Shown piece by piece: positions 1 to 58,068 of a DNA stretch of 58,068 bases. A program made the position numbers and the translations under genes. Under the pieces are notes generated by a model. The model was not told where the DNA came from. It saw only the letters and a list, made by a program, of their open reading frames with translations, and made no database searches. The stretch comes from Spirochaetales bacterium (GTDB lineage: Bacteria > Spirochaetota > Spirochaetia > JAFGDJ01), in contig JAFGDJ010000040.1 in NCBI GenBank assembly GCA_016932135.1, positions 1 through 58,068 of the forward strand, read 5' to 3'. Numbering within the stretch: position 1 is the stretch's first letter; each line of letters begins with the position of its first letter.

Positions 1-275
1 CCATGGTAGGCGAATTCAAGTTTATGCCTGTAGTGATCTTCCAAAACACCCTGAGAAACCATGAATTCCCCGGGAATATTGGCCAGGTATACCAGGGTTA
101 TCCCCTTCCCGTAAGCGGGATGGTCCCGCAAAGTACGAAAAAGGATGCTTTCGGCAAGCACCCCATTGGTCTCCGGGCGCAGGTACAGCACCACGTCTCC
201 GGCTCCGGAAAGGTAATCGGCCTTCGAGAAAGGAATCAACACCTTGGGCAGTCCACCCTGTTCTTTCATCGCCAC
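1..275 (-). CDS. Hypothetical protein, 5' part only (runs off the left edge)
   Basis: Open frame read by hand from GTG275/ATG269: MKEQGGLPKVLIPFSKADYLSGAGDVVLYLRPETNGVLAESILF...LVYLANIPGEF..., with no stop before position 1. TATACT at 288-283 lies 7 nt before the GTG. Confidence 0.7.
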   Translation of the reverse strand, partial: MAMKEQGGLPKVLIPFSKADYLSGAGDVVLYLRPETNGVLAESILFRTLRDHPAYGKGITLVYLANIPGEFMVSQGVLEDHYRHKLEFAYH

Positions 276-360
276 AAAGGAAAGTATAATAAAAAATCCG
301 TATCTCTGCATGGGTGGAAACGGATTATACAAAAAAAGTGTAAAAGGAGTATAAAGAGAA

Positions 361-389
361 TTGAAATAACCTCACCACGGCGGTATCTT
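361..389 (+). promoter_or_regulatory. sigma70-type promoter of the RND operon (leaderless geometry)
   Basis: TTGAAA(361-366), 17 nt, TATCTT(384-389), 6 nt, ATG396; no SD. Confidence 0.6.
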
Positions 390-395
390 GAAAAT

Positions 396-1466
396 ATGAA
401 AAAGAAGCGGTACCTGGATCTGAAATACATCATTCCCCTGGTGCTGGTATCGGCCGGCCTGTTTTATTGGTTCGGCAGCACCCTGGGGGCGGAAGAAAAA
501 ACCGGAACCGAAATCAAACCACCGGTGGTGGTTACCACGCCGGCTTACGGCAGCCTGGAAAGAGTGTTCCGTCTAAACGGTTATGTGGAGGCGGAAACTA
601 CCTTGACTGTTCTCCCCAGGATCAGCGGCAGCCTGACGGAGCTCTCTGTTCAAGTGGGTGAAGCGGTTCAAAAAGGCCGACTGTTAGCCGAAATAGACTC
701 AGAACCCTACAGCCTGACCCTGCAGCAGGCGGAAGCCGCTTACCTGGCGGCAAAATCTACCTTCGAACGGTTGGAACGACTGTATGAATCTCATTCAGCC
801 AGCAAGCAGAGTTACGACGACGCCAAGGCCCAGTATGAAGCCTATAAATCCCAATATGAACTGGCCCGGCTGCAATACAACTACACCAGAATCACTTCTC
901 CCATCGACGGAGTCGTTCTCGCAAGGCATACCTCCGCCGGGTCCCTGGTGGCTCCCCAGGTTCCCATCGTTACCATCGGCGATCTTTCCAGCCTGGTTAT
1001 CCACGCCCGGGTTCCCGAAAGATACTTCAGGAATTTTTACGGCAACACCGAGGAACTGGAAATCAGCGGGAATGTCCCTGCGGCGGGAAACACGATTTTT
1101 CAGGGAAAGATAAAAACCCTTTCCCCCTATATCTCTCCTGAAACAAAAAGCTTTGAAGTCACTATCCAACTTTCCGGTGACACATCCATGATCCGTCCGG
1201 GAATGTTTATCCGCCTGACCTTTCAGATAGACCGGATGGAAAACATCCATTATCTCCCCTTTGCCGCCATAACCGGGCAGGGAGACCTCTGGTATGTGGA
1301 CAGGGAAACGGAAACCGCAGGGAAAATACGAATAGAACCCGATTACAGTAACGACGAATATTTCATGGTGCCGGAGGAATACGCAGGGTACGCCTTCATC
1401 ATAGAAGGACAGCATTTCCTGCGGGAACACCAGGCCGTCAGGATCGTGTCGCAGCGAGAGATGTAA
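396..1466 (+). CDS. RND efflux periplasmic adaptor (membrane fusion protein)
   Basis: N-terminal TM anchor; lipoyl/biotin-like halves PRISGSL...VQVGEAVQKGRLLAEID and TRITSPIDGVV; alpha-hairpin; IRPGMF. Start moved to ATG396 from the ORF-track start at 3. Confidence 0.93.
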   Translation: MKKKRYLDLKYIIPLVLVSAGLFYWFGSTLGAEEKTGTEIKPPVVVTTPAYGSLERVFRLNGYVEAETTLTVLPRISGSLTELSVQVGEAVQKGRLLAEIDSEPYSLTLQQAEAAYLAAKSTFERLERLYESHSASKQSYDDAKAQYEAYKSQYELARLQYNYTRITSPIDGVVLARHTSAGSLVAPQVPIVTIGDLSSLVIHARVPERYFRNFYGNTEELEISGNVPAAGNTIFQGKIKTLSPYISPETKSFEVTIQLSGDTSMIRPGMFIRLTFQIDRMENIHYLPFAAITGQGDLWYVDRETETAGKIRIEPDYSNDEYFMVPEEYAGYAFIIEGQHFLREHQAVRIVSQREM

Positions 1467-1468
1467 GG

Positions 1469-4400
1469 ATGAAGGTCTCCGATTTTTCCATCAAACATCC
1501 GGCAATTATCACCATCCTCCTGATAGCCGTTTTCGTTTTCGGCTTGCTGTCCTTTATCGGGCTGAAGCAGGAACTCTTTCCTCCCATCCAACTGCCCAGT
1601 GTTCTGATCGTCACCACCTATCCGGGGGTGGGACCGGAAGACATAGACACCCAGATAACCTCGGTCATCGAAGACAGTGTATCAACCTTAGCCGGTGTGT
1701 CTTCCATCACCTCGGTATCGGAAGATTCGGTCTCTACGGTTACGGTGGAATTTGAATACGGTGAGGACATTGATCTCAAACTGCCTTCCCTGCGGGAACT
1801 CCTGAACGCTTCATTATCGGATCTGCCCGAAGGGTTGCCCCAGCCGCCGATGATTTTCAAGATGGTCTCTAATTCCATGCCGGTGTTCTCCACCTCGGTG
1901 GAAAGTTCTACCGACCGGGAAGTGTTGAGCGATTTCGTGGATGAACGGGTAGTCCCTTTTATTGCCCGGATCCCCGGAGTATCCCAGGTGCGAGTCAGCG
2001 GCAAAGGCAGCCAGGTGGTGGAAATCCGCCTGCGGCTGAGTCAGCTGGAATCCAAGGGGATTCCCGTGCTGGATATCTACGAACTCCTGCGGTACAGCAA
2101 CATTTCCTTTCCCGCGGGAACCACCATCTTTCGGGGAAACGCCCTGCAGGTCCGAACCCTGGGGGAATTTAACGATCTGGAAGAAATCGAAAACCTGGTA
2201 GTGGCTTTTAAGGACAACACCTACCTTACCCTCAAGGATGTGGCCGACGTGCAGGTGGTACAGGAGAAACCGGAAACCTACACCCTGGACGGCGAAAAGG
2301 AAATCCTGCTGATCGATGTCTTCCGGCAGGAGGGAGCGGACTCGGTAAAGATCATCCGGCGGCTGAGAGGCGTTTTACAGTCGATAGAAGAGGAAACCGG
2401 CGGCACAGTCAGTTTCCGAACCCTGGCAGATGAAGGACAGGATGTCCGCCTGGCCATAAGCTCGGTACAATCCGCCGCCGTGTTCGGTGCTCTTCTGGCG
2501 GTACTGATTCTCTTCTTTTTCCTCCATAATACCCGGACCACCCTGATCATCGGCATATCCATACCCCTGTCCCTGCTCATAGCCTTCGCCCTGATGTATC
2601 TGAAGGGGCAGTCTTTGAACCTTATGACCCTGGGAGCCTTGACTCTGGCCATCGGCATGATCGTGGACTCCTCCATCGTGATTCTGGAAAACATCCACCG
2701 GCACTATCAGTCCGGTCTTTCTCGGAAAGAAGCCGCTTCCAGGGGAGCCGCGGAAATGGCTGGGGCGGTGATCGCGTCCACCACCACCACGGTTTCGGTT
2801 TTTCTCCCTCTGCTCTTCACCCGGGGAATTACCGGGATTATTTTAAAAGACGCCTCCTGGACAGTGATTTACGCCCTCTCCGCGTCCCTCCTGGTCTCGG
2901 TGGTGGTGGTTCCCTATCTGTCGGCCCTCCTATTGAAGAAAGAATCCGCCGGACCCCCGGTAAAAACTTCTCTGGCCGGATTATCCGAAGGAATGATCCG
3001 TGGCCTTTCCGAAGCCTACGAAAAAGCCCTCTCCTGGTCTCTGAACAACCGGCCGTTTGTCTTTTTTATCGCGGTACTCCTCCTGGTTATATCAGTGCCG
3101 GCGGCGGATTTCCTCGATTTCGAGTTTATCCCCAGCACCGACATGAATGAAATTCTTTTGGAAATAGAAACACCCCCGGGGTACACCCTGGAGAAAACCC
3201 GGGAAAAAACGGAGATTCTGGATAACCGGATTCGCTCCCTGGTGCCGGAACTGGAAGCGGCGGTCTACTATGTGGGGCAGAAAAACAGCCTGGGGCTATC
3301 CAGTGCCAAGAACCGCTGTTATGCCAGGCTTCGGCTGGTAAAACATTCCGAACGGTCCCGGTCGGTACACCGGATCGTGCGGCTGCTGCAGGAAACCCTA
3401 CCGGCGGAAATTCCCGACATGAACATTACCGTCAAAAACGGCGGGCTGGACGCCCTGATGGCTATCGTTACCGGCGGTTCGGGGTTCATGATCGAACTGA
3501 CCGGCAGCAACCTGGCCGAACTGATCCTGGCGGGAGAATCGGTGGAAAACCTGATGAAACAGGATCCGAATATCCTGAAAACCGAAAGAACCGTGGGGTA
3601 CGACCGGCAGGAGGTCATCACCGATCTGTCGTTGGATTATATGGGAAACCTGGGGATAACGGCCTACGAAGCGGCTGTTACCGGGCGTATCGTCTTTAAC
3701 GGTATGGAGGCGGGAACCTTTCGAGGTGACGGGTCTAATCATACCATCCTGTTGAACTCCGACGTCACGGGGAAAGAGATTAACGACGATATCCTCAACG
3801 CTTTGACGTTGAAGACCCGGGGCGGGCAGATTGTATCCTTCTCCAGCTTTGCCGACCTGAAAACCGAACCGGCGGTATCTTCGATCCATCGGTCCAATAA
3901 ATCTCTCTCCTTGATCATCACCGGACACCTTTCCGGCGGCAACACCCGGGACACCTCCCGGAGGATCCGGAACGCCCTGGAAGACCTCCGGCTGCCCCCG
4001 GGAATCACCTGGTCGACCACGGGAAGCCAGACGGAGATGATACAGTCCTTTCTTTCCCTTCTGGCGGCTTTGGGGATATCGGTGTTCCTGGTGTACATGG
4101 TCATGGTTATCCAGTTCGAGCGCTTCATCCAGCCCCTCATCGTCATGGCGGCGGTGCCCTTCACCTTTATCGGTGTGGTGGGGAGCCTCCTGGTGTACGG
4201 AACCACCTTAAACATCGTCTCCTTCATGGGCATTATCGCCTTGGGGGGGATCGTGGTGAATAACGCCATCGTTATGATCGACTATACTAACCTGCTTCGC
4301 CGGGAAGGCAAGGCCGACCTCCATGAGGCGGTGCTGAAAGGTGCCGGCTCCCGGCTGAAACCCATCCTCATGACTACCCTTACCACTGTTTTGGGGGTTA

Positions 4401-4558
4401 TCCCCATGGCTTTGGGCTTCGGTGAGGGTGCTGAAATTTACGCTCCCCTGGGCCAGGCCATTTCAGGGGGCCTGGTGTCTTCTACCCTGATAACTCTGTT
4501 TTTGATTCCCACCCTGTATTACACGGTGGAAAAGCGAATCGAAGGAAGAAAACGATGA
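1469..4558 (+). CDS. RND efflux permease, AcrB/AcrD/AcrF family
   Basis: 1029 aa, 12-TM pattern; YPGVGPEDID, GMIVDSSIVILENI, GIVVNNAIVMID, RLKPILMTT. Confidence 0.96.
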   Translation: MKVSDFSIKHPAIITILLIAVFVFGLLSFIGLKQELFPPIQLPSVLIVTTYPGVGPEDIDTQITSVIEDSVSTLAGVSSITSVSEDSVSTVTVEFEYGEDIDLKLPSLRELLNASLSDLPEGLPQPPMIFKMVSNSMPVFSTSVESSTDREVLSDFVDERVVPFIARIPGVSQVRVSGKGSQVVEIRLRLSQLESKGIPVLDIYELLRYSNISFPAGTTIFRGNALQVRTLGEFNDLEEIENLVVAFKDNTYLTLKDVADVQVVQEKPETYTLDGEKEILLIDVFRQEGADSVKIIRRLRGVLQSIEEETGGTVSFRTLADEGQDVRLAISSVQSAAVFGALLAVLILFFFLHNTRTTLIIGISIPLSLLIAFALMYLKGQSLNLMTLGALTLAIGMIVDSSIVILENIHRHYQSGLSRKEAASRGAAEMAGAVIASTTTTVSVFLPLLFTRGITGIILKDASWTVIYALSASLLVSVVVVPYLSALLLKKESAGPPVKTSLAGLSEGMIRGLSEAYEKALSWSLNNRPFVFFIAVLLLVISVPAADFLDFEFIPSTDMNEILLEIETPPGYTLEKTREKTEILDNRIRSLVPELEAAVYYVGQKNSLGLSSAKNRCYARLRLVKHSERSRSVHRIVRLLQETLPAEIPDMNITVKNGGLDALMAIVTGGSGFMIELTGSNLAELILAGESVENLMKQDPNILKTERTVGYDRQEVITDLSLDYMGNLGITAYEAAVTGRIVFNGMEAGTFRGDGSNHTILLNSDVTGKEINDDILNALTLKTRGGQIVSFSSFADLKTEPAVSSIHRSNKSLSLIITGHLSGGNTRDTSRRIRNALEDLRLPPGITWSTTGSQTEMIQSFLSLLAALGISVFLVYMVMVIQFERFIQPLIVMAAVPFTFIGVVGSLLVYGTTLNIVSFMGIIALGGIVVNNAIVMIDYTNLLRREGKADLHEAVLKGAGSRLKPILMTTLTTVLGVIPMALGFGEGAEIYAPLGQAISGGLVSSTLITLFLIPTLYYTVEKRIEGRKR

Positions 4559-5844
4559 AAAGATTCATTCTATCTCTCATGATACTACCGCTCCTCCTGC
4601 TGGCGGCGGGTTGTTCCGTTGTGTTCACCGGGTCCATCACCGGGGAACTCCACGATGCCGACGCCTATGATGCCGGCGACGCCGCTTCGGGGATTGCCGA
4701 CGCGGCGGTGTACCTCTACACCGAAGAGGAGCCCTGGGCCGAAGACCTGGCGGCCTGGGCCGGGGGCACCGGCCCCTTACCCGATTACCCGGCGGACACC
4801 GGCGGAAACCCCCTGGACCCCCGGTACTTCCTTAAAACCGTCACCGACACCGACGGAGCCTTCACCTTCAACGGGTTTATCTGGGAGGAGCTTTTTCCCG
4901 TTTACGGTAAGTCCGGAGACAGGAAGGAAGTCTTTATGCTGTATCACCAGCGGGACTACGGCCTGACGGGAAATGATACACCCATATACATTGTTTCCAA
5001 CGTCACTAACCGACTACCGCCGGTTTCTCTGGAGAAGATAGTCAACACAGCCGTCATTGACGGTATCGTGGAAGATAAATCTTCCGGTGAAGGAATCGCC
5101 AACGTGAACGTGGATGTCTTTGTCCCCGAAAGCTGGGACTATAACGACAGTACGGGAGAAATGGAAAATATCACCTGGTCCAGTGACCCCTCCTACAATC
5201 TGGTCACCAATACCGAGGGAGAGTATTCTTCAGTGATTGAATTCCCCCGAGAACCGGACCTGGTGACAAATGAAGGTACCGTGAAGGTACGGATCGTCTT
5301 CAACAGGAACGGGTATGAGACTTCCAATACTGTTGACGGAAATATTACTGATGGAGGCTGGGACAGGAACGGCGATAGCACGGTGGATTATAACGAAGAC
5401 GATCCGTACCTCCAGACAGACTGGATAACCAACGGACGTTCAGAAACCATAACAACCGTTGACATGGTACGAACAGAATACAGCACCTCGGCGGAAGGCC
5501 GGGTGTTCGACAATATGGGTACTACGGCTTTAAACGGTATTGAGGTACTGCTCTATATCGACCGGGCGAGCCAGCCTACTACGCCTGAGGAGATAGCAGC
5601 CTGGGACGACCGGGTCTATACTCAGACTATCGTCTTAACCGAAGGAGAAATACAGAACGGTAATTACACCTTTACGGGTATTGAATGGGATAAGTCCGCA
5701 AACACCCTGGAGACCAGTGGTTCCCAGACCTATATAACCTGTTACCTGGGCATCGAGGATGCTACCGCCGGAAACTTCACGCTGTATGAAGAAAACATCT
5801 ACTCGGACAGTGAGAACTATTTCGAATACAACCAGAGCCCCTAG
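4555..5844 (+). CDS. Acidic lipoprotein with three carboxypeptidase-regulatory/transthyretin-like beta repeats and an EF-hand-like loop
   Basis: Lipobox LLAAGC; repeats G-x-(L/V)-x-D...G-I-A/E-x-x-x-V-x-L/V...T-D/N-x-x-G-x-F/Y; DRNGDSTVDYNE; ATGA overlap with the pump stop codon. Confidence 0.8.
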   Translation: MKRFILSLMILPLLLLAAGCSVVFTGSITGELHDADAYDAGDAASGIADAAVYLYTEEEPWAEDLAAWAGGTGPLPDYPADTGGNPLDPRYFLKTVTDTDGAFTFNGFIWEELFPVYGKSGDRKEVFMLYHQRDYGLTGNDTPIYIVSNVTNRLPPVSLEKIVNTAVIDGIVEDKSSGEGIANVNVDVFVPESWDYNDSTGEMENITWSSDPSYNLVTNTEGEYSSVIEFPREPDLVTNEGTVKVRIVFNRNGYETSNTVDGNITDGGWDRNGDSTVDYNEDDPYLQTDWITNGRSETITTVDMVRTEYSTSAEGRVFDNMGTTALNGIEVLLYIDRASQPTTPEEIAAWDDRVYTQTIVLTEGEIQNGNYTFTGIEWDKSANTLETSGSQTYITCYLGIEDATAGNFTLYEENIYSDSENYFEYNQSP

Positions 5845-5850
5845 GGTAAT

Positions 5851-7374
5851 ATGATGAGAAATCCACAGAAAAGAAACAATTCTGTCTCCCTGTTTTTCCT
5901 CTTTCTCCTCCTCCCCGCCTTCCTGCCGGCGGAAGAACCCCCCTGGCCCGATGTTCTGCTGGAGAAAGTGGCGGAGATCGACCGGAAGGTGTACGGGGCG
6001 GCGGAGCGGAGGCTGGACCTCTGGTCCCAGGAGGCGGCCCCGCCGGAGCGGGAAGGGGCTCTGGGGCCGGAAGATTTATTCGAACAGGCCCGGTATAACA
6101 ACCAGGAAATTTCCCTGCTGAACATCGAACGGAACAAGATGCTCATTGAAGAACGGGGGGCCAAGGCCAGGAGGTTTCCCACGGTGGACTTCCAGACGGC
6201 CCTCACCCACATCGCCAACCCCATGGATGCGATTAATCTCACCGCCGGAGAGCTGGGGGTCTACAACCTGGCGGGGGAGGAGATCCTCATACCGCCGGAA
6301 GACATGACCCTCTACGAAGGGATGGAGAACAGTCAGTACGACTTTAAAATCATCATCGAACAGCCGGTGTTTACCTGGGGAAAAATCCGCGGGGCCGTGG
6401 AGGCCGCCGGTATCGCCGCCGAAGCGGGAGCCCTGCAGATCGAAAACAAGCAGACGGAGCTCTATTGGAAAATTTACGGATCCATGCACGCCTTGTATTT
6501 CATCGGCCGGATCGAAGAAATTCTGACGCTCCAACAGGAAGCGGTGAACCGGCTTATCGGAATAGCCGAAGACAGTTACGAGAACGGCTTTATCCTTTTG
6601 TCCGACGTGCTGGAAGCCCGCATCCGGGGAAAGGAACTGGACATCGCCCTGGTTCGGCTGAAAACCGAAAAAGACAATCTCCTTATCGACCTGAGCTACA
6701 CCTCCGGAGTAGAACATCTCAATCTGGAAGATCTGGATTTCTCTTCTCTTAAGGAACACCCGGAAGAGATCACCTTGGATAATCGGGAAACCCTTATTCA
6801 AGCCTCCCTGAAGGAGAATCCGAACATAAAACTCTTAGAACTCATGAAGCGAATTCAAGCCTTACGGCAAAGGATCACCGAAGGAGAGAACTACCTGAAA
6901 CCGGACATCGGTCTTCATTTTGAACTGTCCTACTCCGGCAGCCGCTTTCCCTTTCTGGAAAAGGACTGGTACGGTCAAAACCGCTGGAACCTCACCTCTA
7001 CCATCGGGATATCCACAACTATTTTCGACGGCGGACAGCTGATGTCCTCCCTCCTGAAAGAAGCCCAGAACACCGAAGCAGCCATGCACCAATACGAAAA
7101 GGGAGCCCAGGCCATTGCCCGGACAGTTATAGAGACTCTGTTAAAGCTGGAGCTTTCCCTGCAGAACCTGGAATATTACCGGCTGAAAACAGAACAGGGA
7201 CAAAGCAGGCTGGAGCTGAAGCAAACCCAGATGGAGTCGGGGTCCGGCAGCGAATCGGATTACCTCACCCAGGAGATAGAGCTGTACACCGATCTCATCG
7301 AGTATTACCGGGAATGCATCACTTTTTTTTCGGGACTCTATACCTTGAAAGCCCTGACCGGCGGAGAAACCTAG
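5851..7374 (+). CDS. TolC-family outer membrane efflux protein
   Basis: Signal peptide; two OEP repeats (KARRFPTVDF...IEQPVFTWGK; YLKPDIGL...ISTTIFDGG). Confidence 0.88.
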   Translation: MMRNPQKRNNSVSLFFLFLLLPAFLPAEEPPWPDVLLEKVAEIDRKVYGAAERRLDLWSQEAAPPEREGALGPEDLFEQARYNNQEISLLNIERNKMLIEERGAKARRFPTVDFQTALTHIANPMDAINLTAGELGVYNLAGEEILIPPEDMTLYEGMENSQYDFKIIIEQPVFTWGKIRGAVEAAGIAAEAGALQIENKQTELYWKIYGSMHALYFIGRIEEILTLQQEAVNRLIGIAEDSYENGFILLSDVLEARIRGKELDIALVRLKTEKDNLLIDLSYTSGVEHLNLEDLDFSSLKEHPEEITLDNRETLIQASLKENPNIKLLELMKRIQALRQRITEGENYLKPDIGLHFELSYSGSRFPFLEKDWYGQNRWNLTSTIGISTTIFDGGQLMSSLLKEAQNTEAAMHQYEKGAQAIARTVIETLLKLELSLQNLEYYRLKTEQGQSRLELKQTQMESGSGSESDYLTQEIELYTDLIEYYRECITFFSGLYTLKALTGGET

Positions 7375-7385
7375 GAGGCAAAGCC

Positions 7386-8042
7386 ATGGACTTTGATATA
7401 AAAGAGAGGATCATCAAAGGAGCTGAAGCCATCTTCGCCCGGGAAGGCACATCCCGAGTTACTATGGAGGATCTGGCCGAATACCTGAAGATCAGCAAGA
7501 AAACTATATACAATCACTTCAGCAGCAAATCAGCCCTGGTGTACCGGGTGGTGTCCAACCTGATGAAAGACATCGTTCAATCGCTTGAAGAAATCGCCGG
7601 TGACCCGGCTCTTGATTTCACCAGCCGGCTCAAGGCCATTTTAGAGTATTCCTTCACCCAGGTCTCTCGGAACGGCGCCATCATCATGGATAATTATTCC
7701 GGGATGGACTTGCAGGAAACCGACAGCCCCTTTGAGACGATGCGGAGAAAAATCCTCGAACTCTCGAGCCGGCTCTTTCAGGAAGGCATTGAAAAGGGAA
7801 TGATCCGGGACGACCTGGCCAAGGATTTCGTACCATACTTTTATTTGAATGTCATAGAAGGATGTGTCAACATCTACCGGGAGGCCGACATCAGCATCCG
7901 AAAAGAAGAATTATTCCGGGAAGCCTTACGAATCACCTTTGAAGGGATTCTCTCGGATAACGGCCGCAGCCATTTCAGGAAAGGCTCTCTCTTTTCCGAA
8001 GAAACCGAGGCTCCCGGTTTCCGGGACCTGTCGTTACGATAG
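7386..8042 (+). CDS. TetR/AcrR family transcriptional regulator
   Basis: HTH VTMEDLAEYLKISKKTIYNHFSSK; SD AGGAGG before ATG7386. Confidence 0.93.
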   Translation: MDFDIKERIIKGAEAIFAREGTSRVTMEDLAEYLKISKKTIYNHFSSKSALVYRVVSNLMKDIVQSLEEIAGDPALDFTSRLKAILEYSFTQVSRNGAIIMDNYSGMDLQETDSPFETMRRKILELSSRLFQEGIEKGMIRDDLAKDFVPYFYLNVIEGCVNIYREADISIRKEELFREALRITFEGILSDNGRSHFRKGSLFSEETEAPGFRDLSLR

Positions 8043-8906
8043 CTCGGCGGACTTCCGTTCCGGCCGAAGATAGATCGCCCAATACAACACCCCCACGAGT
8101 ATACCCCCTCCGAGAATATTCCCCAGGGTAACGGGAACGAAATTATCCCATACCATGGCTTTCCAGGTAAGCTGCGATAAGGCTTCAGGGTTGAGCCCCG
8201 AGGCTTCCACGGCTTCCGGAAACCTCAACGCGATGATCCCCGCTGGAAGAAAATACATGTTCGCCACCACGTGTTCAAACCCGGAGGTAACAAAGGCCAT
8301 GATGGGAAACAGAACCGCCAAAATTTTCCCTGAGGCATCCTGAGCCGCCGCGGCCATCATGACGGCGATACACACAAGGAAATTGCACCAAATTGCGCGC
8401 ATAAAGAAGGACATCCAGTGGGAAAGCCCCCCCGGGGACAGGGCAACCTTGGTCCAGGCGGTTTTAATAGCCGTGCCCCCTACATCTCCTGCCAGGAGTC
8501 CGGTGAAACCGGCCAGGGAATAGGCCAGCACCAGGCTGCCCAGCAAGTTTGCCAGATACACTACGGTCCAGTTCCGTAAAAGCCCGCCCAGGGTTATTTC
8601 CCCGGCGCAGAGGGGTATGGTCATAAGGCAGTTGCCGGTAAATAATTCCGACCCCGGCAGTAACACCATCATCAATCCGGTGGAAAACACCATGCCGACA
8701 CTAAGCATCTTCAGGCCGTACAGCGCTTCCTGTCCCGCCACAACCCAGCCCGTAGCAACCACGGTAGCCAGGTGAGCCGCCAGACCGACGAAAAACCCCG
8801 CCAGAACCCCCAGGCCGATCAGTTTCCCCAAGGGCATGGCGGCTTTGGTTTTACCGACCTCAATAAAAGAACGGCTTACCTCCTGGGGAGGAAGAATAGA
8901 TTTCAT
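8034..8906 (-). CDS. Formate/nitrite transporter (FNT) family channel
   Basis: GSELFTGN, GFEHVVANM and VTLGNILGG motifs; SD AGGAG. Confidence 0.93.
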   Translation of the reverse strand: MKSILPPQEVSRSFIEVGKTKAAMPLGKLIGLGVLAGFFVGLAAHLATVVATGWVVAGQEALYGLKMLSVGMVFSTGLMMVLLPGSELFTGNCLMTIPLCAGEITLGGLLRNWTVVYLANLLGSLVLAYSLAGFTGLLAGDVGGTAIKTAWTKVALSPGGLSHWMSFFMRAIWCNFLVCIAVMMAAAAQDASGKILAVLFPIMAFVTSGFEHVVANMYFLPAGIIALRFPEAVEASGLNPEALSQLTWKAMVWDNFVPVTLGNILGGGILVGVLYWAIYLRPERKSAELS

Positions 8907-8937
8907 CAGTTTCTCCTTTTACATTAAACCGACGGTT

Positions 8938-11106
8938 TTAGAGGTATTTATCCGGCACTCGAAGAATATCCCGGGGTTTGCTCCCGTTGGCCGGACCGAC
9001 AATCCCCATCTCTTCCATGAGTTCTACCAGCCGGGCGGCCCGATTATAGCCTATTTTCAGTCTTCGTTGAAGGTAGGAGGCCGAGGCCTTACCCGCTTCG
9101 ATGACGATCTCCATGGCGGAATCCATCAGAGGGTCTCCCGGACCGTCACTGATAAGGTTGAAATCCCCGTCATCGTCATCATCGAAGAAGATCTCGTCGT
9201 CGATGTAATCGGGTTTTCCCAGGGTCTTCACGTGATTGGTCACCCTTTCGACTTCTTCTTCCGAGAGGAAAGCCCCCTGGATTCTCACCGGATTGGGGTC
9301 CCAGGCGGAGGTAAAGAGCATGTCTCCCCGGCCGAGGAGTTTTTCCGCTCCCACCTGGTCGATGATAATCCGGGAATCGAATTTCCCCGCCACCATAAAG
9401 GCGATTCGGGAGGGAATGTTCGCCTTAATGAGCCCGGTAATGACATCGACGCTGGGCCGCTGGGTAGCCAGAACCAGATGAAGCCCCACCGCCCGGGACA
9501 TGGCTGCCAGACGGGCAATCGTAGCTTCCAGTTCCTTACCGGTGGTGGCCATAAGATCGGCGAACTCGTCGATGATGATCAGGATATACGGCAGAGGTTC
9601 CGTGGCCAGTCGCCGCTGAACCACCTTGCGGTTGTAGGATCGAATATCCCGGACCCCCAATCCGTCCAACAGGGAGTACCGTCGCTCCATTTCAAAAATA
9701 CAATACTGCAGAGCCTGAAAGGCCCGTTTCGGTTCGGTAATCACCGGGGTCAGAAGATGGGGAATATCGTTGTAGAGTTTCAATTCCACAATCTTGGGAT
9801 CGATGAGCATGATCCGCACCTGGGAAGGGTGCCGGTTGTAGAGAATAGAGCAGATGATGGAATTGACACAGACCGATTTCCCCGACCCCGTGGCGCCGGC
9901 GATCAGCAGATGGGGTGTCTGGGCAAGATCGATTACCCGGGAACCTCCGGCGATATCCTTCCCCAGGATCACCGGTATTTCCATCTTATCGCCGACAATT
10001 TCGTCGGCTTCCAGCATTTCCTTGAAAGAGACAATAGCCCGGTGCCGGTTCGGCACTTCGATTCCTACAGCGTGTTTTCCTGGAATGGGTGCCACAATAC
10101 GTACCCGGGAAGCGGCCAGGCGAAGGGCGATATTGTCCGCCAGATTGACGATCTTCGACAATTTCACCCCTGGAGCGGGGAGAATCTCGAACATGGTGAT
10201 CACCGGACCCTTGCTGATCCCCGTAACCTCGGCGGTTATCTTGAATTCTTCCAGGGTCAGCTTGAGGACCTCGGCGGCCTTGGTAGTCGCCTCATCCACG
10301 ATCCAGTATTGACCGTCCGGGTAGTCGTCCAAAAGGTCCTGAATCGGCATATCATAGGGCCGGACTACAGCCTTGGGGGCAGGGACTTTATCCGGTGCTT
10401 CGTCTTCATCCTCGTCTTCATTCTCGTCTTCATCATCCTCTTCCAACAGGGCTGTCCAGCCCGCTTCCGGCTCAGGATAATCTTCCGGTTCCTCAATCAG
10501 TTCTGCCGGCTCTTCCGGGGCTTCTTCCGGAACAATTTCATCCTGAAAAGCAGACGGAACAATCGGAACCGGGGGAGGAAGGATAAATTCCGGTTCCGTA
10601 TCTTCCACCGCGGTATTCACTTCTTCTTCCGTTTCGTCTCTATTCTCTTCTCCCGGCGGAATTTCCGAAGAAACCCCTACAAAAGCCTTTTTGCCAGGCA
10701 TGGAGAGGCGAAGAAGAAGGAAAAATTCCAGCAGGAACAGCAGAAGAAGAAAAAAGGCCGCCCCTTTTCTGCCGAAAAAGAAGGCCAAGGTTTCAGCCGC
10801 TTTACCCGCGGGCTCAGGGGAAACAACCTGAAAGAAGAGACCCAGGGTTATAAAGGGTAAAAGAGATGCCAGCAGAATAACCATCCGTCGGGGGCTGAAA
10901 TCCGGCAGGAAAAAAAACACCGTAAGAGCCAGCAGGTAAAGAGGAACATAGAAAGCCGCGTATCGGAAACTTCGTAAAAGGTACGTTCCGGGGAACAGAT
11001 CTATACCCCGGGTGAGGCCGAGAATGAGAGATACCAGGATATACAATGAAACCACGGCGCCAAGAATCGCCGGGAGACGTCCGGGGATTGTGTTTTTTCG
11101 TTCCAT
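8938..11106 (-). CDS. ftsK: DNA translocase FtsK
   Basis: N-terminal TMs, acidic linker, PHLLIAGATGSGKS, IDEFADLM, LATQRPSVDVITG, gamma domain LQRRLKIGYNRAARL. Confidence 0.97.
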   Translation of the reverse strand: MERKNTIPGRLPAILGAVVSLYILVSLILGLTRGIDLFPGTYLLRSFRYAAFYVPLYLLALTVFFFLPDFSPRRMVILLASLLPFITLGLFFQVVSPEPAGKAAETLAFFFGRKGAAFFLLLLFLLEFFLLLRLSMPGKKAFVGVSSEIPPGEENRDETEEEVNTAVEDTEPEFILPPPVPIVPSAFQDEIVPEEAPEEPAELIEEPEDYPEPEAGWTALLEEDDEDENEDEDEDEAPDKVPAPKAVVRPYDMPIQDLLDDYPDGQYWIVDEATTKAAEVLKLTLEEFKITAEVTGISKGPVITMFEILPAPGVKLSKIVNLADNIALRLAASRVRIVAPIPGKHAVGIEVPNRHRAIVSFKEMLEADEIVGDKMEIPVILGKDIAGGSRVIDLAQTPHLLIAGATGSGKSVCVNSIICSILYNRHPSQVRIMLIDPKIVELKLYNDIPHLLTPVITEPKRAFQALQYCIFEMERRYSLLDGLGVRDIRSYNRKVVQRRLATEPLPYILIIIDEFADLMATTGKELEATIARLAAMSRAVGLHLVLATQRPSVDVITGLIKANIPSRIAFMVAGKFDSRIIIDQVGAEKLLGRGDMLFTSAWDPNPVRIQGAFLSEEEVERVTNHVKTLGKPDYIDDEIFFDDDDDGDFNLISDGPGDPLMDSAMEIVIEAGKASASYLQRRLKIGYNRAARLVELMEEMGIVGPANGSKPRDILRVPDKYL

Positions 11107-11171
11107 AGATCTTCTTTATACTATATCGGTTGAAGCCGCCGGAGGTCTAAAGGGTAAATCCTTCAAGGTTT

Positions 11172-11966
11172 TCAAAGGAGAATGAGCCCCGCCACTCCCA
11201 GTGGAAGGAGATAAAAGGCAAAATAATGAAATTTCGCTTTTTCCAGAAGAAGAAGCAGAAGTTTAATGGATGCAAACCCCACTACCAGGGCGCTGAGCAT
11301 TCCAGCCGCCAGGGCGGCAGAGGGAACCTCCACCGACAAGGCCCGGGCGTCAGGGAGCTCCAGAAGAAAAGCACCTAGAACAGCCGGCAGAGATACCAGG
11401 AAAGCCAGCTCGCCGGCTTTCTTTCTGCCGATACCGGAAGCCAGGGCGGCGGAAATGACGATCCCCGAACGGGAGATCCCCGGCAGCACGCCCAACCCCT
11501 GGGCGAAGCCGGTAAAAAGGCCGTCTTTCAGCTTCAGTTCTTCGTAATCCCGGTTTCCCCGGGCATACCGGGAAAGGATCAGGATAATGCCTGTGACGAT
11601 AAAAAGAGCGGAGACAACCTTCGGATAACGATCCACGGAGAGATAGGATATGCCCATTCCCAAAGCGGCGGTAATGACGGTTGCTACAAGAATGATAAGA
11701 AACAGTCTCAGGTCGGGCCGGTCTTCTTCCCTGCTTTTTCGGCAGATAAAGCGGATGACCGCCATAAAAAGGGTCCCTATCCTGCGCCGAAAAACAACGC
11801 AGATCACCACCAGGGTAGAAACATGGAGGAGTACATCGAAAAGCTGGGGTATCTCACCGGTGCCGAGAAGCCGACGGAACACCACAAGATGACCGGAACT
11901 GGATACCGGAAGGAATTCGGTGATACCCTGCAGAATTCCCAGCAGAGTTGCCTGTAGAATTGTCAT
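11172..11966 (-). CDS. uppP: Undecaprenyl-diphosphate phosphatase BacA/UppP
   Basis: QGITEFLPVSSSGHL and PGISRSG motifs. Confidence 0.96.
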   Translation of the reverse strand: MTILQATLLGILQGITEFLPVSSSGHLVVFRRLLGTGEIPQLFDVLLHVSTLVVICVVFRRRIGTLFMAVIRFICRKSREEDRPDLRLFLIILVATVITAALGMGISYLSVDRYPKVVSALFIVTGIILILSRYARGNRDYEELKLKDGLFTGFAQGLGVLPGISRSGIVISAALASGIGRKKAGELAFLVSLPAVLGAFLLELPDARALSVEVPSAALAAGMLSALVVGFASIKLLLLLLEKAKFHYFAFYLLPLGVAGLILL

Positions 11967-11978
11967 AGCCTTATCTCC

Positions 11979-14024
11979 CTAGAGCTGTTCAAACCAGAAG
12001 CACACCGTATCGCGGGGATCTACGGCGTAGTAAAGATACCCGTAATACACCGAAGAAACAAGCACCTTCTTGACATAGCGCCGGGTTTCGGTCACCGGAA
12101 TAGCTTCAACGAAAAGATCCGGCGGAAGGGTACCGAATTGACGCCTCCAGGTACCCACCCGGCCCGGTCCGGCATTATACGCCGCCACGGCGCAGGCAGA
12201 AAAAGGAAACTGCCCTCGCAGCAAGGCCAGATACCAGGCGCCTATCATGGCATTGTCCGCCGGATCGTTCAGATCGTATGACCCATAGGACATGAGCTCT
12301 GCGACGTAGGATGCCGTGGAAGGCATAAGCTGGCTTAAGCCCGCAGCCCCGGCCCAGGAGCGGATATCCGGTTGAAAGGCGCTCTCTTCCCTCACCAAGG
12401 CGAAAAAAAGATGGGCCGGCAGATCATTCCTGTCAGCCGCCTCGGCTATCTCCTTAAGAAACCAGCGGGGGAAAAGCATCTTCAGGGCATCTCCGCCCGG
12501 AGGAAGACTCCGCAGGCCGTCCCAGCGGAGCATAATCCTCATGGAATCCAGGTACCTTCCCTGCCCTGCCGTAACCTCTGCAACCTTTACAGCCCCCGAA
12601 GGGCTGAGGTCGGCCAGCCGGACATAGGTTTCCTCCAGGCCAAGATCGATCATCCCCAGGGAAAAGAAGGGGAGAAGAAACTCATCCGTCGGTGTCGGAT
12701 TTTCCAATGCACCGGCGGGGGAAATGATCTTCTCATAGTCGGGAACCTGATTGCCGGAAAGCCGCAGGCCGGATAGAAATCCGTAATACCCCCGGGGATC
12801 CGCCTCCACCGCTTGGGCGAACAAAACCCCCGGGTCGCCATCTCTTAGAAAACCCTCTTCCAGGGCCCGGGCTTCCAGGTACAGGCTCCTGGACCGCTGG
12901 CTGGGACTTCCATAGGCTTTTACAATTCCCCCTAAAGACCGCAGGTCTTCCCATCGCCCCAGACGAAGCAAAGAAGCGGTAAGCTCATCAAGAACACCTT
13001 CATAATCCTGAGGGTTTCGGACAGAAGGAAGAATTTGGAGGGTTTTCTTAAGGGTTTCTTCAGGACCGGAAGTCCAAAACAGGGCGGAGAGGAGCATTCT
13101 GCCCGCCTGTTCCGTGATCTCGTCGGGAATCGGAAGAGATCCCAGGTATTCCGCCGCCTCATGGGTCCGGCCGGCCGACAGATACAATGATCCGATTTGT
13201 TCATGCACCGCTGCGCGGAGATCCGCGTTCCAGGAGCGTCCAAAAACTTCCAGGAGCTCTAAGAAAAAGACCAGCCCTTCTTCTTCCCCCGCCGCCTGGC
13301 GGAACAGGCTTCCCATTTCCCTCATCAAGAGGGGAGATGCAAAAGCCCCCTGTTCCAGATACGTCTTCAATAAAGGCAGAGCTTCTTCAAGACTGCCGGA
13401 AGCCAAGGCCGCCTTTCCGCGGATGAGGAGAACCAGGGAATCCTTCGGTTTCTTCGCCAGGGGGTAGAAAAGGTATTCCGAAGCCTTCAAATGATCCGGC
13501 CCGGCGGGATAATCGAGAAAAAGTCGCTCCAGCCGGTCTTCCCAGGGAGATAAGCCCATTCTTCGGGAGGCTTCGGCCAGCACCAGCAGCCCCCGGGGGC
13601 TGGAGGACAGATCCTCCGCTTCATGAGCCGTCCAGAGAGCCTGCCGACGTTTTCCCAACCGGAGTAAAATCTCAGCTTGGAAAACTAAAAAGTCCGGATC
13701 TCTGCCGAACCGGTCCAAAGCGTCGGTGGAAAGGTTTAAGGCATCCCTGTACCCCCCGGCGTCGATCAACCCGGCAATTAAACGCTTCAATCCTTCCCGG
13801 TACGCCAGGGTCTCGTCAGGCCGCGGAAGCAACAGCCGGTAATAATCCAGGGCTTTCTCCACCTCACCCAGATACTCCGCTTTACGGCCGGCATAATAGG
13901 GGAATTCTTCCCGGAGTTCCGCCGGATCGTGCATCGAGCTGCTAACCGTCCCCCGGCAGACGGGAAAGGACAGGAGTATTCCCAGAGACAGAAAGAACCA
14001 CCTACAGAAAGATAGACGTCTCAT
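11979..14024 (-). CDS. Slt70-like lytic transglycosylase with N-terminal TPR/helical region
   Basis: C-terminal SLT motifs REESAF, GLSQLMPST, AYNAGPG, ETRRYVKKV. Confidence 0.9.
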   Translation of the reverse strand: MRRLSFCRWFFLSLGILLSFPVCRGTVSSSMHDPAELREEFPYYAGRKAEYLGEVEKALDYYRLLLPRPDETLAYREGLKRLIAGLIDAGGYRDALNLSTDALDRFGRDPDFLVFQAEILLRLGKRRQALWTAHEAEDLSSSPRGLLVLAEASRRMGLSPWEDRLERLFLDYPAGPDHLKASEYLFYPLAKKPKDSLVLLIRGKAALASGSLEEALPLLKTYLEQGAFASPLLMREMGSLFRQAAGEEEGLVFFLELLEVFGRSWNADLRAAVHEQIGSLYLSAGRTHEAAEYLGSLPIPDEITEQAGRMLLSALFWTSGPEETLKKTLQILPSVRNPQDYEGVLDELTASLLRLGRWEDLRSLGGIVKAYGSPSQRSRSLYLEARALEEGFLRDGDPGVLFAQAVEADPRGYYGFLSGLRLSGNQVPDYEKIISPAGALENPTPTDEFLLPFFSLGMIDLGLEETYVRLADLSPSGAVKVAEVTAGQGRYLDSMRIMLRWDGLRSLPPGGDALKMLFPRWFLKEIAEAADRNDLPAHLFFALVREESAFQPDIRSWAGAAGLSQLMPSTASYVAELMSYGSYDLNDPADNAMIGAWYLALLRGQFPFSACAVAAYNAGPGRVGTWRRQFGTLPPDLFVEAIPVTETRRYVKKVLVSSVYYGYLYYAVDPRDTVCFWFEQL

Positions 14025-14050
14025 GAAATAAAAAAAGCCTTCAGGCGGGA
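14025..14050 (-). terminator. Short hairpin plus U-tract after the LysM gene (weak intrinsic terminator)
   Basis: Minus strand reads GCC-TGAA-GGC-TTTTTTT immediately before the slt ATG. Confidence 0.4.
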
Positions 14051-14995
14051 TTAACGGGCGGGAATAAAAATGGAAGTCTCCGCCAGGATAAAATCGGGAT
14101 TCCTGATATCATTCTCTTTAGCGATAACCGGGTAGAGCCAGGGGTTTTTATAAAAGGCGTAAGAAATATCCCAGAGGGTGTCACCCCAGGCGATCCTGTA
14201 CCAGAGACCCGTTTTTGCCGGGGGTATGGCACTCTGAGCCGGCGCAGGCGGTTCTGTGGTCTCTGCCACAGCCGCAGGAGGCTCTTCCGCGGCCGGTTCC
14301 ACCACCGCCGAGGGCTTTTCAGCAGCCGGAGGTTCTTCGGCAGGGGCTTCAGCCACCGTCTCGGAAACCACCGTTCCTCCGGCTTCCAGAGGGGGGACCT
14401 CCTCTCCCCGAAGGTTCTTGAAGAGCAGAACCCCCAGTACCGCCAGAACGGCAAGAGCCAGAATTATAAAACCAATCAGGAGAACGGGATGTTTCTTTTT
14501 TGATTCCTTTTCATCCTCTTCCTCCTCCTCTTCCTGCCATTCCTCTTCTTCGTCATCATCTTCGTAAGTTTCGGCAGTCAATCTGCTCTCTTCATCCGGT
14601 GAAACCGTACCGATATCATTCTCAATCTCAAAATCGGGCATATCGTAGGTATCCGACGCTTCCAGAGCCGTAAGACTGACACTGAGGCTTTGCTTTTCCC
14701 CGGTAATATGATCGCCCGCCGTAGCGTTTAAATTTCCATTTTTATCTACTCCGACAATAAGTTCGACTTCCGGCTCTCCTTTTTCCGCGGTTTCTATATT
14801 TTCGATCATCAGACTGCCGATATATCGAGCGTTTTCCAGGCTTTCGCCCTGACCTTTATACAGATCGATCTGAACACTTTCCTGGTTGTCCCGCACAGTG
14901 GTTAAAACAACCCGCTTACTCGATCCCTTTTCTCCGCCCAGGATGGGATAATAGGATCCATCAGCTATCTTGATACCTATCGTCGAATCGTTCAC
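14051..14995 (-). CDS. Hsp70 substrate-binding-domain-like / single TM / LysM protein
   Basis: N-terminus TTVRDNQESVQIDLY...GEPEVEL...VDKNGNL resembles the DnaK SBD-beta; acidic linker; TM; Pro/Ala/Glu linker; LysM YRIAWGDTLWDIS...IRNPDFI. GTG start. Confidence 0.85.
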   Translation of the reverse strand: MNDSTIGIKIADGSYYPILGGEKGSSKRVVLTTVRDNQESVQIDLYKGQGESLENARYIGSLMIENIETAEKGEPEVELIVGVDKNGNLNATAGDHITGEKQSLSVSLTALEASDTYDMPDFEIENDIGTVSPDEESRLTAETYEDDDEEEEWQEEEEEEDEKESKKKHPVLLIGFIILALAVLAVLGVLLFKNLRGEEVPPLEAGGTVVSETVAEAPAEEPPAAEKPSAVVEPAAEEPPAAVAETTEPPAPAQSAIPPAKTGLWYRIAWGDTLWDISYAFYKNPWLYPVIAKENDIRNPDFILAETSIFIPAR

Positions 14996-15013
14996 TCCCT
15001 ACCCCCTAATGAA

Positions 15014-15042
15014 AGCCTATCCCCGGACAAACTATTTGTCAA
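15014..15042 (-). promoter_or_regulatory. sigma70-type promoter for the LysM gene
   Basis: TTGACA, 17 nt, TAGGCT on the minus strand; back-to-back with the TPR-gene promoter. Confidence 0.55.
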
Positions 15043-15057
15043 TTGTTTTTCCTTTTC

Positions 15058-15087
15058 TTGACAATATTGCGGTACAGACAGCATAAT
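15058..15087 (+). promoter_or_regulatory. sigma70-type promoter of the TPR gene (leaderless geometry)
   Basis: TTGACA, 18 nt, CATAAT, 6 nt, ATG15094; no SD. Confidence 0.6.
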
Positions 15088-15093
15088 GGCCTC

Positions 15094-16449
15094 ATGTCTA
15101 CACTTTACATTGTAGTTCCAATTGGGGCTGCTCTTATAGCTGCCGTTTTCATTCTCTTCATTCTTCGGAAAAAAGGCGATAAGAAAGAAGTCAAAAACAA
15201 AAACAAGAAGGTGAAAGACCGAAACACCATTGTGAGAGAAGCAAACCGCCGGCTGGCTCAAAACCCCAAGGACCCCGAAGCTCTTTTACTCTTGGCGGAT
15301 ATCTACTATTCCGATCAGACCTATGAAAAAGCCATGAGAACCTATCAGGTTCTCATTGATCTCTGCGGCACCAATACCGAGCTGGATGAATTCGAGGTTA
15401 CCCTCCGGTACGCCTTATCGGCCATGCAGATTAAACAATACCAGGAAGCCTATAAGAGTTTCCTCATTGCCCGGACCATGAAGCAGGATGTTTTCGAGAT
15501 TGAACATAACTTAGGCCACCTGGAATATCTGAATAAAAACTATGAAAAAGCCGCGGGATACCTTTCCAAAGCCAAGGTGATGAAACCGGACAACCTGCAG
15601 ACCCTTCGTCTGCTGGGGCTCAGCCTCTTTCGAATCCGGCGTTATCAGGACGGGGCGATACATTTAAGAAAAGCCCTGGATATGGACCCCGAAGACAAGG
15701 AAGCCTTGTTTTGTCTTGGTCAATGCTACCACAACCTGGGACAGAATGAACCGGCCGTCAAGATTTTCGCCCATCTTCGGGTAGACCCGCTCTTCGGCCC
15801 CCATGCCGCCTTATATTCCGGTACCATCCATTTAAACGCTCATGATACCAACAAGGCTATTATGGATTTCGAGATCGGCCTACGGCATGAACAGATCAAA
15901 CAGGAGGTTCGGCTGGAACTGATGTACCGGCTGGCGACCGCCTATATAAAAAACCAGGACCTGCCGAACGCTCTGAACTATTTTCAACAAATCCGATCAA
16001 TCCAGCCGGATTACAAGGACGTGAAACAGCAGCTGGAGAATTACAGTGAGCTGAACCGCAATAAGAATTTGCAGGTTTTCCTGCTTTCCCCCATCTCCGA
16101 CTTTGTAGCCCTCTGCCGGAAACTGACCACCTCCTTCTTTCCCGATGCGAAGGTTAAGATTCTGGATATTTCCGTTCAAAAAAACGATTACGCCGACATC
16201 CTGACCGAAGTGAGCACCACAAAGTGGGAAGACATTGTCCTATTCCGATTCGTCAGGACCTCCGGCGATATCGGTGAGCTCATTCTCAGGGACCTCTATT
16301 CACGAATAAAAGAAGTAAAAGCGGGAAGGGGATACTGTATTACCACGGGCACCTTTACCGAGAGCGCCCAACACTTCGTCGAAGCACGGCTGATAGATCT
16401 TATCGAAAAAGACAAGCTTATGGAGAAACTCCTCCACACCAATTATTGA
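15094..16449 (+). CDS. Membrane-anchored TPR protein with C-terminal Mrr-like (restriction endonuclease fold) domain
   Basis: N-terminal TM followed by a Lys-rich stretch; about 8 TPRs; C-terminal ADIL...IGELILRDL...RGYCITTGTFTESA...IDLIE typical of the Mrr_cat fold. Confidence 0.85.
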   Translation: MSTLYIVVPIGAALIAAVFILFILRKKGDKKEVKNKNKKVKDRNTIVREANRRLAQNPKDPEALLLLADIYYSDQTYEKAMRTYQVLIDLCGTNTELDEFEVTLRYALSAMQIKQYQEAYKSFLIARTMKQDVFEIEHNLGHLEYLNKNYEKAAGYLSKAKVMKPDNLQTLRLLGLSLFRIRRYQDGAIHLRKALDMDPEDKEALFCLGQCYHNLGQNEPAVKIFAHLRVDPLFGPHAALYSGTIHLNAHDTNKAIMDFEIGLRHEQIKQEVRLELMYRLATAYIKNQDLPNALNYFQQIRSIQPDYKDVKQQLENYSELNRNKNLQVFLLSPISDFVALCRKLTTSFFPDAKVKILDISVQKNDYADILTEVSTTKWEDIVLFRFVRTSGDIGELILRDLYSRIKEVKAGRGYCITTGTFTESAQHFVEARLIDLIEKDKLMEKLLHTNY

Positions 16450-17072
16450 TTCCGAGAGAAGATAACAAGATGCCTTTCTCCCTGAAGCCCCGGCACCTCC
16501 AGCGGAATCACCCGGGGGGGTGCCGGCAAAGCACCCGCGGAATCGATCTCTTCCCGGATCCGTACGGTGGTTCCTTTATAGAACACCAGCGTTCCCCCGG
16601 GAGCCGTTAGAGGCCAGAGAAGCTGCAAGCCCTTCTTAAGATCGGCCAGAGCCCGGGTCACCACCAGGTCAAAGGTTTCCTTTACCTGTCGAAGGTCCTC
16701 CTTTATTACTCGCAGGTCCCTATCCCGGGCAACCAGGGCGCCGACATGACGTAAAAAGGCGGCCTTTTTTTCTGATTTTTCGATAAGGCTCACCTTCACT
16801 TCGGGCATACCCAAAGATAAAGGAATACCCGGAAAACCGCCGCCGGACCCGGCGTCCGCCAAACTCTTCGGCGCCAAGGCATACAGGACCGGCAAAGCTG
16901 CCAGGGAATCCAGAAGGTGCCGGTGGAGGAATAGTTCCTCCCTGTCCCCTACCAGATTCATTTTTTTATTCCAACGGCTCAGCTCTTCCAGGTAAAGAAG
17001 GCAGTTTTCCACCTGGGAGGGTGAAAAGGTGAGCCCCAGGGCTTCCAGACCCTTTTCCAAGGCCTCCTTCAT
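16443..17072 (-). CDS. rsmG: 16S rRNA m7G527 methyltransferase
   Basis: [31 protein letters not shown]. Confidence 0.95.
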
Positions 17073-18910
17073 TTGGGCCTCCTGGCCAGAAGCACCATAA
17101 GCACGGCAATATCGGAAGATCTGACACCGGAAATCCTGGAAGCCTGGCCCAGAGACACCGGCCGGATCAGGCGCAGTTTTTCCTTTGATTCGGCAGACAT
17201 GCCCTCTAAGGGTTGATAATCGAAATCCGGAGGAATCCGGATGCTTTCCAGCTTTTCAAACCGGCGCACCTGCTGTTCCTGCCGTTTGATATACCCTTCA
17301 TACTTGATATCCGTTTCGACGCATTCCAATATTTCCCGGGAAAAATCCCGAACCTCCGGCAGCAGGGGTAACACATCCGCGATACTAACCTGGGGATTCC
17401 GTAACAGCACCTCCAGCTTTTTTCCCCCCTGGCCTTCCGGTAAACCCGGAATTTCCCCTTCCTTCAAGGTCCGCTGTTTCAGAAGCTCCCTGATCTCTTC
17501 CAGGGATTGCCGTTTCTTTTCCATCCGTTCCATTGCCTCGGAGGATTGCAGCCCCACCCGGTACCCTTTGCCGGTGAGCCGCAGATCCGCCGTGTCGTGT
17601 CGTAAGCATAAGCGGTATTCCGCCCGGGAGGTAAACATGCGGTAGGGTTCTTCCGTCCCCAGGGTGACCAGGTCATCGATTAAAACACCGGTATAGGCTT
17701 CCGCCCGGGACAGGATAAGGGGTTCCCGCCCATTCAGAGCCAAGGCGGCGTTGATCCCCGCCATAAGCCCCTGGCAGGCGGCCTCTTCATAGCCCGAGGT
17801 CCCGTTGGTCTGCCCCGCCACATACAGACCCTTGATACGCTTGGTTTCCAGGCTGGGGAAAAGCTGCCTGGGGTCCAGGTAATCGTATTCCACGGCGTAA
17901 CCGGGGCGAAAAATCCTCAGGTTCTCCAACCCGGGAAGGGTCCGTAAAAACTTTTCCTGAACCTCTTCCGGCAGGGAAGAAGAAATGCCGTTCAGATAGA
18001 CCTCGTCGGTTCCCAAACCTTCCGGCTCCACAAAAACCTGATGCCGCGGCCGATCGGGAAACCGTACCACCTTATCTTCTATCGAAGGACAGTACCGCGG
18101 CCCCTTGCCGACGATCTTTCCCCCGTACAACGGAGACCGGTGGATATTTTCCCGGATAATCCGGTGGGTTTCCTCATTGGTGTAGGTGATATAGCAGGGC
18201 AGATTAGGCCTGTTCACCGGGGCCCCGGAAAAGGAAAAGGCCAGGATCTCCGGGTCTCCCGGCTGTTCTTCCATTTTATCGTAATCCAGGGAACTTCCGG
18301 CCGCCCTGGCGGGCGTACCGGTCTTCAGCCTACCCACGGTAAACCCCAGGTTCCGCAAGGCCGTGCCGAGGCCCAAGGCCGCCGGTTCACCGAGACGCCC
18401 GGAGGGGGCCGTATGCTCCCCGATAAAGATCATTCCCTCCATGAAAGTACCGGTGGTTAGAACAACGGTCCGGGCGCTGATGGTATTGCCCCGTTCAGTC
18501 TTTACCCCCTGCACCACCCGGCCTGAGGAATCCAAAAGCAGGTCGGTTACCGTATCCTGGAAAAGATGCAGATCCTTCTGATGCTCCAGGGTCTCCTTTG
18601 CCAGGCGGCTGTAGGAAAATTTATCCGCCTGTGCCCTGAAAGCCCGAACCGCGGGCCCCCGGCGGAGGTTCAATATCCGAAACTGGATCATCACCCGATC
18701 GATGAGCCGGGCCATTTCACCCCCCAGGGCGTCGATTTCCCGGACAATATTTCCTTTTGAAAGCCCCCCGATGGAAGGGTTACAGGAAAGCCGGCCGATG
18801 GCGTCCAGGCTTTGAGTAACCAGGAGGGTACTGTATCCCAGGCGGGCTAAAGCCAGGGCCGCTTCGATACCGGCATGGCCTCCGCCTATAACCAGGGCGT
18901 CGTAATCCAT
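17069..18910 (-). CDS. mnmG: tRNA uridine 5-carboxymethylaminomethyl modification enzyme GidA
   Basis: [39 protein letters not shown]. Confidence 0.98.
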
Positions 18911-18911
18911 G

Positions 18912-20267
18912 CTACTTCCCCACGCAAAAGCGGGAAAACATCCGTTGAAGGATATCCGACGACGTCACTTCACCGGTAATTTCCCCCAGGGCGTCCACGG
19001 CTTCCTTGAGATCCGCGGAAGCGGCATCCAGGGGAATTCCTTCACCCACATCCCCGATAAACCGTTCCAGGGCCTCCAGAGCCCGGGTGAGGCAGTCCTT
19101 CTGCCGTTCCGAATCGATCACCGCCGCGTCCAGGGGCTCCGTTCCCAGGACCGATTCATAAATCCGCCGTTCCAGATCCTCCCGCCCCTGATCCGTCACG
19201 GTACTGACGGGCAGAAACCCCTCCGGAGGTTCCGCAGCGGCGATATCGGCCTTGCTCCAGACCGGGATAACCCTGTCGGTTGATTTTTCCAGATACTCCC
19301 GGTCCTCCGCCGAAAGACCCCGGGAAGCATCGACCAGGTAGAGGACCAGATCGGCGTTCTCGATGATCTCTTCACTCCGCCGTATGCCCTCCGCTTCCAC
19401 GGGATGATCCGATGCTCTCAAGCCCGCCGTATCCAGCAGCAACACGGGCAGGCCGTTCATGGTTATCCAGGACTCAAGATAATCCCTGGTGGTTCCATGG
19501 ATTTCCGACACAATGGCCCGGTCTTCCCGTAACAACAGGTTGAAAAGGGATGATTTCCCCGCGTTGGTCCGGCCGGCCAAGGCCAGCCGGATGCCCTGCT
19601 GAAAGAGCCGGCCGGTTCGGTAGGTTTTAAGAAGGCTTTGCAGCTTGCCCCTGGCTGAAGAGAGGGTCGGTAAGGAAATTTCTTCTGGTTCCTCAATCTC
19701 ATCCTCCGGGTAGTCCAAAGTCAGCTCAAGAGCACTTAAGACCTCCACCAGGGATTGTTTTATTTCGTCCACCTTCTTCCAGAGAGCTCCGGAGAGACGG
19801 TTGAAAGCCAGATCGTGGGCCCGGCGGGTTTTGGCGGTAATTAATTCATTCACCGCTTCGGCCTGCGTCAGGTCTACCTTTCCGTTGAGAAAAGCCCGCA
19901 GGGTAAACTCCCCCGGACCGGCATCCCGGAAACCGGCGGCTTTTAAAGCATCCAGCACCTTTCTAACCGATGGGATCCCCCCGTGGCAGCAGAGTTCCAC
20001 CGTATCCTGGCCGGTATAGCTGGCGGGAGCGCGGAATACCAGGGCAATCACCTGATCAGCCGGGGATCCGTCGGCGGGATTGAACACCTCCCCGTACACA
20101 GCCATCCCCCCGAGGGCCTTTTTCAATCGGTCTGAAGGTTTGAAGACGGTTGAAACCTTTTCGATACACCGACAGCCGGTGGTGCGAATAACCGCCAAAG
20201 CGCTGATGCCCCAGGGAGTAGCCGGGGCGGCAATGGCGTCATCCGGGTCATGTATTGATTCCATCAT
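18912..20267 (-). CDS. mnmE: tRNA modification GTPase TrmE
   Basis: [19 protein letters not shown]-terminal FCVGK. Confidence 0.98.
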
Positions 20268-20276
20268 GTACCGGTG

Positions 20277-20305
20277 ATTATAAATAACGGCCTTATCCTA
20301 TGCAA
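20277..20305 (-). promoter_or_regulatory. sigma70-type promoter of mnmE-mnmG-rsmG (near-leaderless)
   Basis: TTGCAT, 17 nt, TATAAT, 9 nt, ATG20267; no SD. Confidence 0.6.
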
Positions 20306-20382
20306 CTAGACCTGAAGGATCAACGAATGATTTACAAATCCTTCATTTCCGGTCATTATAATAGGAGGAAGGAGGCGGCGCT

Positions 20383-20829
20383 ATGCTGGAATTTCAGAAT
20401 CCCGACGATATGGATGCCCGTTCGGTGCGTCAGTACCTGATCGCCTTAATGGCGAACCTCAAGCAAATCAAAGAAAAGCAGAAGAAACTCCAGGAGGAAC
20501 TGACCCTGTGGAAAAACCGGATCAATCTGGCCAGGGAAAAAGGACGGACCGATCTGGAAGGGGCTGCGGTACAGAGGGTAGAAGAAATCACCGAGCAACT
20601 GCGCACCCTGTCGGCAGAAGAAGCGGAACTCTCCCGGGAGGCTTTCAGGATGAAAACCCGGCTTCCCGCGGCCCAGGCCGAAACATCCAAAACAGTAAAC
20701 ACCGATCTTCTTCTGGCGGAGCTGGAACTGCTGGTGGGTGAACCGGACACCCTGTCCCGGCAATTCGAAGAGGAAGAAGCGGAAGCCGTTTTGAAGGAAT
20801 TGAAAAAGGATATGGGTATTTCCGAATGA
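20383..20829 (+). CDS. Short PspA/IM30-like coiled-coil protein
   Basis: WKNRINLAREKGRTDLEGAA resembles the PspA W-x3-A-x-LA-x2-KG-x-EDLA motif; C-terminal LSRQFEEEEAEAVLKELKKDM; strong SD GGAGG. Confidence 0.65.
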   Translation: MLEFQNPDDMDARSVRQYLIALMANLKQIKEKQKKLQEELTLWKNRINLAREKGRTDLEGAAVQRVEEITEQLRTLSAEEAELSREAFRMKTRLPAAQAETSKTVNTDLLLAELELLVGEPDTLSRQFEEEEAEAVLKELKKDMGISE

Positions 20830-21638
20830 TCACCCCGATCCTGGAGGTCCTCCAAAGAAAAGAAGGTCTTCTGGTCTTCGGGCACCGGGGATACGCCGCC
20901 AAAGCTCCGGAAAACACCCTGCCTTCGTTCCAGCGGTGCCTGGACGCCGGCGTTCCGGCGGTGGAGTTCGACGTGCATCTCTGCGGTACCGGTGAACTGG
21001 TGGTCATTCACGACGACAATCTGTCCCGAACCACCGGTTTTCAGGGGAAAGTGAAAGAGACTCCCCTGAAGGAAATCCGTGAACAGGACGCCGGCTCATG
21101 GTACGCGCCGGAATTCCGGGGAGCCCGGGTTCCCCTGCTGGAGGAAGTCTTTGAGCTCCTGGGTGATTCCATGTATTACGATATCGAAATTAAATGGAAA
21201 GTGTCCCGCCTGGGGGGGTTGGAAGAAAAGCTTATCGATCTGGTTCGACGGTTCGGCTACGAAAGAAATTGTATCTTTACCTCTTTCAACCCTGTTTCCC
21301 TGAAAAAAACCCGCTCCCTGGCTCCCGATATTTCCACGGGGCTGCTTTTTACCGACACCAGCGATGAGCTGCCGAAAGCCCTCCGCCACGGCGCGGGAAA
21401 GTATATCTGCCGGCCGAAGACTCTCAACCCGGATAAACACATGGTTACCAGGACCTTTATGTTTTTACAACATCGTATAGCCCGGTATCCCGTGATTCCC
21501 TATACGGTAAACACCCCTGAAGAGGTAACCCGTCTGACAGATCTGGGGGTTTCCGGTATAATTTCCGACGATCCCGGCATGGTTTTGACTGTAATAGCCG
21601 ATTCTTGCGGTAAACCCCGCCTAAAGCCGGATTCGTAA
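20826..21638 (+). CDS. Glycerophosphodiester phosphodiesterase
   Basis: GHRG...PENT, EFDV, VIHD, IEIK, GIISDDP; ATGA overlap with the upstream gene. Confidence 0.93.
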   Translation: MITPILEVLQRKEGLLVFGHRGYAAKAPENTLPSFQRCLDAGVPAVEFDVHLCGTGELVVIHDDNLSRTTGFQGKVKETPLKEIREQDAGSWYAPEFRGARVPLLEEVFELLGDSMYYDIEIKWKVSRLGGLEEKLIDLVRRFGYERNCIFTSFNPVSLKKTRSLAPDISTGLLFTDTSDELPKALRHGAGKYICRPKTLNPDKHMVTRTFMFLQHRIARYPVIPYTVNTPEEVTRLTDLGVSGIISDDPGMVLTVIADSCGKPRLKPDS

Positions 21639-22907
21639 GCCGATCCCCAGGAGAATACCGCCGTAATCATCCACTCCCTGGGGGCTTAAAGAAGAAGAGG
21701 TAATCCTGAACCATCCTGCATAGCCCAGGCTGAAAAAAACCCTGAAAGAGGGGTGGAACAGCCAGGTAAAAGCTGTTTCGAAAACCCCGCCCACATGAGA
21801 AAGAAGAATATCCGTTCCGACCGGATCGGGCAGAAGAACACCGATACCGATACTCGATCCGGGTACAATCTGAAATCGGCCGATATTCCACTGGGCTTCA
21901 ATACCGGCGGATATGTTCACCGGGAATCCAGGCCAATAAGACAGGTTTGCGTGCACCGGAACCTCCAAACCCACAAAGGGACGGATCCGCGGGAACCCCC
22001 GGGCAGGGAAACCCCGAAGGCCGAAAACACCGGAAACAGGAATCCCGGGGTTGTCAATCGAGGTATCAACCCAGATCATCGATTTTCCATAAACTGACAG
22101 ATCGACTCCCAGGCGGGGAACTTTTTCCATATAGGTGTACTGGTTCACCGGTTCCTGTGAAAAAAGGATATAACCGTAGGACACTTCAGGAGCGGTTTGC
22201 TCTATTACCACCATCCCCAGGAGGGTTTCCTTATCCAGCGGTGACACAATCCGGTATTCATCCCCCGGCTCGACGGCATCCCCCTTTCCCCCGGCCAGGA
22301 CAATCCTCCGGGAATCGAGAATCTCAACCACCTGAAAAGAAGCGGTAAAGACCGGCAGCCTTTTAATCTTTCCTTCGGCCGCCGCTACCAGATCTTCCAG
22401 GGCGTGTTGAAGGGCCTGATCCCGGGTTTCTCCTTCACCCTTTCCCCGAACAGTCAGGGCTTCAAAGGCATATCGCCCTTTAGGGTCCACCATGTTGAAA
22501 AGCATCTCCAGCTCGCAGCGGTAAAGATTCTCCGCCTCGGCGGATTCGGAAAAATCGGTGATTTCGGGAATTATCACTAGAAAGGCTTCCTTCAGCAGAT
22601 CCGGCAGTTGTTCCGGCAGCTCCAGGCTCCCCTCCGGGTCCATGCCGCGCAGAACATCCAAAAGGCTATCCATCTGTTCCGGCTTAATCTGAAAATCCAG
22701 AAGAACGGTTTTACCGAAGGGATAAAATGCAAAGAGTTCAAGACACCGGGAGGCGGCCTCCTGGAGAATTTCATCTCCGGGGTCCTGTAAACCGGGATGG
22801 GGAGAAAACACGGCTATGTTGCCTTCGTAAACGGGAAAAAGAAAAGCGGAACAGAACAGGAAAAGGACCCCCAGGGAAAAAGGGGAAGGATGTCCTCGCG
22901 GAATCAC
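21621..22907 (-). CDS. Exported protein; FlgT-C-like middle domain and probable C-terminal outer-membrane beta-barrel
   Basis: Signal-like N-terminus; VVEILD...GKGDAVEPGDEYRIV...LGMVVIEQ; amphipathic Gly/aromatic strands ending GILLGIGLRIRL. Confidence 0.6.
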   Translation of the reverse strand: MIPRGHPSPFSLGVLFLFCSAFLFPVYEGNIAVFSPHPGLQDPGDEILQEAASRCLELFAFYPFGKTVLLDFQIKPEQMDSLLDVLRGMDPEGSLELPEQLPDLLKEAFLVIIPEITDFSESAEAENLYRCELEMLFNMVDPKGRYAFEALTVRGKGEGETRDQALQHALEDLVAAAEGKIKRLPVFTASFQVVEILDSRRIVLAGGKGDAVEPGDEYRIVSPLDKETLLGMVVIEQTAPEVSYGYILFSQEPVNQYTYMEKVPRLGVDLSVYGKSMIWVDTSIDNPGIPVSGVFGLRGFPARGFPRIRPFVGLEVPVHANLSYWPGFPVNISAGIEAQWNIGRFQIVPGSSIGIGVLLPDPVGTDILLSHVGGVFETAFTWLFHPSFRVFFSLGYAGWFRITSSSLSPQGVDDYGGILLGIGLRIRL

Positions 22908-24802
22908 AGGTTCTTCGCCGAGGTTCCAGTATCAGGGTTTTCCGCCAACGAGGTACCCCCGTTGTGCACCAGGAGACTTTGGATAAGCAAAAGATCCTCC
23001 GGAGAATTATTATCCACCAGAATCTTGAAGACTTCAAAGGACCCCCGCAGTTGATAGGCCGGTTCACCGTTCTCCGGGGAGAGGGTTAGACCTTCAGCGG
23101 AACCGAAAAGGCGGAAAACCAGAACGTTATCCACTAAAGGAAAAGGATAAGCCTCATCTTCCGGCGGGAGAAGGCTAAGGCGAATGACTCCCTCCCGGTC
23201 AGGAGGCGTGGAGATATAAATGATTTCCCCGGCTCCCGATTCCATCGGAATAACCACCTTAAGATCGCCGCCGGAAAAAGGAAGTTCAGGAGAAACGAGG
23301 GTTGTCCCCGGGGCCAGCTCAAGAGCACCCCCGGTAAAAGAGAAGGCTCCCTCCGGGGTATACTTTTCCGTGTCGAGATACCCGTCCAGACCGTCGGCCA
23401 GCAGGAGAGACTTGCCGTATTCTTCCTTCATCCGACGCTCATAGGCACCGTAATCGGCCGAAGACTCCTGTGAAACGGCAGATCGGACGTAAACACCGAA
23501 TTCGTCAATAACACCGGTAAAACCGTTCTCGCCTCCGATAGAAGAACGGTATTCCTTCCCCTCGGAAAGAGAGAAGGTAAAGGGTACGATGGAAGACCCG
23601 GCAAACAGACCGTCGGCAAACCATTGAATCAGGGTACCCTTTTCCTGAGGAACCACAGAAACCGTTAATTCCCGCAGATTTTCCAGCTCATAGGAGGAGA
23701 CCTCAGCGGTTACAAGGGCACTTTGAAAGCCCTGAGTCAGTTCGAGACTGGGAGAACCCGTACTATCGGTGGCCAGGTAAAAAACGCGCCTATCCCCGTC
23801 ATCGAACAGGGAGAAAAAATCCTTTTCAATCTGTTCGCCCTCCGGGAGGAATCGAAGGGTTACGGAAAAAGGCGCCGGGTCGCTCTGTGAAAGGGGGAGC
23901 AGAGATCCGGAAGTAAAAAAGCCTGAAGCTCCGTCGAGGTAATACCCGAAGACCCCTTCTCGTATATCAAGCTTTGGATTTCCAAGGTTCCGCAAAGGTA
24001 TCGCGTCAACTCCGGCCACCGCGTCTATCAGAGAACCCCTGAAATGGAACAGACTGAAGTAACTGCCCTCCGGTACAAGTTCGCCCTTGGTGGCTCCCTG
24101 TTTTTCCGTGACATATACCCGGGCCGCGTGGGACAGGGTAGAATGAAAGGAATCAGATCCGGAAAATTGAGGATTGAAAGGAAAAAGCTCAAAAGAAAGA
24201 GTATATACACCGGTTTCGGCAGGAGCATTCCATTCTATTCGATCGGCCCCCTGGCTGAGAAACCCCTGATAGATTAAAGAATCGTCGTTGCTCCACCGGA
24301 CATAGGGATCTGAATTCTGGGGAACCCGGATATCCGCCTGGAGAAGTCCCGAGCCTCCCGGAAGGAGTACCGGAGGATAAATGGTAATTCCCTGAACCAG
24401 ATATTCTTCATCTGTGTGAAAAAAAGGAAACTCCTCTTCCGAGACTATCTCATCATCAGTTCTGATCACATAACGGAGGATATACAAACCAGGATCGATA
24501 ACCGGAAGGATAATCGGGGGAATAGGATCGGCCAGATCCGCTCCGGTCAGGAGAGTGTTCCCCACAATCTCACCATTTTGATCCAGCAGCAGTATTTCCA
24601 GGCTCTCGGGATTGTATATCCCTTCATCATAGATCAGTGAAACGTTAATACCGTCGCCGGTTTTTAACACGGCCCCTTCCGCAATGGATTCAATGATAAT
24701 ACCTTCATCACCCCCGGAGTCAAAGAACAGTTCGCTGTCACCGCAGGAAAAAAAGAGAAGAACTATTGTCACCAGGGCCGATACGGCCGTAAAGCGTTTC
24801 AT
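22904..24802 (-). CDS. Acidic lipoprotein, Ig-like plus LamG/concanavalin-like beta domains
   Basis: Lipobox LFFSC; FSLFHF, GYYLDG, PFSVTL, WFADG, FTGVIDEFGVY (LamG-like); SD GGAGG. Confidence 0.7.
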   Translation of the reverse strand: MKRFTAVSALVTIVLLFFSCGDSELFFDSGGDEGIIIESIAEGAVLKTGDGINVSLIYDEGIYNPESLEILLLDQNGEIVGNTLLTGADLADPIPPIILPVIDPGLYILRYVIRTDDEIVSEEEFPFFHTDEEYLVQGITIYPPVLLPGGSGLLQADIRVPQNSDPYVRWSNDDSLIYQGFLSQGADRIEWNAPAETGVYTLSFELFPFNPQFSGSDSFHSTLSHAARVYVTEKQGATKGELVPEGSYFSLFHFRGSLIDAVAGVDAIPLRNLGNPKLDIREGVFGYYLDGASGFFTSGSLLPLSQSDPAPFSVTLRFLPEGEQIEKDFFSLFDDGDRRVFYLATDSTGSPSLELTQGFQSALVTAEVSSYELENLRELTVSVVPQEKGTLIQWFADGLFAGSSIVPFTFSLSEGKEYRSSIGGENGFTGVIDEFGVYVRSAVSQESSADYGAYERRMKEEYGKSLLLADGLDGYLDTEKYTPEGAFSFTGGALELAPGTTLVSPELPFSGGDLKVVIPMESGAGEIIYISTPPDREGVIRLSLLPPEDEAYPFPLVDNVLVFRLFGSAEGLTLSPENGEPAYQLRGSFEVFKILVDNNSPEDLLLIQSLLVHNGGTSLAENPDTGTSAKNL

Positions 24803-24819
24803 CCGCCTCCCTGTGTTTA

Positions 24820-24848
24820 AGTATACTACATTCTGCCCGTTACAGCAA
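24820..24848 (-). promoter_or_regulatory. sigma70-type promoter of the LamG lipoprotein and beta-barrel pair
   Basis: TTGCTG, 17 nt, TATACT, then a leader with GGAGG. Confidence 0.5.
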
Positions 24849-24877
24849 AGCCGTTCTTCATCACCACAAGTCCAGGC

Positions 24878-26011
24878 TTAGAAGCTGGGGGGTGTCCCCA
24901 GGGGACCCACGGAATCGAAAAGGGATCCCTCATAACCGCCACCGGCGGCTTTGCTGATATTGGTGTACATGCGGAAGAGATACCGGACATAGGACATTTT
25001 CTGCTTCAGGGTTTCCTTTTCAGCCGCGAATTCCTGGAAAAAGTCGGAGGAACTGTACTTCCTTTCTATTTCAGTTACACCGATTCCCTGGCAATGATAT
25101 CGTTCCAAAAGTTGGACGGTATAAAAGATCTCCTCAAAAGCCGGAAAAACACTTCGCATGGCAAAGATCTCATCACTCACTTCACTCTTTACCTGCACCA
25201 TGGTTCCGGTAGCGCCTAAAGCCTCCGAAGCTCCTTCGTTTCCATGGGTTTCCAGGACATCCCGGATGGCATAGAGATTTCTGTAGGCTTCTTCAAAAAG
25301 AGGAAGCATCTGGTTGTACCGATGGGAATAGCCTTTCACGAAGGTAACGGCTCCCGCTTTGAAAACTTCTTCCCGCTGATTCCACCAAAACTGAAGGTAT
25401 AATTCTTCATCCCCCGGGTCCACGGCGATACCCTTGACCGGTTCATCCGGACGCTTTTCAACGATTCGCCCGGCCGACGCGGTAAGCTTGTTATTCTCAT
25501 CGTCCGCACATTCCACGGCGCCGGCGGTACAGGCAACCAGAACGGAGGCTTCAGGAGCCTCGGTGACGGTAAATTCGGTACCCCGGACACCCATAACGGC
25601 GCTTTCGGTGCTGACCGCCATATTTTCTTTACCGGCAAGTTTCTGGATCTTTAACTGCACCGATCCGCTGAGCATGGTAAGGTTGTTCTGAGAAGCCCCT
25701 CCCAGGCTGGAGGAATCAAAATAGAAAGCCGTATTTTCCCTCACGCGAATCATGGACCCCTGATTGGTCAGGTTCACCATTTCAATTTCCACAAGCCCGT
25801 CGCCGCCGGTTTCCACCAGGTCGAAATTGTAAATATCCATACCGACATCACTGTCGAAGAGTTCCAGTAGCTCACCCTCTCTGTGAAGATCGACTATTCC
25901 TTCTATATATACAATCCGCCCAACCGCTTCCTGGGCAAAAACCCCGGTAAGAATCAAAAGAGAAAAGAGGAGAACCATAACAAGTTTGGGAACCAATAAC
26001 ATCTTTTTCAT
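24878..26011 (-). CDS. Exported FecR-domain protein
   Basis: Signal peptide VFA-QE; DLVETGGDG, IRVRENT, STESAVMGVRGTEF, VACTAGAV; helical C-terminus. Confidence 0.82.
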   Translation of the reverse strand: MKKMLLVPKLVMVLLFSLLILTGVFAQEAVGRIVYIEGIVDLHREGELLELFDSDVGMDIYNFDLVETGGDGLVEIEMVNLTNQGSMIRVRENTAFYFDSSSLGGASQNNLTMLSGSVQLKIQKLAGKENMAVSTESAVMGVRGTEFTVTEAPEASVLVACTAGAVECADDENNKLTASAGRIVEKRPDEPVKGIAVDPGDEELYLQFWWNQREEVFKAGAVTFVKGYSHRYNQMLPLFEEAYRNLYAIRDVLETHGNEGASEALGATGTMVQVKSEVSDEIFAMRSVFPAFEEIFYTVQLLERYHCQGIGVTEIERKYSSSDFFQEFAAEKETLKQKMSYVRYLFRMYTNISKAAGGGYEGSLFDSVGPLGTPPSF

Positions 26012-26064
26012 ACAAACCTTCCTGGTTTACGAATACATCTAGGTGTTCACCAGTTCAAGCGTAA

Positions 26065-26093
26065 TCTACAGACAAGTATACCACGGGTAAAAA
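26065..26093 (-). promoter_or_regulatory. sigma70-type promoter of the FecR-domain gene
   Basis: TTGAAT, 17 nt, TATACT, with extended -10 TG. Confidence 0.5.
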
Positions 26094-26169
26094 GACAATT
26101 CAATAAAACTATCTAGTTATCAGGAAAGGGAGATTTCATGACCTGGATGAGGAATCTTCTCGTTTTACC

Positions 26170-27417
26170 CTACTTTTCGGTCCATAACGCGCAGAGATGG
26201 ATCACCGTCTCGGCTGCCCGAACCATGCCCCGCAGGGAAGCCCATTCCAGGCGGCTGTGAAAGTTATGTCCCCCCGTAAAGATATTAGGTGTGGGAATTC
26301 CCATTTGACTGAGTTTTGAGCCGTCGGTCCCCCCCCGGATAATCTCTCTGACCGGTTCAATACCGCTTAAACGGACAGCTTTTTCCAGGAGTTCCAATCC
26401 CCGGGGATTTTTATTGATATGTTCCAGCATATTCAGATACTGTTCTTCAGAAGTTACTTCCACGGTGCCTCCGGGAAATAATTTTTCCACTGTTGTCCCG
26501 AGCGCGGTGAGGACGTCAATTCTCCGATGGATTTCCTTCAGGTCAAAATCCCTGAGATAGATATCGGCTTCCGCTTGTTCCAGGTTACCCCGGCATTCCA
26601 AGGGGCAATAGTACCCGTACCTTCCGTCGGTGGCCTCGGGGCTTTCCGCGCCGGGGAGCATGGACAGAAAAGACGAAAGCATGGTAACGGCGTTCACCAG
26701 CTTTCCCCGGGCCTGGCCAAGATGGATAACCCGGCCGCGGCAGGAAACCCGAACGCGGAAAGCGTTGAAACATTCCACCTCGCAGAGTCCTTCCTCACCG
26801 CCGTCCAGGGTATAGCAATACACACTTTTCAGTGTCTTCAAGGGGAAATTCGTCAGCCCTCGGCCGGTCTCTTCGTCGGGGGTAAAGATGATCTCGATAT
26901 CCCCATGGGGCACCTCCGGGTTCAGGAGAATCCATTCCATGGCGGTTATGATTTCAGCGACACCAGCTTTATCGTCGGCCCCAAGCAGGGTGGTACCGTC
27001 GGAGGTAATCAGGGTATCGCCGGTATGCTTCAACAGTTCCGGGTACTCGGAAGGAGACAGAATCAACCCGTCTTTCAGCTTAAGATCCTGCCCGGCATAG
27101 GCATCGTGCACCTGGGGGCGCACATCCTTGCCCGTTACATCCGGCGAGGTATCCACATGAGCCATGAATCCGATAACCGGGGCGGCACCATCCTGGTTGG
27201 AAGGCACCCGGGCGATAAGATAACCGTCCTCGTTAAACAAAACCACCGGGATACCCAGGTCCTTAACTTCCTGTTCCAGAAGCCGCAGGAGATCCCACTG
27301 CCCCGGGGTTGAAGGAATTTCCCTGTCGTTATGCAGGTCGGAAGTAGTATCGATCCGGACATACCGGTCGAAGCGCTCCATCAGTCGGTTTTTCAGCCAT
27401 TGTTCGTCGGGTTTCAT
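26170..27417 (-). CDS. pepT: Peptidase T (M20B tripeptide aminopeptidase)
   Basis: AHVDT, GTTLLGADDKAG, TPDEE, IRGGTDG, GGHNFHS. Confidence 0.96.
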   Translation of the reverse strand: MKPDEQWLKNRLMERFDRYVRIDTTSDLHNDREIPSTPGQWDLLRLLEQEVKDLGIPVVLFNEDGYLIARVPSNQDGAAPVIGFMAHVDTSPDVTGKDVRPQVHDAYAGQDLKLKDGLILSPSEYPELLKHTGDTLITSDGTTLLGADDKAGVAEIITAMEWILLNPEVPHGDIEIIFTPDEETGRGLTNFPLKTLKSVYCYTLDGGEEGLCEVECFNAFRVRVSCRGRVIHLGQARGKLVNAVTMLSSFLSMLPGAESPEATDGRYGYYCPLECRGNLEQAEADIYLRDFDLKEIHRRIDVLTALGTTVEKLFPGGTVEVTSEEQYLNMLEHINKNPRGLELLEKAVRLSGIEPVREIIRGGTDGSKLSQMGIPTPNIFTGGHNFHSRLEWASLRGMVRAAETVIHLCALWTEK

Positions 27418-27423
27418 GCAGTC

Positions 27424-27452
27424 ATAGTAACTTTATTATATTTCCTGGTCAA
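27424..27452 (-). promoter_or_regulatory. sigma70-type promoter of pepT (leaderless geometry)
   Basis: TTGACC, 17 nt, TACTAT, 6 nt, ATG27417; no SD. Confidence 0.65.
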
Positions 27453-27673
27453 TAAAAGAATTCGCCGGAAACCGGACGCAACCTCGATCAAAAACCAAAA
27501 AGCATTCCTCTCATTTTATCATGTAGGAATAATTAATAGACGCGATGTAACTGTTTCCGAGGACTTTTGACTTCATCCGGGGAACATGTTCCAATTGCGA
27601 CTGAAGGTACAACCATGCCATGATGAGAGATAAAGAAATGAAAGACATGGATCGGGGTTCCCGGGAGGAACGA

Positions 27674-27702
27674 TTGACCCTTAGGCGGTCAGTCGATATG
27701 AT
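27674..27702 (+). promoter_or_regulatory. sigma70-type promoter of leuS (leaderless geometry)
   Basis: TTGACC, 17 nt, TATGAT, 7 nt, ATG27710; no SD. Confidence 0.65.
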
Positions 27703-27709
27703 TCGACCT

Positions 27710-30127
27710 ATGAGCAAATATCCTTTTACATCCATTGAAAAGAAATGGCAGGACTACTGGGAACGGGAAAAGACCTTTAAAGCCGTGGAAGATCCTTCGG
27801 TTCCCAAGGAAAAACGCCGATACGTCCTGGATATGTTTCCCTACCCATCCTCCCAGGGGCTGCACGTGGGCCATCCGGAAGGGTACACCGCCACGGATAT
27901 CTATTGCCGCTACCTGCGGATGAACGGTTTCTCCGTCCTCCACCCCATGGGGTTCGACGCCTTCGGCTTACCGGCGGAAAACTACGCCATAAAAACCGGC
28001 ACCCACCCGAGAATCTCCACGGAAGGAAACATCGACAAGTTCCGTGCCCAGATCAAGGCTTTGGGGTTCTCCTACGACTGGGACCGGGAGGTTTCCACCC
28101 ACACGGACGATTATTATAAGTGGACCCAGTGGATCTTCCTGCAGCTCTTTAAGAAGGGCCTGGCCTACGAAGCCGCAACTCCCATCAACTGGTGCCCTTC
28201 CTGCAAGACCGGCCTGGCCAACGAAGAGGTGAAAGACGGCTGCTGTGAACGCTGCGGTGAGCCGGTAACCCGGAAAAATATCAGGCAGTGGATCCTGAAA
28301 ATCACCGAATACGCCGAACGGCTGTTACAGGACCTGGACCTGCTCGACTGGCCCGAACCGATAAAGCTGATGCAGCGGAACTGGATAGGAAGAAGCGAGG
28401 GAGCCAACGTCACGTTTGCCCTGGAGAACCACGAGGACTCTCTTATGGTATTCACCACCCGGCCGGACACCCTTTTCGGTGCCACCTACATGGTGCTGGC
28501 CCCGGAACACCATCTGGTGAAAAAAATTACCACGGCGGAACACCGGCAGGCGGTAGAAGACTACATCGAACAGGCAAACCGAAAGTCGGACCTGGAACGG
28601 ACCGACCTGGCCAAGGAGAAAACCGGTGTGTTCACCGGAGCCTGCGCGATTAATCCGGTAAACGGGAAAAAGATCCCCATCTGGATCTCCGATTATATTC
28701 TTATCTCCTACGGTACCGGGGCCATCATGGCCGTACCGGCCCACGACGAACGGGACTTTGAGTTTGCCAAAAAATTTGATCTGCCCATCATCCAGGTGGT
28801 GTCCGAAGACGGCAGCCTCCATGACATGAAAGAAGCCTCTGCCGGGGACGGTATCGCCGTCAACTCGGGGGAATTCGACGGGCTGCCCACAAAGGAGTTC
28901 AAAAAGCGAATCATTGCCTGGCTATCCGAACGAGGCCTGGGCGAGGCGACGGTGAACTATAAACTCAGGGACTGGATTTTTTCCCGGCAGCGTTACTGGG
29001 GAGAGCCGATCCCCATTGTTCATTGCCCCGTCTGCGGTATCGTGCCGGTGCCGGAGAAGGATCTGCCCCTCCGGCTGCCGGAAGTTGAAAGTTATACCCC
29101 CACGGGAACCGGAGAATCCCCCTTGGCCGGCATTGAAGAGTGGGTCAACACCACCTGCCCCGTCTGCGGCGGACCAGCCAAGAGGGAAACCAACACCATG
29201 CCTCAATGGGCCGGTTCCTGCTGGTACTACCTCAGGTTTCTCGATCCAAAAAACGACGGCATATTCGTCTCCCAGGAAAGGCTGGCCTACTGGATGCCCG
29301 TGGACCTCTACGTAGGCGGGGCGGAACACGCGGTGCTTCATTTACTCTACGCCCGGTTTTGGCACAAGGTCCTTTACGACCTGGGTCACGTAAACACCCC
29401 GGAACCCTTCCTGAAACTGGTAAACCAGGGAATGATCCTCGGCGAGGGGGGGGTCAAGATGTCCAAATCCCTGGGGAACGTCATAAATCCCGATGAGATT
29501 ATTCAGGCTTACGGCGCCGATTCCATGCGGATGTACGAGATGTTCATGGGGCCCCTGGAAGTATCAAAACCCTGGTCAACCCGGGGCCTGGTGGGTGTCC
29601 ATCGCTTCCTGGACAGAATCTGGAGAATTGCCCTGCGCCCCTTAAGCGAGGAGAACCCGTCGGAAGACCTGGTGAAGCTGCTTCACAAAACCGTGAAAAA
29701 GGTAACCCATGACACCGCCGGTCTCGAGTTCAACACGGCCATCGCCCAGATGATGATCTTCATCAATGAGCTCTATAAAACGGAGACCAACTACCGGGAT
29801 ATGTGGGAAACCTTTACCCTTCTCTTAAGCCCCTACGCACCTCACCTGGGGGAGGAACTCTGGGAAAAGCTGGAGAAAAAACCTTCCGTTTCTCGGCAGT
29901 CCTGGCCTGCCTGGGATGAAGAGCTTACCCGGGAATCGGAAGTTACCGTGGTACTGCAGATAAACGGTAAAACCAGGGCGAAGGAAGATCTGCCGGCGGG
30001 TATATCGGAAAAAAGGATGAAGGAAATCGCCCTGAGTAACGGGAGGATCCGGGAACTCCTGGCTGGAAAAAAAGTCATCAAGATTATTACGGTCCCCGGA
30101 AAGCTGGTGAACCTTGTCGCGAAATAA
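27710..30127 (+). CDS. leuS: Leucyl-tRNA synthetase
   Basis: MFPYPS...LHVGH, FTTRPDT editing domain, [15 protein letters not shown]. Start at ATG27710 (MSKYPF). Confidence 0.98.
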
Positions 30128-31241
30128 ATACGAAGAAAGACAGGCCGAGGTGGCGGAATGGCTCGCTGAAGCCGGGCTGGATGTCTTGGTCCTGGAAGAC
30201 ACGGAGGGGCGGCGCTGCTCCTCCGTGAGGTACCTCACCGGGTTACCCCAGGACGGAATACTCTTCATCTTCCGAAACGGCCGAACCGTTCTCAGCCCCT
30301 GGGATGTCATTCTGGCGAAACGGACCGCCTGGGCTTCGGATATCACAGCCCTCTCCGAGTTCGACAGAACCACCGAAAAAGTCCTGGCCGGTATCCTGGC
30401 CCGGGAAGGCTTCAGTCAAGGCAGCCGCCTGGAACTATCCCTTGCCACCCCCTACTCAGTCTTCATGAAACTTCAGAAAGCCTGTCCTGATGTCATCTTC
30501 TCCTGCCCGGAGAAAGGGATTGAAGCAAAGATTAAGGAACGCCGGGCCCTGAAGGACCCGGAAGAGCTGAGCTTTCTCCGGAAAGCCGCCGAGATAACCA
30601 ACGAGGTGCTGGTCCTGCTGGAGGAAAAGTTTAAAACGGGAGACCCGGTAACCGAATTGGACCTGGCTATGTTCATCGAGGCTGAGGGCCGCCAAAGGGG
30701 GGCCGAGGGGACCGGTTTCGAGACCCTGGCGGCCGGACCGGAACGAAGTTTCGGTATTCACGCCTTTCCCGCCTATACCAGGGGACCTCACGCCACGGAG
30801 GGTCTTTCCATCCTGGACTTCGGATTCCTGTACCAGGGATACACCAGCGACGTCACCATGACGGTTGCCCGGGGAAAACTCTCTCCGAAGCAGGAAAAAA
30901 TGATCAACCTGGTGCAGAAGGCCTATGACAATGCGGTGAAACAGGCGGTACCCGGGGCTCTGATCAGGGACATCTGCCGGAAAGTGGACAATACCTTCGC
31001 CGTCGAGGGCTTTTTTATGCCCCACTCCCTGGGCCACGGCATCGGCCTGGATGCCCATGAGGCACCGATGGTGTCCACCAGGGCCGACGAGAAGGCGGTT
31101 TTACAGCCGGGCATGGTCATTACCATCGAACCCGGGCTTTACGCCGCCGACACCGGTGGTGTCCGGCTGGAAAACGATCTGCTTATTACAGAAAACGGGT
31201 CGGAACTGCTGACTCGGTCCCGGATTCTGCGGCTTTCCTAG
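30114..31241 (+). CDS. Xaa-Pro aminopeptidase/dipeptidase (M24B)
   Basis: LDFG...[38 protein letters not shown] start is uncertain. Confidence 0.92.
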
Positions 31242-31972
31242 GGCCGGAACACCGCCGACCAGGAATCCCCCTTAATATACAGATCCAGAACGGTGTCTTC
31301 CTCCCGGGAATGAAAGCGGTGATACCCTTCCCACAGGTTAGTGAACTCCAGGTTACCCTCGGCATTGGTGGAGACCGGAGCCATAAAGGGATTATCCGGA
31401 ACCCAGGTTCCCTCCGGTGACGGGATGGTGGCGCTTTTATCTTCATAGGCCGACAGGGCATAAACGGAAAACTGCCCGTAGGAAAGAAAGCGAAGAGCTT
31501 TTTCCATATCCACCTTCCACGGGTTCCCTTCCCCCTCTCTGAACACCTCTGAAAAAAGACGATCCACATTCAAGGCTTCCACCACCTCCCAGGAAGGAGT
31601 GAGACGAAACAGCAGTAAGGCCGTCCATCCCTTTTCCCAGGAAAAGCACAGGCGTCCCCGATCATCCAGATCCCCGGGAATCACGGCGCCGGCGGGGAGA
31701 GTTCCCCCCGCGGGGTAAAGGAGAACCGGGAAGTTGGTTCTGCGGGGAAGGATGACGGACAGATCCTCCGGAAGGCCGGAGTAGACAACCTCTTCCATCG
31801 CGCCGGTATCCGTCCGAAAGACCAGGCGAAACCCGTTATCCCAGGACCGGTGTTCCCAGGCCTGAGGCCACGGAGGCAGGCAATAAGAAAGACTGAGATC
31901 TTCCCGAAAGAAAGAACAGCCGGAGAAGAGTCGAAGCATCAGGAGAATGGAAAGAAAAATCGGTCTTTTCAT
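31238..31972 (-). CDS. Hypothetical lipoprotein
   Basis: MKRPIFLSILLMLRLFSGC lipobox; Trp/Pro-rich; no family recognised. Confidence 0.65.
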   Translation of the reverse strand: MKRPIFLSILLMLRLFSGCSFFREDLSLSYCLPPWPQAWEHRSWDNGFRLVFRTDTGAMEEVVYSGLPEDLSVILPRRTNFPVLLYPAGGTLPAGAVIPGDLDDRGRLCFSWEKGWTALLLFRLTPSWEVVEALNVDRLFSEVFREGEGNPWKVDMEKALRFLSYGQFSVYALSAYEDKSATIPSPEGTWVPDNPFMAPVSTNAEGNLEFTNLWEGYHRFHSREEDTVLDLYIKGDSWSAVFRP

Positions 31973-31992
31973 AAAAGACGTATACGGGCTCT

Positions 31993-32523
31993 TCAGGGGG
32001 AATGCTTCAATTGTGAACAAAGAATCGTTCGGATTTCCGAGAGAATTGTTTTGTAGCCTTCGGTCCGATAGTCGGGATAGGTCCAGGGCAGGTCATGGAA
32101 AGCTCCCTTTCGGTACAACAAGGTTATCTCACCGTAGATTCCGTCTGAAAGGGGTATGCGATGGCTGTGGTTTTTCGTTGTAGCGAGAATCAGCGAATGG
32201 AGGGTTAAAACCCCCGGGTCCAGGTTGACTCCCCGTCCCCCGGGGGAAGGAAAACGCTCTTCGGCACGGTTGGAAAGGATTTTGTACTCCCAGAGCCGGG
32301 AGGGGCAGATAAGATCTTGAAAGGAAACGAAACAACGGGAGAGACCGGAACCCATCTCACCGGTATAATAATCGGTAAAAGTGAAAGGGATGGCGTCGCT
32401 CCAAAAATCTATCGGCCCGAAAGCCTCTGCCAGTACAGGTCTGAATGTCTCGGGGGGATATTCGGGGGCATAAAGCACCCCCAGAATAAGTTTCGCCGGA
32501 GGAAAAGGTTCCCTTTCACCCAT
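31993..32523 (-). CDS. DUF4416-family protein
   Basis: FTFTDYY..EMG, RGVNLDPG, LATTKNHSHRIPL..GIYGEITL, PWTYPDY; SD GAGGA before ATG32523. Confidence 0.85.
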   Translation of the reverse strand: MGEREPFPPAKLILGVLYAPEYPPETFRPVLAEAFGPIDFWSDAIPFTFTDYYTGEMGSGLSRCFVSFQDLICPSRLWEYKILSNRAEERFPSPGGRGVNLDPGVLTLHSLILATTKNHSHRIPLSDGIYGEITLLYRKGAFHDLPWTYPDYRTEGYKTILSEIRTILCSQLKHSP

Positions 32524-32552
32524 AGTTCCGTCCTCTTCACCAGGGAAAAGCG

Positions 32553-32581
32553 TTGCGTGATCATCAATTTTATCCCATAAT
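32553..32581 (+). promoter_or_regulatory. sigma70-type promoter (near-leaderless)
   Basis: TTGCGT, 17 nt, CATAAT, 9 nt, ATG32591. Confidence 0.45.
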
Positions 32582-32590
32582 ACCTGGTAT

Positions 32591-34009
32591 ATGGAAGATA
32601 CGAACACCTATCTGGAAACTCTGGAAGCGGCTCTGGAAAAAAAATACAGCGACCTGGAAAACCGCTGTATCCGCGTTCTCAAGGAATCCTTTCGAAAATA
32701 TCACCAGGCCTTTAAAAATTATTATGACCTCTTGGTCAGAAAGGCTCTTATTGCGGAAGACCCCTATAAATTCGAACTCAAGGTGTCTTCCCTGGAGGTT
32801 CCCCCCAAGGGTCCAATCTCAGATTCGGAAAAGACCGTAGAAATGGGGAAGCGCCTCTCGGCTTTCGAGATTCAGCTCGATTTTCTGAATAACTATTATC
32901 AATTTAAAACCGAGGAACTGGACCTCAAGCAGATTAAAATCCTCGCCGGTTTATGCCAGTACATCCTCTGGGACCGGATGTCCCCGGGCAGCAATAGTCT
33001 CAACACCCGGGTGCTTGCCGATCTTTCCGAGAAGGTAAAACAGGGGAACGACTCCCTTTCCTCCGGTATCCTTTCAGACGGCGAAAAACAGATGGCGGAA
33101 GCCTCCAGGGAAATTATGGCGTCCCTGAAGGAGATCATGTTCTACCATAAACAATATTATAAGATTCTCCTGCGAAAAACCGTATTCCCCGCCGCTAAGA
33201 TCGACACTTTAATGGTGGAATCCTATCGGGATGAGGCCTTTAAAAAGGTTAAACACGCCTTCGCCGAAACCCTGCGAAACGAAGCCTTCTATCCCGAGTT
33301 GGTTCAGGAGGTCCTGGACGAAGACTATACCCCGTCGGGGGCCACCCTGAAAAACGATATTCTGACCCACCTGGCGGTCGAGGCAAAGGAGAAACCCAAA
33401 CGGCAGGGGGTAGACTACCGGTCTATCCTGATGGACGCGGTAAAAGCCCTTGGCATGGCGGGGCCGTCCCTTTACAACGCCGGTCTGAAAGCCAACGATA
33501 ATCTTGTTCTCCTTCAATCCAAGAAAATCTCCATATCCGAGCGTTTCCGCCTCTGGCTGCAACGGGTTGTTCAGAAAACCGAAGAATCCATGGTCTACGA
33601 CATCGAGTATTTTGATGAAAAGACCTCTTCATCAAAAACCATGAAACTGGATATAAAAAAATTCCTTGAGAAAACCCTTTCCCGGGGAAAACTGCTCCAG
33701 TCGGTTTCGAATAAAATGTCTCCCCGGTATCAAAAACTGGAAAACGCCGACGAAGGGGATGTCTATTCATTTCTGGAAAAACAGATTATGGAAGTTCAGA
33801 CGATCCTTCATACCTTAACGGCCCTGGATACTTTTTTTAAAACCGAGGTGCAGCGGGACCAGCGAAAACAGGTAAAAGGGTTAAAACTGGAAATAACCGC
33901 CATAAAAAACAACCTGCTGAAAGCAAACCAGAAACGTTATGAATATGTCTCCCGGAAGGAGGAGATGGAGCAGTTAAAAAAACTGGGGATCAATATAAAC
34001 GATGATTAA
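32591..34009 (+). CDS. Conserved all-helical hypothetical protein (spirochaete-type)
   Basis: 472 aa, Lys/Glu/Leu-rich, no signal peptide or TM; motifs EDPYKFE, FYPELVQEVL, KANQKRYEY. Confidence 0.8.
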   Translation: MEDTNTYLETLEAALEKKYSDLENRCIRVLKESFRKYHQAFKNYYDLLVRKALIAEDPYKFELKVSSLEVPPKGPISDSEKTVEMGKRLSAFEIQLDFLNNYYQFKTEELDLKQIKILAGLCQYILWDRMSPGSNSLNTRVLADLSEKVKQGNDSLSSGILSDGEKQMAEASREIMASLKEIMFYHKQYYKILLRKTVFPAAKIDTLMVESYRDEAFKKVKHAFAETLRNEAFYPELVQEVLDEDYTPSGATLKNDILTHLAVEAKEKPKRQGVDYRSILMDAVKALGMAGPSLYNAGLKANDNLVLLQSKKISISERFRLWLQRVVQKTEESMVYDIEYFDEKTSSSKTMKLDIKKFLEKTLSRGKLLQSVSNKMSPRYQKLENADEGDVYSFLEKQIMEVQTILHTLTALDTFFKTEVQRDQRKQVKGLKLEITAIKNNLLKANQKRYEYVSRKEEMEQLKKLGININDD

Positions 34010-34015
34010 GGGGAA

Positions 34016-35911
34016 TCACACCCCACCCTGCCTGTACCAGCCGAGAATACGAAAATCCTCAACCCCTTCTTTCAGCTTCTCCGCTGCCTGAGTAAACCGA
34101 TCCACCTTACCGGTGATGTCCAGGTCGATATAAAACATATATTGCCAGGGACGTCCGTGAATTGGTCGGGATTCCAGTTTCTTCATATTCAAATCCCGGT
34201 TTACCAGCTCTGAAAGACAATGAAACAGAGCCCCCGGTTTGTCCACCGCGGAAAAGACAAAGGATACTTTATTAATTTCCTCCGGAGTGGGTTCTTCCAG
34301 ACGGGAACAGATAAAAAACCGGGTGTAGTTATTGGGATTCGTCTCCAGGCCTTCCTTCAGAACGGCCATCCCATACACGGCGGCAGCCTTCTCACCGGCG
34401 ATGGCTGCCCAATCCTCCCGGTTTTCAGCAGCCACATGGGCCACCGACCCGGCGGTATCATAAAATGGCACCCGTTCCAAACCGGGATATTTGTCCAGGA
34501 AAGCGGCACATTGAGCCAACCCCTGGGGGTGAGAAAAGACCCGCTTTAGTTTTTCGATCTTCGTCCCTTTTTTCCCGATGAGGTTGTGGACAATGCGAAG
34601 GGTTTTTTCCCCGACAATTTTGATATCCGGATAGCGTAATAAAAGGTCGTAGTTCTCATGGATCGATCCGGTGAGGCTGTTTTCAATGGGCAGGATGCCG
34701 TACCTGGCTTTTCCATCCAGCACCGCGCGAAACACTTCCTCGAAGGAGCCGCAGGGGAAGATGTCATGATCAATATGAAAGAAATAACGCTCCAGAGCCT
34801 CCTCGCTGTACGCGCCGGGCTCCCCCTGAAAAGCCACTACCGTTTTTCCTCCGGTAAAAGCCTTATCCACCGCCCACAGGGGATGTTTTTCCGGAAGATG
34901 CTCGATTTCCTTTCCGATAACCGGAGAAAGGGCTTCCAGGTCACGCATGAGTTTTTCAAACTGCTCGGGATATAATGACTGAGGTCCGTCTGAAAGCGCG
35001 TGTTCAGGATCGGTATGAACCTCTACTATTAAACCGTCAGCCCCCGCCGCGATTCCCGCCAAAGCCATGGGAGGGACCTTTTCCCTGATTCCCGTGGCGT
35101 GACTGGGATCGACGATCACCGGCAGGTGGCTGAGCTTTTTAATCACCGGGATAGCCGAAAGATCCAGGGTGTTCCGGGTGTAGGTCTCAAAGGTCCTGAT
35201 GCCCCGTTCACAAAGAATCACATCTTCGGTGCCGTGGGCCAGAAGGTACTCCGCCGCCATGAGCCATTCCTCAATCTTGGCGGCCATTCCCCGTTTTAGG
35301 ATAACCGGCAACCCCGCGGCGCCTACTTTTTTCAGTAATTCGAAATTCTGCATGTTCCTGGCGCCGATCTGAAAGACATGGACATAACCGGCCGCCATTT
35401 CCACGGTTTCCGTGGCCACAACTTCCGAAACCACCGGAAGACCTACGGCGTCTCCCGCCTCCCGGAGGTACTGTAGTCCCTCTTCACCCAACCCCTGGAA
35501 GTCATAGGGGCTCGTCCTGGGCTTAAAGGCGCCGCCCCGGAGCATTACCGCGCCTGAAGCTCTCACGGTTTCGGCGATTCGCATCATCTGATCCCGGGAT
35601 TCCACCGCGCAAGGGCCGGCAGCCACGGCAACCCGGCGCCCGCCTATCCTTACCGGACCGAGAGAGATCACGGTGTCTTCCTTTTTCAACTCCCGGGAGG
35701 CAAGCTTATAAGGTTTAGAGATGGGGATAACCCTCTCCACTCCGGGAAGAACCTCCACTTCCCGGGCGTCCATACCGATTAGACCGACGGCGCCCAGAAC
35801 GGTTTCCGCTTCCCCGACGATTTCCCGGATTTTATACCCCTTTCCTTCAAGAAAGGTGATAACACCTTGTTTTTCTTCGGGGTGAATAGATTGTGAAAGC
35901 ACGATTATCAT
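34016..35911 (-). CDS. aroF: Fusion of class I-beta DAHP synthase (with N-terminal ferredoxin-like regulatory domain) and prephenate dehydratase-ACT
   Basis: AGPCAVES, RGGAFKPRTSPY, CERGIRTFE, VDPSH; then VAFQGEPGAYSE, PIENSLTG, SHPQ, NYTRF, LESRP. Confidence 0.93.
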   Translation of the reverse strand: MIIVLSQSIHPEEKQGVITFLEGKGYKIREIVGEAETVLGAVGLIGMDAREVEVLPGVERVIPISKPYKLASRELKKEDTVISLGPVRIGGRRVAVAAGPCAVESRDQMMRIAETVRASGAVMLRGGAFKPRTSPYDFQGLGEEGLQYLREAGDAVGLPVVSEVVATETVEMAAGYVHVFQIGARNMQNFELLKKVGAAGLPVILKRGMAAKIEEWLMAAEYLLAHGTEDVILCERGIRTFETYTRNTLDLSAIPVIKKLSHLPVIVDPSHATGIREKVPPMALAGIAAGADGLIVEVHTDPEHALSDGPQSLYPEQFEKLMRDLEALSPVIGKEIEHLPEKHPLWAVDKAFTGGKTVVAFQGEPGAYSEEALERYFFHIDHDIFPCGSFEEVFRAVLDGKARYGILPIENSLTGSIHENYDLLLRYPDIKIVGEKTLRIVHNLIGKKGTKIEKLKRVFSHPQGLAQCAAFLDKYPGLERVPFYDTAGSVAHVAAENREDWAAIAGEKAAAVYGMAVLKEGLETNPNNYTRFFICSRLEEPTPEEINKVSFVFSAVDKPGALFHCLSELVNRDLNMKKLESRPIHGRPWQYMFYIDLDITGKVDRFTQAAEKLKEGVEDFRILGWYRQGGV

Positions 35912-35917
35912 GGTGTG

Positions 35918-36628
35918 CTATTGTACGGATTTCATGTAAGGTTGTACAGCTTTCACCAGACGCGGTTTATCAGATTCCCTTTCCTCCGGGGAGTTTTTCT
36001 TGAACTCCGCGAGAAATTTTTCTTCCATGGCCTCACGAAAGGTAATAATCCGGGAAATATACTCCAGGGTAGAAACAGGAGCGCCCTGGGTCTTTACCCG
36101 TTGATGTCCGGCGTTGTACATGGCCAGGGCTACCAGCTCATTTTCCCCGGTATCAAGACAATAACGAAGGTACCGGATACCCTGCAGAACATTGACCTCC
36201 ACCGAAAAGAAGTCTTCTACCGCCAGATCCGGGAAGGAATTGGAATTCAGTTGAAACAACCCCCTGTCCAGGGAGTTTTCATTGACATTCACCGCCCGGG
36301 GATTATATCCGCTTTCCGCCTTGCAAAGGGAAAAAGCCAGGGAAAGGGGAATGTCATATTCCTCCGCAGCCTGAAGAATAGTCTCCGCGATAATTCGCTT
36401 TCCGGTTTCAGCGGTATAAAAGGTGACCACACTGTTTCGGGTATCGGGATTCCTGTAAAAGAAAAGACCCGGATCACCTTCAATAACCGGTTCTACCAGG
36501 GGCTGTTTTTCCAGGCTGAAGAACTCTTCCGATTTATAGGAAGAGCTCACTTCATTCCGCCCGGAAACCGTACAGGCGAAGAACAAGGGAAGGGCCACAA
36601 TGAGATAAATTTTAGCTTTACGAGTCAT
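35918..36628 (-). CDS. Small SLT-domain lytic transglycosylase, probable lipoprotein
   Basis: LFFAC lipobox; AESGYNPRAVN, DRGLFQLN, ALAMYNAG. Confidence 0.85.
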   Translation of the reverse strand: MTRKAKIYLIVALPLFFACTVSGRNEVSSSYKSEEFFSLEKQPLVEPVIEGDPGLFFYRNPDTRNSVVTFYTAETGKRIIAETILQAAEEYDIPLSLAFSLCKAESGYNPRAVNVNENSLDRGLFQLNSNSFPDLAVEDFFSVEVNVLQGIRYLRYCLDTGENELVALAMYNAGHQRVKTQGAPVSTLEYISRIITFREAMEEKFLAEFKKNSPEERESDKPRLVKAVQPYMKSVQ

Positions 36629-36725
36629 ATTCTTATTCCTAGGGATTTTTATCCTGCTATTCTCTCTGAATTTGAGAGATTTTGCATAAATTGGAAAAAA
36701 CGTCAACCCCTCAATCAGCTCTTGG

Positions 36726-36754
36726 TTGACATCGGAACAATCACTCAGTATGCT
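36726..36754 (+). promoter_or_regulatory. sigma70-type promoter of the MMPL gene
   Basis: TTGACA, 17 nt, TATGCT. Confidence 0.55.
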
Positions 36755-36789
36755 ATTCTTCAAAGGTAAAGAGGCTGCGGTGTGACAAC

Positions 36790-39114
36790 ATGAAGACATC
36801 CCGAGTTGAAAAGCTGCTTCTTTTTTCAACCAGGCATTTTAAAAGTATTTTCCTGGCGGTTCTGGTAGTTACTCTTGTCCTGGGCATCTTCGCCTTTAAG
36901 TTGAAAATCAACGCCGATGTGGAAAGTCTCATTGCCGAGGGAGACATACCCGAAGGGTTCTCCGAAAAAGCCTTTCTTAATTCCGACTACCTGATCCTGG
37001 CCTTCTACGGAAAGAACCTCTACGATGTCCGGCTTATGAGCCGTCTGGCACCTTACCTGGACACCCTGGCCTCTCTGGAACATATCGGAACCCCCATAAC
37101 GCCTTTTAACCAGTATACCTTTGAAAAAAGGGGCGCCCAGCTTCGAATTGTCCGCTTCTCTCCCACCGGGGAGATTCCAAAGACCGCGGAAGAAATGAAA
37201 GTTTTTCAGGAAAGAATTCTCACCGACCGAACCGTACGAGGACTCCTGGTGTCTGAAGACGGCAGGGTTCTCTGTTTTCTCTACCCCTACAAACCCATGG
37301 AAGATTACGCCGCTTTTATGGACACCCTGGATCCCCTGATAGATGAAATGAGAAAAATCACCCGGGTATACGTTTCCGGCCCCCTGCCCTTCGAAAAGGC
37401 CGTGAGAGACCGCTTGCTGGGAGATTTTTCCCGGCTCATTCTTCTGAGTCTGGCGGTAATCCTGATTATCCTCTATACGGGGTTTAAATCCTTCAGAATA
37501 ACCATTATGCCCCTGGGGATCGTCATTACAGGTACTATCTGGACCTTGGGCCTGATGTCGCTCTTGAGAATTCCCCTATCCGTAATCAGCATCATGACGC
37601 CCCCCCTGGTTCTGACCCTGGGAACATCTTATACCATCCATATTCTGAACCAGTACTTTCGGGACCTGGACCATACCGTCGATTCGAACCAACCCATCAC
37701 CGGGTCGGTCTTTTCAGTGGGACGAACCATTGTTATGGCCGCCGCGACAACCATTATCGGTTTTTTCAGCCTGCTGGTCACTCAGTTGGAACAAACCCGG
37801 GATTTCGGCCTGGCCACAAGTTTGGGGATTTTTTCCTGTGCCGTCCTTTCAATCTTTCTCCTTCCCGGGTTGTTATCTCGTATCCGAAAACCTTCGAAGA
37901 AACAGCAGAACCTGGTTACTTCCGGCCCGCTGGTTCAGTTTCTCGACGCCCTGGGGTCCTTTGCCGCGCGAAACAAACGGTGGGTTCTTCTCAGCCTGGC
38001 GGCCTTCCCCCTGCTTTTCGTTTTTTCCCTGAGACACATCAACTACGATTCCAACTACCTGGGCTACTTTCCAAAAAAGGAACGGGTAGTTCGGGATTTT
38101 TACTTTATTGCCGAACACTTGAGCGGTATTAACCAGGTGCAGGTGACGTTGCAGGGGCCTTCGGAGGAAGAAGGCTATTTTCTCAAGCCCGAAGTTTTAA
38201 GGGATGTCTCCGCCTTCGAGGACACCCTGCGGGATGAAGCCGTTGTCAGTTATCTTATATCGTTCCCCTCGTATATCAGGGAAATAAACCGCCTGGCTAC
38301 AGGAGAGGATGAAATTCCCACCACCCGGGGGCTGATTCTTCTATTGTCCCGTTATTTTACAACCCTGGCGAAAAGCGACGGTTCCCAGAACATGCTCTCG
38401 GTCATGGCTAACGAAGATTTTACCCAGCTTGTCTGCACCTTTCGCACCTTTGACAAGGAGCACCATCGTTTTGAATCGGAAAAGGAAATGCAGCAAATCA
38501 TTCAGCGAGCCGGACACAATGCCGAGAGGCTTCTTCCGTCCGAGATAAGGGTGAGCTTTTCAGGGGGGAGCCTTCGTTACACCGAATTGTACGAACAAAC
38601 CCGGGAAGACCAGCTGAAGTCAACAATACTTGCTTTGGTTTTTATTTTTATCATTACATCGTTTTTCTTTCGATCCCCCTTATACGGCCTGTTAAGCCTT
38701 CTCCCCATGGTTTCCGGTATTACAGCCCTGTATATCTTCATGGCCCTGACCGCGATTCCCTTGGATATGACCACCCTCATGGTCTCCAGCGTGGCCATCG
38801 GTATTGGTGTGGACGACTCCATTCATTTTTTACTGCAGTATAGAAAACAAAGAAAACAGATTTCTTCCGAAGATCCTGTGCGAAGAACCCTGCATATTAC
38901 CGGGCGGCCCATCGTACTGACCAGCGTATCCATTATGGGGGGCATTCTCATCCTGGTTTTGTCCGGATTCAAACCCATCGTTTATTTCGGTGTCTTAGTA
39001 TCTTTCACCCTGCTGGCTACAACTCTAGGGTGCATCCTGATCCTGCCGGTTATTCTGAATCTTCTGCATCCCCCTGAGACGGGAAACCTTGACCACCGAA
39101 AGAAAAACCATTAG
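36790..39114 (+). CDS. MMPL/RND-superfamily (putative lipid) transporter
   Basis: Duplicated 1+5 TM halves; GIGVDDSIHF, TGRPIVLTS, VGRTIVMAAATTIIGF. Confidence 0.9.
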   Translation: MKTSRVEKLLLFSTRHFKSIFLAVLVVTLVLGIFAFKLKINADVESLIAEGDIPEGFSEKAFLNSDYLILAFYGKNLYDVRLMSRLAPYLDTLASLEHIGTPITPFNQYTFEKRGAQLRIVRFSPTGEIPKTAEEMKVFQERILTDRTVRGLLVSEDGRVLCFLYPYKPMEDYAAFMDTLDPLIDEMRKITRVYVSGPLPFEKAVRDRLLGDFSRLILLSLAVILIILYTGFKSFRITIMPLGIVITGTIWTLGLMSLLRIPLSVISIMTPPLVLTLGTSYTIHILNQYFRDLDHTVDSNQPITGSVFSVGRTIVMAAATTIIGFFSLLVTQLEQTRDFGLATSLGIFSCAVLSIFLLPGLLSRIRKPSKKQQNLVTSGPLVQFLDALGSFAARNKRWVLLSLAAFPLLFVFSLRHINYDSNYLGYFPKKERVVRDFYFIAEHLSGINQVQVTLQGPSEEEGYFLKPEVLRDVSAFEDTLRDEAVVSYLISFPSYIREINRLATGEDEIPTTRGLILLLSRYFTTLAKSDGSQNMLSVMANEDFTQLVCTFRTFDKEHHRFESEKEMQQIIQRAGHNAERLLPSEIRVSFSGGSLRYTELYEQTREDQLKSTILALVFIFIITSFFFRSPLYGLLSLLPMVSGITALYIFMALTAIPLDMTTLMVSSVAIGIGVDDSIHFLLQYRKQRKQISSEDPVRRTLHITGRPIVLTSVSIMGGILILVLSGFKPIVYFGVLVSFTLLATTLGCILILPVILNLLHPPETGNLDHRKKNH

Positions 39115-39117
39115 TTT
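39089..39117 (+). promoter_or_regulatory. Internal sigma70-type promoter overlapping the MMPL 3' end (leaderless geometry)
   Basis: TTGACC(39089-39094), 17 nt, TAGTTT(39112-39117), 6 nt, ATG39124. Confidence 0.45.
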
Positions 39118-39123
39118 TAGCCT

Positions 39124-39837
39124 ATGAAATACTTTCAGGCTTTTTTACTGCTTAGCCTTCTGTTTTTTGCCTCCTGTAGCATTCAACAAGAAATTTTTTT
39201 AGATGCCTCCGGGGGAGGAGAATATACAGGAACCTTCCGGGTCTCTCAGGATATGGCGGATTATCTGGAAGAATTGGCCTCCCTGACCACCAGTTCCTCG
39301 GAAGAGTTCACCCTTTTTGAAACTGACAAAATAAAGGAAGATCTGGAAAAGGATCAATCCGGGGTTCACGTCACAGCCGTTACCGTGGATGACCCGAACA
39401 CTCTCCGGGTCGCGCTGACCTTCGACAGCCTGGAAAGCCTCCTTGAATCCCAGGAAGCCCAGGCGGCAAAGATTATCCGGTTCACCGAACTGGCCGACGG
39501 TAGTAAAAAAGTTCATATTCGCCTGGATCGGGAAAATTATGAACACCTGGATGCTCTCTTTTCCGAGGAGCAAAAGATCGTAATGGATATCTTCGGTCCT
39601 AAGGAAAACGAAGGCCTCTCAGAAGAAGAATATCTGGAAATGATGTCTTATGCCCTGGGGGAGCAAGGGTCGGACCTGCTGCGAGCATCTATCATAGAAA
39701 CCCGGGTAAAAGTTAAGGGAACCCTCCTGGATCAAAAAGGAGGTGTTCGGGAAGGCGACACCGTAGTATTTCGGATTCCACTCCTACGTTTTTTACTCCT
39801 TGATGAAATCTTGGAATACCAGCTTACATTCAGGTAG
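39124..39837 (+). CDS. Hypothetical lipoprotein
   Basis: Lipobox LFFASC; acidic mature part. Confidence 0.8.
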   Translation: MKYFQAFLLLSLLFFASCSIQQEIFLDASGGGEYTGTFRVSQDMADYLEELASLTTSSSEEFTLFETDKIKEDLEKDQSGVHVTAVTVDDPNTLRVALTFDSLESLLESQEAQAAKIIRFTELADGSKKVHIRLDRENYEHLDALFSEEQKIVMDIFGPKENEGLSEEEYLEMMSYALGEQGSDLLRASIIETRVKVKGTLLDQKGGVREGDTVVFRIPLLRFLLLDEILEYQLTFR

Positions 39838-39842
39838 GAATT

Positions 39843-40190
39843 GTGAAAATACTCATAGCCGAAGATGAATACACCACCAGGAAACTCATGGAAATAAAAC
39901 TTGATCGGGCGGGAATTCAGTACGATTTCACCTCCGACGGCAAGGAAGCTCTGGAAATGTTTTCCCGGGGCGGTTACTCGGTGGTGGTTTTAGATCAGTA
40001 CATGCCCGGAATGAACGGAAACATGATAGCTCGTCATATCCGGGAGAAAAACGACCAGGTGCCCATCATCGGAATAACCAGCGATGAAACTCAGCGGGAA
40101 CAGATGTTGGAAGACGGTTTCACCGACGTATTCATCAAACCTTTAAGAAATCAGGATTATATAACCACGCTAAAGAAATTCCTGGAGTAA
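39843..40190 (+). CDS. Stand-alone response regulator receiver (CheY-like)
   Basis: ILIAED, LDQYMPGMNG, GITS, KP; GTG start. Confidence 0.92.
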   Translation: MKILIAEDEYTTRKLMEIKLDRAGIQYDFTSDGKEALEMFSRGGYSVVVLDQYMPGMNGNMIARHIREKNDQVPIIGITSDETQREQMLEDGFTDVFIKPLRNQDYITTLKKFLE

Positions 40191-40193
40191 TAT

Positions 40194-41774
40194 GTGATTT
40201 CCAAAGGTCTGTTTCCTGTTCTCGCCTTTTTGCTCCTTTTTTCTACGGTTGTCATCCCGGCGGAAGAAAGAACCACCCTGACAACAGCCTATGCCTCTAC
40301 GGAATATCAATGGGATATTATTCATTCCTATTCTTCCTTCGAAGCCCAGCTTTACACGGCGGTATACGAAGGGCTGGTCACCTACCATCCTTTCAGTTTA
40401 CAGCCGATCTCCGGAGTCGCCCGTTTTTGGGAAGTCATGCCCGACGGGAAGACCTGGCGTTTCTATCTGCGGGAAAACGCAAGATATTGGAACGGCGACA
40501 GGGTAACGGCGGCCCACTTCCGCGACGCCTGGCTTACCCTGCTGGATCCGGAGGAAAAAGCCGAATATTCTTCTCTCCTGGATGTGGTTCGCGGGGCCCT
40601 GGATTACCGGACGGGAAAGACAACGGACCCGGAAACCGTCGGCCTTCGGGTTCTTTCGGATACCCTGCTGGAGGTGGAACTGGAAGAGCCGGCGGATCAT
40701 TTTCTGAAGATTCTCTGCCACCACAGCCTGGCTCCCATTCACCCGAAGCTATTAAAACAGCGGCAATGGAACTCGAAAACGGCAATTTTGAGCAACGGGC
40801 CCTTTTATGTCCTCTCCTGGTCGGATGAGGAGATTATTCTGGGGAAGAACCTCCTTTACTGGGATGCTTCCTCGGTGGAATTGGAAAAGATCCGTATCAT
40901 GCTGACCGATGATTATGAGGAAACCACAGCCCGTTTTAACAGTGGAGAGATTCACTGGTGCGCCGGGGGCATCGACTGGGGAGCCGTGGAAAATCCCAAC
41001 AATCTGTTGTTGAACCCCATGTTTGCCACCAGTTACCTCTTTTTCTCCTGTTTGTCCCCTCCCTTTGACCGGGCGGACGTACGACGCGGCCTTGCCCTGC
41101 TGATTCCCTGGGAAGAGATTCGATCGGAGGACTATATGCTTCTTCCGACCGCCGGCCTGGTCCCTTCCATTCCGGGTTACCCGGAAGCCCAGGGAATAGA
41201 GGCTCAGAATGTGAACGAAGGTCTGGCCCTCCTTAATGCCCAGGGTTTTCCAAAAGGGCAAGGGTTGGGAGACCTGATCATCCGGGTGCCCGAAGGCGGA
41301 GACATGGAAAGAATTTCCACTCTTATCAAAGATGCCTGGGAAACTTCCCTGGACATTACCGTAGCCGTGGAATATCACAGCTACCCGTCTTATTTTGACG
41401 TTATCGAAACCCGACCTTATACCCTGGCGACTATTACCTGGATCGGCGATTTTGCCGATCCCCTGACCTTTCTGCAGATGTGGACCGGCACCAGTAACCT
41501 GAACGATTCGGGATACCGGAACGAAAATTACGACACCCTTCTCAAGGAATCCATGGGGCAGACCGGAGAAAAACGCTATGAAACGCTGGGCGTGGCGGAA
41601 GCACTCCTTTTAAGTGAAGCGGCGGTCCTTCCCTTGAGCCACTATCCGGCCTTGAACGCCCTGGAGGTATCGCTGGTCGACGGGTGGTATCCCAACCCCC
41701 TGGATATCCACCCCTTCAAGTATATAAGGTTCAATAAGCCGGAGATTCCTCCGTCGGTGGTGATGAGTCGATAA
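40194..41774 (+). CDS. Peptide ABC transporter substrate-binding protein (OppA/SBP_bac_5)
   Basis: YEGLV, PISGVARFWEV..DGKTWRFYLR...WNGDRVTA, SNGPF, WIGDFADP. Confidence 0.9.
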   Translation: MISKGLFPVLAFLLLFSTVVIPAEERTTLTTAYASTEYQWDIIHSYSSFEAQLYTAVYEGLVTYHPFSLQPISGVARFWEVMPDGKTWRFYLRENARYWNGDRVTAAHFRDAWLTLLDPEEKAEYSSLLDVVRGALDYRTGKTTDPETVGLRVLSDTLLEVELEEPADHFLKILCHHSLAPIHPKLLKQRQWNSKTAILSNGPFYVLSWSDEEIILGKNLLYWDASSVELEKIRIMLTDDYEETTARFNSGEIHWCAGGIDWGAVENPNNLLLNPMFATSYLFFSCLSPPFDRADVRRGLALLIPWEEIRSEDYMLLPTAGLVPSIPGYPEAQGIEAQNVNEGLALLNAQGFPKGQGLGDLIIRVPEGGDMERISTLIKDAWETSLDITVAVEYHSYPSYFDVIETRPYTLATITWIGDFADPLTFLQMWTGTSNLNDSGYRNENYDTLLKESMGQTGEKRYETLGVAEALLLSEAAVLPLSHYPALNALEVSLVDGWYPNPLDIHPFKYIRFNKPEIPPSVVMSR

Positions 41775-41780
41775 TACCGG

Positions 41781-43310
41781 CTATTGCTTAACGCGTTTTA
41801 CCCGCCCTTTCAATTTCACCACAAACCGGTTGTATAGCGGTGTCTGGCTTACGATCATGAACAGTATCACCAGGAACAGGATGAGAGCCACGGGCCGCGT
41901 GAATACCGGTAGAAAACTTCCTTTCGAAACCATCAAAGCCCGGCGCAGATTGCTGTCGCACATGCCTCCGAGAATGACCCCAATTACCAGGGGCGCAATG
42001 GGATATTTCATCTCCGTCAGGAAATACGCGATAATTCCCACCGGGAGCATGAGGTACAAATTAAAGATATCCGTTCCCAGGGCGTAGGACCCGATAATAC
42101 AGAGCACCCCGATAACCGGCATAAACAGACTGGTGGGTATTCTCAGAACCTTGATCACCTGTTTGGCCAGGAAAATACCGCAGATCCACATGGCGAAGGA
42201 AGCTAAAAGAAGAATAGCCGTAACCTGAAGGTAGAAACCCGGATGATCAATGTTCAGCATGGGCCCGGGGTTGAAACCGTGCAGAAGCAGGGCGCCCAAA
42301 AGCATTGCCGCCGGAGGGCTTCCCGGAACCCCCAGGCTCAGCAGTGGAATCATCGCGCCGCCAATACAGGCGTTGTTCGCCGTTTCCGTGGCTACAACGG
42401 CTTCTTCGACCCCGGTACCGAACTTATCGCCGTCCTTGCTGAACCGCTTAGCGGCGCCGTAGGAGACCCATCCGGCGATATCCTCACCGATGCCCGGCAC
42501 CGCGCCGATGCCGACCCCGATAAGAGCCGACCGAATTATCTTCGGGGTATATCGGAAGATCTTCTTAAACCCGGGAACGATCCGGTCAACCTGGGCCATT
42601 TCACCGAATTTAAAATTATCCCGCAGGGTCTGGATAATCTGCGGGATCCCGAAAGCGCCGATCAGTACCGGGACCAGGTCAAGACCGCTGTCGAGCTGAC
42701 TGAATCCGAAGGTAAAGCGGGGATAATTCTGCAGCTTGTCACGGCCGATGGTGGCCATCCACAAACCGATAAGCCCCGCGATCCACCCCTTTATAACCAG
42801 GTCCGGGCTTGTAAGGGTTCCGCTGATGACAATGCCCACAAAGGCAAGAAGAAAGAACTCAAAAGATGTAAACTCCAGGGCCATCTTGGAAATGATGGGG
42901 GAAAAGGATACGACAAACAGCATGCCGATAAATGTTCCGATGGCTGAAGCGGTGGTGGTTAACCCCAGGGCTACTCCGGCCTGCCCTTTCTTCGCCATGG
43001 GGTAGCCGTCCATGGCCGTGGCTGCTGCCGCCGCCGTACCGGGAATATTCACCAGAATGGCCGTGTACGAGCCACCGTACACTCCTCCCACATAGATCCC
43101 CAGGAGAGCCACCATGGCGGTGGCGGGACTCATTCCATAGGTCAGGGTTGTCAGCAGGGCAACTCCCAAGGTCGCGGTGAGACCGGGGATAGCCCCGAAA
43201 ATAATGCCCATGATAACGGAGGCAAAAAGAAGAACTAAAGCCCCCGGATTTGTAACCAGGGCGGCAAGTTCCAGGATAAATTGTTGTAATGCTTCAAGGG
43301 CGAAGGACAT
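41781..43310 (-). CDS. tctA: Tripartite tricarboxylate transporter large subunit
   Basis: GAIPGL, YGGSYTAILVNIPGT, DGYPM, ETANNA, PLLSLGVPGS; SD AGGAGG before ATG43310. Confidence 0.94.
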   Translation of the reverse strand: MSFALEALQQFILELAALVTNPGALVLLFASVIMGIIFGAIPGLTATLGVALLTTLTYGMSPATAMVALLGIYVGGVYGGSYTAILVNIPGTAAAAATAMDGYPMAKKGQAGVALGLTTTASAIGTFIGMLFVVSFSPIISKMALEFTSFEFFLLAFVGIVISGTLTSPDLVIKGWIAGLIGLWMATIGRDKLQNYPRFTFGFSQLDSGLDLVPVLIGAFGIPQIIQTLRDNFKFGEMAQVDRIVPGFKKIFRYTPKIIRSALIGVGIGAVPGIGEDIAGWVSYGAAKRFSKDGDKFGTGVEEAVVATETANNACIGGAMIPLLSLGVPGSPPAAMLLGALLLHGFNPGPMLNIDHPGFYLQVTAILLLASFAMWICGIFLAKQVIKVLRIPTSLFMPVIGVLCIIGSYALGTDIFNLYLMLPVGIIAYFLTEMKYPIAPLVIGVILGGMCDSNLRRALMVSKGSFLPVFTRPVALILFLVILFMIVSQTPLYNRFVVKLKGRVKRVKQ

Positions 43311-43318
43311 ACCACCTC

Positions 43319-44071
43319 CTAATATTTCAGCGAGTAATACAGGTAATTCATCTGCCCGATAAGAAGCCCTTCCTTGGGCAGAGGAACAAGCAGGGCGTAC
43401 CTGAAAACGGGGCAGAGGAATAAGGGTGTCAGTACCGCTACGAACAGGACAGTACGTAATTTTTTCAGCGGCACATTTTCCCGCTTCATTACTTTTCGGG
43501 CCTGCATATACAGGAACACCAGGAACAGCAACGCCATAAAATCCATGGAATAGACATACAGGCCGTTCAGAAGGCGGGCCAGGGGGCTGATGTAAAAAAG
43601 CACCAGAACAGCGCATTCCAGGATATATACAAAGGTTACCCGCGTAAAAACCCTTTTATTTTCAGCATAAAAAACCGTGCACACAAAAGAAAGAAAGAAC
43701 ATGATACTGATCATGAAGTCGATCCGGGGAATGAAGAGATACACAAAGGTGATAAGAGACAGGAATACGACCATGGTCCGGACGGTCCGCTCATCCAAGC
43801 GGGACCCTGTTTTTCGCTTCGCCGCCGCTAAAAGGCTCGCAAGGCCACCCTGCCTGACCGCTGTTCCCATTAAAAGAACTCCCAGTAGAATAACACCTCC
43901 GCCGATGAACAGGGGGAACAGGGCCGGAGCCACATACCAATGGGTTTCCACCCCACCGTAACTGGCCTTCATCGGCATGCCGGTTGAAACCAGAATAACG
44001 AAAACACCGAACAGAATGAGAATAATCGACGTTATAAAATCCGATCTGCGCAAACTCGCTTTTTCATCCAT
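43319..44071 (-). CDS. tctB: Tripartite tricarboxylate transporter small subunit (unusually long)
   Basis: Lies between tctC and tctA; APALFP and F...LLVPLP motifs; about 7 hydrophobic segments. Confidence 0.8.
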   Translation of the reverse strand: MDEKASLRRSDFITSIILILFGVFVILVSTGMPMKASYGGVETHWYVAPALFPLFIGGGVILLGVLLMGTAVRQGGLASLLAAAKRKTGSRLDERTVRTMVVFLSLITFVYLFIPRIDFMISIMFFLSFVCTVFYAENKRVFTRVTFVYILECAVLVLFYISPLARLLNGLYVYSMDFMALLFLVFLYMQARKVMKRENVPLKKLRTVLFVAVLTPLFLCPVFRYALLVPLPKEGLLIGQMNYLYYSLKY

Positions 44072-44091
44072 ACACAATACCCTTTTCAATG

Positions 44092-44119
44092 AAGGGACCG
44101 GCCTTTCGGCAGGTCCCTT
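44092..44119 (-). terminator. Intergenic stem-loop after tctC (mRNA stabiliser or partial terminator)
   Basis: Minus strand AAGGGACC-T-GCC-GAAA-GGC-C-GGTCCCTT; GNRA loop; no strong U-tract. Confidence 0.6.
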
Positions 44120-44154
44120 GGATGCATCCGAAAAAAGACTTTCCTAAGTCGTCC

Positions 44155-45174
44155 TTACGGCCGGGGAATATTCAGATCCGCCGGGTCCACATCAGCGGCG
44201 CCCAGTTCCCAGAGAGTCCAGGCAAAGTTGGATTCCAGCGAAGCGAAAATCTCGTTCGCCTCGGGTCCGCGCTTCCCGGAGAGGACATAATACTTTTCCT
44301 TGCCGAAATCCAGGACCGCCTGGGATTTCATAGCCTTGTCGAAAGCCTGATAGAGCACTTCTTTCCTTTCCTGCGGGGTATCGGCGGCTACGGCAAAACC
44401 AATGGACTGCGGCAGCGGCAGGTAGTCGCTCAAGGACGGATAGGTTTTGAAGGCCGAAGGAATAACCGTTCCGGCCAGGTCAAAGGAATCGGGAATCAGC
44501 ATGCCCAGGGGCTTCAGTTTACCGCCGCGGATCAGTTCGGCCTGTTCAGCCACGGAGGTAATGATAACGGTAATTTCCCCTGTCATGGCGGCGTTCTGGG
44601 CCGGTGCGGAGCCATCATAGGGGATAAAGCTGAAATCGGCACCGGAGCCGTTTTCCAGGGCCAGAAGGTTCAAGTGATGAATCGAGCCGGACCCGCTGGC
44701 ACCGGCCAGGATGGTTCCCGGGTTGGCTTTCGCGTCTTCTATAAGATCCTGGATGGTGTTGTAGGGGGCGTTCGGGGTTACCGAAACCACATCGGGTGAG
44801 CCGCCGATGATAAAGAAGTCCCATACATTCATCCTGTTGCTCCAGGCGCCCTTGACGCCGGCGGTCACATTGGATTCCGACAAGCCGCAGATTGTGTAGC
44901 CGTCATGGGGGGCGCTGTAGGCGTAGGTCATGCCGACGGAACCGGAAGCGCCGCCGGTTTTGTTTATCACGTTTATGTTGACGCCCAGTTCCTTGGCCAT
45001 CTCCGCCATGACGATACGGTTACACACATCGGTGCCGCCACCGGCGCCCCACACCACCACCGTGGTAATGTCCCTTTCGGGATACGGGACTTCCACCCCT
45101 TCCGCCTGACCACCGGCAAAAGCCAGGGCTGCCAAAACGGACACCATCAGTACCGTTAACATCAGTTTTCTCAT
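44155..45174 (-). CDS. tctC: Tripartite tricarboxylate transporter substrate-binding protein (Bug/TctC)
   Basis: Signal peptide AFA-GGQ; YPERDITTVVVWGAGGGTD, NKTGGASGSVG, DGYT, IPYDGSAP; SD AAGGAG. Confidence 0.93.
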   Translation of the reverse strand: MRKLMLTVLMVSVLAALAFAGGQAEGVEVPYPERDITTVVVWGAGGGTDVCNRIVMAEMAKELGVNINVINKTGGASGSVGMTYAYSAPHDGYTICGLSESNVTAGVKGAWSNRMNVWDFFIIGGSPDVVSVTPNAPYNTIQDLIEDAKANPGTILAGASGSGSIHHLNLLALENGSGADFSFIPYDGSAPAQNAAMTGEITVIITSVAEQAELIRGGKLKPLGMLIPDSFDLAGTVIPSAFKTYPSLSDYLPLPQSIGFAVAADTPQERKEVLYQAFDKAMKSQAVLDFGKEKYYVLSGKRGPEANEIFASLESNFAWTLWELGAADVDPADLNIPRP

Positions 45175-45247
45175 CGCTCTCTCCTTAGAATCGATAATAT
45201 CGTTCATGAGGTCGACCGTATACAGGGTAACGGCCGCCTCATAATAC

Positions 45248-46225
45248 CTAGTACTTCAGCACCTCGGGATTAAGACAATCGGGAGGCCTTTCGCCCCTCA
45301 GCATGGCCCGTATATTTTCAGCCGCCTTCAACGCCATACCCTTTCTCGCCGAGCCGGTAGCCGACGCGGTGTGAGGTGTCAGCACGACATTGGTCAGGCC
45401 ACGTAAATCGGGTTCTATATCGGGTTCCCTTTCATACACATCGATACCGGCTCCGGCAATCAACCCTTTCTTCAGGGCTTCGGCCAGCTCTTTCTCCTTC
45501 ACCACCGGACCCCGGGAGGTATTGATGAGGTAAGCCGTCCTTTTCATTTTTCCGAACTCTTCCAGGCCGAACAATCCGGTGGTCTCGGGCAGCAGAGGAA
45601 CATGGATGCTGATAAAATCGGAACCCGCAAGAAGCTCCTCGAAGGAAACCTTCCGGGCTCCCAGGGTTTCTTCCAGGGCGGTATTCTTCCTGGTGTCCCA
45701 GTAGAGGACCGGCATGTCAAAACCCCGGGACATAAGAGCCATGGCGGCTCCGATTCTTCCCGCTCCGACAATACCCAGGGTCCTTCCTGATACATCACCG
45801 CCGATAAACTGCAGGGGTCCCCAGCCGGGCCACCGGCCGGAACGGGCAACAGCATCGGATTCAACGACCCGCCGGGCTGCGGCGAAAAGGAGCGCCCAGG
45901 CCATCTCGGCGGTGGCCTTGGTGAGGACGTCCGGGGTATTCGAGACCGGAATGCCCCGCCGGGTAGCCTCCTGAACGTCCAGATTGTTGTACCCCACCGC
46001 GAAATTGGCAAATCCCTTCACCTCCGGGGCAGCCTCAAAGACTTCCGCGTCGATGGTTTCAGTCACCAGGCAAATGACTCCGTCCTTTCCCCGGATGCTC
46101 GTAAGAAACTCTTCCCGCGTTAAGGCCCGGTCTTCCGGATTCACTTCCACATCAAACTCCGGAGTGAGAAAATCGATCCCCTCACGGGGTATCTGCCTGG
46201 TCACATAGACCGATTTTTTTCTCAT
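45248..46225 (-). CDS. D-2-hydroxyacid dehydrogenase, glyoxylate/hydroxypyruvate reductase type
   Basis: AVGYNN, NTPDVL, GAGRIG, INTSRG, DVYEREP, TPHTASA (Arg-Glu-His triad). Confidence 0.92.
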   Translation of the reverse strand: MRKKSVYVTRQIPREGIDFLTPEFDVEVNPEDRALTREEFLTSIRGKDGVICLVTETIDAEVFEAAPEVKGFANFAVGYNNLDVQEATRRGIPVSNTPDVLTKATAEMAWALLFAAARRVVESDAVARSGRWPGWGPLQFIGGDVSGRTLGIVGAGRIGAAMALMSRGFDMPVLYWDTRKNTALEETLGARKVSFEELLAGSDFISIHVPLLPETTGLFGLEEFGKMKRTAYLINTSRGPVVKEKELAEALKKGLIAGAGIDVYEREPDIEPDLRGLTNVVLTPHTASATGSARKGMALKAAENIRAMLRGERPPDCLNPEVLKY

Positions 46226-47211
46226 GTTTTTATCCGAACAGGAAAAAATAACTGTTCTTCCAGGAACTTCCAGGTGGCTGAAAAATCCGCGCCGGAAATA
46301 AGACCCTTAAACGTGTCTCTGTCGAGACAAAGAAGCCTGTCCCAAAGCTTCTCCGTCCAGCGAGCGTTGGCGTTAAAGGTTTCCACGATATCCTGCCGGG
46401 TGGGAGATGTATCGGAGGTCAGGTAATCGGCGTAGTTGAATTCCTGCAGGTAGAACAGAAATTCCACGTAATCGATGAAATGCTTTGTGGCCACCATATA
46501 ATCCCAGTCCCACTGGCCGTCGTTATCGTTGATATGGATATAGTAGGGATACGGACTGGCCTCCAGCAGACAGAGGGCTTCCGCGGGATTTTCTCCTCCG
46601 TATACGGAATGGCCGAAATCCAGGGTAACCCCGAGGGCTGTATTGCCCAGTTCGTTCAGAAGACACAAGGTCTTGGCCGCCGAATCGATGAAGCACTTTC
46701 CCCGAATTTCATTCGGCTTGTACTCGATAAAAAGCGGGATCTCCCGCCGGTATTCGCCCGCTTCTCCGAAGGCTTCCACCAAGCGTTTCCAGGAAGTGAT
46801 GTAATCATTCTGAAAACTGTATTCGTAACCGTCGCCTAGGGGACAGCATTGTACTTTATCAGCCCCGACGGAGGCGGCGTAGTCCTTGGCAGCCTTCACC
46901 ATGTCAACGGCCTTCCTTCTGATATCGGTATCCGGGTTGGTAACACTGCCCAGGGTGAAATCCATGTCTTTTTTAATGTTCACGTTAATGGCAGCCACTG
47001 ATAGACCGTACCGGGAAAGCAGGTCCTTGAGCACCTCCGGTTCAGGCACTTCGTAAGGATACACGAGCTCAACCCCGTTTATTCCTTCCATCCGGGCCAT
47101 GGTCCGGAACTTATGCTCCAGGTCCGCAGCCTGTTGATAGGTCCGGAACCTGTCCGCCGTCTGTCCGAGAAAACCGGTTATTATGGCGTGTTTTAATCGG
47201 TAATCCTTCAT
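46222..47211 (-). CDS. Xylose-isomerase-like TIM-barrel sugar isomerase
   Basis: IEYKPNE (cf. xylose isomerase EPKPNE), TLDFGH, IHIND, WDWD, TSDTSP metal-site motifs. Confidence 0.85.
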   Translation of the reverse strand: MKDYRLKHAIITGFLGQTADRFRTYQQAADLEHKFRTMARMEGINGVELVYPYEVPEPEVLKDLLSRYGLSVAAINVNIKKDMDFTLGSVTNPDTDIRRKAVDMVKAAKDYAASVGADKVQCCPLGDGYEYSFQNDYITSWKRLVEAFGEAGEYRREIPLFIEYKPNEIRGKCFIDSAAKTLCLLNELGNTALGVTLDFGHSVYGGENPAEALCLLEASPYPYYIHINDNDGQWDWDYMVATKHFIDYVEFLFYLQEFNYADYLTSDTSPTRQDIVETFNANARWTEKLWDRLLCLDRDTFKGLISGADFSATWKFLEEQLFFPVRIKT

Positions 47212-48164
47212 AGGGTCTCCTTTCTTTCCAGAAGCTGTAAAGCGCGGCTGACAATGGTTGAGCAGGAAATACCATACTTTTGAATGACCCTGGGATAATC
47301 TCCGCTCTCGGCAAAGGTGTCGTCCAAACCCAGGTTATCGAAGGGCACCGGGCAGTTCTTGAGAAGCCATGCTGCGATTTCGTATCCCAAACCGTTTCGC
47401 CTCTGATGGTTCTCCGCCACCAGAACGGCCCCGGTTTTTCGCGCCGAGGCGAGAACCCCGTCAGCATCGAAGGGCTTCAATGAATACATGTCCAGGACCT
47501 CGGCCTCCACCCCTCTAGCCGCGAGGCTCTCCGCCGCTTCGAGGGCCTGGAACAGAATATCGCCGTAACTTACAATGGTGATATTCTTTCCCTCTCTCAG
47601 ACAGTGACTGCCGCCGCACTTGAAGGTTTCACTGCCGGAATACACTTCGAAAAGCGGATCCCGCATAAGCCTGGTATACACAGGACCGGGGGTACCCATG
47701 GCCAGGTCAAAAACGGACCGGGCGGCATGGCTGTCCGCCGGGCAAAAAACCTTCATATTCGGCAGGGTCGTCAGAATTGCGATATCTTCAGTCGCCTGAT
47801 GGGTAACTCCATCTATGGCCGCTGTAAGCCCACCGTGAGACGCAAGAAATTTTACATTCAGGTTAGGGTAACAAATAAAACTCCGGATCATTTCCAGGGC
47901 CCGCATGGACAGGAAGACACCATAGGTACAGACCACCACGGTCCTGCCGTCCGAAGCCATGCCGGCCGCGGAAGCCGCTTCGTTCTGCTCCGCGATGCCC
48001 ATGTTGAAATACCGTTTCGGAAAAGCATCACCAAAGAGGTGGCTGTAGGTTGAATACCCGATATCGGCTTCAAAGACGACAAAATCGCCGTCGATGCTGC
48101 CGTATTCCTTCATTCTTTCCGCGAAGGCCCGGCGGGTGGGTTTCTTTGCTTTCTCCAGTTGCAT
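47208..48164 (-). CDS. Transketolase C-terminal (pyrimidine-binding and C-domain) subunit
   Basis: TRRAF, EADI, FNMGIAEQN, DGVTHQ, GPVYTRLMR, ENH; TAATG coupling with the N-subunit. Confidence 0.93.
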   Translation of the reverse strand: MQLEKAKKPTRRAFAERMKEYGSIDGDFVVFEADIGYSTYSHLFGDAFPKRYFNMGIAEQNEAASAAGMASDGRTVVVCTYGVFLSMRALEMIRSFICYPNLNVKFLASHGGLTAAIDGVTHQATEDIAILTTLPNMKVFCPADSHAARSVFDLAMGTPGPVYTRLMRDPLFEVYSGSETFKCGGSHCLREGKNITIVSYGDILFQALEAAESLAARGVEAEVLDMYSLKPFDADGVLASARKTGAVLVAENHQRRNGLGYEIAAWLLKNCPVPFDNLGLDDTFAESGDYPRVIQKYGISCSTIVSRALQLLERKETL

Positions 48165-49018
48165 TACCGATCTCCTCCCAATTCCTCCAGAGCTCTCTTT
48201 AACTGGCCGGAATCCGGCGCCATACCATGCCATTCCCGAAGATCCTCCATGAAACTGACCCCCTTCCCCTTTACCGTGTCTGCGACGATGCAAACAGGTT
48301 TACTCCTGGTCGTACCGCGGGCCAGTTCCAGAGCCAACAGAACCTCTCTCATATCATGGCCATTAATTGAAAGGACCTCCCAACCGAAGGCCCGGAATTT
48401 TTCCTCAATTGAAGCCATGGGTAGAATTTTATCGGTATGACCGTCCATCTGTAGATGATTGTTGTCCACCAGGGCAATGAGGTTGCCCAGATGCCGTGCC
48501 GAAGCCGATGCCGCCGCCTCCCACACCTGGCCTTCCTGGATTTCTCCGTCGCCGAGCAGAACAAACACCTTGTAAGAGGCCCCAAGCATATTCCCTTCCA
48601 TGGCTATTCCGAGACCCATACTTAAGCCCTGGCCGAGAGAACCGGTAGTCATATCAAGACCGGGCGTTTTTCTCATATCGGGATGCCCCTGGAGAATGCT
48701 CTCGAACCGGCGAAGCGTTCCGAGGGCTTCCATGGGAAAGAAACCCCGCATGGCAAGGCAGGCATACACTACGGGACAGGCATGTCCCTTTGAAATGACA
48801 AACCGGTCACGAGCGGGCCAACGAGGTTCCTCCGGACGCAGGTTCATGATATCGAAATACAGAGCCGTAACCATGTCTGCCGCGGAAAGAGCGCCTCCCG
48901 GATGCCCGGATTGAGAAGCGTAAATCATTTTAACGATTTCTATTCTCACTTCTCTGGCCTTGTTTTCCAGGTAAGCAACCCGTTCATCCAGGGTTTTTAA
49001 AGACCCGTTATACTCCAT
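48164..49018 (-). CDS. Transketolase N-terminal (ThDP-binding) subunit
   Basis: SGHPGG, DRFVISKGH, LQGHP, GSLGQG, GDGEIQEG...N, WHG. Confidence 0.95.
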   Translation of the reverse strand: MEYNGSLKTLDERVAYLENKAREVRIEIVKMIYASQSGHPGGALSAADMVTALYFDIMNLRPEEPRWPARDRFVISKGHACPVVYACLAMRGFFPMEALGTLRRFESILQGHPDMRKTPGLDMTTGSLGQGLSMGLGIAMEGNMLGASYKVFVLLGDGEIQEGQVWEAAASASARHLGNLIALVDNNHLQMDGHTDKILPMASIEEKFRAFGWEVLSINGHDMREVLLALELARGTTRSKPVCIVADTVKGKGVSFMEDLREWHGMAPDSGQLKRALEELGGDR

Positions 49019-49889
49019 GATGTACCCTTTCCTTTAGCTTTTCGATAATGAAATCTCGACCCTGTCGGTAAGATGTTTCCACCAGGGCCGGCGGACAGAG
49101 AATCTCCAGGTCATAGGAGCCCGTGTAACCGTAAAGGTCCAGTTTTTCCAGAAGAAACGTCCAGTCAATGTTACCGGTACCGGGGATATCGGAACGATTT
49201 TCCGTTCCCCGGTTGTCACACAGATGGAGAGCCGCGACTCTTCCTTTGAACCAGGGAAGAATGTCGGTTACCGAAGAATCGGCGATAAAATGATGCCCCG
49301 TGTCATAAAGAAGATGTATATCCAGGGCTTCCAGCTCCCGGGGAATCTCGCCGTGTTCATGAAAAATTCGTGAAAGAATGCTGCCGGGCAGGATTTCCAG
49401 GGCGACCGTTCTTCCAAAGCTTCTAGCCACCGCCGCATATTCTTTCAGCGTAAAAATAAAAAGATCCCGGAGACTGACAGAGAAAGACTTGCCGTCTTGC
49501 AGGGCACCCAACGGAACAACCAGGGGAACCGTCGGCGGTAAAGCTTGAAGTTTTCCGCAGAGAGCCACCCAGTCCCGCATGGGAAGGGTGTCGGTCATGG
49601 ACCTCTCCGAAGTAAACAGATGTATAAGAAAGTGAGCGACGAAGGCACTGATCCTCATTCCCCGTTCACCTAGGTCTTCCATGATTGTGTACAGACCATC
49701 ACCTGACCAGTCACCAAGCTGTTCCCGGTGGTACACCTCGAGCTGCAGAACCTGAAATCCCCACCGGTCAAGAAGCTTTATACCTTCCCTAACCTGTTCA
49801 AGGGTAAAATGCTGGGAAAACAGGGAAACCCAAAAAGCCGGGGATACCCCAAAGCTGTTGTTTTCCATCACAGATGCAATATTTTGCAT
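49008..49889 (-). CDS. Sugar phosphate isomerase/epimerase (AP_endonuc_2 TIM barrel)
   Basis: E-D-H-E metal set: ALEILP, LYDTGH, LHLCDN, PGTGNIDW, DLEI. Start is ATG49889 (leaderless) or ATG49868. Confidence 0.82.
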   Translation of the reverse strand: MQNIASVMENNSFGVSPAFWVSLFSQHFTLEQVREGIKLLDRWGFQVLQLEVYHREQLGDWSGDGLYTIMEDLGERGMRISAFVAHFLIHLFTSERSMTDTLPMRDWVALCGKLQALPPTVPLVVPLGALQDGKSFSVSLRDLFIFTLKEYAAVARSFGRTVALEILPGSILSRIFHEHGEIPRELEALDIHLLYDTGHHFIADSSVTDILPWFKGRVAALHLCDNRGTENRSDIPGTGNIDWTFLLEKLDLYGYTGSYDLEILCPPALVETSYRQGRDFIIEKLKERVHHGV

Positions 49890-49893
49890 GCAA
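49884..49893. promoter_or_regulatory. Palindromic operator TTGCATGCAA (copy 1)
   Basis: Perfect palindrome overlapping the predicted leftward start site; identical copy 56 bp away. Confidence 0.65.
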
Positions 49894-49894
49894 T

Positions 49895-49924
49895 ATTTTA
49901 CACACAAGAAAAAGAATTTGTCAA
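49895..49924 (-). promoter_or_regulatory. sigma70-type promoter of the catabolic operon
   Basis: TTGACA(49924-49919), 18 nt, TAAAAT(49900-49895). Confidence 0.6.
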
Positions 49925-49937
49925 TGATTTTTTAAAA

Positions 49938-49951
49938 TTTTGCATGCAAAA
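49938..49951. promoter_or_regulatory. Palindromic operator TTTTGCATGCAAAA (copy 2)
   Basis: 14-bp perfect palindrome between the two divergent -35 boxes. Confidence 0.65.
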
Positions 49952-49955
49952 AACA

Positions 49956-49984
49956 TTGACCGAAGGAATATTTACGAGTACTAT
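49956..49984 (+). promoter_or_regulatory. sigma70-type promoter of the gntR-gntR-AEC operon (leaderless geometry)
   Basis: TTGACC, 17 nt, TACTAT, 6 nt, GTG49991. Confidence 0.65.
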
Positions 49985-49990
49985 ACCCTT

Positions 49991-50641
49991 GTGTACAAAA
50001 TTGAACGGGAAGATCTGGCTGAAAAAGCTTATGAAGCCCTGAAGCTCATGATCCTGCGGGGAGAGCTCCCTTCGGGGGAAAAATTGCTGCAGGAATCCCT
50101 GGCTGAAAACCTGGGAATTTCACGCACCCCTCTTTGTTCCGCTCTGGCAAAACTGGAAAAGGAGATGCTGGTCACCTCCCTTCCGCGAAGAGGATTTTAT
50201 GTAAACCGTTTGAGCCTTAAGGAACTCCTGGACATCTATGACATCAGACTCCGCCTCGAACCCCTGGGAGCCGGGGAAGCGGCGGAAAGGGCTTCAGCGT
50301 CCCAAATTGCAGATCTGGAGTCTGCGGTTAACCCACCAGCCCTAGCCGGGGTAACGGAAAACTACCGTAGTTTCAAGGAATACGATTACCGTTTTCATTC
50401 CCTGGTTATGGAAATAAGCGGAAATTCCTTTTTATCCCGGATGATCCGGTCCTTCAACATCATATCTTTAGGAAACATGCAACATTTTTTCAAAAGTCCC
50501 GAACAAAGCATTGCGGAACATCGTTCGTTGATAGAAGCGATAAAACACCACGACAAGACTGCCGCCGAAAAAACAATGTACACCCACATTGTTCATGCCA
50601 GACAGGTCATAGAGAAAAAGCTGCGGGAAGAGAATGGATAA
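49991..50641 (+). CDS. GntR-family regulator (FCD domain), copy 1
   Basis: LAENLGISRTPL wHTH; RLRLE, DYRFH, SGN, EHRSLIEAI, HI. GTG start chosen from promoter geometry. Confidence 0.93.
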   Translation: MYKIEREDLAEKAYEALKLMILRGELPSGEKLLQESLAENLGISRTPLCSALAKLEKEMLVTSLPRRGFYVNRLSLKELLDIYDIRLRLEPLGAGEAAERASASQIADLESAVNPPALAGVTENYRSFKEYDYRFHSLVMEISGNSFLSRMIRSFNIISLGNMQHFFKSPEQSIAEHRSLIEAIKHHDKTAAEKTMYTHIVHARQVIEKKLREENG

Positions 50642-51290
50642 GCTTAAAAAGGACAGCCTCACCGAACTGGTATACACAAAAATAACCGATATGATCCTGA
50701 ATAAGGACCTGGTTCCCGGTGATAAACTCGTCATCAAAGACCTGGCAAATCTCCTGGGAGTAAGCCAAACCCCCGTTAAAGCCGCCGTGCAACGACTGGT
50801 TCATGAAGGTGTGGCGGAACAACAGAATTCCTCGGGAACCTATCTGAAGGTTTTCTCTAACCGGGATATGGAACATCTTTACGCGGTCCGAGCCGGTTTG
50901 GAAAGTGTATCCTTGCGCTTATGTATGGAACGGTTCGAACCAAAAGAAATCGAGGCAATAACATCGGTCTTCGATATCTTTCAGGACGATAAACCTATCG
51001 ATCCGGTACAATATCAACAGGTGGATCGTCGTTTCCATGAAAAAATTCTGCTTCTTTCAAACAACCCTATAATCATCGATTTCATCCGTAATTTTGATTT
51101 TGTTCTTAAATGCTATCAACTCGGTCTTTTACGGCCGCCGGAAGAAACCCTGCCGGAACACCGGGAAATCATAGGATCAATCAGAAACGGTGACATCGAC
51201 AAGGCCTGCAGATTGCTGATGCATCACCACCTGCGGACAAAAAACGCCCTGGCCGCTTCAGGAGTCCAGGAACGTCAAAGCCCTGAATGA
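50634..51290 (+). CDS. GntR-family regulator (FCD domain), copy 2
   Basis: LANLLGVSQTPVK wHTH; RAGLE, DRRFH, SNN, EHREII, HHL; overlaps copy 1 by 8 nt. Confidence 0.93.
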   Translation: MDKLKKDSLTELVYTKITDMILNKDLVPGDKLVIKDLANLLGVSQTPVKAAVQRLVHEGVAEQQNSSGTYLKVFSNRDMEHLYAVRAGLESVSLRLCMERFEPKEIEAITSVFDIFQDDKPIDPVQYQQVDRRFHEKILLLSNNPIIIDFIRNFDFVLKCYQLGLLRPPEETLPEHREIIGSIRNGDIDKACRLLMHHHLRTKNALAASGVQERQSPE

Positions 51291-52258
51291 TCAGGTTCCT
51301 GCTTCCCATCATCCTTATACCCGCCGGCATCATAACCGGGTATGCTCTTCAAGGGGTATTGAAGAAAAAATATGATACTTCCTCCGTGCGAACAGGAATC
51401 CAGAAAATCACCCTTCTATCACTGAACCCTATAACCTTCCTTGGGGCAATATGGATAGCTCCGTTAAGCAGCGTGAAGGTCCTGTCCATGCCCCTGATCG
51501 GAGCCTTCTCCCTTTCCTTCGGAGGACTCCTGGCCTTCCTTGTTGCCTTGCTGATACACCTAGGCAGGAAACAGAGGGGTTCCTTCATTACCCTGGGAGC
51601 TTTTACAAATATTGGATCCTTGGGAGGTCTTGTAGTATTCAGTCTGCTGGGTGAAGCTGGTTTTGCCCTGGTTCCTTTCTATAAACTCCTGGAAGAAGTC
51701 ATGTACTACGGTATCGGTTTTCCCGTAGCCCGGCTTCATAGCGACACCCCCGACGCCGGGGGCAGATTCCGGCTTCTGGAGCGCATGAAAGACCCCTTCA
51801 TGATCGCGGCCCTGAGCGGCGTTTCTCTCGGTTTGATTCTGAATCTTTCCGGCATTCCCCGGCCTGCCTGGTATGCCGGTTTGAACGGTATCCTTATCCC
51901 CCTGGTATCCTTCCTTCTTCTCGTCTCCATTGGTATGGCTATGAAGCTTCAAAACCTTCGGCGCTATTGGCATTCCGGTCTTTACCTCATGCTGATCAAA
52001 TATCTTCTCGTGCCGGCGGGGGCAACCTTCCTGGCCTGGATCTCCGAGCTGGGCACCATTATGGACGGCCTTCCATTACGGGTCGTTTTTATACTTTCCT
52101 CAATGCCCAGCGGTTTTATTTCCCTGATACCGCCCAGCCTTTATAACCTTGATCTCGATTACGCGAATTCCTGCTGGCTCATCGTCATGGGAGGTCTGGG
52201 GCTGGCTCTTCCCTGGATAGCTTTTGCCGTACGCTTCCTTATACCGCTGATACCGTGA
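51287..52258 (+). CDS. AEC (auxin efflux carrier / malate permease-like) family transporter
   Basis: 10-TM two-repeat layout with FTNIGSLG and SSMPSG crossover motifs, MKDPFM, LVSIG, IKYLLVP. Confidence 0.75.
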   Translation: MIRFLLPIILIPAGIITGYALQGVLKKKYDTSSVRTGIQKITLLSLNPITFLGAIWIAPLSSVKVLSMPLIGAFSLSFGGLLAFLVALLIHLGRKQRGSFITLGAFTNIGSLGGLVVFSLLGEAGFALVPFYKLLEEVMYYGIGFPVARLHSDTPDAGGRFRLLERMKDPFMIAALSGVSLGLILNLSGIPRPAWYAGLNGILIPLVSFLLLVSIGMAMKLQNLRRYWHSGLYLMLIKYLLVPAGATFLAWISELGTIMDGLPLRVVFILSSMPSGFISLIPPSLYNLDLDYANSCWLIVMGGLGLALPWIAFAVRFLIPLIP

Positions 52259-52292
52259 AAACCCGGCTCTTCCAGGTAGCCGCTCCAATGCT

Positions 52293-52321
52293 TTGACTAA
52301 AATGTCTTTTTTCGATATACT
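52293..52321 (+). promoter_or_regulatory. sigma70-type promoter of the carD operon (leaderless geometry)
   Basis: TTGACT, 17 nt, TATACT, 7 nt, ATG52329; no SD. Confidence 0.7.
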
Positions 52322-52328
52322 ACTTTCC

Positions 52329-52835
52329 ATGAAATCCAACCAAAAGACAACCACCACGTTCAAGGTTAACCAGGAAGTCGTATACCCGTTACAGGGCGTG
52401 GGCAAGGTTCTCAATATAGAAAAAAAGCTCTTCAAGGATGAAGAAGTACTCTATTACATCATCTATCTCGAGGTATCGGACATGACCGTTATGGTCCCGG
52501 TGGACAAGGCTGAAGGGCTGGGTATCAGGGCCATCGTCAGCAGCAAGGAATCGATGAAAGCCCTGGACCTGGTGTCTCAGGACTATGAACCGGTCACCGC
52601 CGATTGGAAAATGCGGTACCAGATGAACCTGGACCTCTTGAAAAGCGGTAGTGTCCTGGATATCGCTACGGTAGTACGGACCCTCTATCATCGAAGCAAG
52701 GTCAAGGAACTACCTATCCTGGAGCGGAAACTTTTTGACAGTGCTTTGAAACTCCTGGTGGATGAAATATCCTTCTCCCTCAATAAAAGTAAAGAGGATG
52801 TGGAAGAGCTGATCTTCAGCAAAATGGAATCATAA
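52329..52835 (+). CDS. carD: CarD/CdnL RNA polymerase-binding regulator
   Basis: FKVNQEVVYPLQGVG, MVPV...GIR, conserved Trp in DWKMRY, ERKLF. Confidence 0.93.
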   Translation: MKSNQKTTTTFKVNQEVVYPLQGVGKVLNIEKKLFKDEEVLYYIIYLEVSDMTVMVPVDKAEGLGIRAIVSSKESMKALDLVSQDYEPVTADWKMRYQMNLDLLKSGSVLDIATVVRTLYHRSKVKELPILERKLFDSALKLLVDEISFSLNKSKEDVEELIFSKMES

Positions 52836-52837
52836 AA

Positions 52838-53524
52838 ATGGAATCCTCCGGTACTTTCGCGGCTCTTATCACCGCCGCCGGCCGCAGCACCAGAATGGGG
52901 GATGGAATTAAAAAAGAATACCGTCGCGTGAACGGCCTCCCCCTTCTTTCTCGGATTTACCAACAATTCACAGCTTCGGGTCTTTTTACCTTTTTCGTGA
53001 TAACCTGCCCCCCCGGCGACGAAGACGCCGTCGGCACCCTGCTGAATCTATCTGCGAACCAAGAGGATACCCGGATCATCGCCGGCGGCGACACCCGGCA
53101 AGACTCGGTGCTGGCCGGGCTCGCGGCCATGGCTATGGTCGACCCGGACTATGTACTGATCCACGACGGCAGCAGGCCCTGGGTATCCCCCGAACTGGTT
53201 ACCCGGGTCTGCGAAGGAACCAGAGCCTGGGGAGCCTGTATCCCTGTCGTTCCCGCCGTGGATACCCTGGCTGCCCTGGATGAAAACGGGAGTGTAGCCG
53301 GCTGGCCCGATCGGCAGGGAGTATACCTGGTGCAGACGCCCCAGGGATTCAGGTTTACCGAGTTGTATGAGGCTCATCGTAAGGCCTCTTCCGACGGCCT
53401 TACATATCACGACGACTCGGAGATCTACGGCCGTTACGTGGGAGGGGTCAAGACAGTCCCCGGAGACCCTGCCAACCGGAAGATAACCTACCCGGGAGAT
53501 TTACCGGAATCCGCAATACTTTAA
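52838..53524 (+). CDS. ispD: 2-C-methyl-D-erythritol 4-phosphate cytidylyltransferase
   Basis: AAGRSTRM, GGDTRQDSV, IHDGSRP, QTPQGF, KITYPGD. Confidence 0.95.
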   Translation: MESSGTFAALITAAGRSTRMGDGIKKEYRRVNGLPLLSRIYQQFTASGLFTFFVITCPPGDEDAVGTLLNLSANQEDTRIIAGGDTRQDSVLAGLAAMAMVDPDYVLIHDGSRPWVSPELVTRVCEGTRAWGACIPVVPAVDTLAALDENGSVAGWPDRQGVYLVQTPQGFRFTELYEAHRKASSDGLTYHDDSEIYGRYVGGVKTVPGDPANRKITYPGDLPESAIL

Positions 53525-53540
53525 CGAAAGGAAGGTTGCT

Positions 53541-54014
53541 GTGAGAATAGGTTTGGGATACGACCTCCATCGACTGACCGAGGGGAGACCCCTGATGATC
53601 GGCTGTGTCCTGGTGCCGCACACCAAGGGTGAAGAGGCCCATTCCGATGGAGACGTGCTGACCCACGCCCTGATCGACGCCCTGCTGGGAGCCGCCGGCG
53701 AAGGCGATATCGGCACCCATTTCCCCCCCGGAGACCCGGCTTGGAAAAACGCTTCGGGAGAGAAGCTGTTGAAACTGACCGCCGGAGTCATCGCGCGAAA
53801 AGGGTATGCCTGCCGGCAGGTCGATTCGGTGGTGATCCTGCAGGAACCGAAGCTGCAGCCTTATATCAGCGTTATGAGAAACCGGCTGGCGGAGCTCCTG
53901 GACCTTTCCAGAGAGGATGTCACCGTTAAGGCGAAAACCAAGGAAGGCTGCGGAGAGGTGGGTTCAGGGAACGCGGTGGAAGCCTACGCCCTAGTACTGC
54001 TGGAAAAGAAGTGA
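53541..54014 (+). CDS. ispF: 2-C-methyl-D-erythritol 2,4-cyclodiphosphate synthase
   Basis: RIGLGYDLH, HSDGDV, GDIGTHFP, KAKTKE. Confidence 0.97.
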   Translation: MRIGLGYDLHRLTEGRPLMIGCVLVPHTKGEEAHSDGDVLTHALIDALLGAAGEGDIGTHFPPGDPAWKNASGEKLLKLTAGVIARKGYACRQVDSVVILQEPKLQPYISVMRNRLAELLDLSREDVTVKAKTKEGCGEVGSGNAVEAYALVLLEKK

Positions 54015-54670
54015 ACACACCGATTCCCTGGGATACCGTCATACCCATCATCCGCGCTACCGTGGGAAACACACCCCTGCCGTCGGTCTCTGAAATAGCA
54101 GTGGGGAAAAAAGACCCCTTCAGAATTCTGGTTTCCACAATGATATCCCCCCGCACCAAGGATGAAGTAACCCTGGCAGCCTCGGAGCGCCTGTTTCGCC
54201 GGGCCGACACGCCCGAGGCGATGGCGGAATTAACCGAGGAGGAAATCGGCTCCCTTATCTTCCCCGCCGGGTTTTACCGTGTAAAAGCCCGGTATATTCT
54301 CGAAACCTCCCGAAAGCTGATAGAAGATTACTCAGGCCGCGTACCTTCCACCTTGAAAGACCTGTTAAACCTTCCTGGAGTAGGATTAAAGATAGCAAAC
54401 CTGACCTTAAGCCTTGGGTTTGATATCGACGCGATTTGTGTGGATATTCATGTTCACCGGATTTCCAACCGCAACGGCTGGGTGGCAACAAAAACACCGG
54501 AAGAAACGGAAAAAGAGCTTTCAAAAATCCTGCCGAAGCGCTATTGGAGGGAAATCAACGAACTCCTGGTGCGCTTTGGAAAAACCGTGTGCACTCCCGT
54601 GTCACCCTTCTGCGGGACCTGCGGACTGAAGGACCGGTGCCCCCGGGTGGGGATAACCAGGTCCCGCTGA
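54011..54670 (+). CDS. nth: Endonuclease III (HhH-GPD, 4Fe-4S)
   Basis: LPGVGLKIAN, VDIHVHR, C-x6-C-x2-C-x5-C. Confidence 0.95.
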   Translation: MNTPIPWDTVIPIIRATVGNTPLPSVSEIAVGKKDPFRILVSTMISPRTKDEVTLAASERLFRRADTPEAMAELTEEEIGSLIFPAGFYRVKARYILETSRKLIEDYSGRVPSTLKDLLNLPGVGLKIANLTLSLGFDIDAICVDIHVHRISNRNGWVATKTPEETEKELSKILPKRYWREINELLVRFGKTVCTPVSPFCGTCGLKDRCPRVGITRSR

Positions 54671-54680
54671 CCGGGGACGA

Positions 54681-55391
54681 TTATTCCTCAATTTCCGCGA
54701 TAAGAAGGGTTTTAGGATCAAGCCGCAGGTTCATATCCCTGACATCCACGGTATCCCTATCCTTCACCACCTGAAGATGCACATATCCTTCAATGAAACG
54801 CAGGGTTACCAGCACGGCGATGGCATCCAGGTAGGGTAGCACAACCCGCGGAAGCCCCCGGTCGTCGAAGAGGGGCTCTTCACCCTTCAGGCTGAGGCTG
54901 AACCATATCTCCAGGTTGGTTTCCCGGGCGAAATCGCCGATGGCCTTGATATCTTCCGATGTGGCAATATCGATATCATACCCGTCAAAGATAACACAAT
55001 CCGCGGCAAAGTGGCCGTCCTTGATCATGGCTCTCAGGCTCTGCAGAATGTGTTCGGTTCCCATTCCCTTCTGATTGAAGTTCATGATGATCCTTTTCTT
55101 CACCAGTTCATCATGAACCTCCACGGCGGACTCCAGGTTCCTTTTGCGGGAGATCTCTCTGAAAATATCCTCATACCAGGTAATGATATGATCTACCCGG
55201 GCGGAAAAGGAAACATGCAGAACCTGTTTGTCCTGCAATAATTTATCCGTGGCTATATGTACCAAACAGGCGGTCTTGCCGACACCCTTGCGTGAAGCGA
55301 TAACACCGATGTTACCCTTGCCAAGACCACCGTGGATAGATTTTTCAAAAATTCGTAGAGGGCTGCGCCGTATGAGCTCGGATTTTACCAT
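54681..55391 (-). CDS. RecA/KaiC/DnaB-superfamily P-loop ATPase of unknown function
   Basis: GGLGKGNIGVIASRKGVGKT (Walker A), VLHVSF, VIFDG (Walker B), VVKDR; SD AAGGAG; 12 nt after fusA. Confidence 0.8.
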   Translation of the reverse strand: MVKSELIRRSPLRIFEKSIHGGLGKGNIGVIASRKGVGKTACLVHIATDKLLQDKQVLHVSFSARVDHIITWYEDIFREISRKRNLESAVEVHDELVKKRIIMNFNQKGMGTEHILQSLRAMIKDGHFAADCVIFDGYDIDIATSEDIKAIGDFARETNLEIWFSLSLKGEEPLFDDRGLPRVVLPYLDAIAVLVTLRFIEGYVHLQVVKDRDTVDVRDMNLRLDPKTLLIAEIEE

Positions 55392-55403
55392 CTGATATAC
55401 TCC

Positions 55404-57479
55404 TTAGTTTTTCCTGGTTTTGCTGAAAGCTTCTACCAGTTCTTCGGTTATGGAGACGGGAACCCGTCCGTATTTCAGGAACTCCATGGAGAATTCAGCT
55501 TTTCCCTGAGTCAGGGAACGGAGGACCGTGGAGTATCCGAACATTTCACTTAAAGGAACCTCCGCGTCCACGGAGAAAAAGGATACTTCTTCCTGAGCAC
55601 TGATGATAACCCCGCGTCGCTGGTTGATACTGCCGAAAATATTTCCCTGGAATTCCGTGGGGGCTTCAACGGTTACCCTCATGATAGGCTCTAGGATTTT
55701 TGGTCCCGCTTTACGGTACACCTCTTTGAAGGCGCCGACGGCCGCCAATTGGAAAGCCATGTCCGACGAATCCACCGAATGACTGGTGCCGTCGTTTACC
55801 ACGACCTTTACCCCGGTAACAGGAAAACCGATTAACAGCCCCTTCACCAGGGCGGAGTGAAATCCCTTATCGCAGGAAGGAATGTATTCGGTGGGGATAG
55901 ATCCCCCTTTCACCTCGTTGACGAATTCGTATTCCCCTTCTTCCAGAGGTTCGATGTATCCGGCAACCCGGGCGTACTGTCCGGAACCGCCGGTTTGCTT
56001 TTTATGGGTGTAGTCGAAATCCACCCGGGAACTGATGGTTTCACGATAAGCTACCTGGGGCTGACCCGTCTCGACCGTCGCTTTGTATTCCCTTCGCATT
56101 CTTTCCACATAGACATCCAGGTGCAGTTCCCCCATCCCCTGAATAATGGTCTCGTTGGATTCCGGGTCCACATAGGTTCTGAAGGTAGGATCTTCCTTGG
56201 TAAACCGATTCAAAGCCTTGGACATATTGTCTTCCGATTTTTTGTCGGCGGCTTTCAGAGAAAGGGAAATAACCGTATTGGGAACGTACATGGAGGTCAT
56301 GGAATAATTGAGTCCGGGCCGCACGAAGGTGTCCCCGGAGGTGCAATCCACTCCGAAAAGGGCAACTATATCTCCGGCGGGAGCCCCCTGAATGTCCTCC
56401 ATACTGTCGGAATGCATACGGATTAACCGGCCGATCTTAATCTTCTTTCGGCTTCTGGTGTTATAGACCTCGTCCCCCTTCCTCAGGGAACCCTGGTAGA
56501 TGCGAATATAGGTGAGCTGTCCGTATTGGCCTTCTTCCAGCTTGAAAGCCAGGGCTACCAGCGGGGCCGCGGGGTCTGCCTTAAGGACAACCTTTGCTTC
56601 GTTAGTATCCAGGTCCAGGGCAATATTTTCCACCTCGGCGGGATTCGGAAGGTAGTCCAACACCGCGTCCAGCAAGGGCTGAACCCCCTTGTTCCGATAG
56701 GCGCTGCCCAGGAACACCGGGGTCAGCTCTCTGGCCAGGGTTCCTTTTCTGACAGCTTTATAAATCAGGGCTTCCGTAACGGTTTCTTCCATGATCGCTT
56801 CCATGAGTTCATCACAGAACATACTGGCCGCATCAAGCAATTCTTCTCGCCGGGCGGCGGCTTCTTCGGCCAGGTGAGAAGGAATCTCTTCTTCCACCAC
56901 CGACTCTCCGTTATCCCCCTGGAAATACAGTGCCTTCATTTTTACCAGGTCCACCACCCCTTCGAATTTACCCTCCAGGCCGATGGGTAGCTGCATCAGG
57001 ACGGCGTTATGCCCCAGTTTCTCTTTTAACTGCCGGAAAACCCTGTAAGGATCGGCACCGGTACGGTCACACTTGTTAATAAAAGCCAAACGAGGAACAT
57101 GATACCGCTTCAATTGCCGGTCTACGGTGATAGACTGGGACTGAACACCACCGACGGAACAAAGAACCAGGATGGCTCCGTCTAAAACCCTCAAGGCCCG
57201 TTCCACCTCAATGGTGAAATCCACATGGCCCGGGGTATCAATAACGTTGATGTTGTAATCTTTCCAGGTAACGTTGGTGGCCGCGGAGGCAATGGTAATG
57301 CCCCGCTCCCGTTCCAGTTCCATGGAATCCATAGTGGCTCCCACCCCGTCCTTACCCCGGACTTCATGAATCGCGTGGATTTTCTTACAATAAAACAGCA
57401 TGCGTTCGGTCAGGGTGGTCTTTCCCGAATCAATATGCGCACTGATTCCGATATTCCTCATTCTTTCTAACGTTTCCAT
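55404..57479 (-). CDS. fusA: Elongation factor G (spdEFG1 / mitochondrial EF-G1-like clade)
   Basis: [60 protein letters not shown]. Confidence 0.97.
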
Positions 57480-57496
57480 ACCAGTTCCTTTCGTAA

Positions 57497-57525
57497 AGTA
57501 TAGGCCTTTCTTTCCAAGAATGCCA
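57497..57525 (-). promoter_or_regulatory. sigma70-type promoter of fusA
   Basis: TGGCAT, 17 nt, TATACT, then a short leader with AAAGGA. Confidence 0.45.
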
Positions 57526-57657
57526 TACACGGCGGTTTCAAGGGTCTTTTAAACTGTCCGTACCAGGAATAACGAGCGAAGCGGACACCCGTGGTACCTG
57601 CCGTACCACTGTTTTCTTTTAGGGAATTGATATCTGATTTTTCAGAAAAAATCAAGC

Positions 57658-58068
57658 CTAAGAGGGCTTCGGAAGAAACAAACTGAAGACAGACCCCACT
57701 CCAGGCTCACTGGACACCCTGATGGTTCCGCCGTTGGCCCGGATAAAGTCTTTGCATAATACAAGACCGAAGCCCGTGCCTTTCTCTCCTTCTGTTCCGG
57801 CTCTGGAAAATACGGTATCGATGGCGAAGAGTTTCCTGAGATGGATCGGATCAATGCCGATGCCCGTATCTTTGAGAACCACTTCGGTGGTTTCCTTTCC
57901 TTCTTTCGCTGAAAGGGTGATTTCTCCTCCCCGGGGAGTAAACTTGATGGCGTTGGAAAGGAGGTTCCGCATGACCGTCTCGAACATATTGTAGTCCACC
58001 CGGACATACACCTCCGGGTCCACCAGGTTCCGGACCTTCAGCTCCTTGGAACGGAGCTTTTCCGCGAA
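57658..58068 (-). CDS. Sensor histidine kinase, C-terminal HATPase_c part (5' end outside the window)
   Basis: N box RNLLSNAIKFT, G1 DTGIGI, F box, G2 GTGFGL; frame open to the window edge. Confidence 0.92.
   Translation of the reverse strand, partial: FAEKLRSKELKVRNLVDPEVYVRVDYNMFETVMRNLLSNAIKFTPRGGEITLSAKEGKETTEVVLKDTGIGIDPIHLRKLFAIDTVFSRAGTEGEKGTGFGLVLCKDFIRANGGTIRVSSEPGVGSVFSLFLPKPS

What the first reader, a model, noticed from the sequence alone, without database searches (positions are those of the whole stretch)
41781..52258. Kinase-free split-transketolase island: candidate new catabolic pathway for a sugar acid, a carboxylate analogue of the sulfo-TK pathway
Seen: one tightly coupled operon (TIM-barrel isomerase/epimerase, tktN, tktC, xylose-isomerase-like protein, glyoxylate/hydroxypyruvate-type reductase, tctC, tctB, tctA), divergent from gntR-gntR-AEC carrier. 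It contains no sugar kinase, aldolase or dehydratase. Established: TTT systems typically import carboxylates; the D-apiose transketolase pathway (ApsI, AplK, AptAB) needs a kinase; the sulfoquinovose transketolase pathway needs none, using isomerase, split transketolase SqwGH, second isomerase, transketolase again, reductase and exporter, with the anionic group standing in for phosphate. Inference: the same logic applied to a hexuronate gives uronate -> keto-uronate (e.g. fructuronate or tagaturonate) -> TK releases C2 plus a tetruronate -> second isomerase -> 3-oxo-tetronate -> TK releases C2 plus glyoxylate -> reductase gives glycolate -> AEC export. Every enzyme and transporter in the island has a slot in this scheme, including the reductase. 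The true substrate is unknown.
Basis: partly seen in the sequence, partly recalled or inferred. Interest (0 to 1): 0.82.

Follow-up and report, generated by a model that had tools for sequence, protein, structure and literature searches.

The report
Transketolase island for an acidic sugar
A conserved gene island in a sediment spirochaete combines a carboxylate importer, two sugar isomerases, a split transketolase and a 2-oxoacid reductase with no sugar kinase, and probably encodes an undescribed way of breaking down an acidic sugar whose identity is still unknown.

Summary
All eleven genes lie at 41781-52258, tightly coupled, with no kinase, aldolase or dehydratase, between housekeeping genes.

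The island is conserved. Its 329-aa isomerase (XI2) defines a 17-row, 100/100-supported clade. Of its 14 long loci, 13 have TctCBA beside XI2, 11 a split transketolase and 10 a 2-hydroxyacid dehydrogenase.

It is neither the apiose nor the sulfoquinovose transketolase pathway. The transketolases fall outside AptAB. XI2 is only about 33% identical to the isomerase beside AptAB/AplK. The accessory families differ from those of sulfo-TK.

The general kinase-free logic is supported. The specific hexuronate to glyoxylate to glycolate to export scheme is not favoured:
- Glycerate kinases of two unrelated families adjoin the island in 4 of 14 loci.
- No glyoxylate carboligase passed its cut-off in 5 of 5 island genomes.
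- UxaC is already present in 3 of those 5.

A mutarotase in the three gammaproteobacterial loci points to an acidic aldose. BKACE, a DUF1537 kinase and a DhaKL/TPI/RpiB operon point to C3-C5 acid chemistry.

Best reading (0.5): an acidic aldose is isomerised, transketolase transfers C2 to glyceraldehyde 3-phosphate, and the residual oxo-acid is reduced, probably to D-glycerate. The substrate is unknown.

The parts
49008..49868 (-). XI1: xylose-isomerase-like TIM-barrel protein (286 aa from ATG 49868; the ORF reaches 49907). Second isomerase or epimerase of unknown specificity.
   Evidence: PF01261, E 4e-15. Only weak NCBIfam hits: Hyi 31.7 bits, IolO 31.2 bits, all far below cut-off. Best PDB hit is 3wqo, E 2.8e-5. 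The Atlas holds the 286-aa form. Homologues of 29-34% identity stand beside XI2 in L001-5 and L016.
48164..49018 (-). TktN: N-terminal (ThDP/PP-domain) subunit of a split transketolase.
   Evidence: PF00456, E 6e-59. PDB 6yak split-TK N chain, E 2e-84. GDG...NN ThDP motif visible in the translation. 40% identical to E. coli SE15 AptA. Lies in clade A with L033, L016 and L007, apart from AptA.
47208..48164 (-). TktC: C-terminal (Pyr + C domain) subunit of the split transketolase (318 aa from ATG 48164).
   Evidence: PF02779 + PF02780. PDB 6yaj, E 2e-77. Residues aligned to human TK R318, S345, H416, D424 and R474 are conserved (alignment; the human numbering and roles are recalled). 32% identical to AptB. 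Starred clade of 4 with L033, L016 and L007.
46222..47211 (-). XI2: the signature isomerase of the island (329 aa), probably an aldose-ketose isomerase acting on the imported acid sugar.
   Evidence: PF01261, E 2e-24. Nearest NCBIfam models are Arthrobacter-type xylose isomerase (54.8 bits) and L-rhamnose isomerase (53 bits), both below cut-off. PDB 3ktc, E 9e-35. 17-row orthogroup with 100/100 support. 1858 proteins at E<=1e-10.
45248..46225 (-). GRHPR-type D-2-hydroxyacid dehydrogenase (glyoxylate/hydroxypyruvate reductase clade).
   Evidence: PF02826 + PF00389. NCBIfam PRK13243 glyoxylate reductase, 369 bits (cut-off 455), and GhrB, 238 bits. PDB 5aov, 6bii and 2dbq glyoxylate reductases, E about 1e-92.
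44155..45174 (-). TctC: periplasmic substrate-binding protein of the TTT importer (likely start ATG 45174, signal peptide).
   Evidence: PF03401, E 3e-26. PDB TTT binding proteins 25hk (E 5e-31), 4x9t and 2dvz. 51-68% identical copies stand beside XI2 in the other loci.
43319..44071 (-). TctB: small membrane subunit of the TTT importer.
   Evidence: PF07331, E 1.4e-7. Conserved position between TctC and TctA in the other loci.
41781..43310 (-). TctA: large membrane subunit of the TTT importer (likely start ATG 43310, preceded by AGGAGG).
   Evidence: PF01970, E 2.5e-133. Start refined. 61-76% identical in the other loci.
49882..49951 (.). Divergent control region. It holds two copies of the palindrome TTTTGCATGCAA(T/A)A (49882-49895 and 49938-49951) and a promoter-like site for the catabolic operon (49924-49895, minus strand).
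   Evidence: 19-nt inverted arms, 95% complementary. The core occurs only at these two places in 58 kb, even with 1 mismatch allowed; chance expectation is 1.0 and 27 of 100 shuffles gave 2 or more, so the count alone is weak and the placement is the point. TTGACA-18-TAAAAT, 11 of 12. The related palindrome TTTTGTATACAAAA stands in the same region of L001-5, L013, L016 and L033.
49940..50641 (+). GntR1: GntR/FCD-family regulator (start possibly GTG 49991).
   Evidence: PF00392 + PF07729. 42-49% identical copies stand divergent from the operon in L001-5, L013, L016 and L033.
50634..51290 (+). GntR2: second GntR/FCD-family regulator, overlapping GntR1 by 8 nt.
   Evidence: NCBIfam hits to GntR-family models: PhnR 81.7 bits, NanR, LldR, all below cut-off. 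44-50% identical copies in L001-5 and L033.
51287..52258 (+). AEC-like permease, translationally coupled to GntR2. Direction and substrate unknown.
   Evidence: PF03547, 18.8 bits (cut-off 25.7), and TIGR00946, 28 bits. 44-46% identical copies beside the island in L003, L004 and L033.

Best explanation
The island encodes uptake and a transketolase-based breakdown of an acidic sugar that is not phosphorylated before C-C cleavage. That sugar is most likely an aldose carrying a carboxylate.

**Proposed steps**
1. TctCBA imports the acid.
2. XI2 isomerises it to a 2-ketose acid, that is HOCH2-CO-C(OH)R-...-COO-.
3. The split transketolase transfers the C1-C2 ketol unit to glyceraldehyde 3-phosphate. 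This gives xylulose 5-phosphate and a shortened aldehydo- or 2-oxo-acid.
4. The second isomerase (XI1, or a different XI-like protein in other lineages) resets that product where needed.
5. The GRHPR-type dehydrogenase reduces the final small oxo-acid.

**End product.** Comparative context favours hydroxypyruvate or tartronate semialdehyde reduced to D-glycerate, then phosphorylated by glycerate kinase. That kinase is encoded beside the island in some lineages and elsewhere in this genome. This is favoured over glyoxylate reduced to glycolate. It implies an odd-carbon or branched C5-type keto-acid as the transketolase donor, for example a pent-4-ulosonate or a 3-oxo-isoapionate-like acid.

**Regulation.** The two GntR/FCD proteins probably repress the operon through the paired palindromes.

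**Shown versus inferred.** Shown: gene content, conservation and family assignments. Inferred: every chemical step, the acceptor and the substrate.
For: **Carboxylate substrate**
- TctCBA. TTT binding proteins mostly bind carboxylates, including galactarate/glucarate in Halomonas (passages and table of PMC5812351).
- FCD-type GntR regulators.

**Functional linkage**
- XI2 forms a 100/100 clade of 17 rows.
- Among its 14 long loci, TctCBA adjoins XI2 in 13, a split transketolase lies in the stretch in 11, and a 2-HADH in 10.
- The transketolases come from two separate starred clades.
- The reductases come from two 2-HADH lineages: PRK13243-like in the window and L016, PRK06487-like in L002 and L007.
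- So the combination, not one lineage, is conserved.

**Aldose substrate**
- A GalM-type mutarotase follows the reductase in all 3 gammaproteobacterial TK-bearing loci, L007, L046 and L047.
- XI2 scores best against aldose-ketose isomerases.
- XI2 is homologous (33%) to the isomerase beside AptA/AptB/AplK in L050.

**No kinase before cleavage**
- None in the window island.
- No FGGY-type match beside the island in any locus with E. coli AplK as query.

**Glycerate as product**
- PF02595 glycerate kinase in L003 and L004 and a 41% identical homologue in L047.
- A DUF4147+MOFRL glycerate 2-kinase overlaps the reductase stop in G230 (L016/L041).
- A transketolase pair is followed by a MOFRL-type kinase in L043.
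- Own genome has a MOFRL kinase on C129, 47% identical.
- No glyoxylate carboligase over cut-off in 5 of 5 island genomes.

**Transketolase is intact.** Domains, the ThDP motif and the substrate-phosphate residues are conserved, as needed for glyceraldehyde 3-phosphate and xylulose 5-phosphate.

**Precedent.** SqwGH cleaves non-phosphorylated sulfofructose and sulfoerythrulose (passages of PMC9594981 and PMC12890257).
Against: - No enzyme was assayed, and no candidate substrate is identified.
- The conserved phosphate-binding residues of TktC would equally suit a phosphorylated donor.
- Exporter-type genes adjoin the island in 5 loci: AEC in the window, L003, L004 and L033, and TauE in L005. 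This fits an excreted end product such as glycolate better than glycerate.
- The reductase's best NCBIfam and PDB names are 'glyoxylate reductase'.
- Glycerate kinase adjoins only 4 of 14 long loci, and not the window.
- BKACE (L013, L033, L043), a DUF1537 kinase (L033) and DhaKL/TPI (L007, L046, L047) suggest beta-keto C4/C5 acids and a decarboxylation branch. The simple scheme does not require these.
- L013 and L045 carry XI2+TctCBA without a transketolase in 20 kb, so XI2's product has other fates.
- C5 or branched acidic aldoses are rare in nature as far as I recall.
- Many loci are from related spirochaetes and are not independent.
Confidence: 0.5

Rival explanations
1. Hexuronate is isomerised to a keto-uronate. 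Transketolase removes C2, leaving a tetruronate. A second isomerase gives 3-oxo-tetronate. Transketolase acts again, leaving glyoxylate. The reductase makes glycolate, which the AEC permease exports.
For: - Hexuronates are abundant in nature.
- A mutarotase is present in L007, L046 and L047.
- A second XI-like gene is present in nearly all loci.
- The reductase is closest to enzymes named glyoxylate reductase.
- AEC or TauE stands beside the island in 5 loci.
- 3-oxo-tetronate is a beta-keto acid. It would fit BKACE and the DUF1537 kinase of L033. DhaKL/TPI would fit as salvage of dihydroxyacetone from its decarboxylation (spontaneous decarboxylation of 3-oxo-D-erythronate to DHA is suggested in passages of PMC13753588).
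Against: - Glycerate kinases of two unrelated families lie beside or inside the operon in L003, L004, L047 and L016, and after a transketolase pair in L043. They have no role in this scheme.
- No glyoxylate carboligase over cut-off in 5 of 5 island genomes, so glyoxylate cannot reach glycerate that way.
- UxaC is already present in 3 of 5 island genomes.
- AEC is absent from 10 of 14 long loci.
Confidence: 0.17
2. A dehydrogenase-first route for an aldonate or aldarate.
1. The 2-HADH oxidises C2 of the imported acid.
2. The XI-like enzymes move the carbonyl (2-oxo to 3-oxo, as OtnI and OrnI do, and possibly further).
3. The beta-keto acid may decarboxylate.
4. Transketolase cleaves the resulting ketol (acid or free ketose).
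5. The same dehydrogenase reduces the residual oxo-acid, making the route redox-neutral.
For: - Known tetronate and D-ribonate routes use a dehydrogenase plus an XI-fold 2-oxo/3-oxo isomerase, and end in DHAP or erythrulose 4-phosphate (passages of PMC13753588).
- Both XI1 and XI2 give weak hits to the 2-oxo-tetronate isomerase model, 18.8 and 28.8 bits.
- BKACE and the DUF1537 kinase indicate beta-keto or tetronate-type acids.
- The Dak/TIM/RpiB/XI operon resembles an erythrulose module (the resemblance to the M. smegmatis and Brucella pathways is recalled).
- TTT import of aldarates has precedent.
- There is only one dehydrogenase in the island.
Against: - XI2 scores higher against aldose-ketose isomerases than against Hyi/OtnI models.
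- The mutarotase in 3 loci is unexplained if the substrate is not a reducing sugar.
- A GRHPR-type enzyme acting as an aldonate 2-dehydrogenase is not documented in anything I read.
Confidence: 0.13
3. An ordinary phosphorylated pathway whose kinase is encoded elsewhere. The sugar or acid sugar is phosphorylated by an unlinked FGGY, DUF1537 or other kinase, and the transketolase sees a normal phospho-ketose, as in the apiose pathway.
For: - TktC keeps all residues aligned to the substrate-phosphate site.
- The own genome has several FGGY kinases, the best 40% and 37% identical to E. coli AplK, on C74 and C239.
- L033 has a DUF1537 acid-sugar kinase five genes away.
- The own genome is only 81.8% complete.
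Against: - No sugar kinase is in or beside the operon in the window.
- None was found with the AplK query in any other island locus.
- The own genome shows no DUF1537 kinase by tblastn.
- The phosphate site is needed anyway for glyceraldehyde 3-phosphate and xylulose 5-phosphate.
- The kinases that do co-occur act on C3/C4 products.
Confidence: 0.12
4. A sulfonated-sugar (sulfo-TK-like) or neutral apiose pathway that merely uses unusual accessory proteins.
For: - Sulfo-TK occurs in Spirochaetes (passages of PMC12890257).
- TTT systems import sulfolactate.
- TauE stands beside the island in L005, and a GH140-like 'apiosidase' gene too.
- XI2 is homologous to the ApsI-type isomerase.
Against: - None of SqvD (PF02952), SqvB (PF16161), SqwI (PF02502) or SqwF (PF00465) is in the island.
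- PF16161 was not found in the own genome, though the control genomes did not ring either.
- The only PF02952 gene above cut-off is on C113.
- The transketolases lie outside the AptAB clade.
- There is no AplK.
- Glycerate kinase and a 2-oxoacid reductase do not fit a sulfonate end product.
Confidence: 0.04

Closest known systems
Sulfoquinovose transketolase (sulfo-TK) pathway: SqvD, SqwGH, SqwI, SqwF, SqwE
   Same: - Split transketolase acting, by proposal, on a non-phosphorylated anionic ketose.
- An isomerase before the cleavage, a second isomerase and a terminal reductase.
- An exporter-type gene in some loci.
- Occurs in anaerobic Spirochaetes (passages of PMC9594981 and PMC12890257).
   Different: - Every accessory family differs. 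PF01261 isomerases replace PF02952 and PF02502. A 2-HADH replaces the PF00465 alcohol dehydrogenase. AEC replaces TauE. A TTT importer replaces an ABC importer.
- Glycerate kinase association has no counterpart.
- Orthology of the transketolase with SqwGH could not be tested, because no SqwGH sequence was at hand.
D-apiose transketolase pathway: ApsI, AplK, AptA/AptB
   Same: - A split transketolase beside a xylose-isomerase-fold aldose-ketose isomerase.
- XI2 is a homologue (33%, E 6e-34 by tblastn) of the isomerase that stands next to AplK/AptB/AptA in L050.
   Different: - No FGGY kinase.
- TktN/TktC are 40%/32% identical to AptA/AptB and lie in other clades. AptA/AptB group with another pair of this genome, on C113.
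- XI2 forms its own 100/100 clade.
- The importer is TTT, not an ABC sugar importer (one search shows the E. coli cluster).
Four-carbon acid sugar (tetronate) and D-ribonate pathways: LtnD/DenD, OtnI, OtnK, OtnC; Rib2D, OrnI, DerK
   Same: - Acid sugars handled by an XI-fold isomerase and a dehydrogenase through beta-keto acid intermediates.
- A DUF1537 kinase (L033), BKACE and a Dak/TIM/RpiB module occur beside some island copies (pathway as described in passages of PMC13753588).
   Different: - Those routes depend on a kinase and a decarboxylase and have no transketolase.
- The OtnI model scores only 18.8-28.8 bits against a cut-off of 325.
- No DUF1537 kinase was found in the own genome.
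Glucarate/galactarate and glyoxylate 'glycerate' pathways (tartronate semialdehyde or hydroxypyruvate to D-glycerate to glycerate kinase), with TTT import in Halomonas
   Same: - Sugar-acid import by TTT (table in PMC5812351).
- A C3 oxo-acid reduced to D-glycerate and phosphorylated by GarK/GlxK-type kinases. PF02595 kinases stand beside L003, L004 and L047.
   Different: - No dehydratase, aldolase or glyoxylate carboligase.
- The C-C cleavage would be by transketolase.

Membership tests
Sulfo-TK gene cluster | SQ isomerase SqvD of the fucose-isomerase family (PF02952) | tested here: not met
   No island protein hits PF02952. The only PF02952 gene of the own genome over cut-off is on C113. 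Family definition from passages of PMC9594981.
Sulfo-TK gene cluster | SqwI (PF02502), SqwF (PF00465) and SqwE (TauE) | tested here: not met
   The island has PF01261, a 2-HADH and a weak AEC instead. PF02502 occurs only in the divergent operon of the gammaproteobacterial loci. TauE occurs only beside L005.
Sulfo-TK gene cluster | Transketolase orthologous to SqwGH | not testable with these tools
   No SqwG/SqwH sequence could be fetched. Only the split architecture is shared.
Apiose transketolase pathway | FGGY apulose kinase AplK in the cluster | tested here: not met
   No kinase family in the island. tblastn with E. coli SE15 AplK finds no match in the island loci. It does find one beside AptAB in L050.
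Apiose transketolase pathway | Transketolase orthologous to AptA/AptB | tested here: not met
   40% and 32% identity. In both trees AptA/AptB group with the C113 pair (100/99 and 100/100), apart from the island clades.
Apiose transketolase pathway | Isomerase orthologous to ApsI | tested here: not met
   The isomerase beside AplK/AptB/AptA in L050 is 33% identical to XI2 and lies outside the 100/100 XI2 clade. That it is ApsI rests on synteny and on PMC13001218 (passages).
Tripartite tricarboxylate transporter (TTT) | TctC binding protein plus TctB and TctA membrane subunits in one operon | tested here: met
   PF03401, PF07331 and PF01970, all over cut-off.
Transketolase (split form) | PP domain on one chain and Pyr + C domains on the next, ThDP motif, conserved substrate residues | tested here: met
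   PF00456; PF02779 + PF02780. Closest structures are the 6yak/6yaj split transketolase. Residues aligned to the human TK phosphate site are conserved (numbering recalled). Activity not tested.
Glyoxylate/hydroxypyruvate reductase (GRHPR clade of 2-HADH) | Both 2-HADH domains and closest similarity to characterised GRHPR enzymes | tested here: inconclusive
   Both Pfam domains are present. PDB glyoxylate reductases score E about 1e-92. The NCBIfam equivalog PRK13243 scores 369 bits, below its cut-off of 455. Substrate preference cannot be read from sequence.
Tetronate pathway (OtnI/OtnK/OtnC) | DUF1537 kinase and OtnI-type isomerase | tested here: not met
   The OtnI model scores 18.8 and 28.8 bits against a cut-off of 325. 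No DUF1537 kinase was found in the own genome by tblastn with the L033 kinase (genome 81.8% complete).
Glyoxylate glycerate pathway (Gcl-Hyi-GlxR-GlxK) | Glyoxylate carboligase | tested here: not met
   TIGR01504 is over cut-off in 0 of 5 island genomes. The best score is 362 bits against a cut-off of 711.

The most novel reading that the evidence does not exclude
The island is the carboxylate counterpart of the apiose AptAB reaction. XI2, the sister family of apiose isomerase, would convert an apiose-like branched acidic aldose into a 3-oxo-isoapionate-type beta-keto acid. Candidates are a 3-C-carboxy-tetrose or aceric-acid-type sugar of pectic RG-II, whose catabolism is, as far as I recall, unknown. 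The transketolase would split that acid into xylulose 5-phosphate and a 2-oxo acid, with hydroxypyruvate then reduced to D-glycerate.

This single intermediate would explain several features at once:
- the glycerate kinases;
- the beta-keto-acid cleavage enzymes;
- the DUF1537 kinase;
- the erythrulose-type Dak/XI/TIM/RpiB operon, as salvage of the decarboxylation product.
Probability: 0.12. Interest if true: 0.85.

Novelty: new variant of a known kind. Interest (0 to 1): 0.7.

Why it matters
Transketolase-based catabolic side pathways are known for apiose (after phosphorylation) and for sulfoquinovose, where the sulfonate replaces the phosphate. If this island works as proposed, a carboxylate can play the same role. 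That would add a third, kinase-independent logic for feeding sugar acids straight into the pentose phosphate pathway.

The signature isomerase family is not small. 1858 proteins scored E<=1e-10, and the closest ones come from spirochaete and Desulfobacterales metagenome bins. All are named only generically.

Assigning the substrate would annotate many sediment genomes at once and identify a carbon source for anaerobic sediment bacteria. The island also offers a transketolase of potential biocatalytic use that accepts non-phosphorylated acid donors.

It can be tested directly in culturable carriers: the Vibrio strain of L007, and the Oceanispirochaeta crateris genome named.

Tried and rejected
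**Literature.** Seven full-text searches found no paper describing a transketolase route for a uronate or other sugar acid.
- Only the open-access library was searched.
- The apiose pathway paper of Carter et al. 2018 (PMC6435334) is not held. What I say of it is recalled or taken from papers citing it.
- Supplements were not consulted.

**Transketolase phosphate-site residues.** All are conserved, so they do not discriminate between phosphorylated and carboxylated donors.

**Metagenome scan with XI2.** Only 2 loci came back. A single-protein query was too narrow, so no Desulfobacterales context could be obtained.

**Atlas look-ups of XI2 and XI1.** They returned generic names only.

**Earlier-findings look-up.** Nothing returned.

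**Sequencing runs.** No RNA holder was listed. The DNA holders are sediment, marine-sediment and sludge metagenomes, most with small shares.

**DUF4867/SqvB in the own genome.** No match, but the control genomes did not ring either, so this says nothing.

**Paralogous XI2-like loci of Spirochaetota, L017-L032.** No transketolase or TTT genes stand beside them, so they give no lead to the substrate.

**L006 (Caldilineaceae).** The XI2 orthologue stands beside LacI, a GFO/IDH/MocA oxidoreductase, a ribose-type ABC system and an MFS carrier, without TTT or transketolase. I could not interpret this.

**Not run.** Structure prediction, fold search, complex prediction and the profile search of representatives. 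I judged they would not reveal the substrate.

**Annotation gap.** Other genes there are unannotated.

Full report
**1. The observation**

The ORF listing, Pfam and NCBIfam confirm the reported genes.

The minus strand carries, in order:
- XI1 (49008-49907, PF01261)
- TktN (48164-49018, PF00456)
- TktC (47208-48293, PF02779 + PF02780)
- XI2 (46222-47211, PF01261)
- a D-2-hydroxyacid dehydrogenase (45248-46225)
- TctC, TctB and TctA (44155-45207, 43319-44089, 41781-43616)

The plus strand carries two GntR/FCD regulators and a weakly scoring AEC-like permease (49940-52258).

No island protein hits a kinase, aldolase or dehydratase family.

Start codons with Shine-Dalgarno-like sequences give shorter TctA, TctB, TctC, TktC and XI1 (43310, 44071, 45174, 48164, 49868). 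They show overlaps of 1-11 nt between most neighbours. The Atlas holds the 286-aa XI1 letter for letter.

- upstream: MMPL, response regulator, SBP_5;
- downstream: CarD, IspD, IspF, Nth, EF-G.

The divergent region holds a promoter-like site (TTGACA-18-TAAAAT, 11 of 12). It also holds two copies of a palindrome, which are the only two matches of its core in the window. The count alone is not beyond chance: 27 of 100 shuffles gave 2 or more. A related palindrome, TTTTGTATACAAAA, usually in two copies, stands in the same region of L001-5, L013, L016 and L033. I read these as the operators of the GntR regulators. This is inference.

**2. Conservation**

XI2 is the signature gene.
- It has 1858 relatives at E<=1e-10. 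The 120 best are 58-67% identical, and where named they come from spirochaete and Desulfobacterales bins. All carry generic names.
- Scans found orthologues in 8 genome contigs and 2 metagenome contigs.
- Orthologues occurred in 4 of 400 other Spirochaetota genomes.
- None occurred in 399 other genomes of the Vibrio's class at E<=1e-60.
- Three occurred in 400 others of its order.
- None occurred in 300 other Chloroflexota.

In a tree of 38 rows, the orthologues form a 100/100 clade of 17 rows on a branch of length 1.0. Five rows with alignments under 220 aa were dropped: L049, L051 and L053-55.

Three of the 17 loci are contigs under 5.2 kb (L014, L015, L034). Counts among the 14 long loci (window, L001-7, L013, L016, L033, L045-47):

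| Feature in the fetched stretch | Loci | Which |
|---|---|---|
| TctCBA adjoining XI2 | 13 of 14 | all but L006 |
| Split transketolase | 11 of 14 | not L006, L013, L045 |
| 2-HADH | 10 of 14 | |
| XI1-type protein | 7 of 14 | |
| Another XI-like protein | 5 further loci | L007, L013, L045-47 |
| AEC | 4 of 14 | window, L003, L004, L033 |

The transketolases fall into two starred clades: window/L033/L016/L007 and L001-5. The reductases belong to two 2-HADH lineages. So the combination of functions is conserved, rather than one inherited block. L001-5 are close kin and should not be counted as five events.

**3. Not the apiose pathway and not sulfo-TK**

*Apiose.*
- E. coli SE15 AptA/AptB and AplK were located from PMC13001218 (passages).
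- TktN is 40% and TktC 32% identical to them.
- In both trees AptA/AptB group with another pair of this genome, on contig C113, and not with the island.
- In L050, an XI2 paralogue (33%) stands directly beside AplK (45%), AptB (71%) and AptA (79%). By synteny this is the ApsI-type apiose isomerase, and it lies far outside the XI2 clade.
- XI2 is therefore a sister family of ApsI, not ApsI.
- PDB 3ktc is the closest structure (E 9e-35). My memory that it is a Pectobacterium protein is not backed by any search.

*Sulfo-TK.* The sulfo-TK accessory families are PF02952, DUF4867, PF02502, PF00465 and TauE (passages of PMC9594981). None is in the island. I could not fetch SqwGH, so transketolase orthology to it is untested.

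**4. What the neighbours say**

| Neighbour | Where |
|---|---|
| PF02595 glycerate kinase next to GntR2 | L003, L004 |
| 41% identical homologue, after reductase and mutarotase | L047 |
| DUF4147+MOFRL glycerate 2-kinase, overlapping the reductase stop | G230 (L016/L041) |
| Island-type transketolase pair followed by a MOFRL-type kinase and preceded by BKACE | L043 (Caldilineaceae) |
| GalM-type mutarotase in the operon | L007, L046, L047 |
| Divergent operon of RpiB, DhaK, DhaL, TPI and an XI-like protein | L007, L046, L047 |
| BKACE | L013, L033 |
| DUF1537 acid-sugar kinase | L033 |
| TauE and a GH140-like gene | L005 |

Two further points:
- The own genome has a MOFRL kinase on C129 (47% identical). 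No PF02595 kinase was found there. The genome is 81.8% complete.
- L013 and L045 have XI2+TctCBA without a transketolase in 20 kb. L013 has an aldo-keto reductase, BKACE and two XI-like genes instead.

It is therefore half met. 7 of 14 long loci have a kinase nearby, but of four different families that act on C3/C4 acids or ketoses. None is a hexose-type kinase.

Glyoxylate carboligase is over cut-off in 0 of 5 island genomes, so the glycerate kinases are not explained by glyoxylate assimilation. UxaC is present in 3 of those 5.

**5. Mechanism**

Shown:
- family memberships;
- an intact transketolase, whose residues aligned to the human phosphate site are conserved (numbering recalled);
- a GRHPR-clade reductase;
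- a TTT importer.

Inferred: import of an acidic aldose, isomerisation by XI2, transfer of C2 to glyceraldehyde 3-phosphate without prior phosphorylation of the donor, and reduction of the residual oxo-acid.

The carbon count decides the end product.
- An even chain ends in glyoxylate.
- An odd or apiose-like branched chain ends in tartronate semialdehyde or hydroxypyruvate, and hence D-glycerate.

Evidence favouring the odd or branched chain: the glycerate kinases, the lack of Gcl, and the presence of UxaC.

Evidence favouring the even chain: the exporters, the 'glyoxylate reductase' similarity and the natural abundance of hexuronates.

BKACE, the DUF1537 kinase and the Dak operon indicate a beta-keto acid that can also be cleaved, phosphorylated or decarboxylated. 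That acid would be 3-oxo-tetronate in the hexuronate scheme, or 3-oxo-isoapionate-like in a branched scheme.

I give 0.5 to the general kinase-free transketolase mechanism. Within it I lean to glycerate as the product. The rivals are listed with their tests.

**6. Literature status**

| Paper | What I saw |
|---|---|
| PMC13753588, PMC13001218, PMC12890257, PMC11659671, PMC9594981, PMC5812351, bioRxiv 10.64898/2026.03.13.711244 | passages only |
| PMC10523364 | search listing only |
| Carter 2018, Zhang 2016, Huang 2015, Barbier 2014 | recalled, not seen |

No searched paper describes this pathway. Subscription papers and supplements were out of reach.

**7. Verdict**

This is a real, conserved and unannotated catabolic island. 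Its specific substrate and end steps are doubtful.

It is a new variant of the known transketolase-type catabolic modules. It is directly testable in culturable carriers.

Noticed in passing
G000 contigs C113 (L035), C45 (L037), C181 (L036), C204 (L038): The genome carries at least four more split transketolase pairs in unrelated contexts.
- C113: the pair closest to AptA/AptB, divergent from a FucI-family isomerase plus RbsD/FucU.
- C45: a pair after an amidohydrolase, a class-III aminotransferase and a CN-hydrolase.
- C181: a pair followed by an RpiB-like gene and an MFS carrier, near a ROK regulator.
- C204: a TktN next to an ABC sugar importer.
   Followed up: partly
L044 (G402:C5) 9018-11845; L017 (G127:C148): Paralogous XI2-like isomerases (34-36% identical) recur in similar company. 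In a Caldilineaceae genome one stands with its own split transketolase and a GntR. In a spirochaete one stands with a BKACE that is 74% identical to that of L013. The isomerase, transketolase and BKACE theme therefore exists in at least one sister system.
   Followed up: partly
L016 11645-13580; L001 17346-17831, L002 17281-17796, L003 17336-17842: There are ORFs without any Pfam or NCBIfam match inside or right after the island in other genomes. A 484-aa and a 157-aa ORF lie between XI2 and the transketolase in G230. ORFs of 161-171 aa follow the reductase in L001-3.
   Followed up: no
L005 2333-7623: Directly upstream of the island in the Oceanispirochaeta bin lie a TRAP transporter (DctP, DctM), a GH140 'apiosidase-like' protein and a TauE-family exporter. 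The link to the island is unknown.
   Followed up: no
L033 5809-7848 and 62-1012: The metagenome copy of the island also carries a full-length fused transketolase (679 aa) next to AEC. It also has an aldo-keto reductase fused to a 4Fe-4S ferredoxin domain.
   Followed up: no
window 34016-35911 (-): A 631-aa fusion of DAHP synthase (with its ferredoxin-like domain) and prephenate dehydratase.
   Followed up: no
L006 (Caldilineaceae) 4083-12728: An XI2 orthologue (57%) stands without TTT or transketolase. It lies next to LacI, a GFO/IDH/MocA oxidoreductase, a ribose-type ABC importer and an MFS carrier. The island-type transketolase of that genome sits on another contig with BKACE and a MOFRL kinase.
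   Followed up: partly
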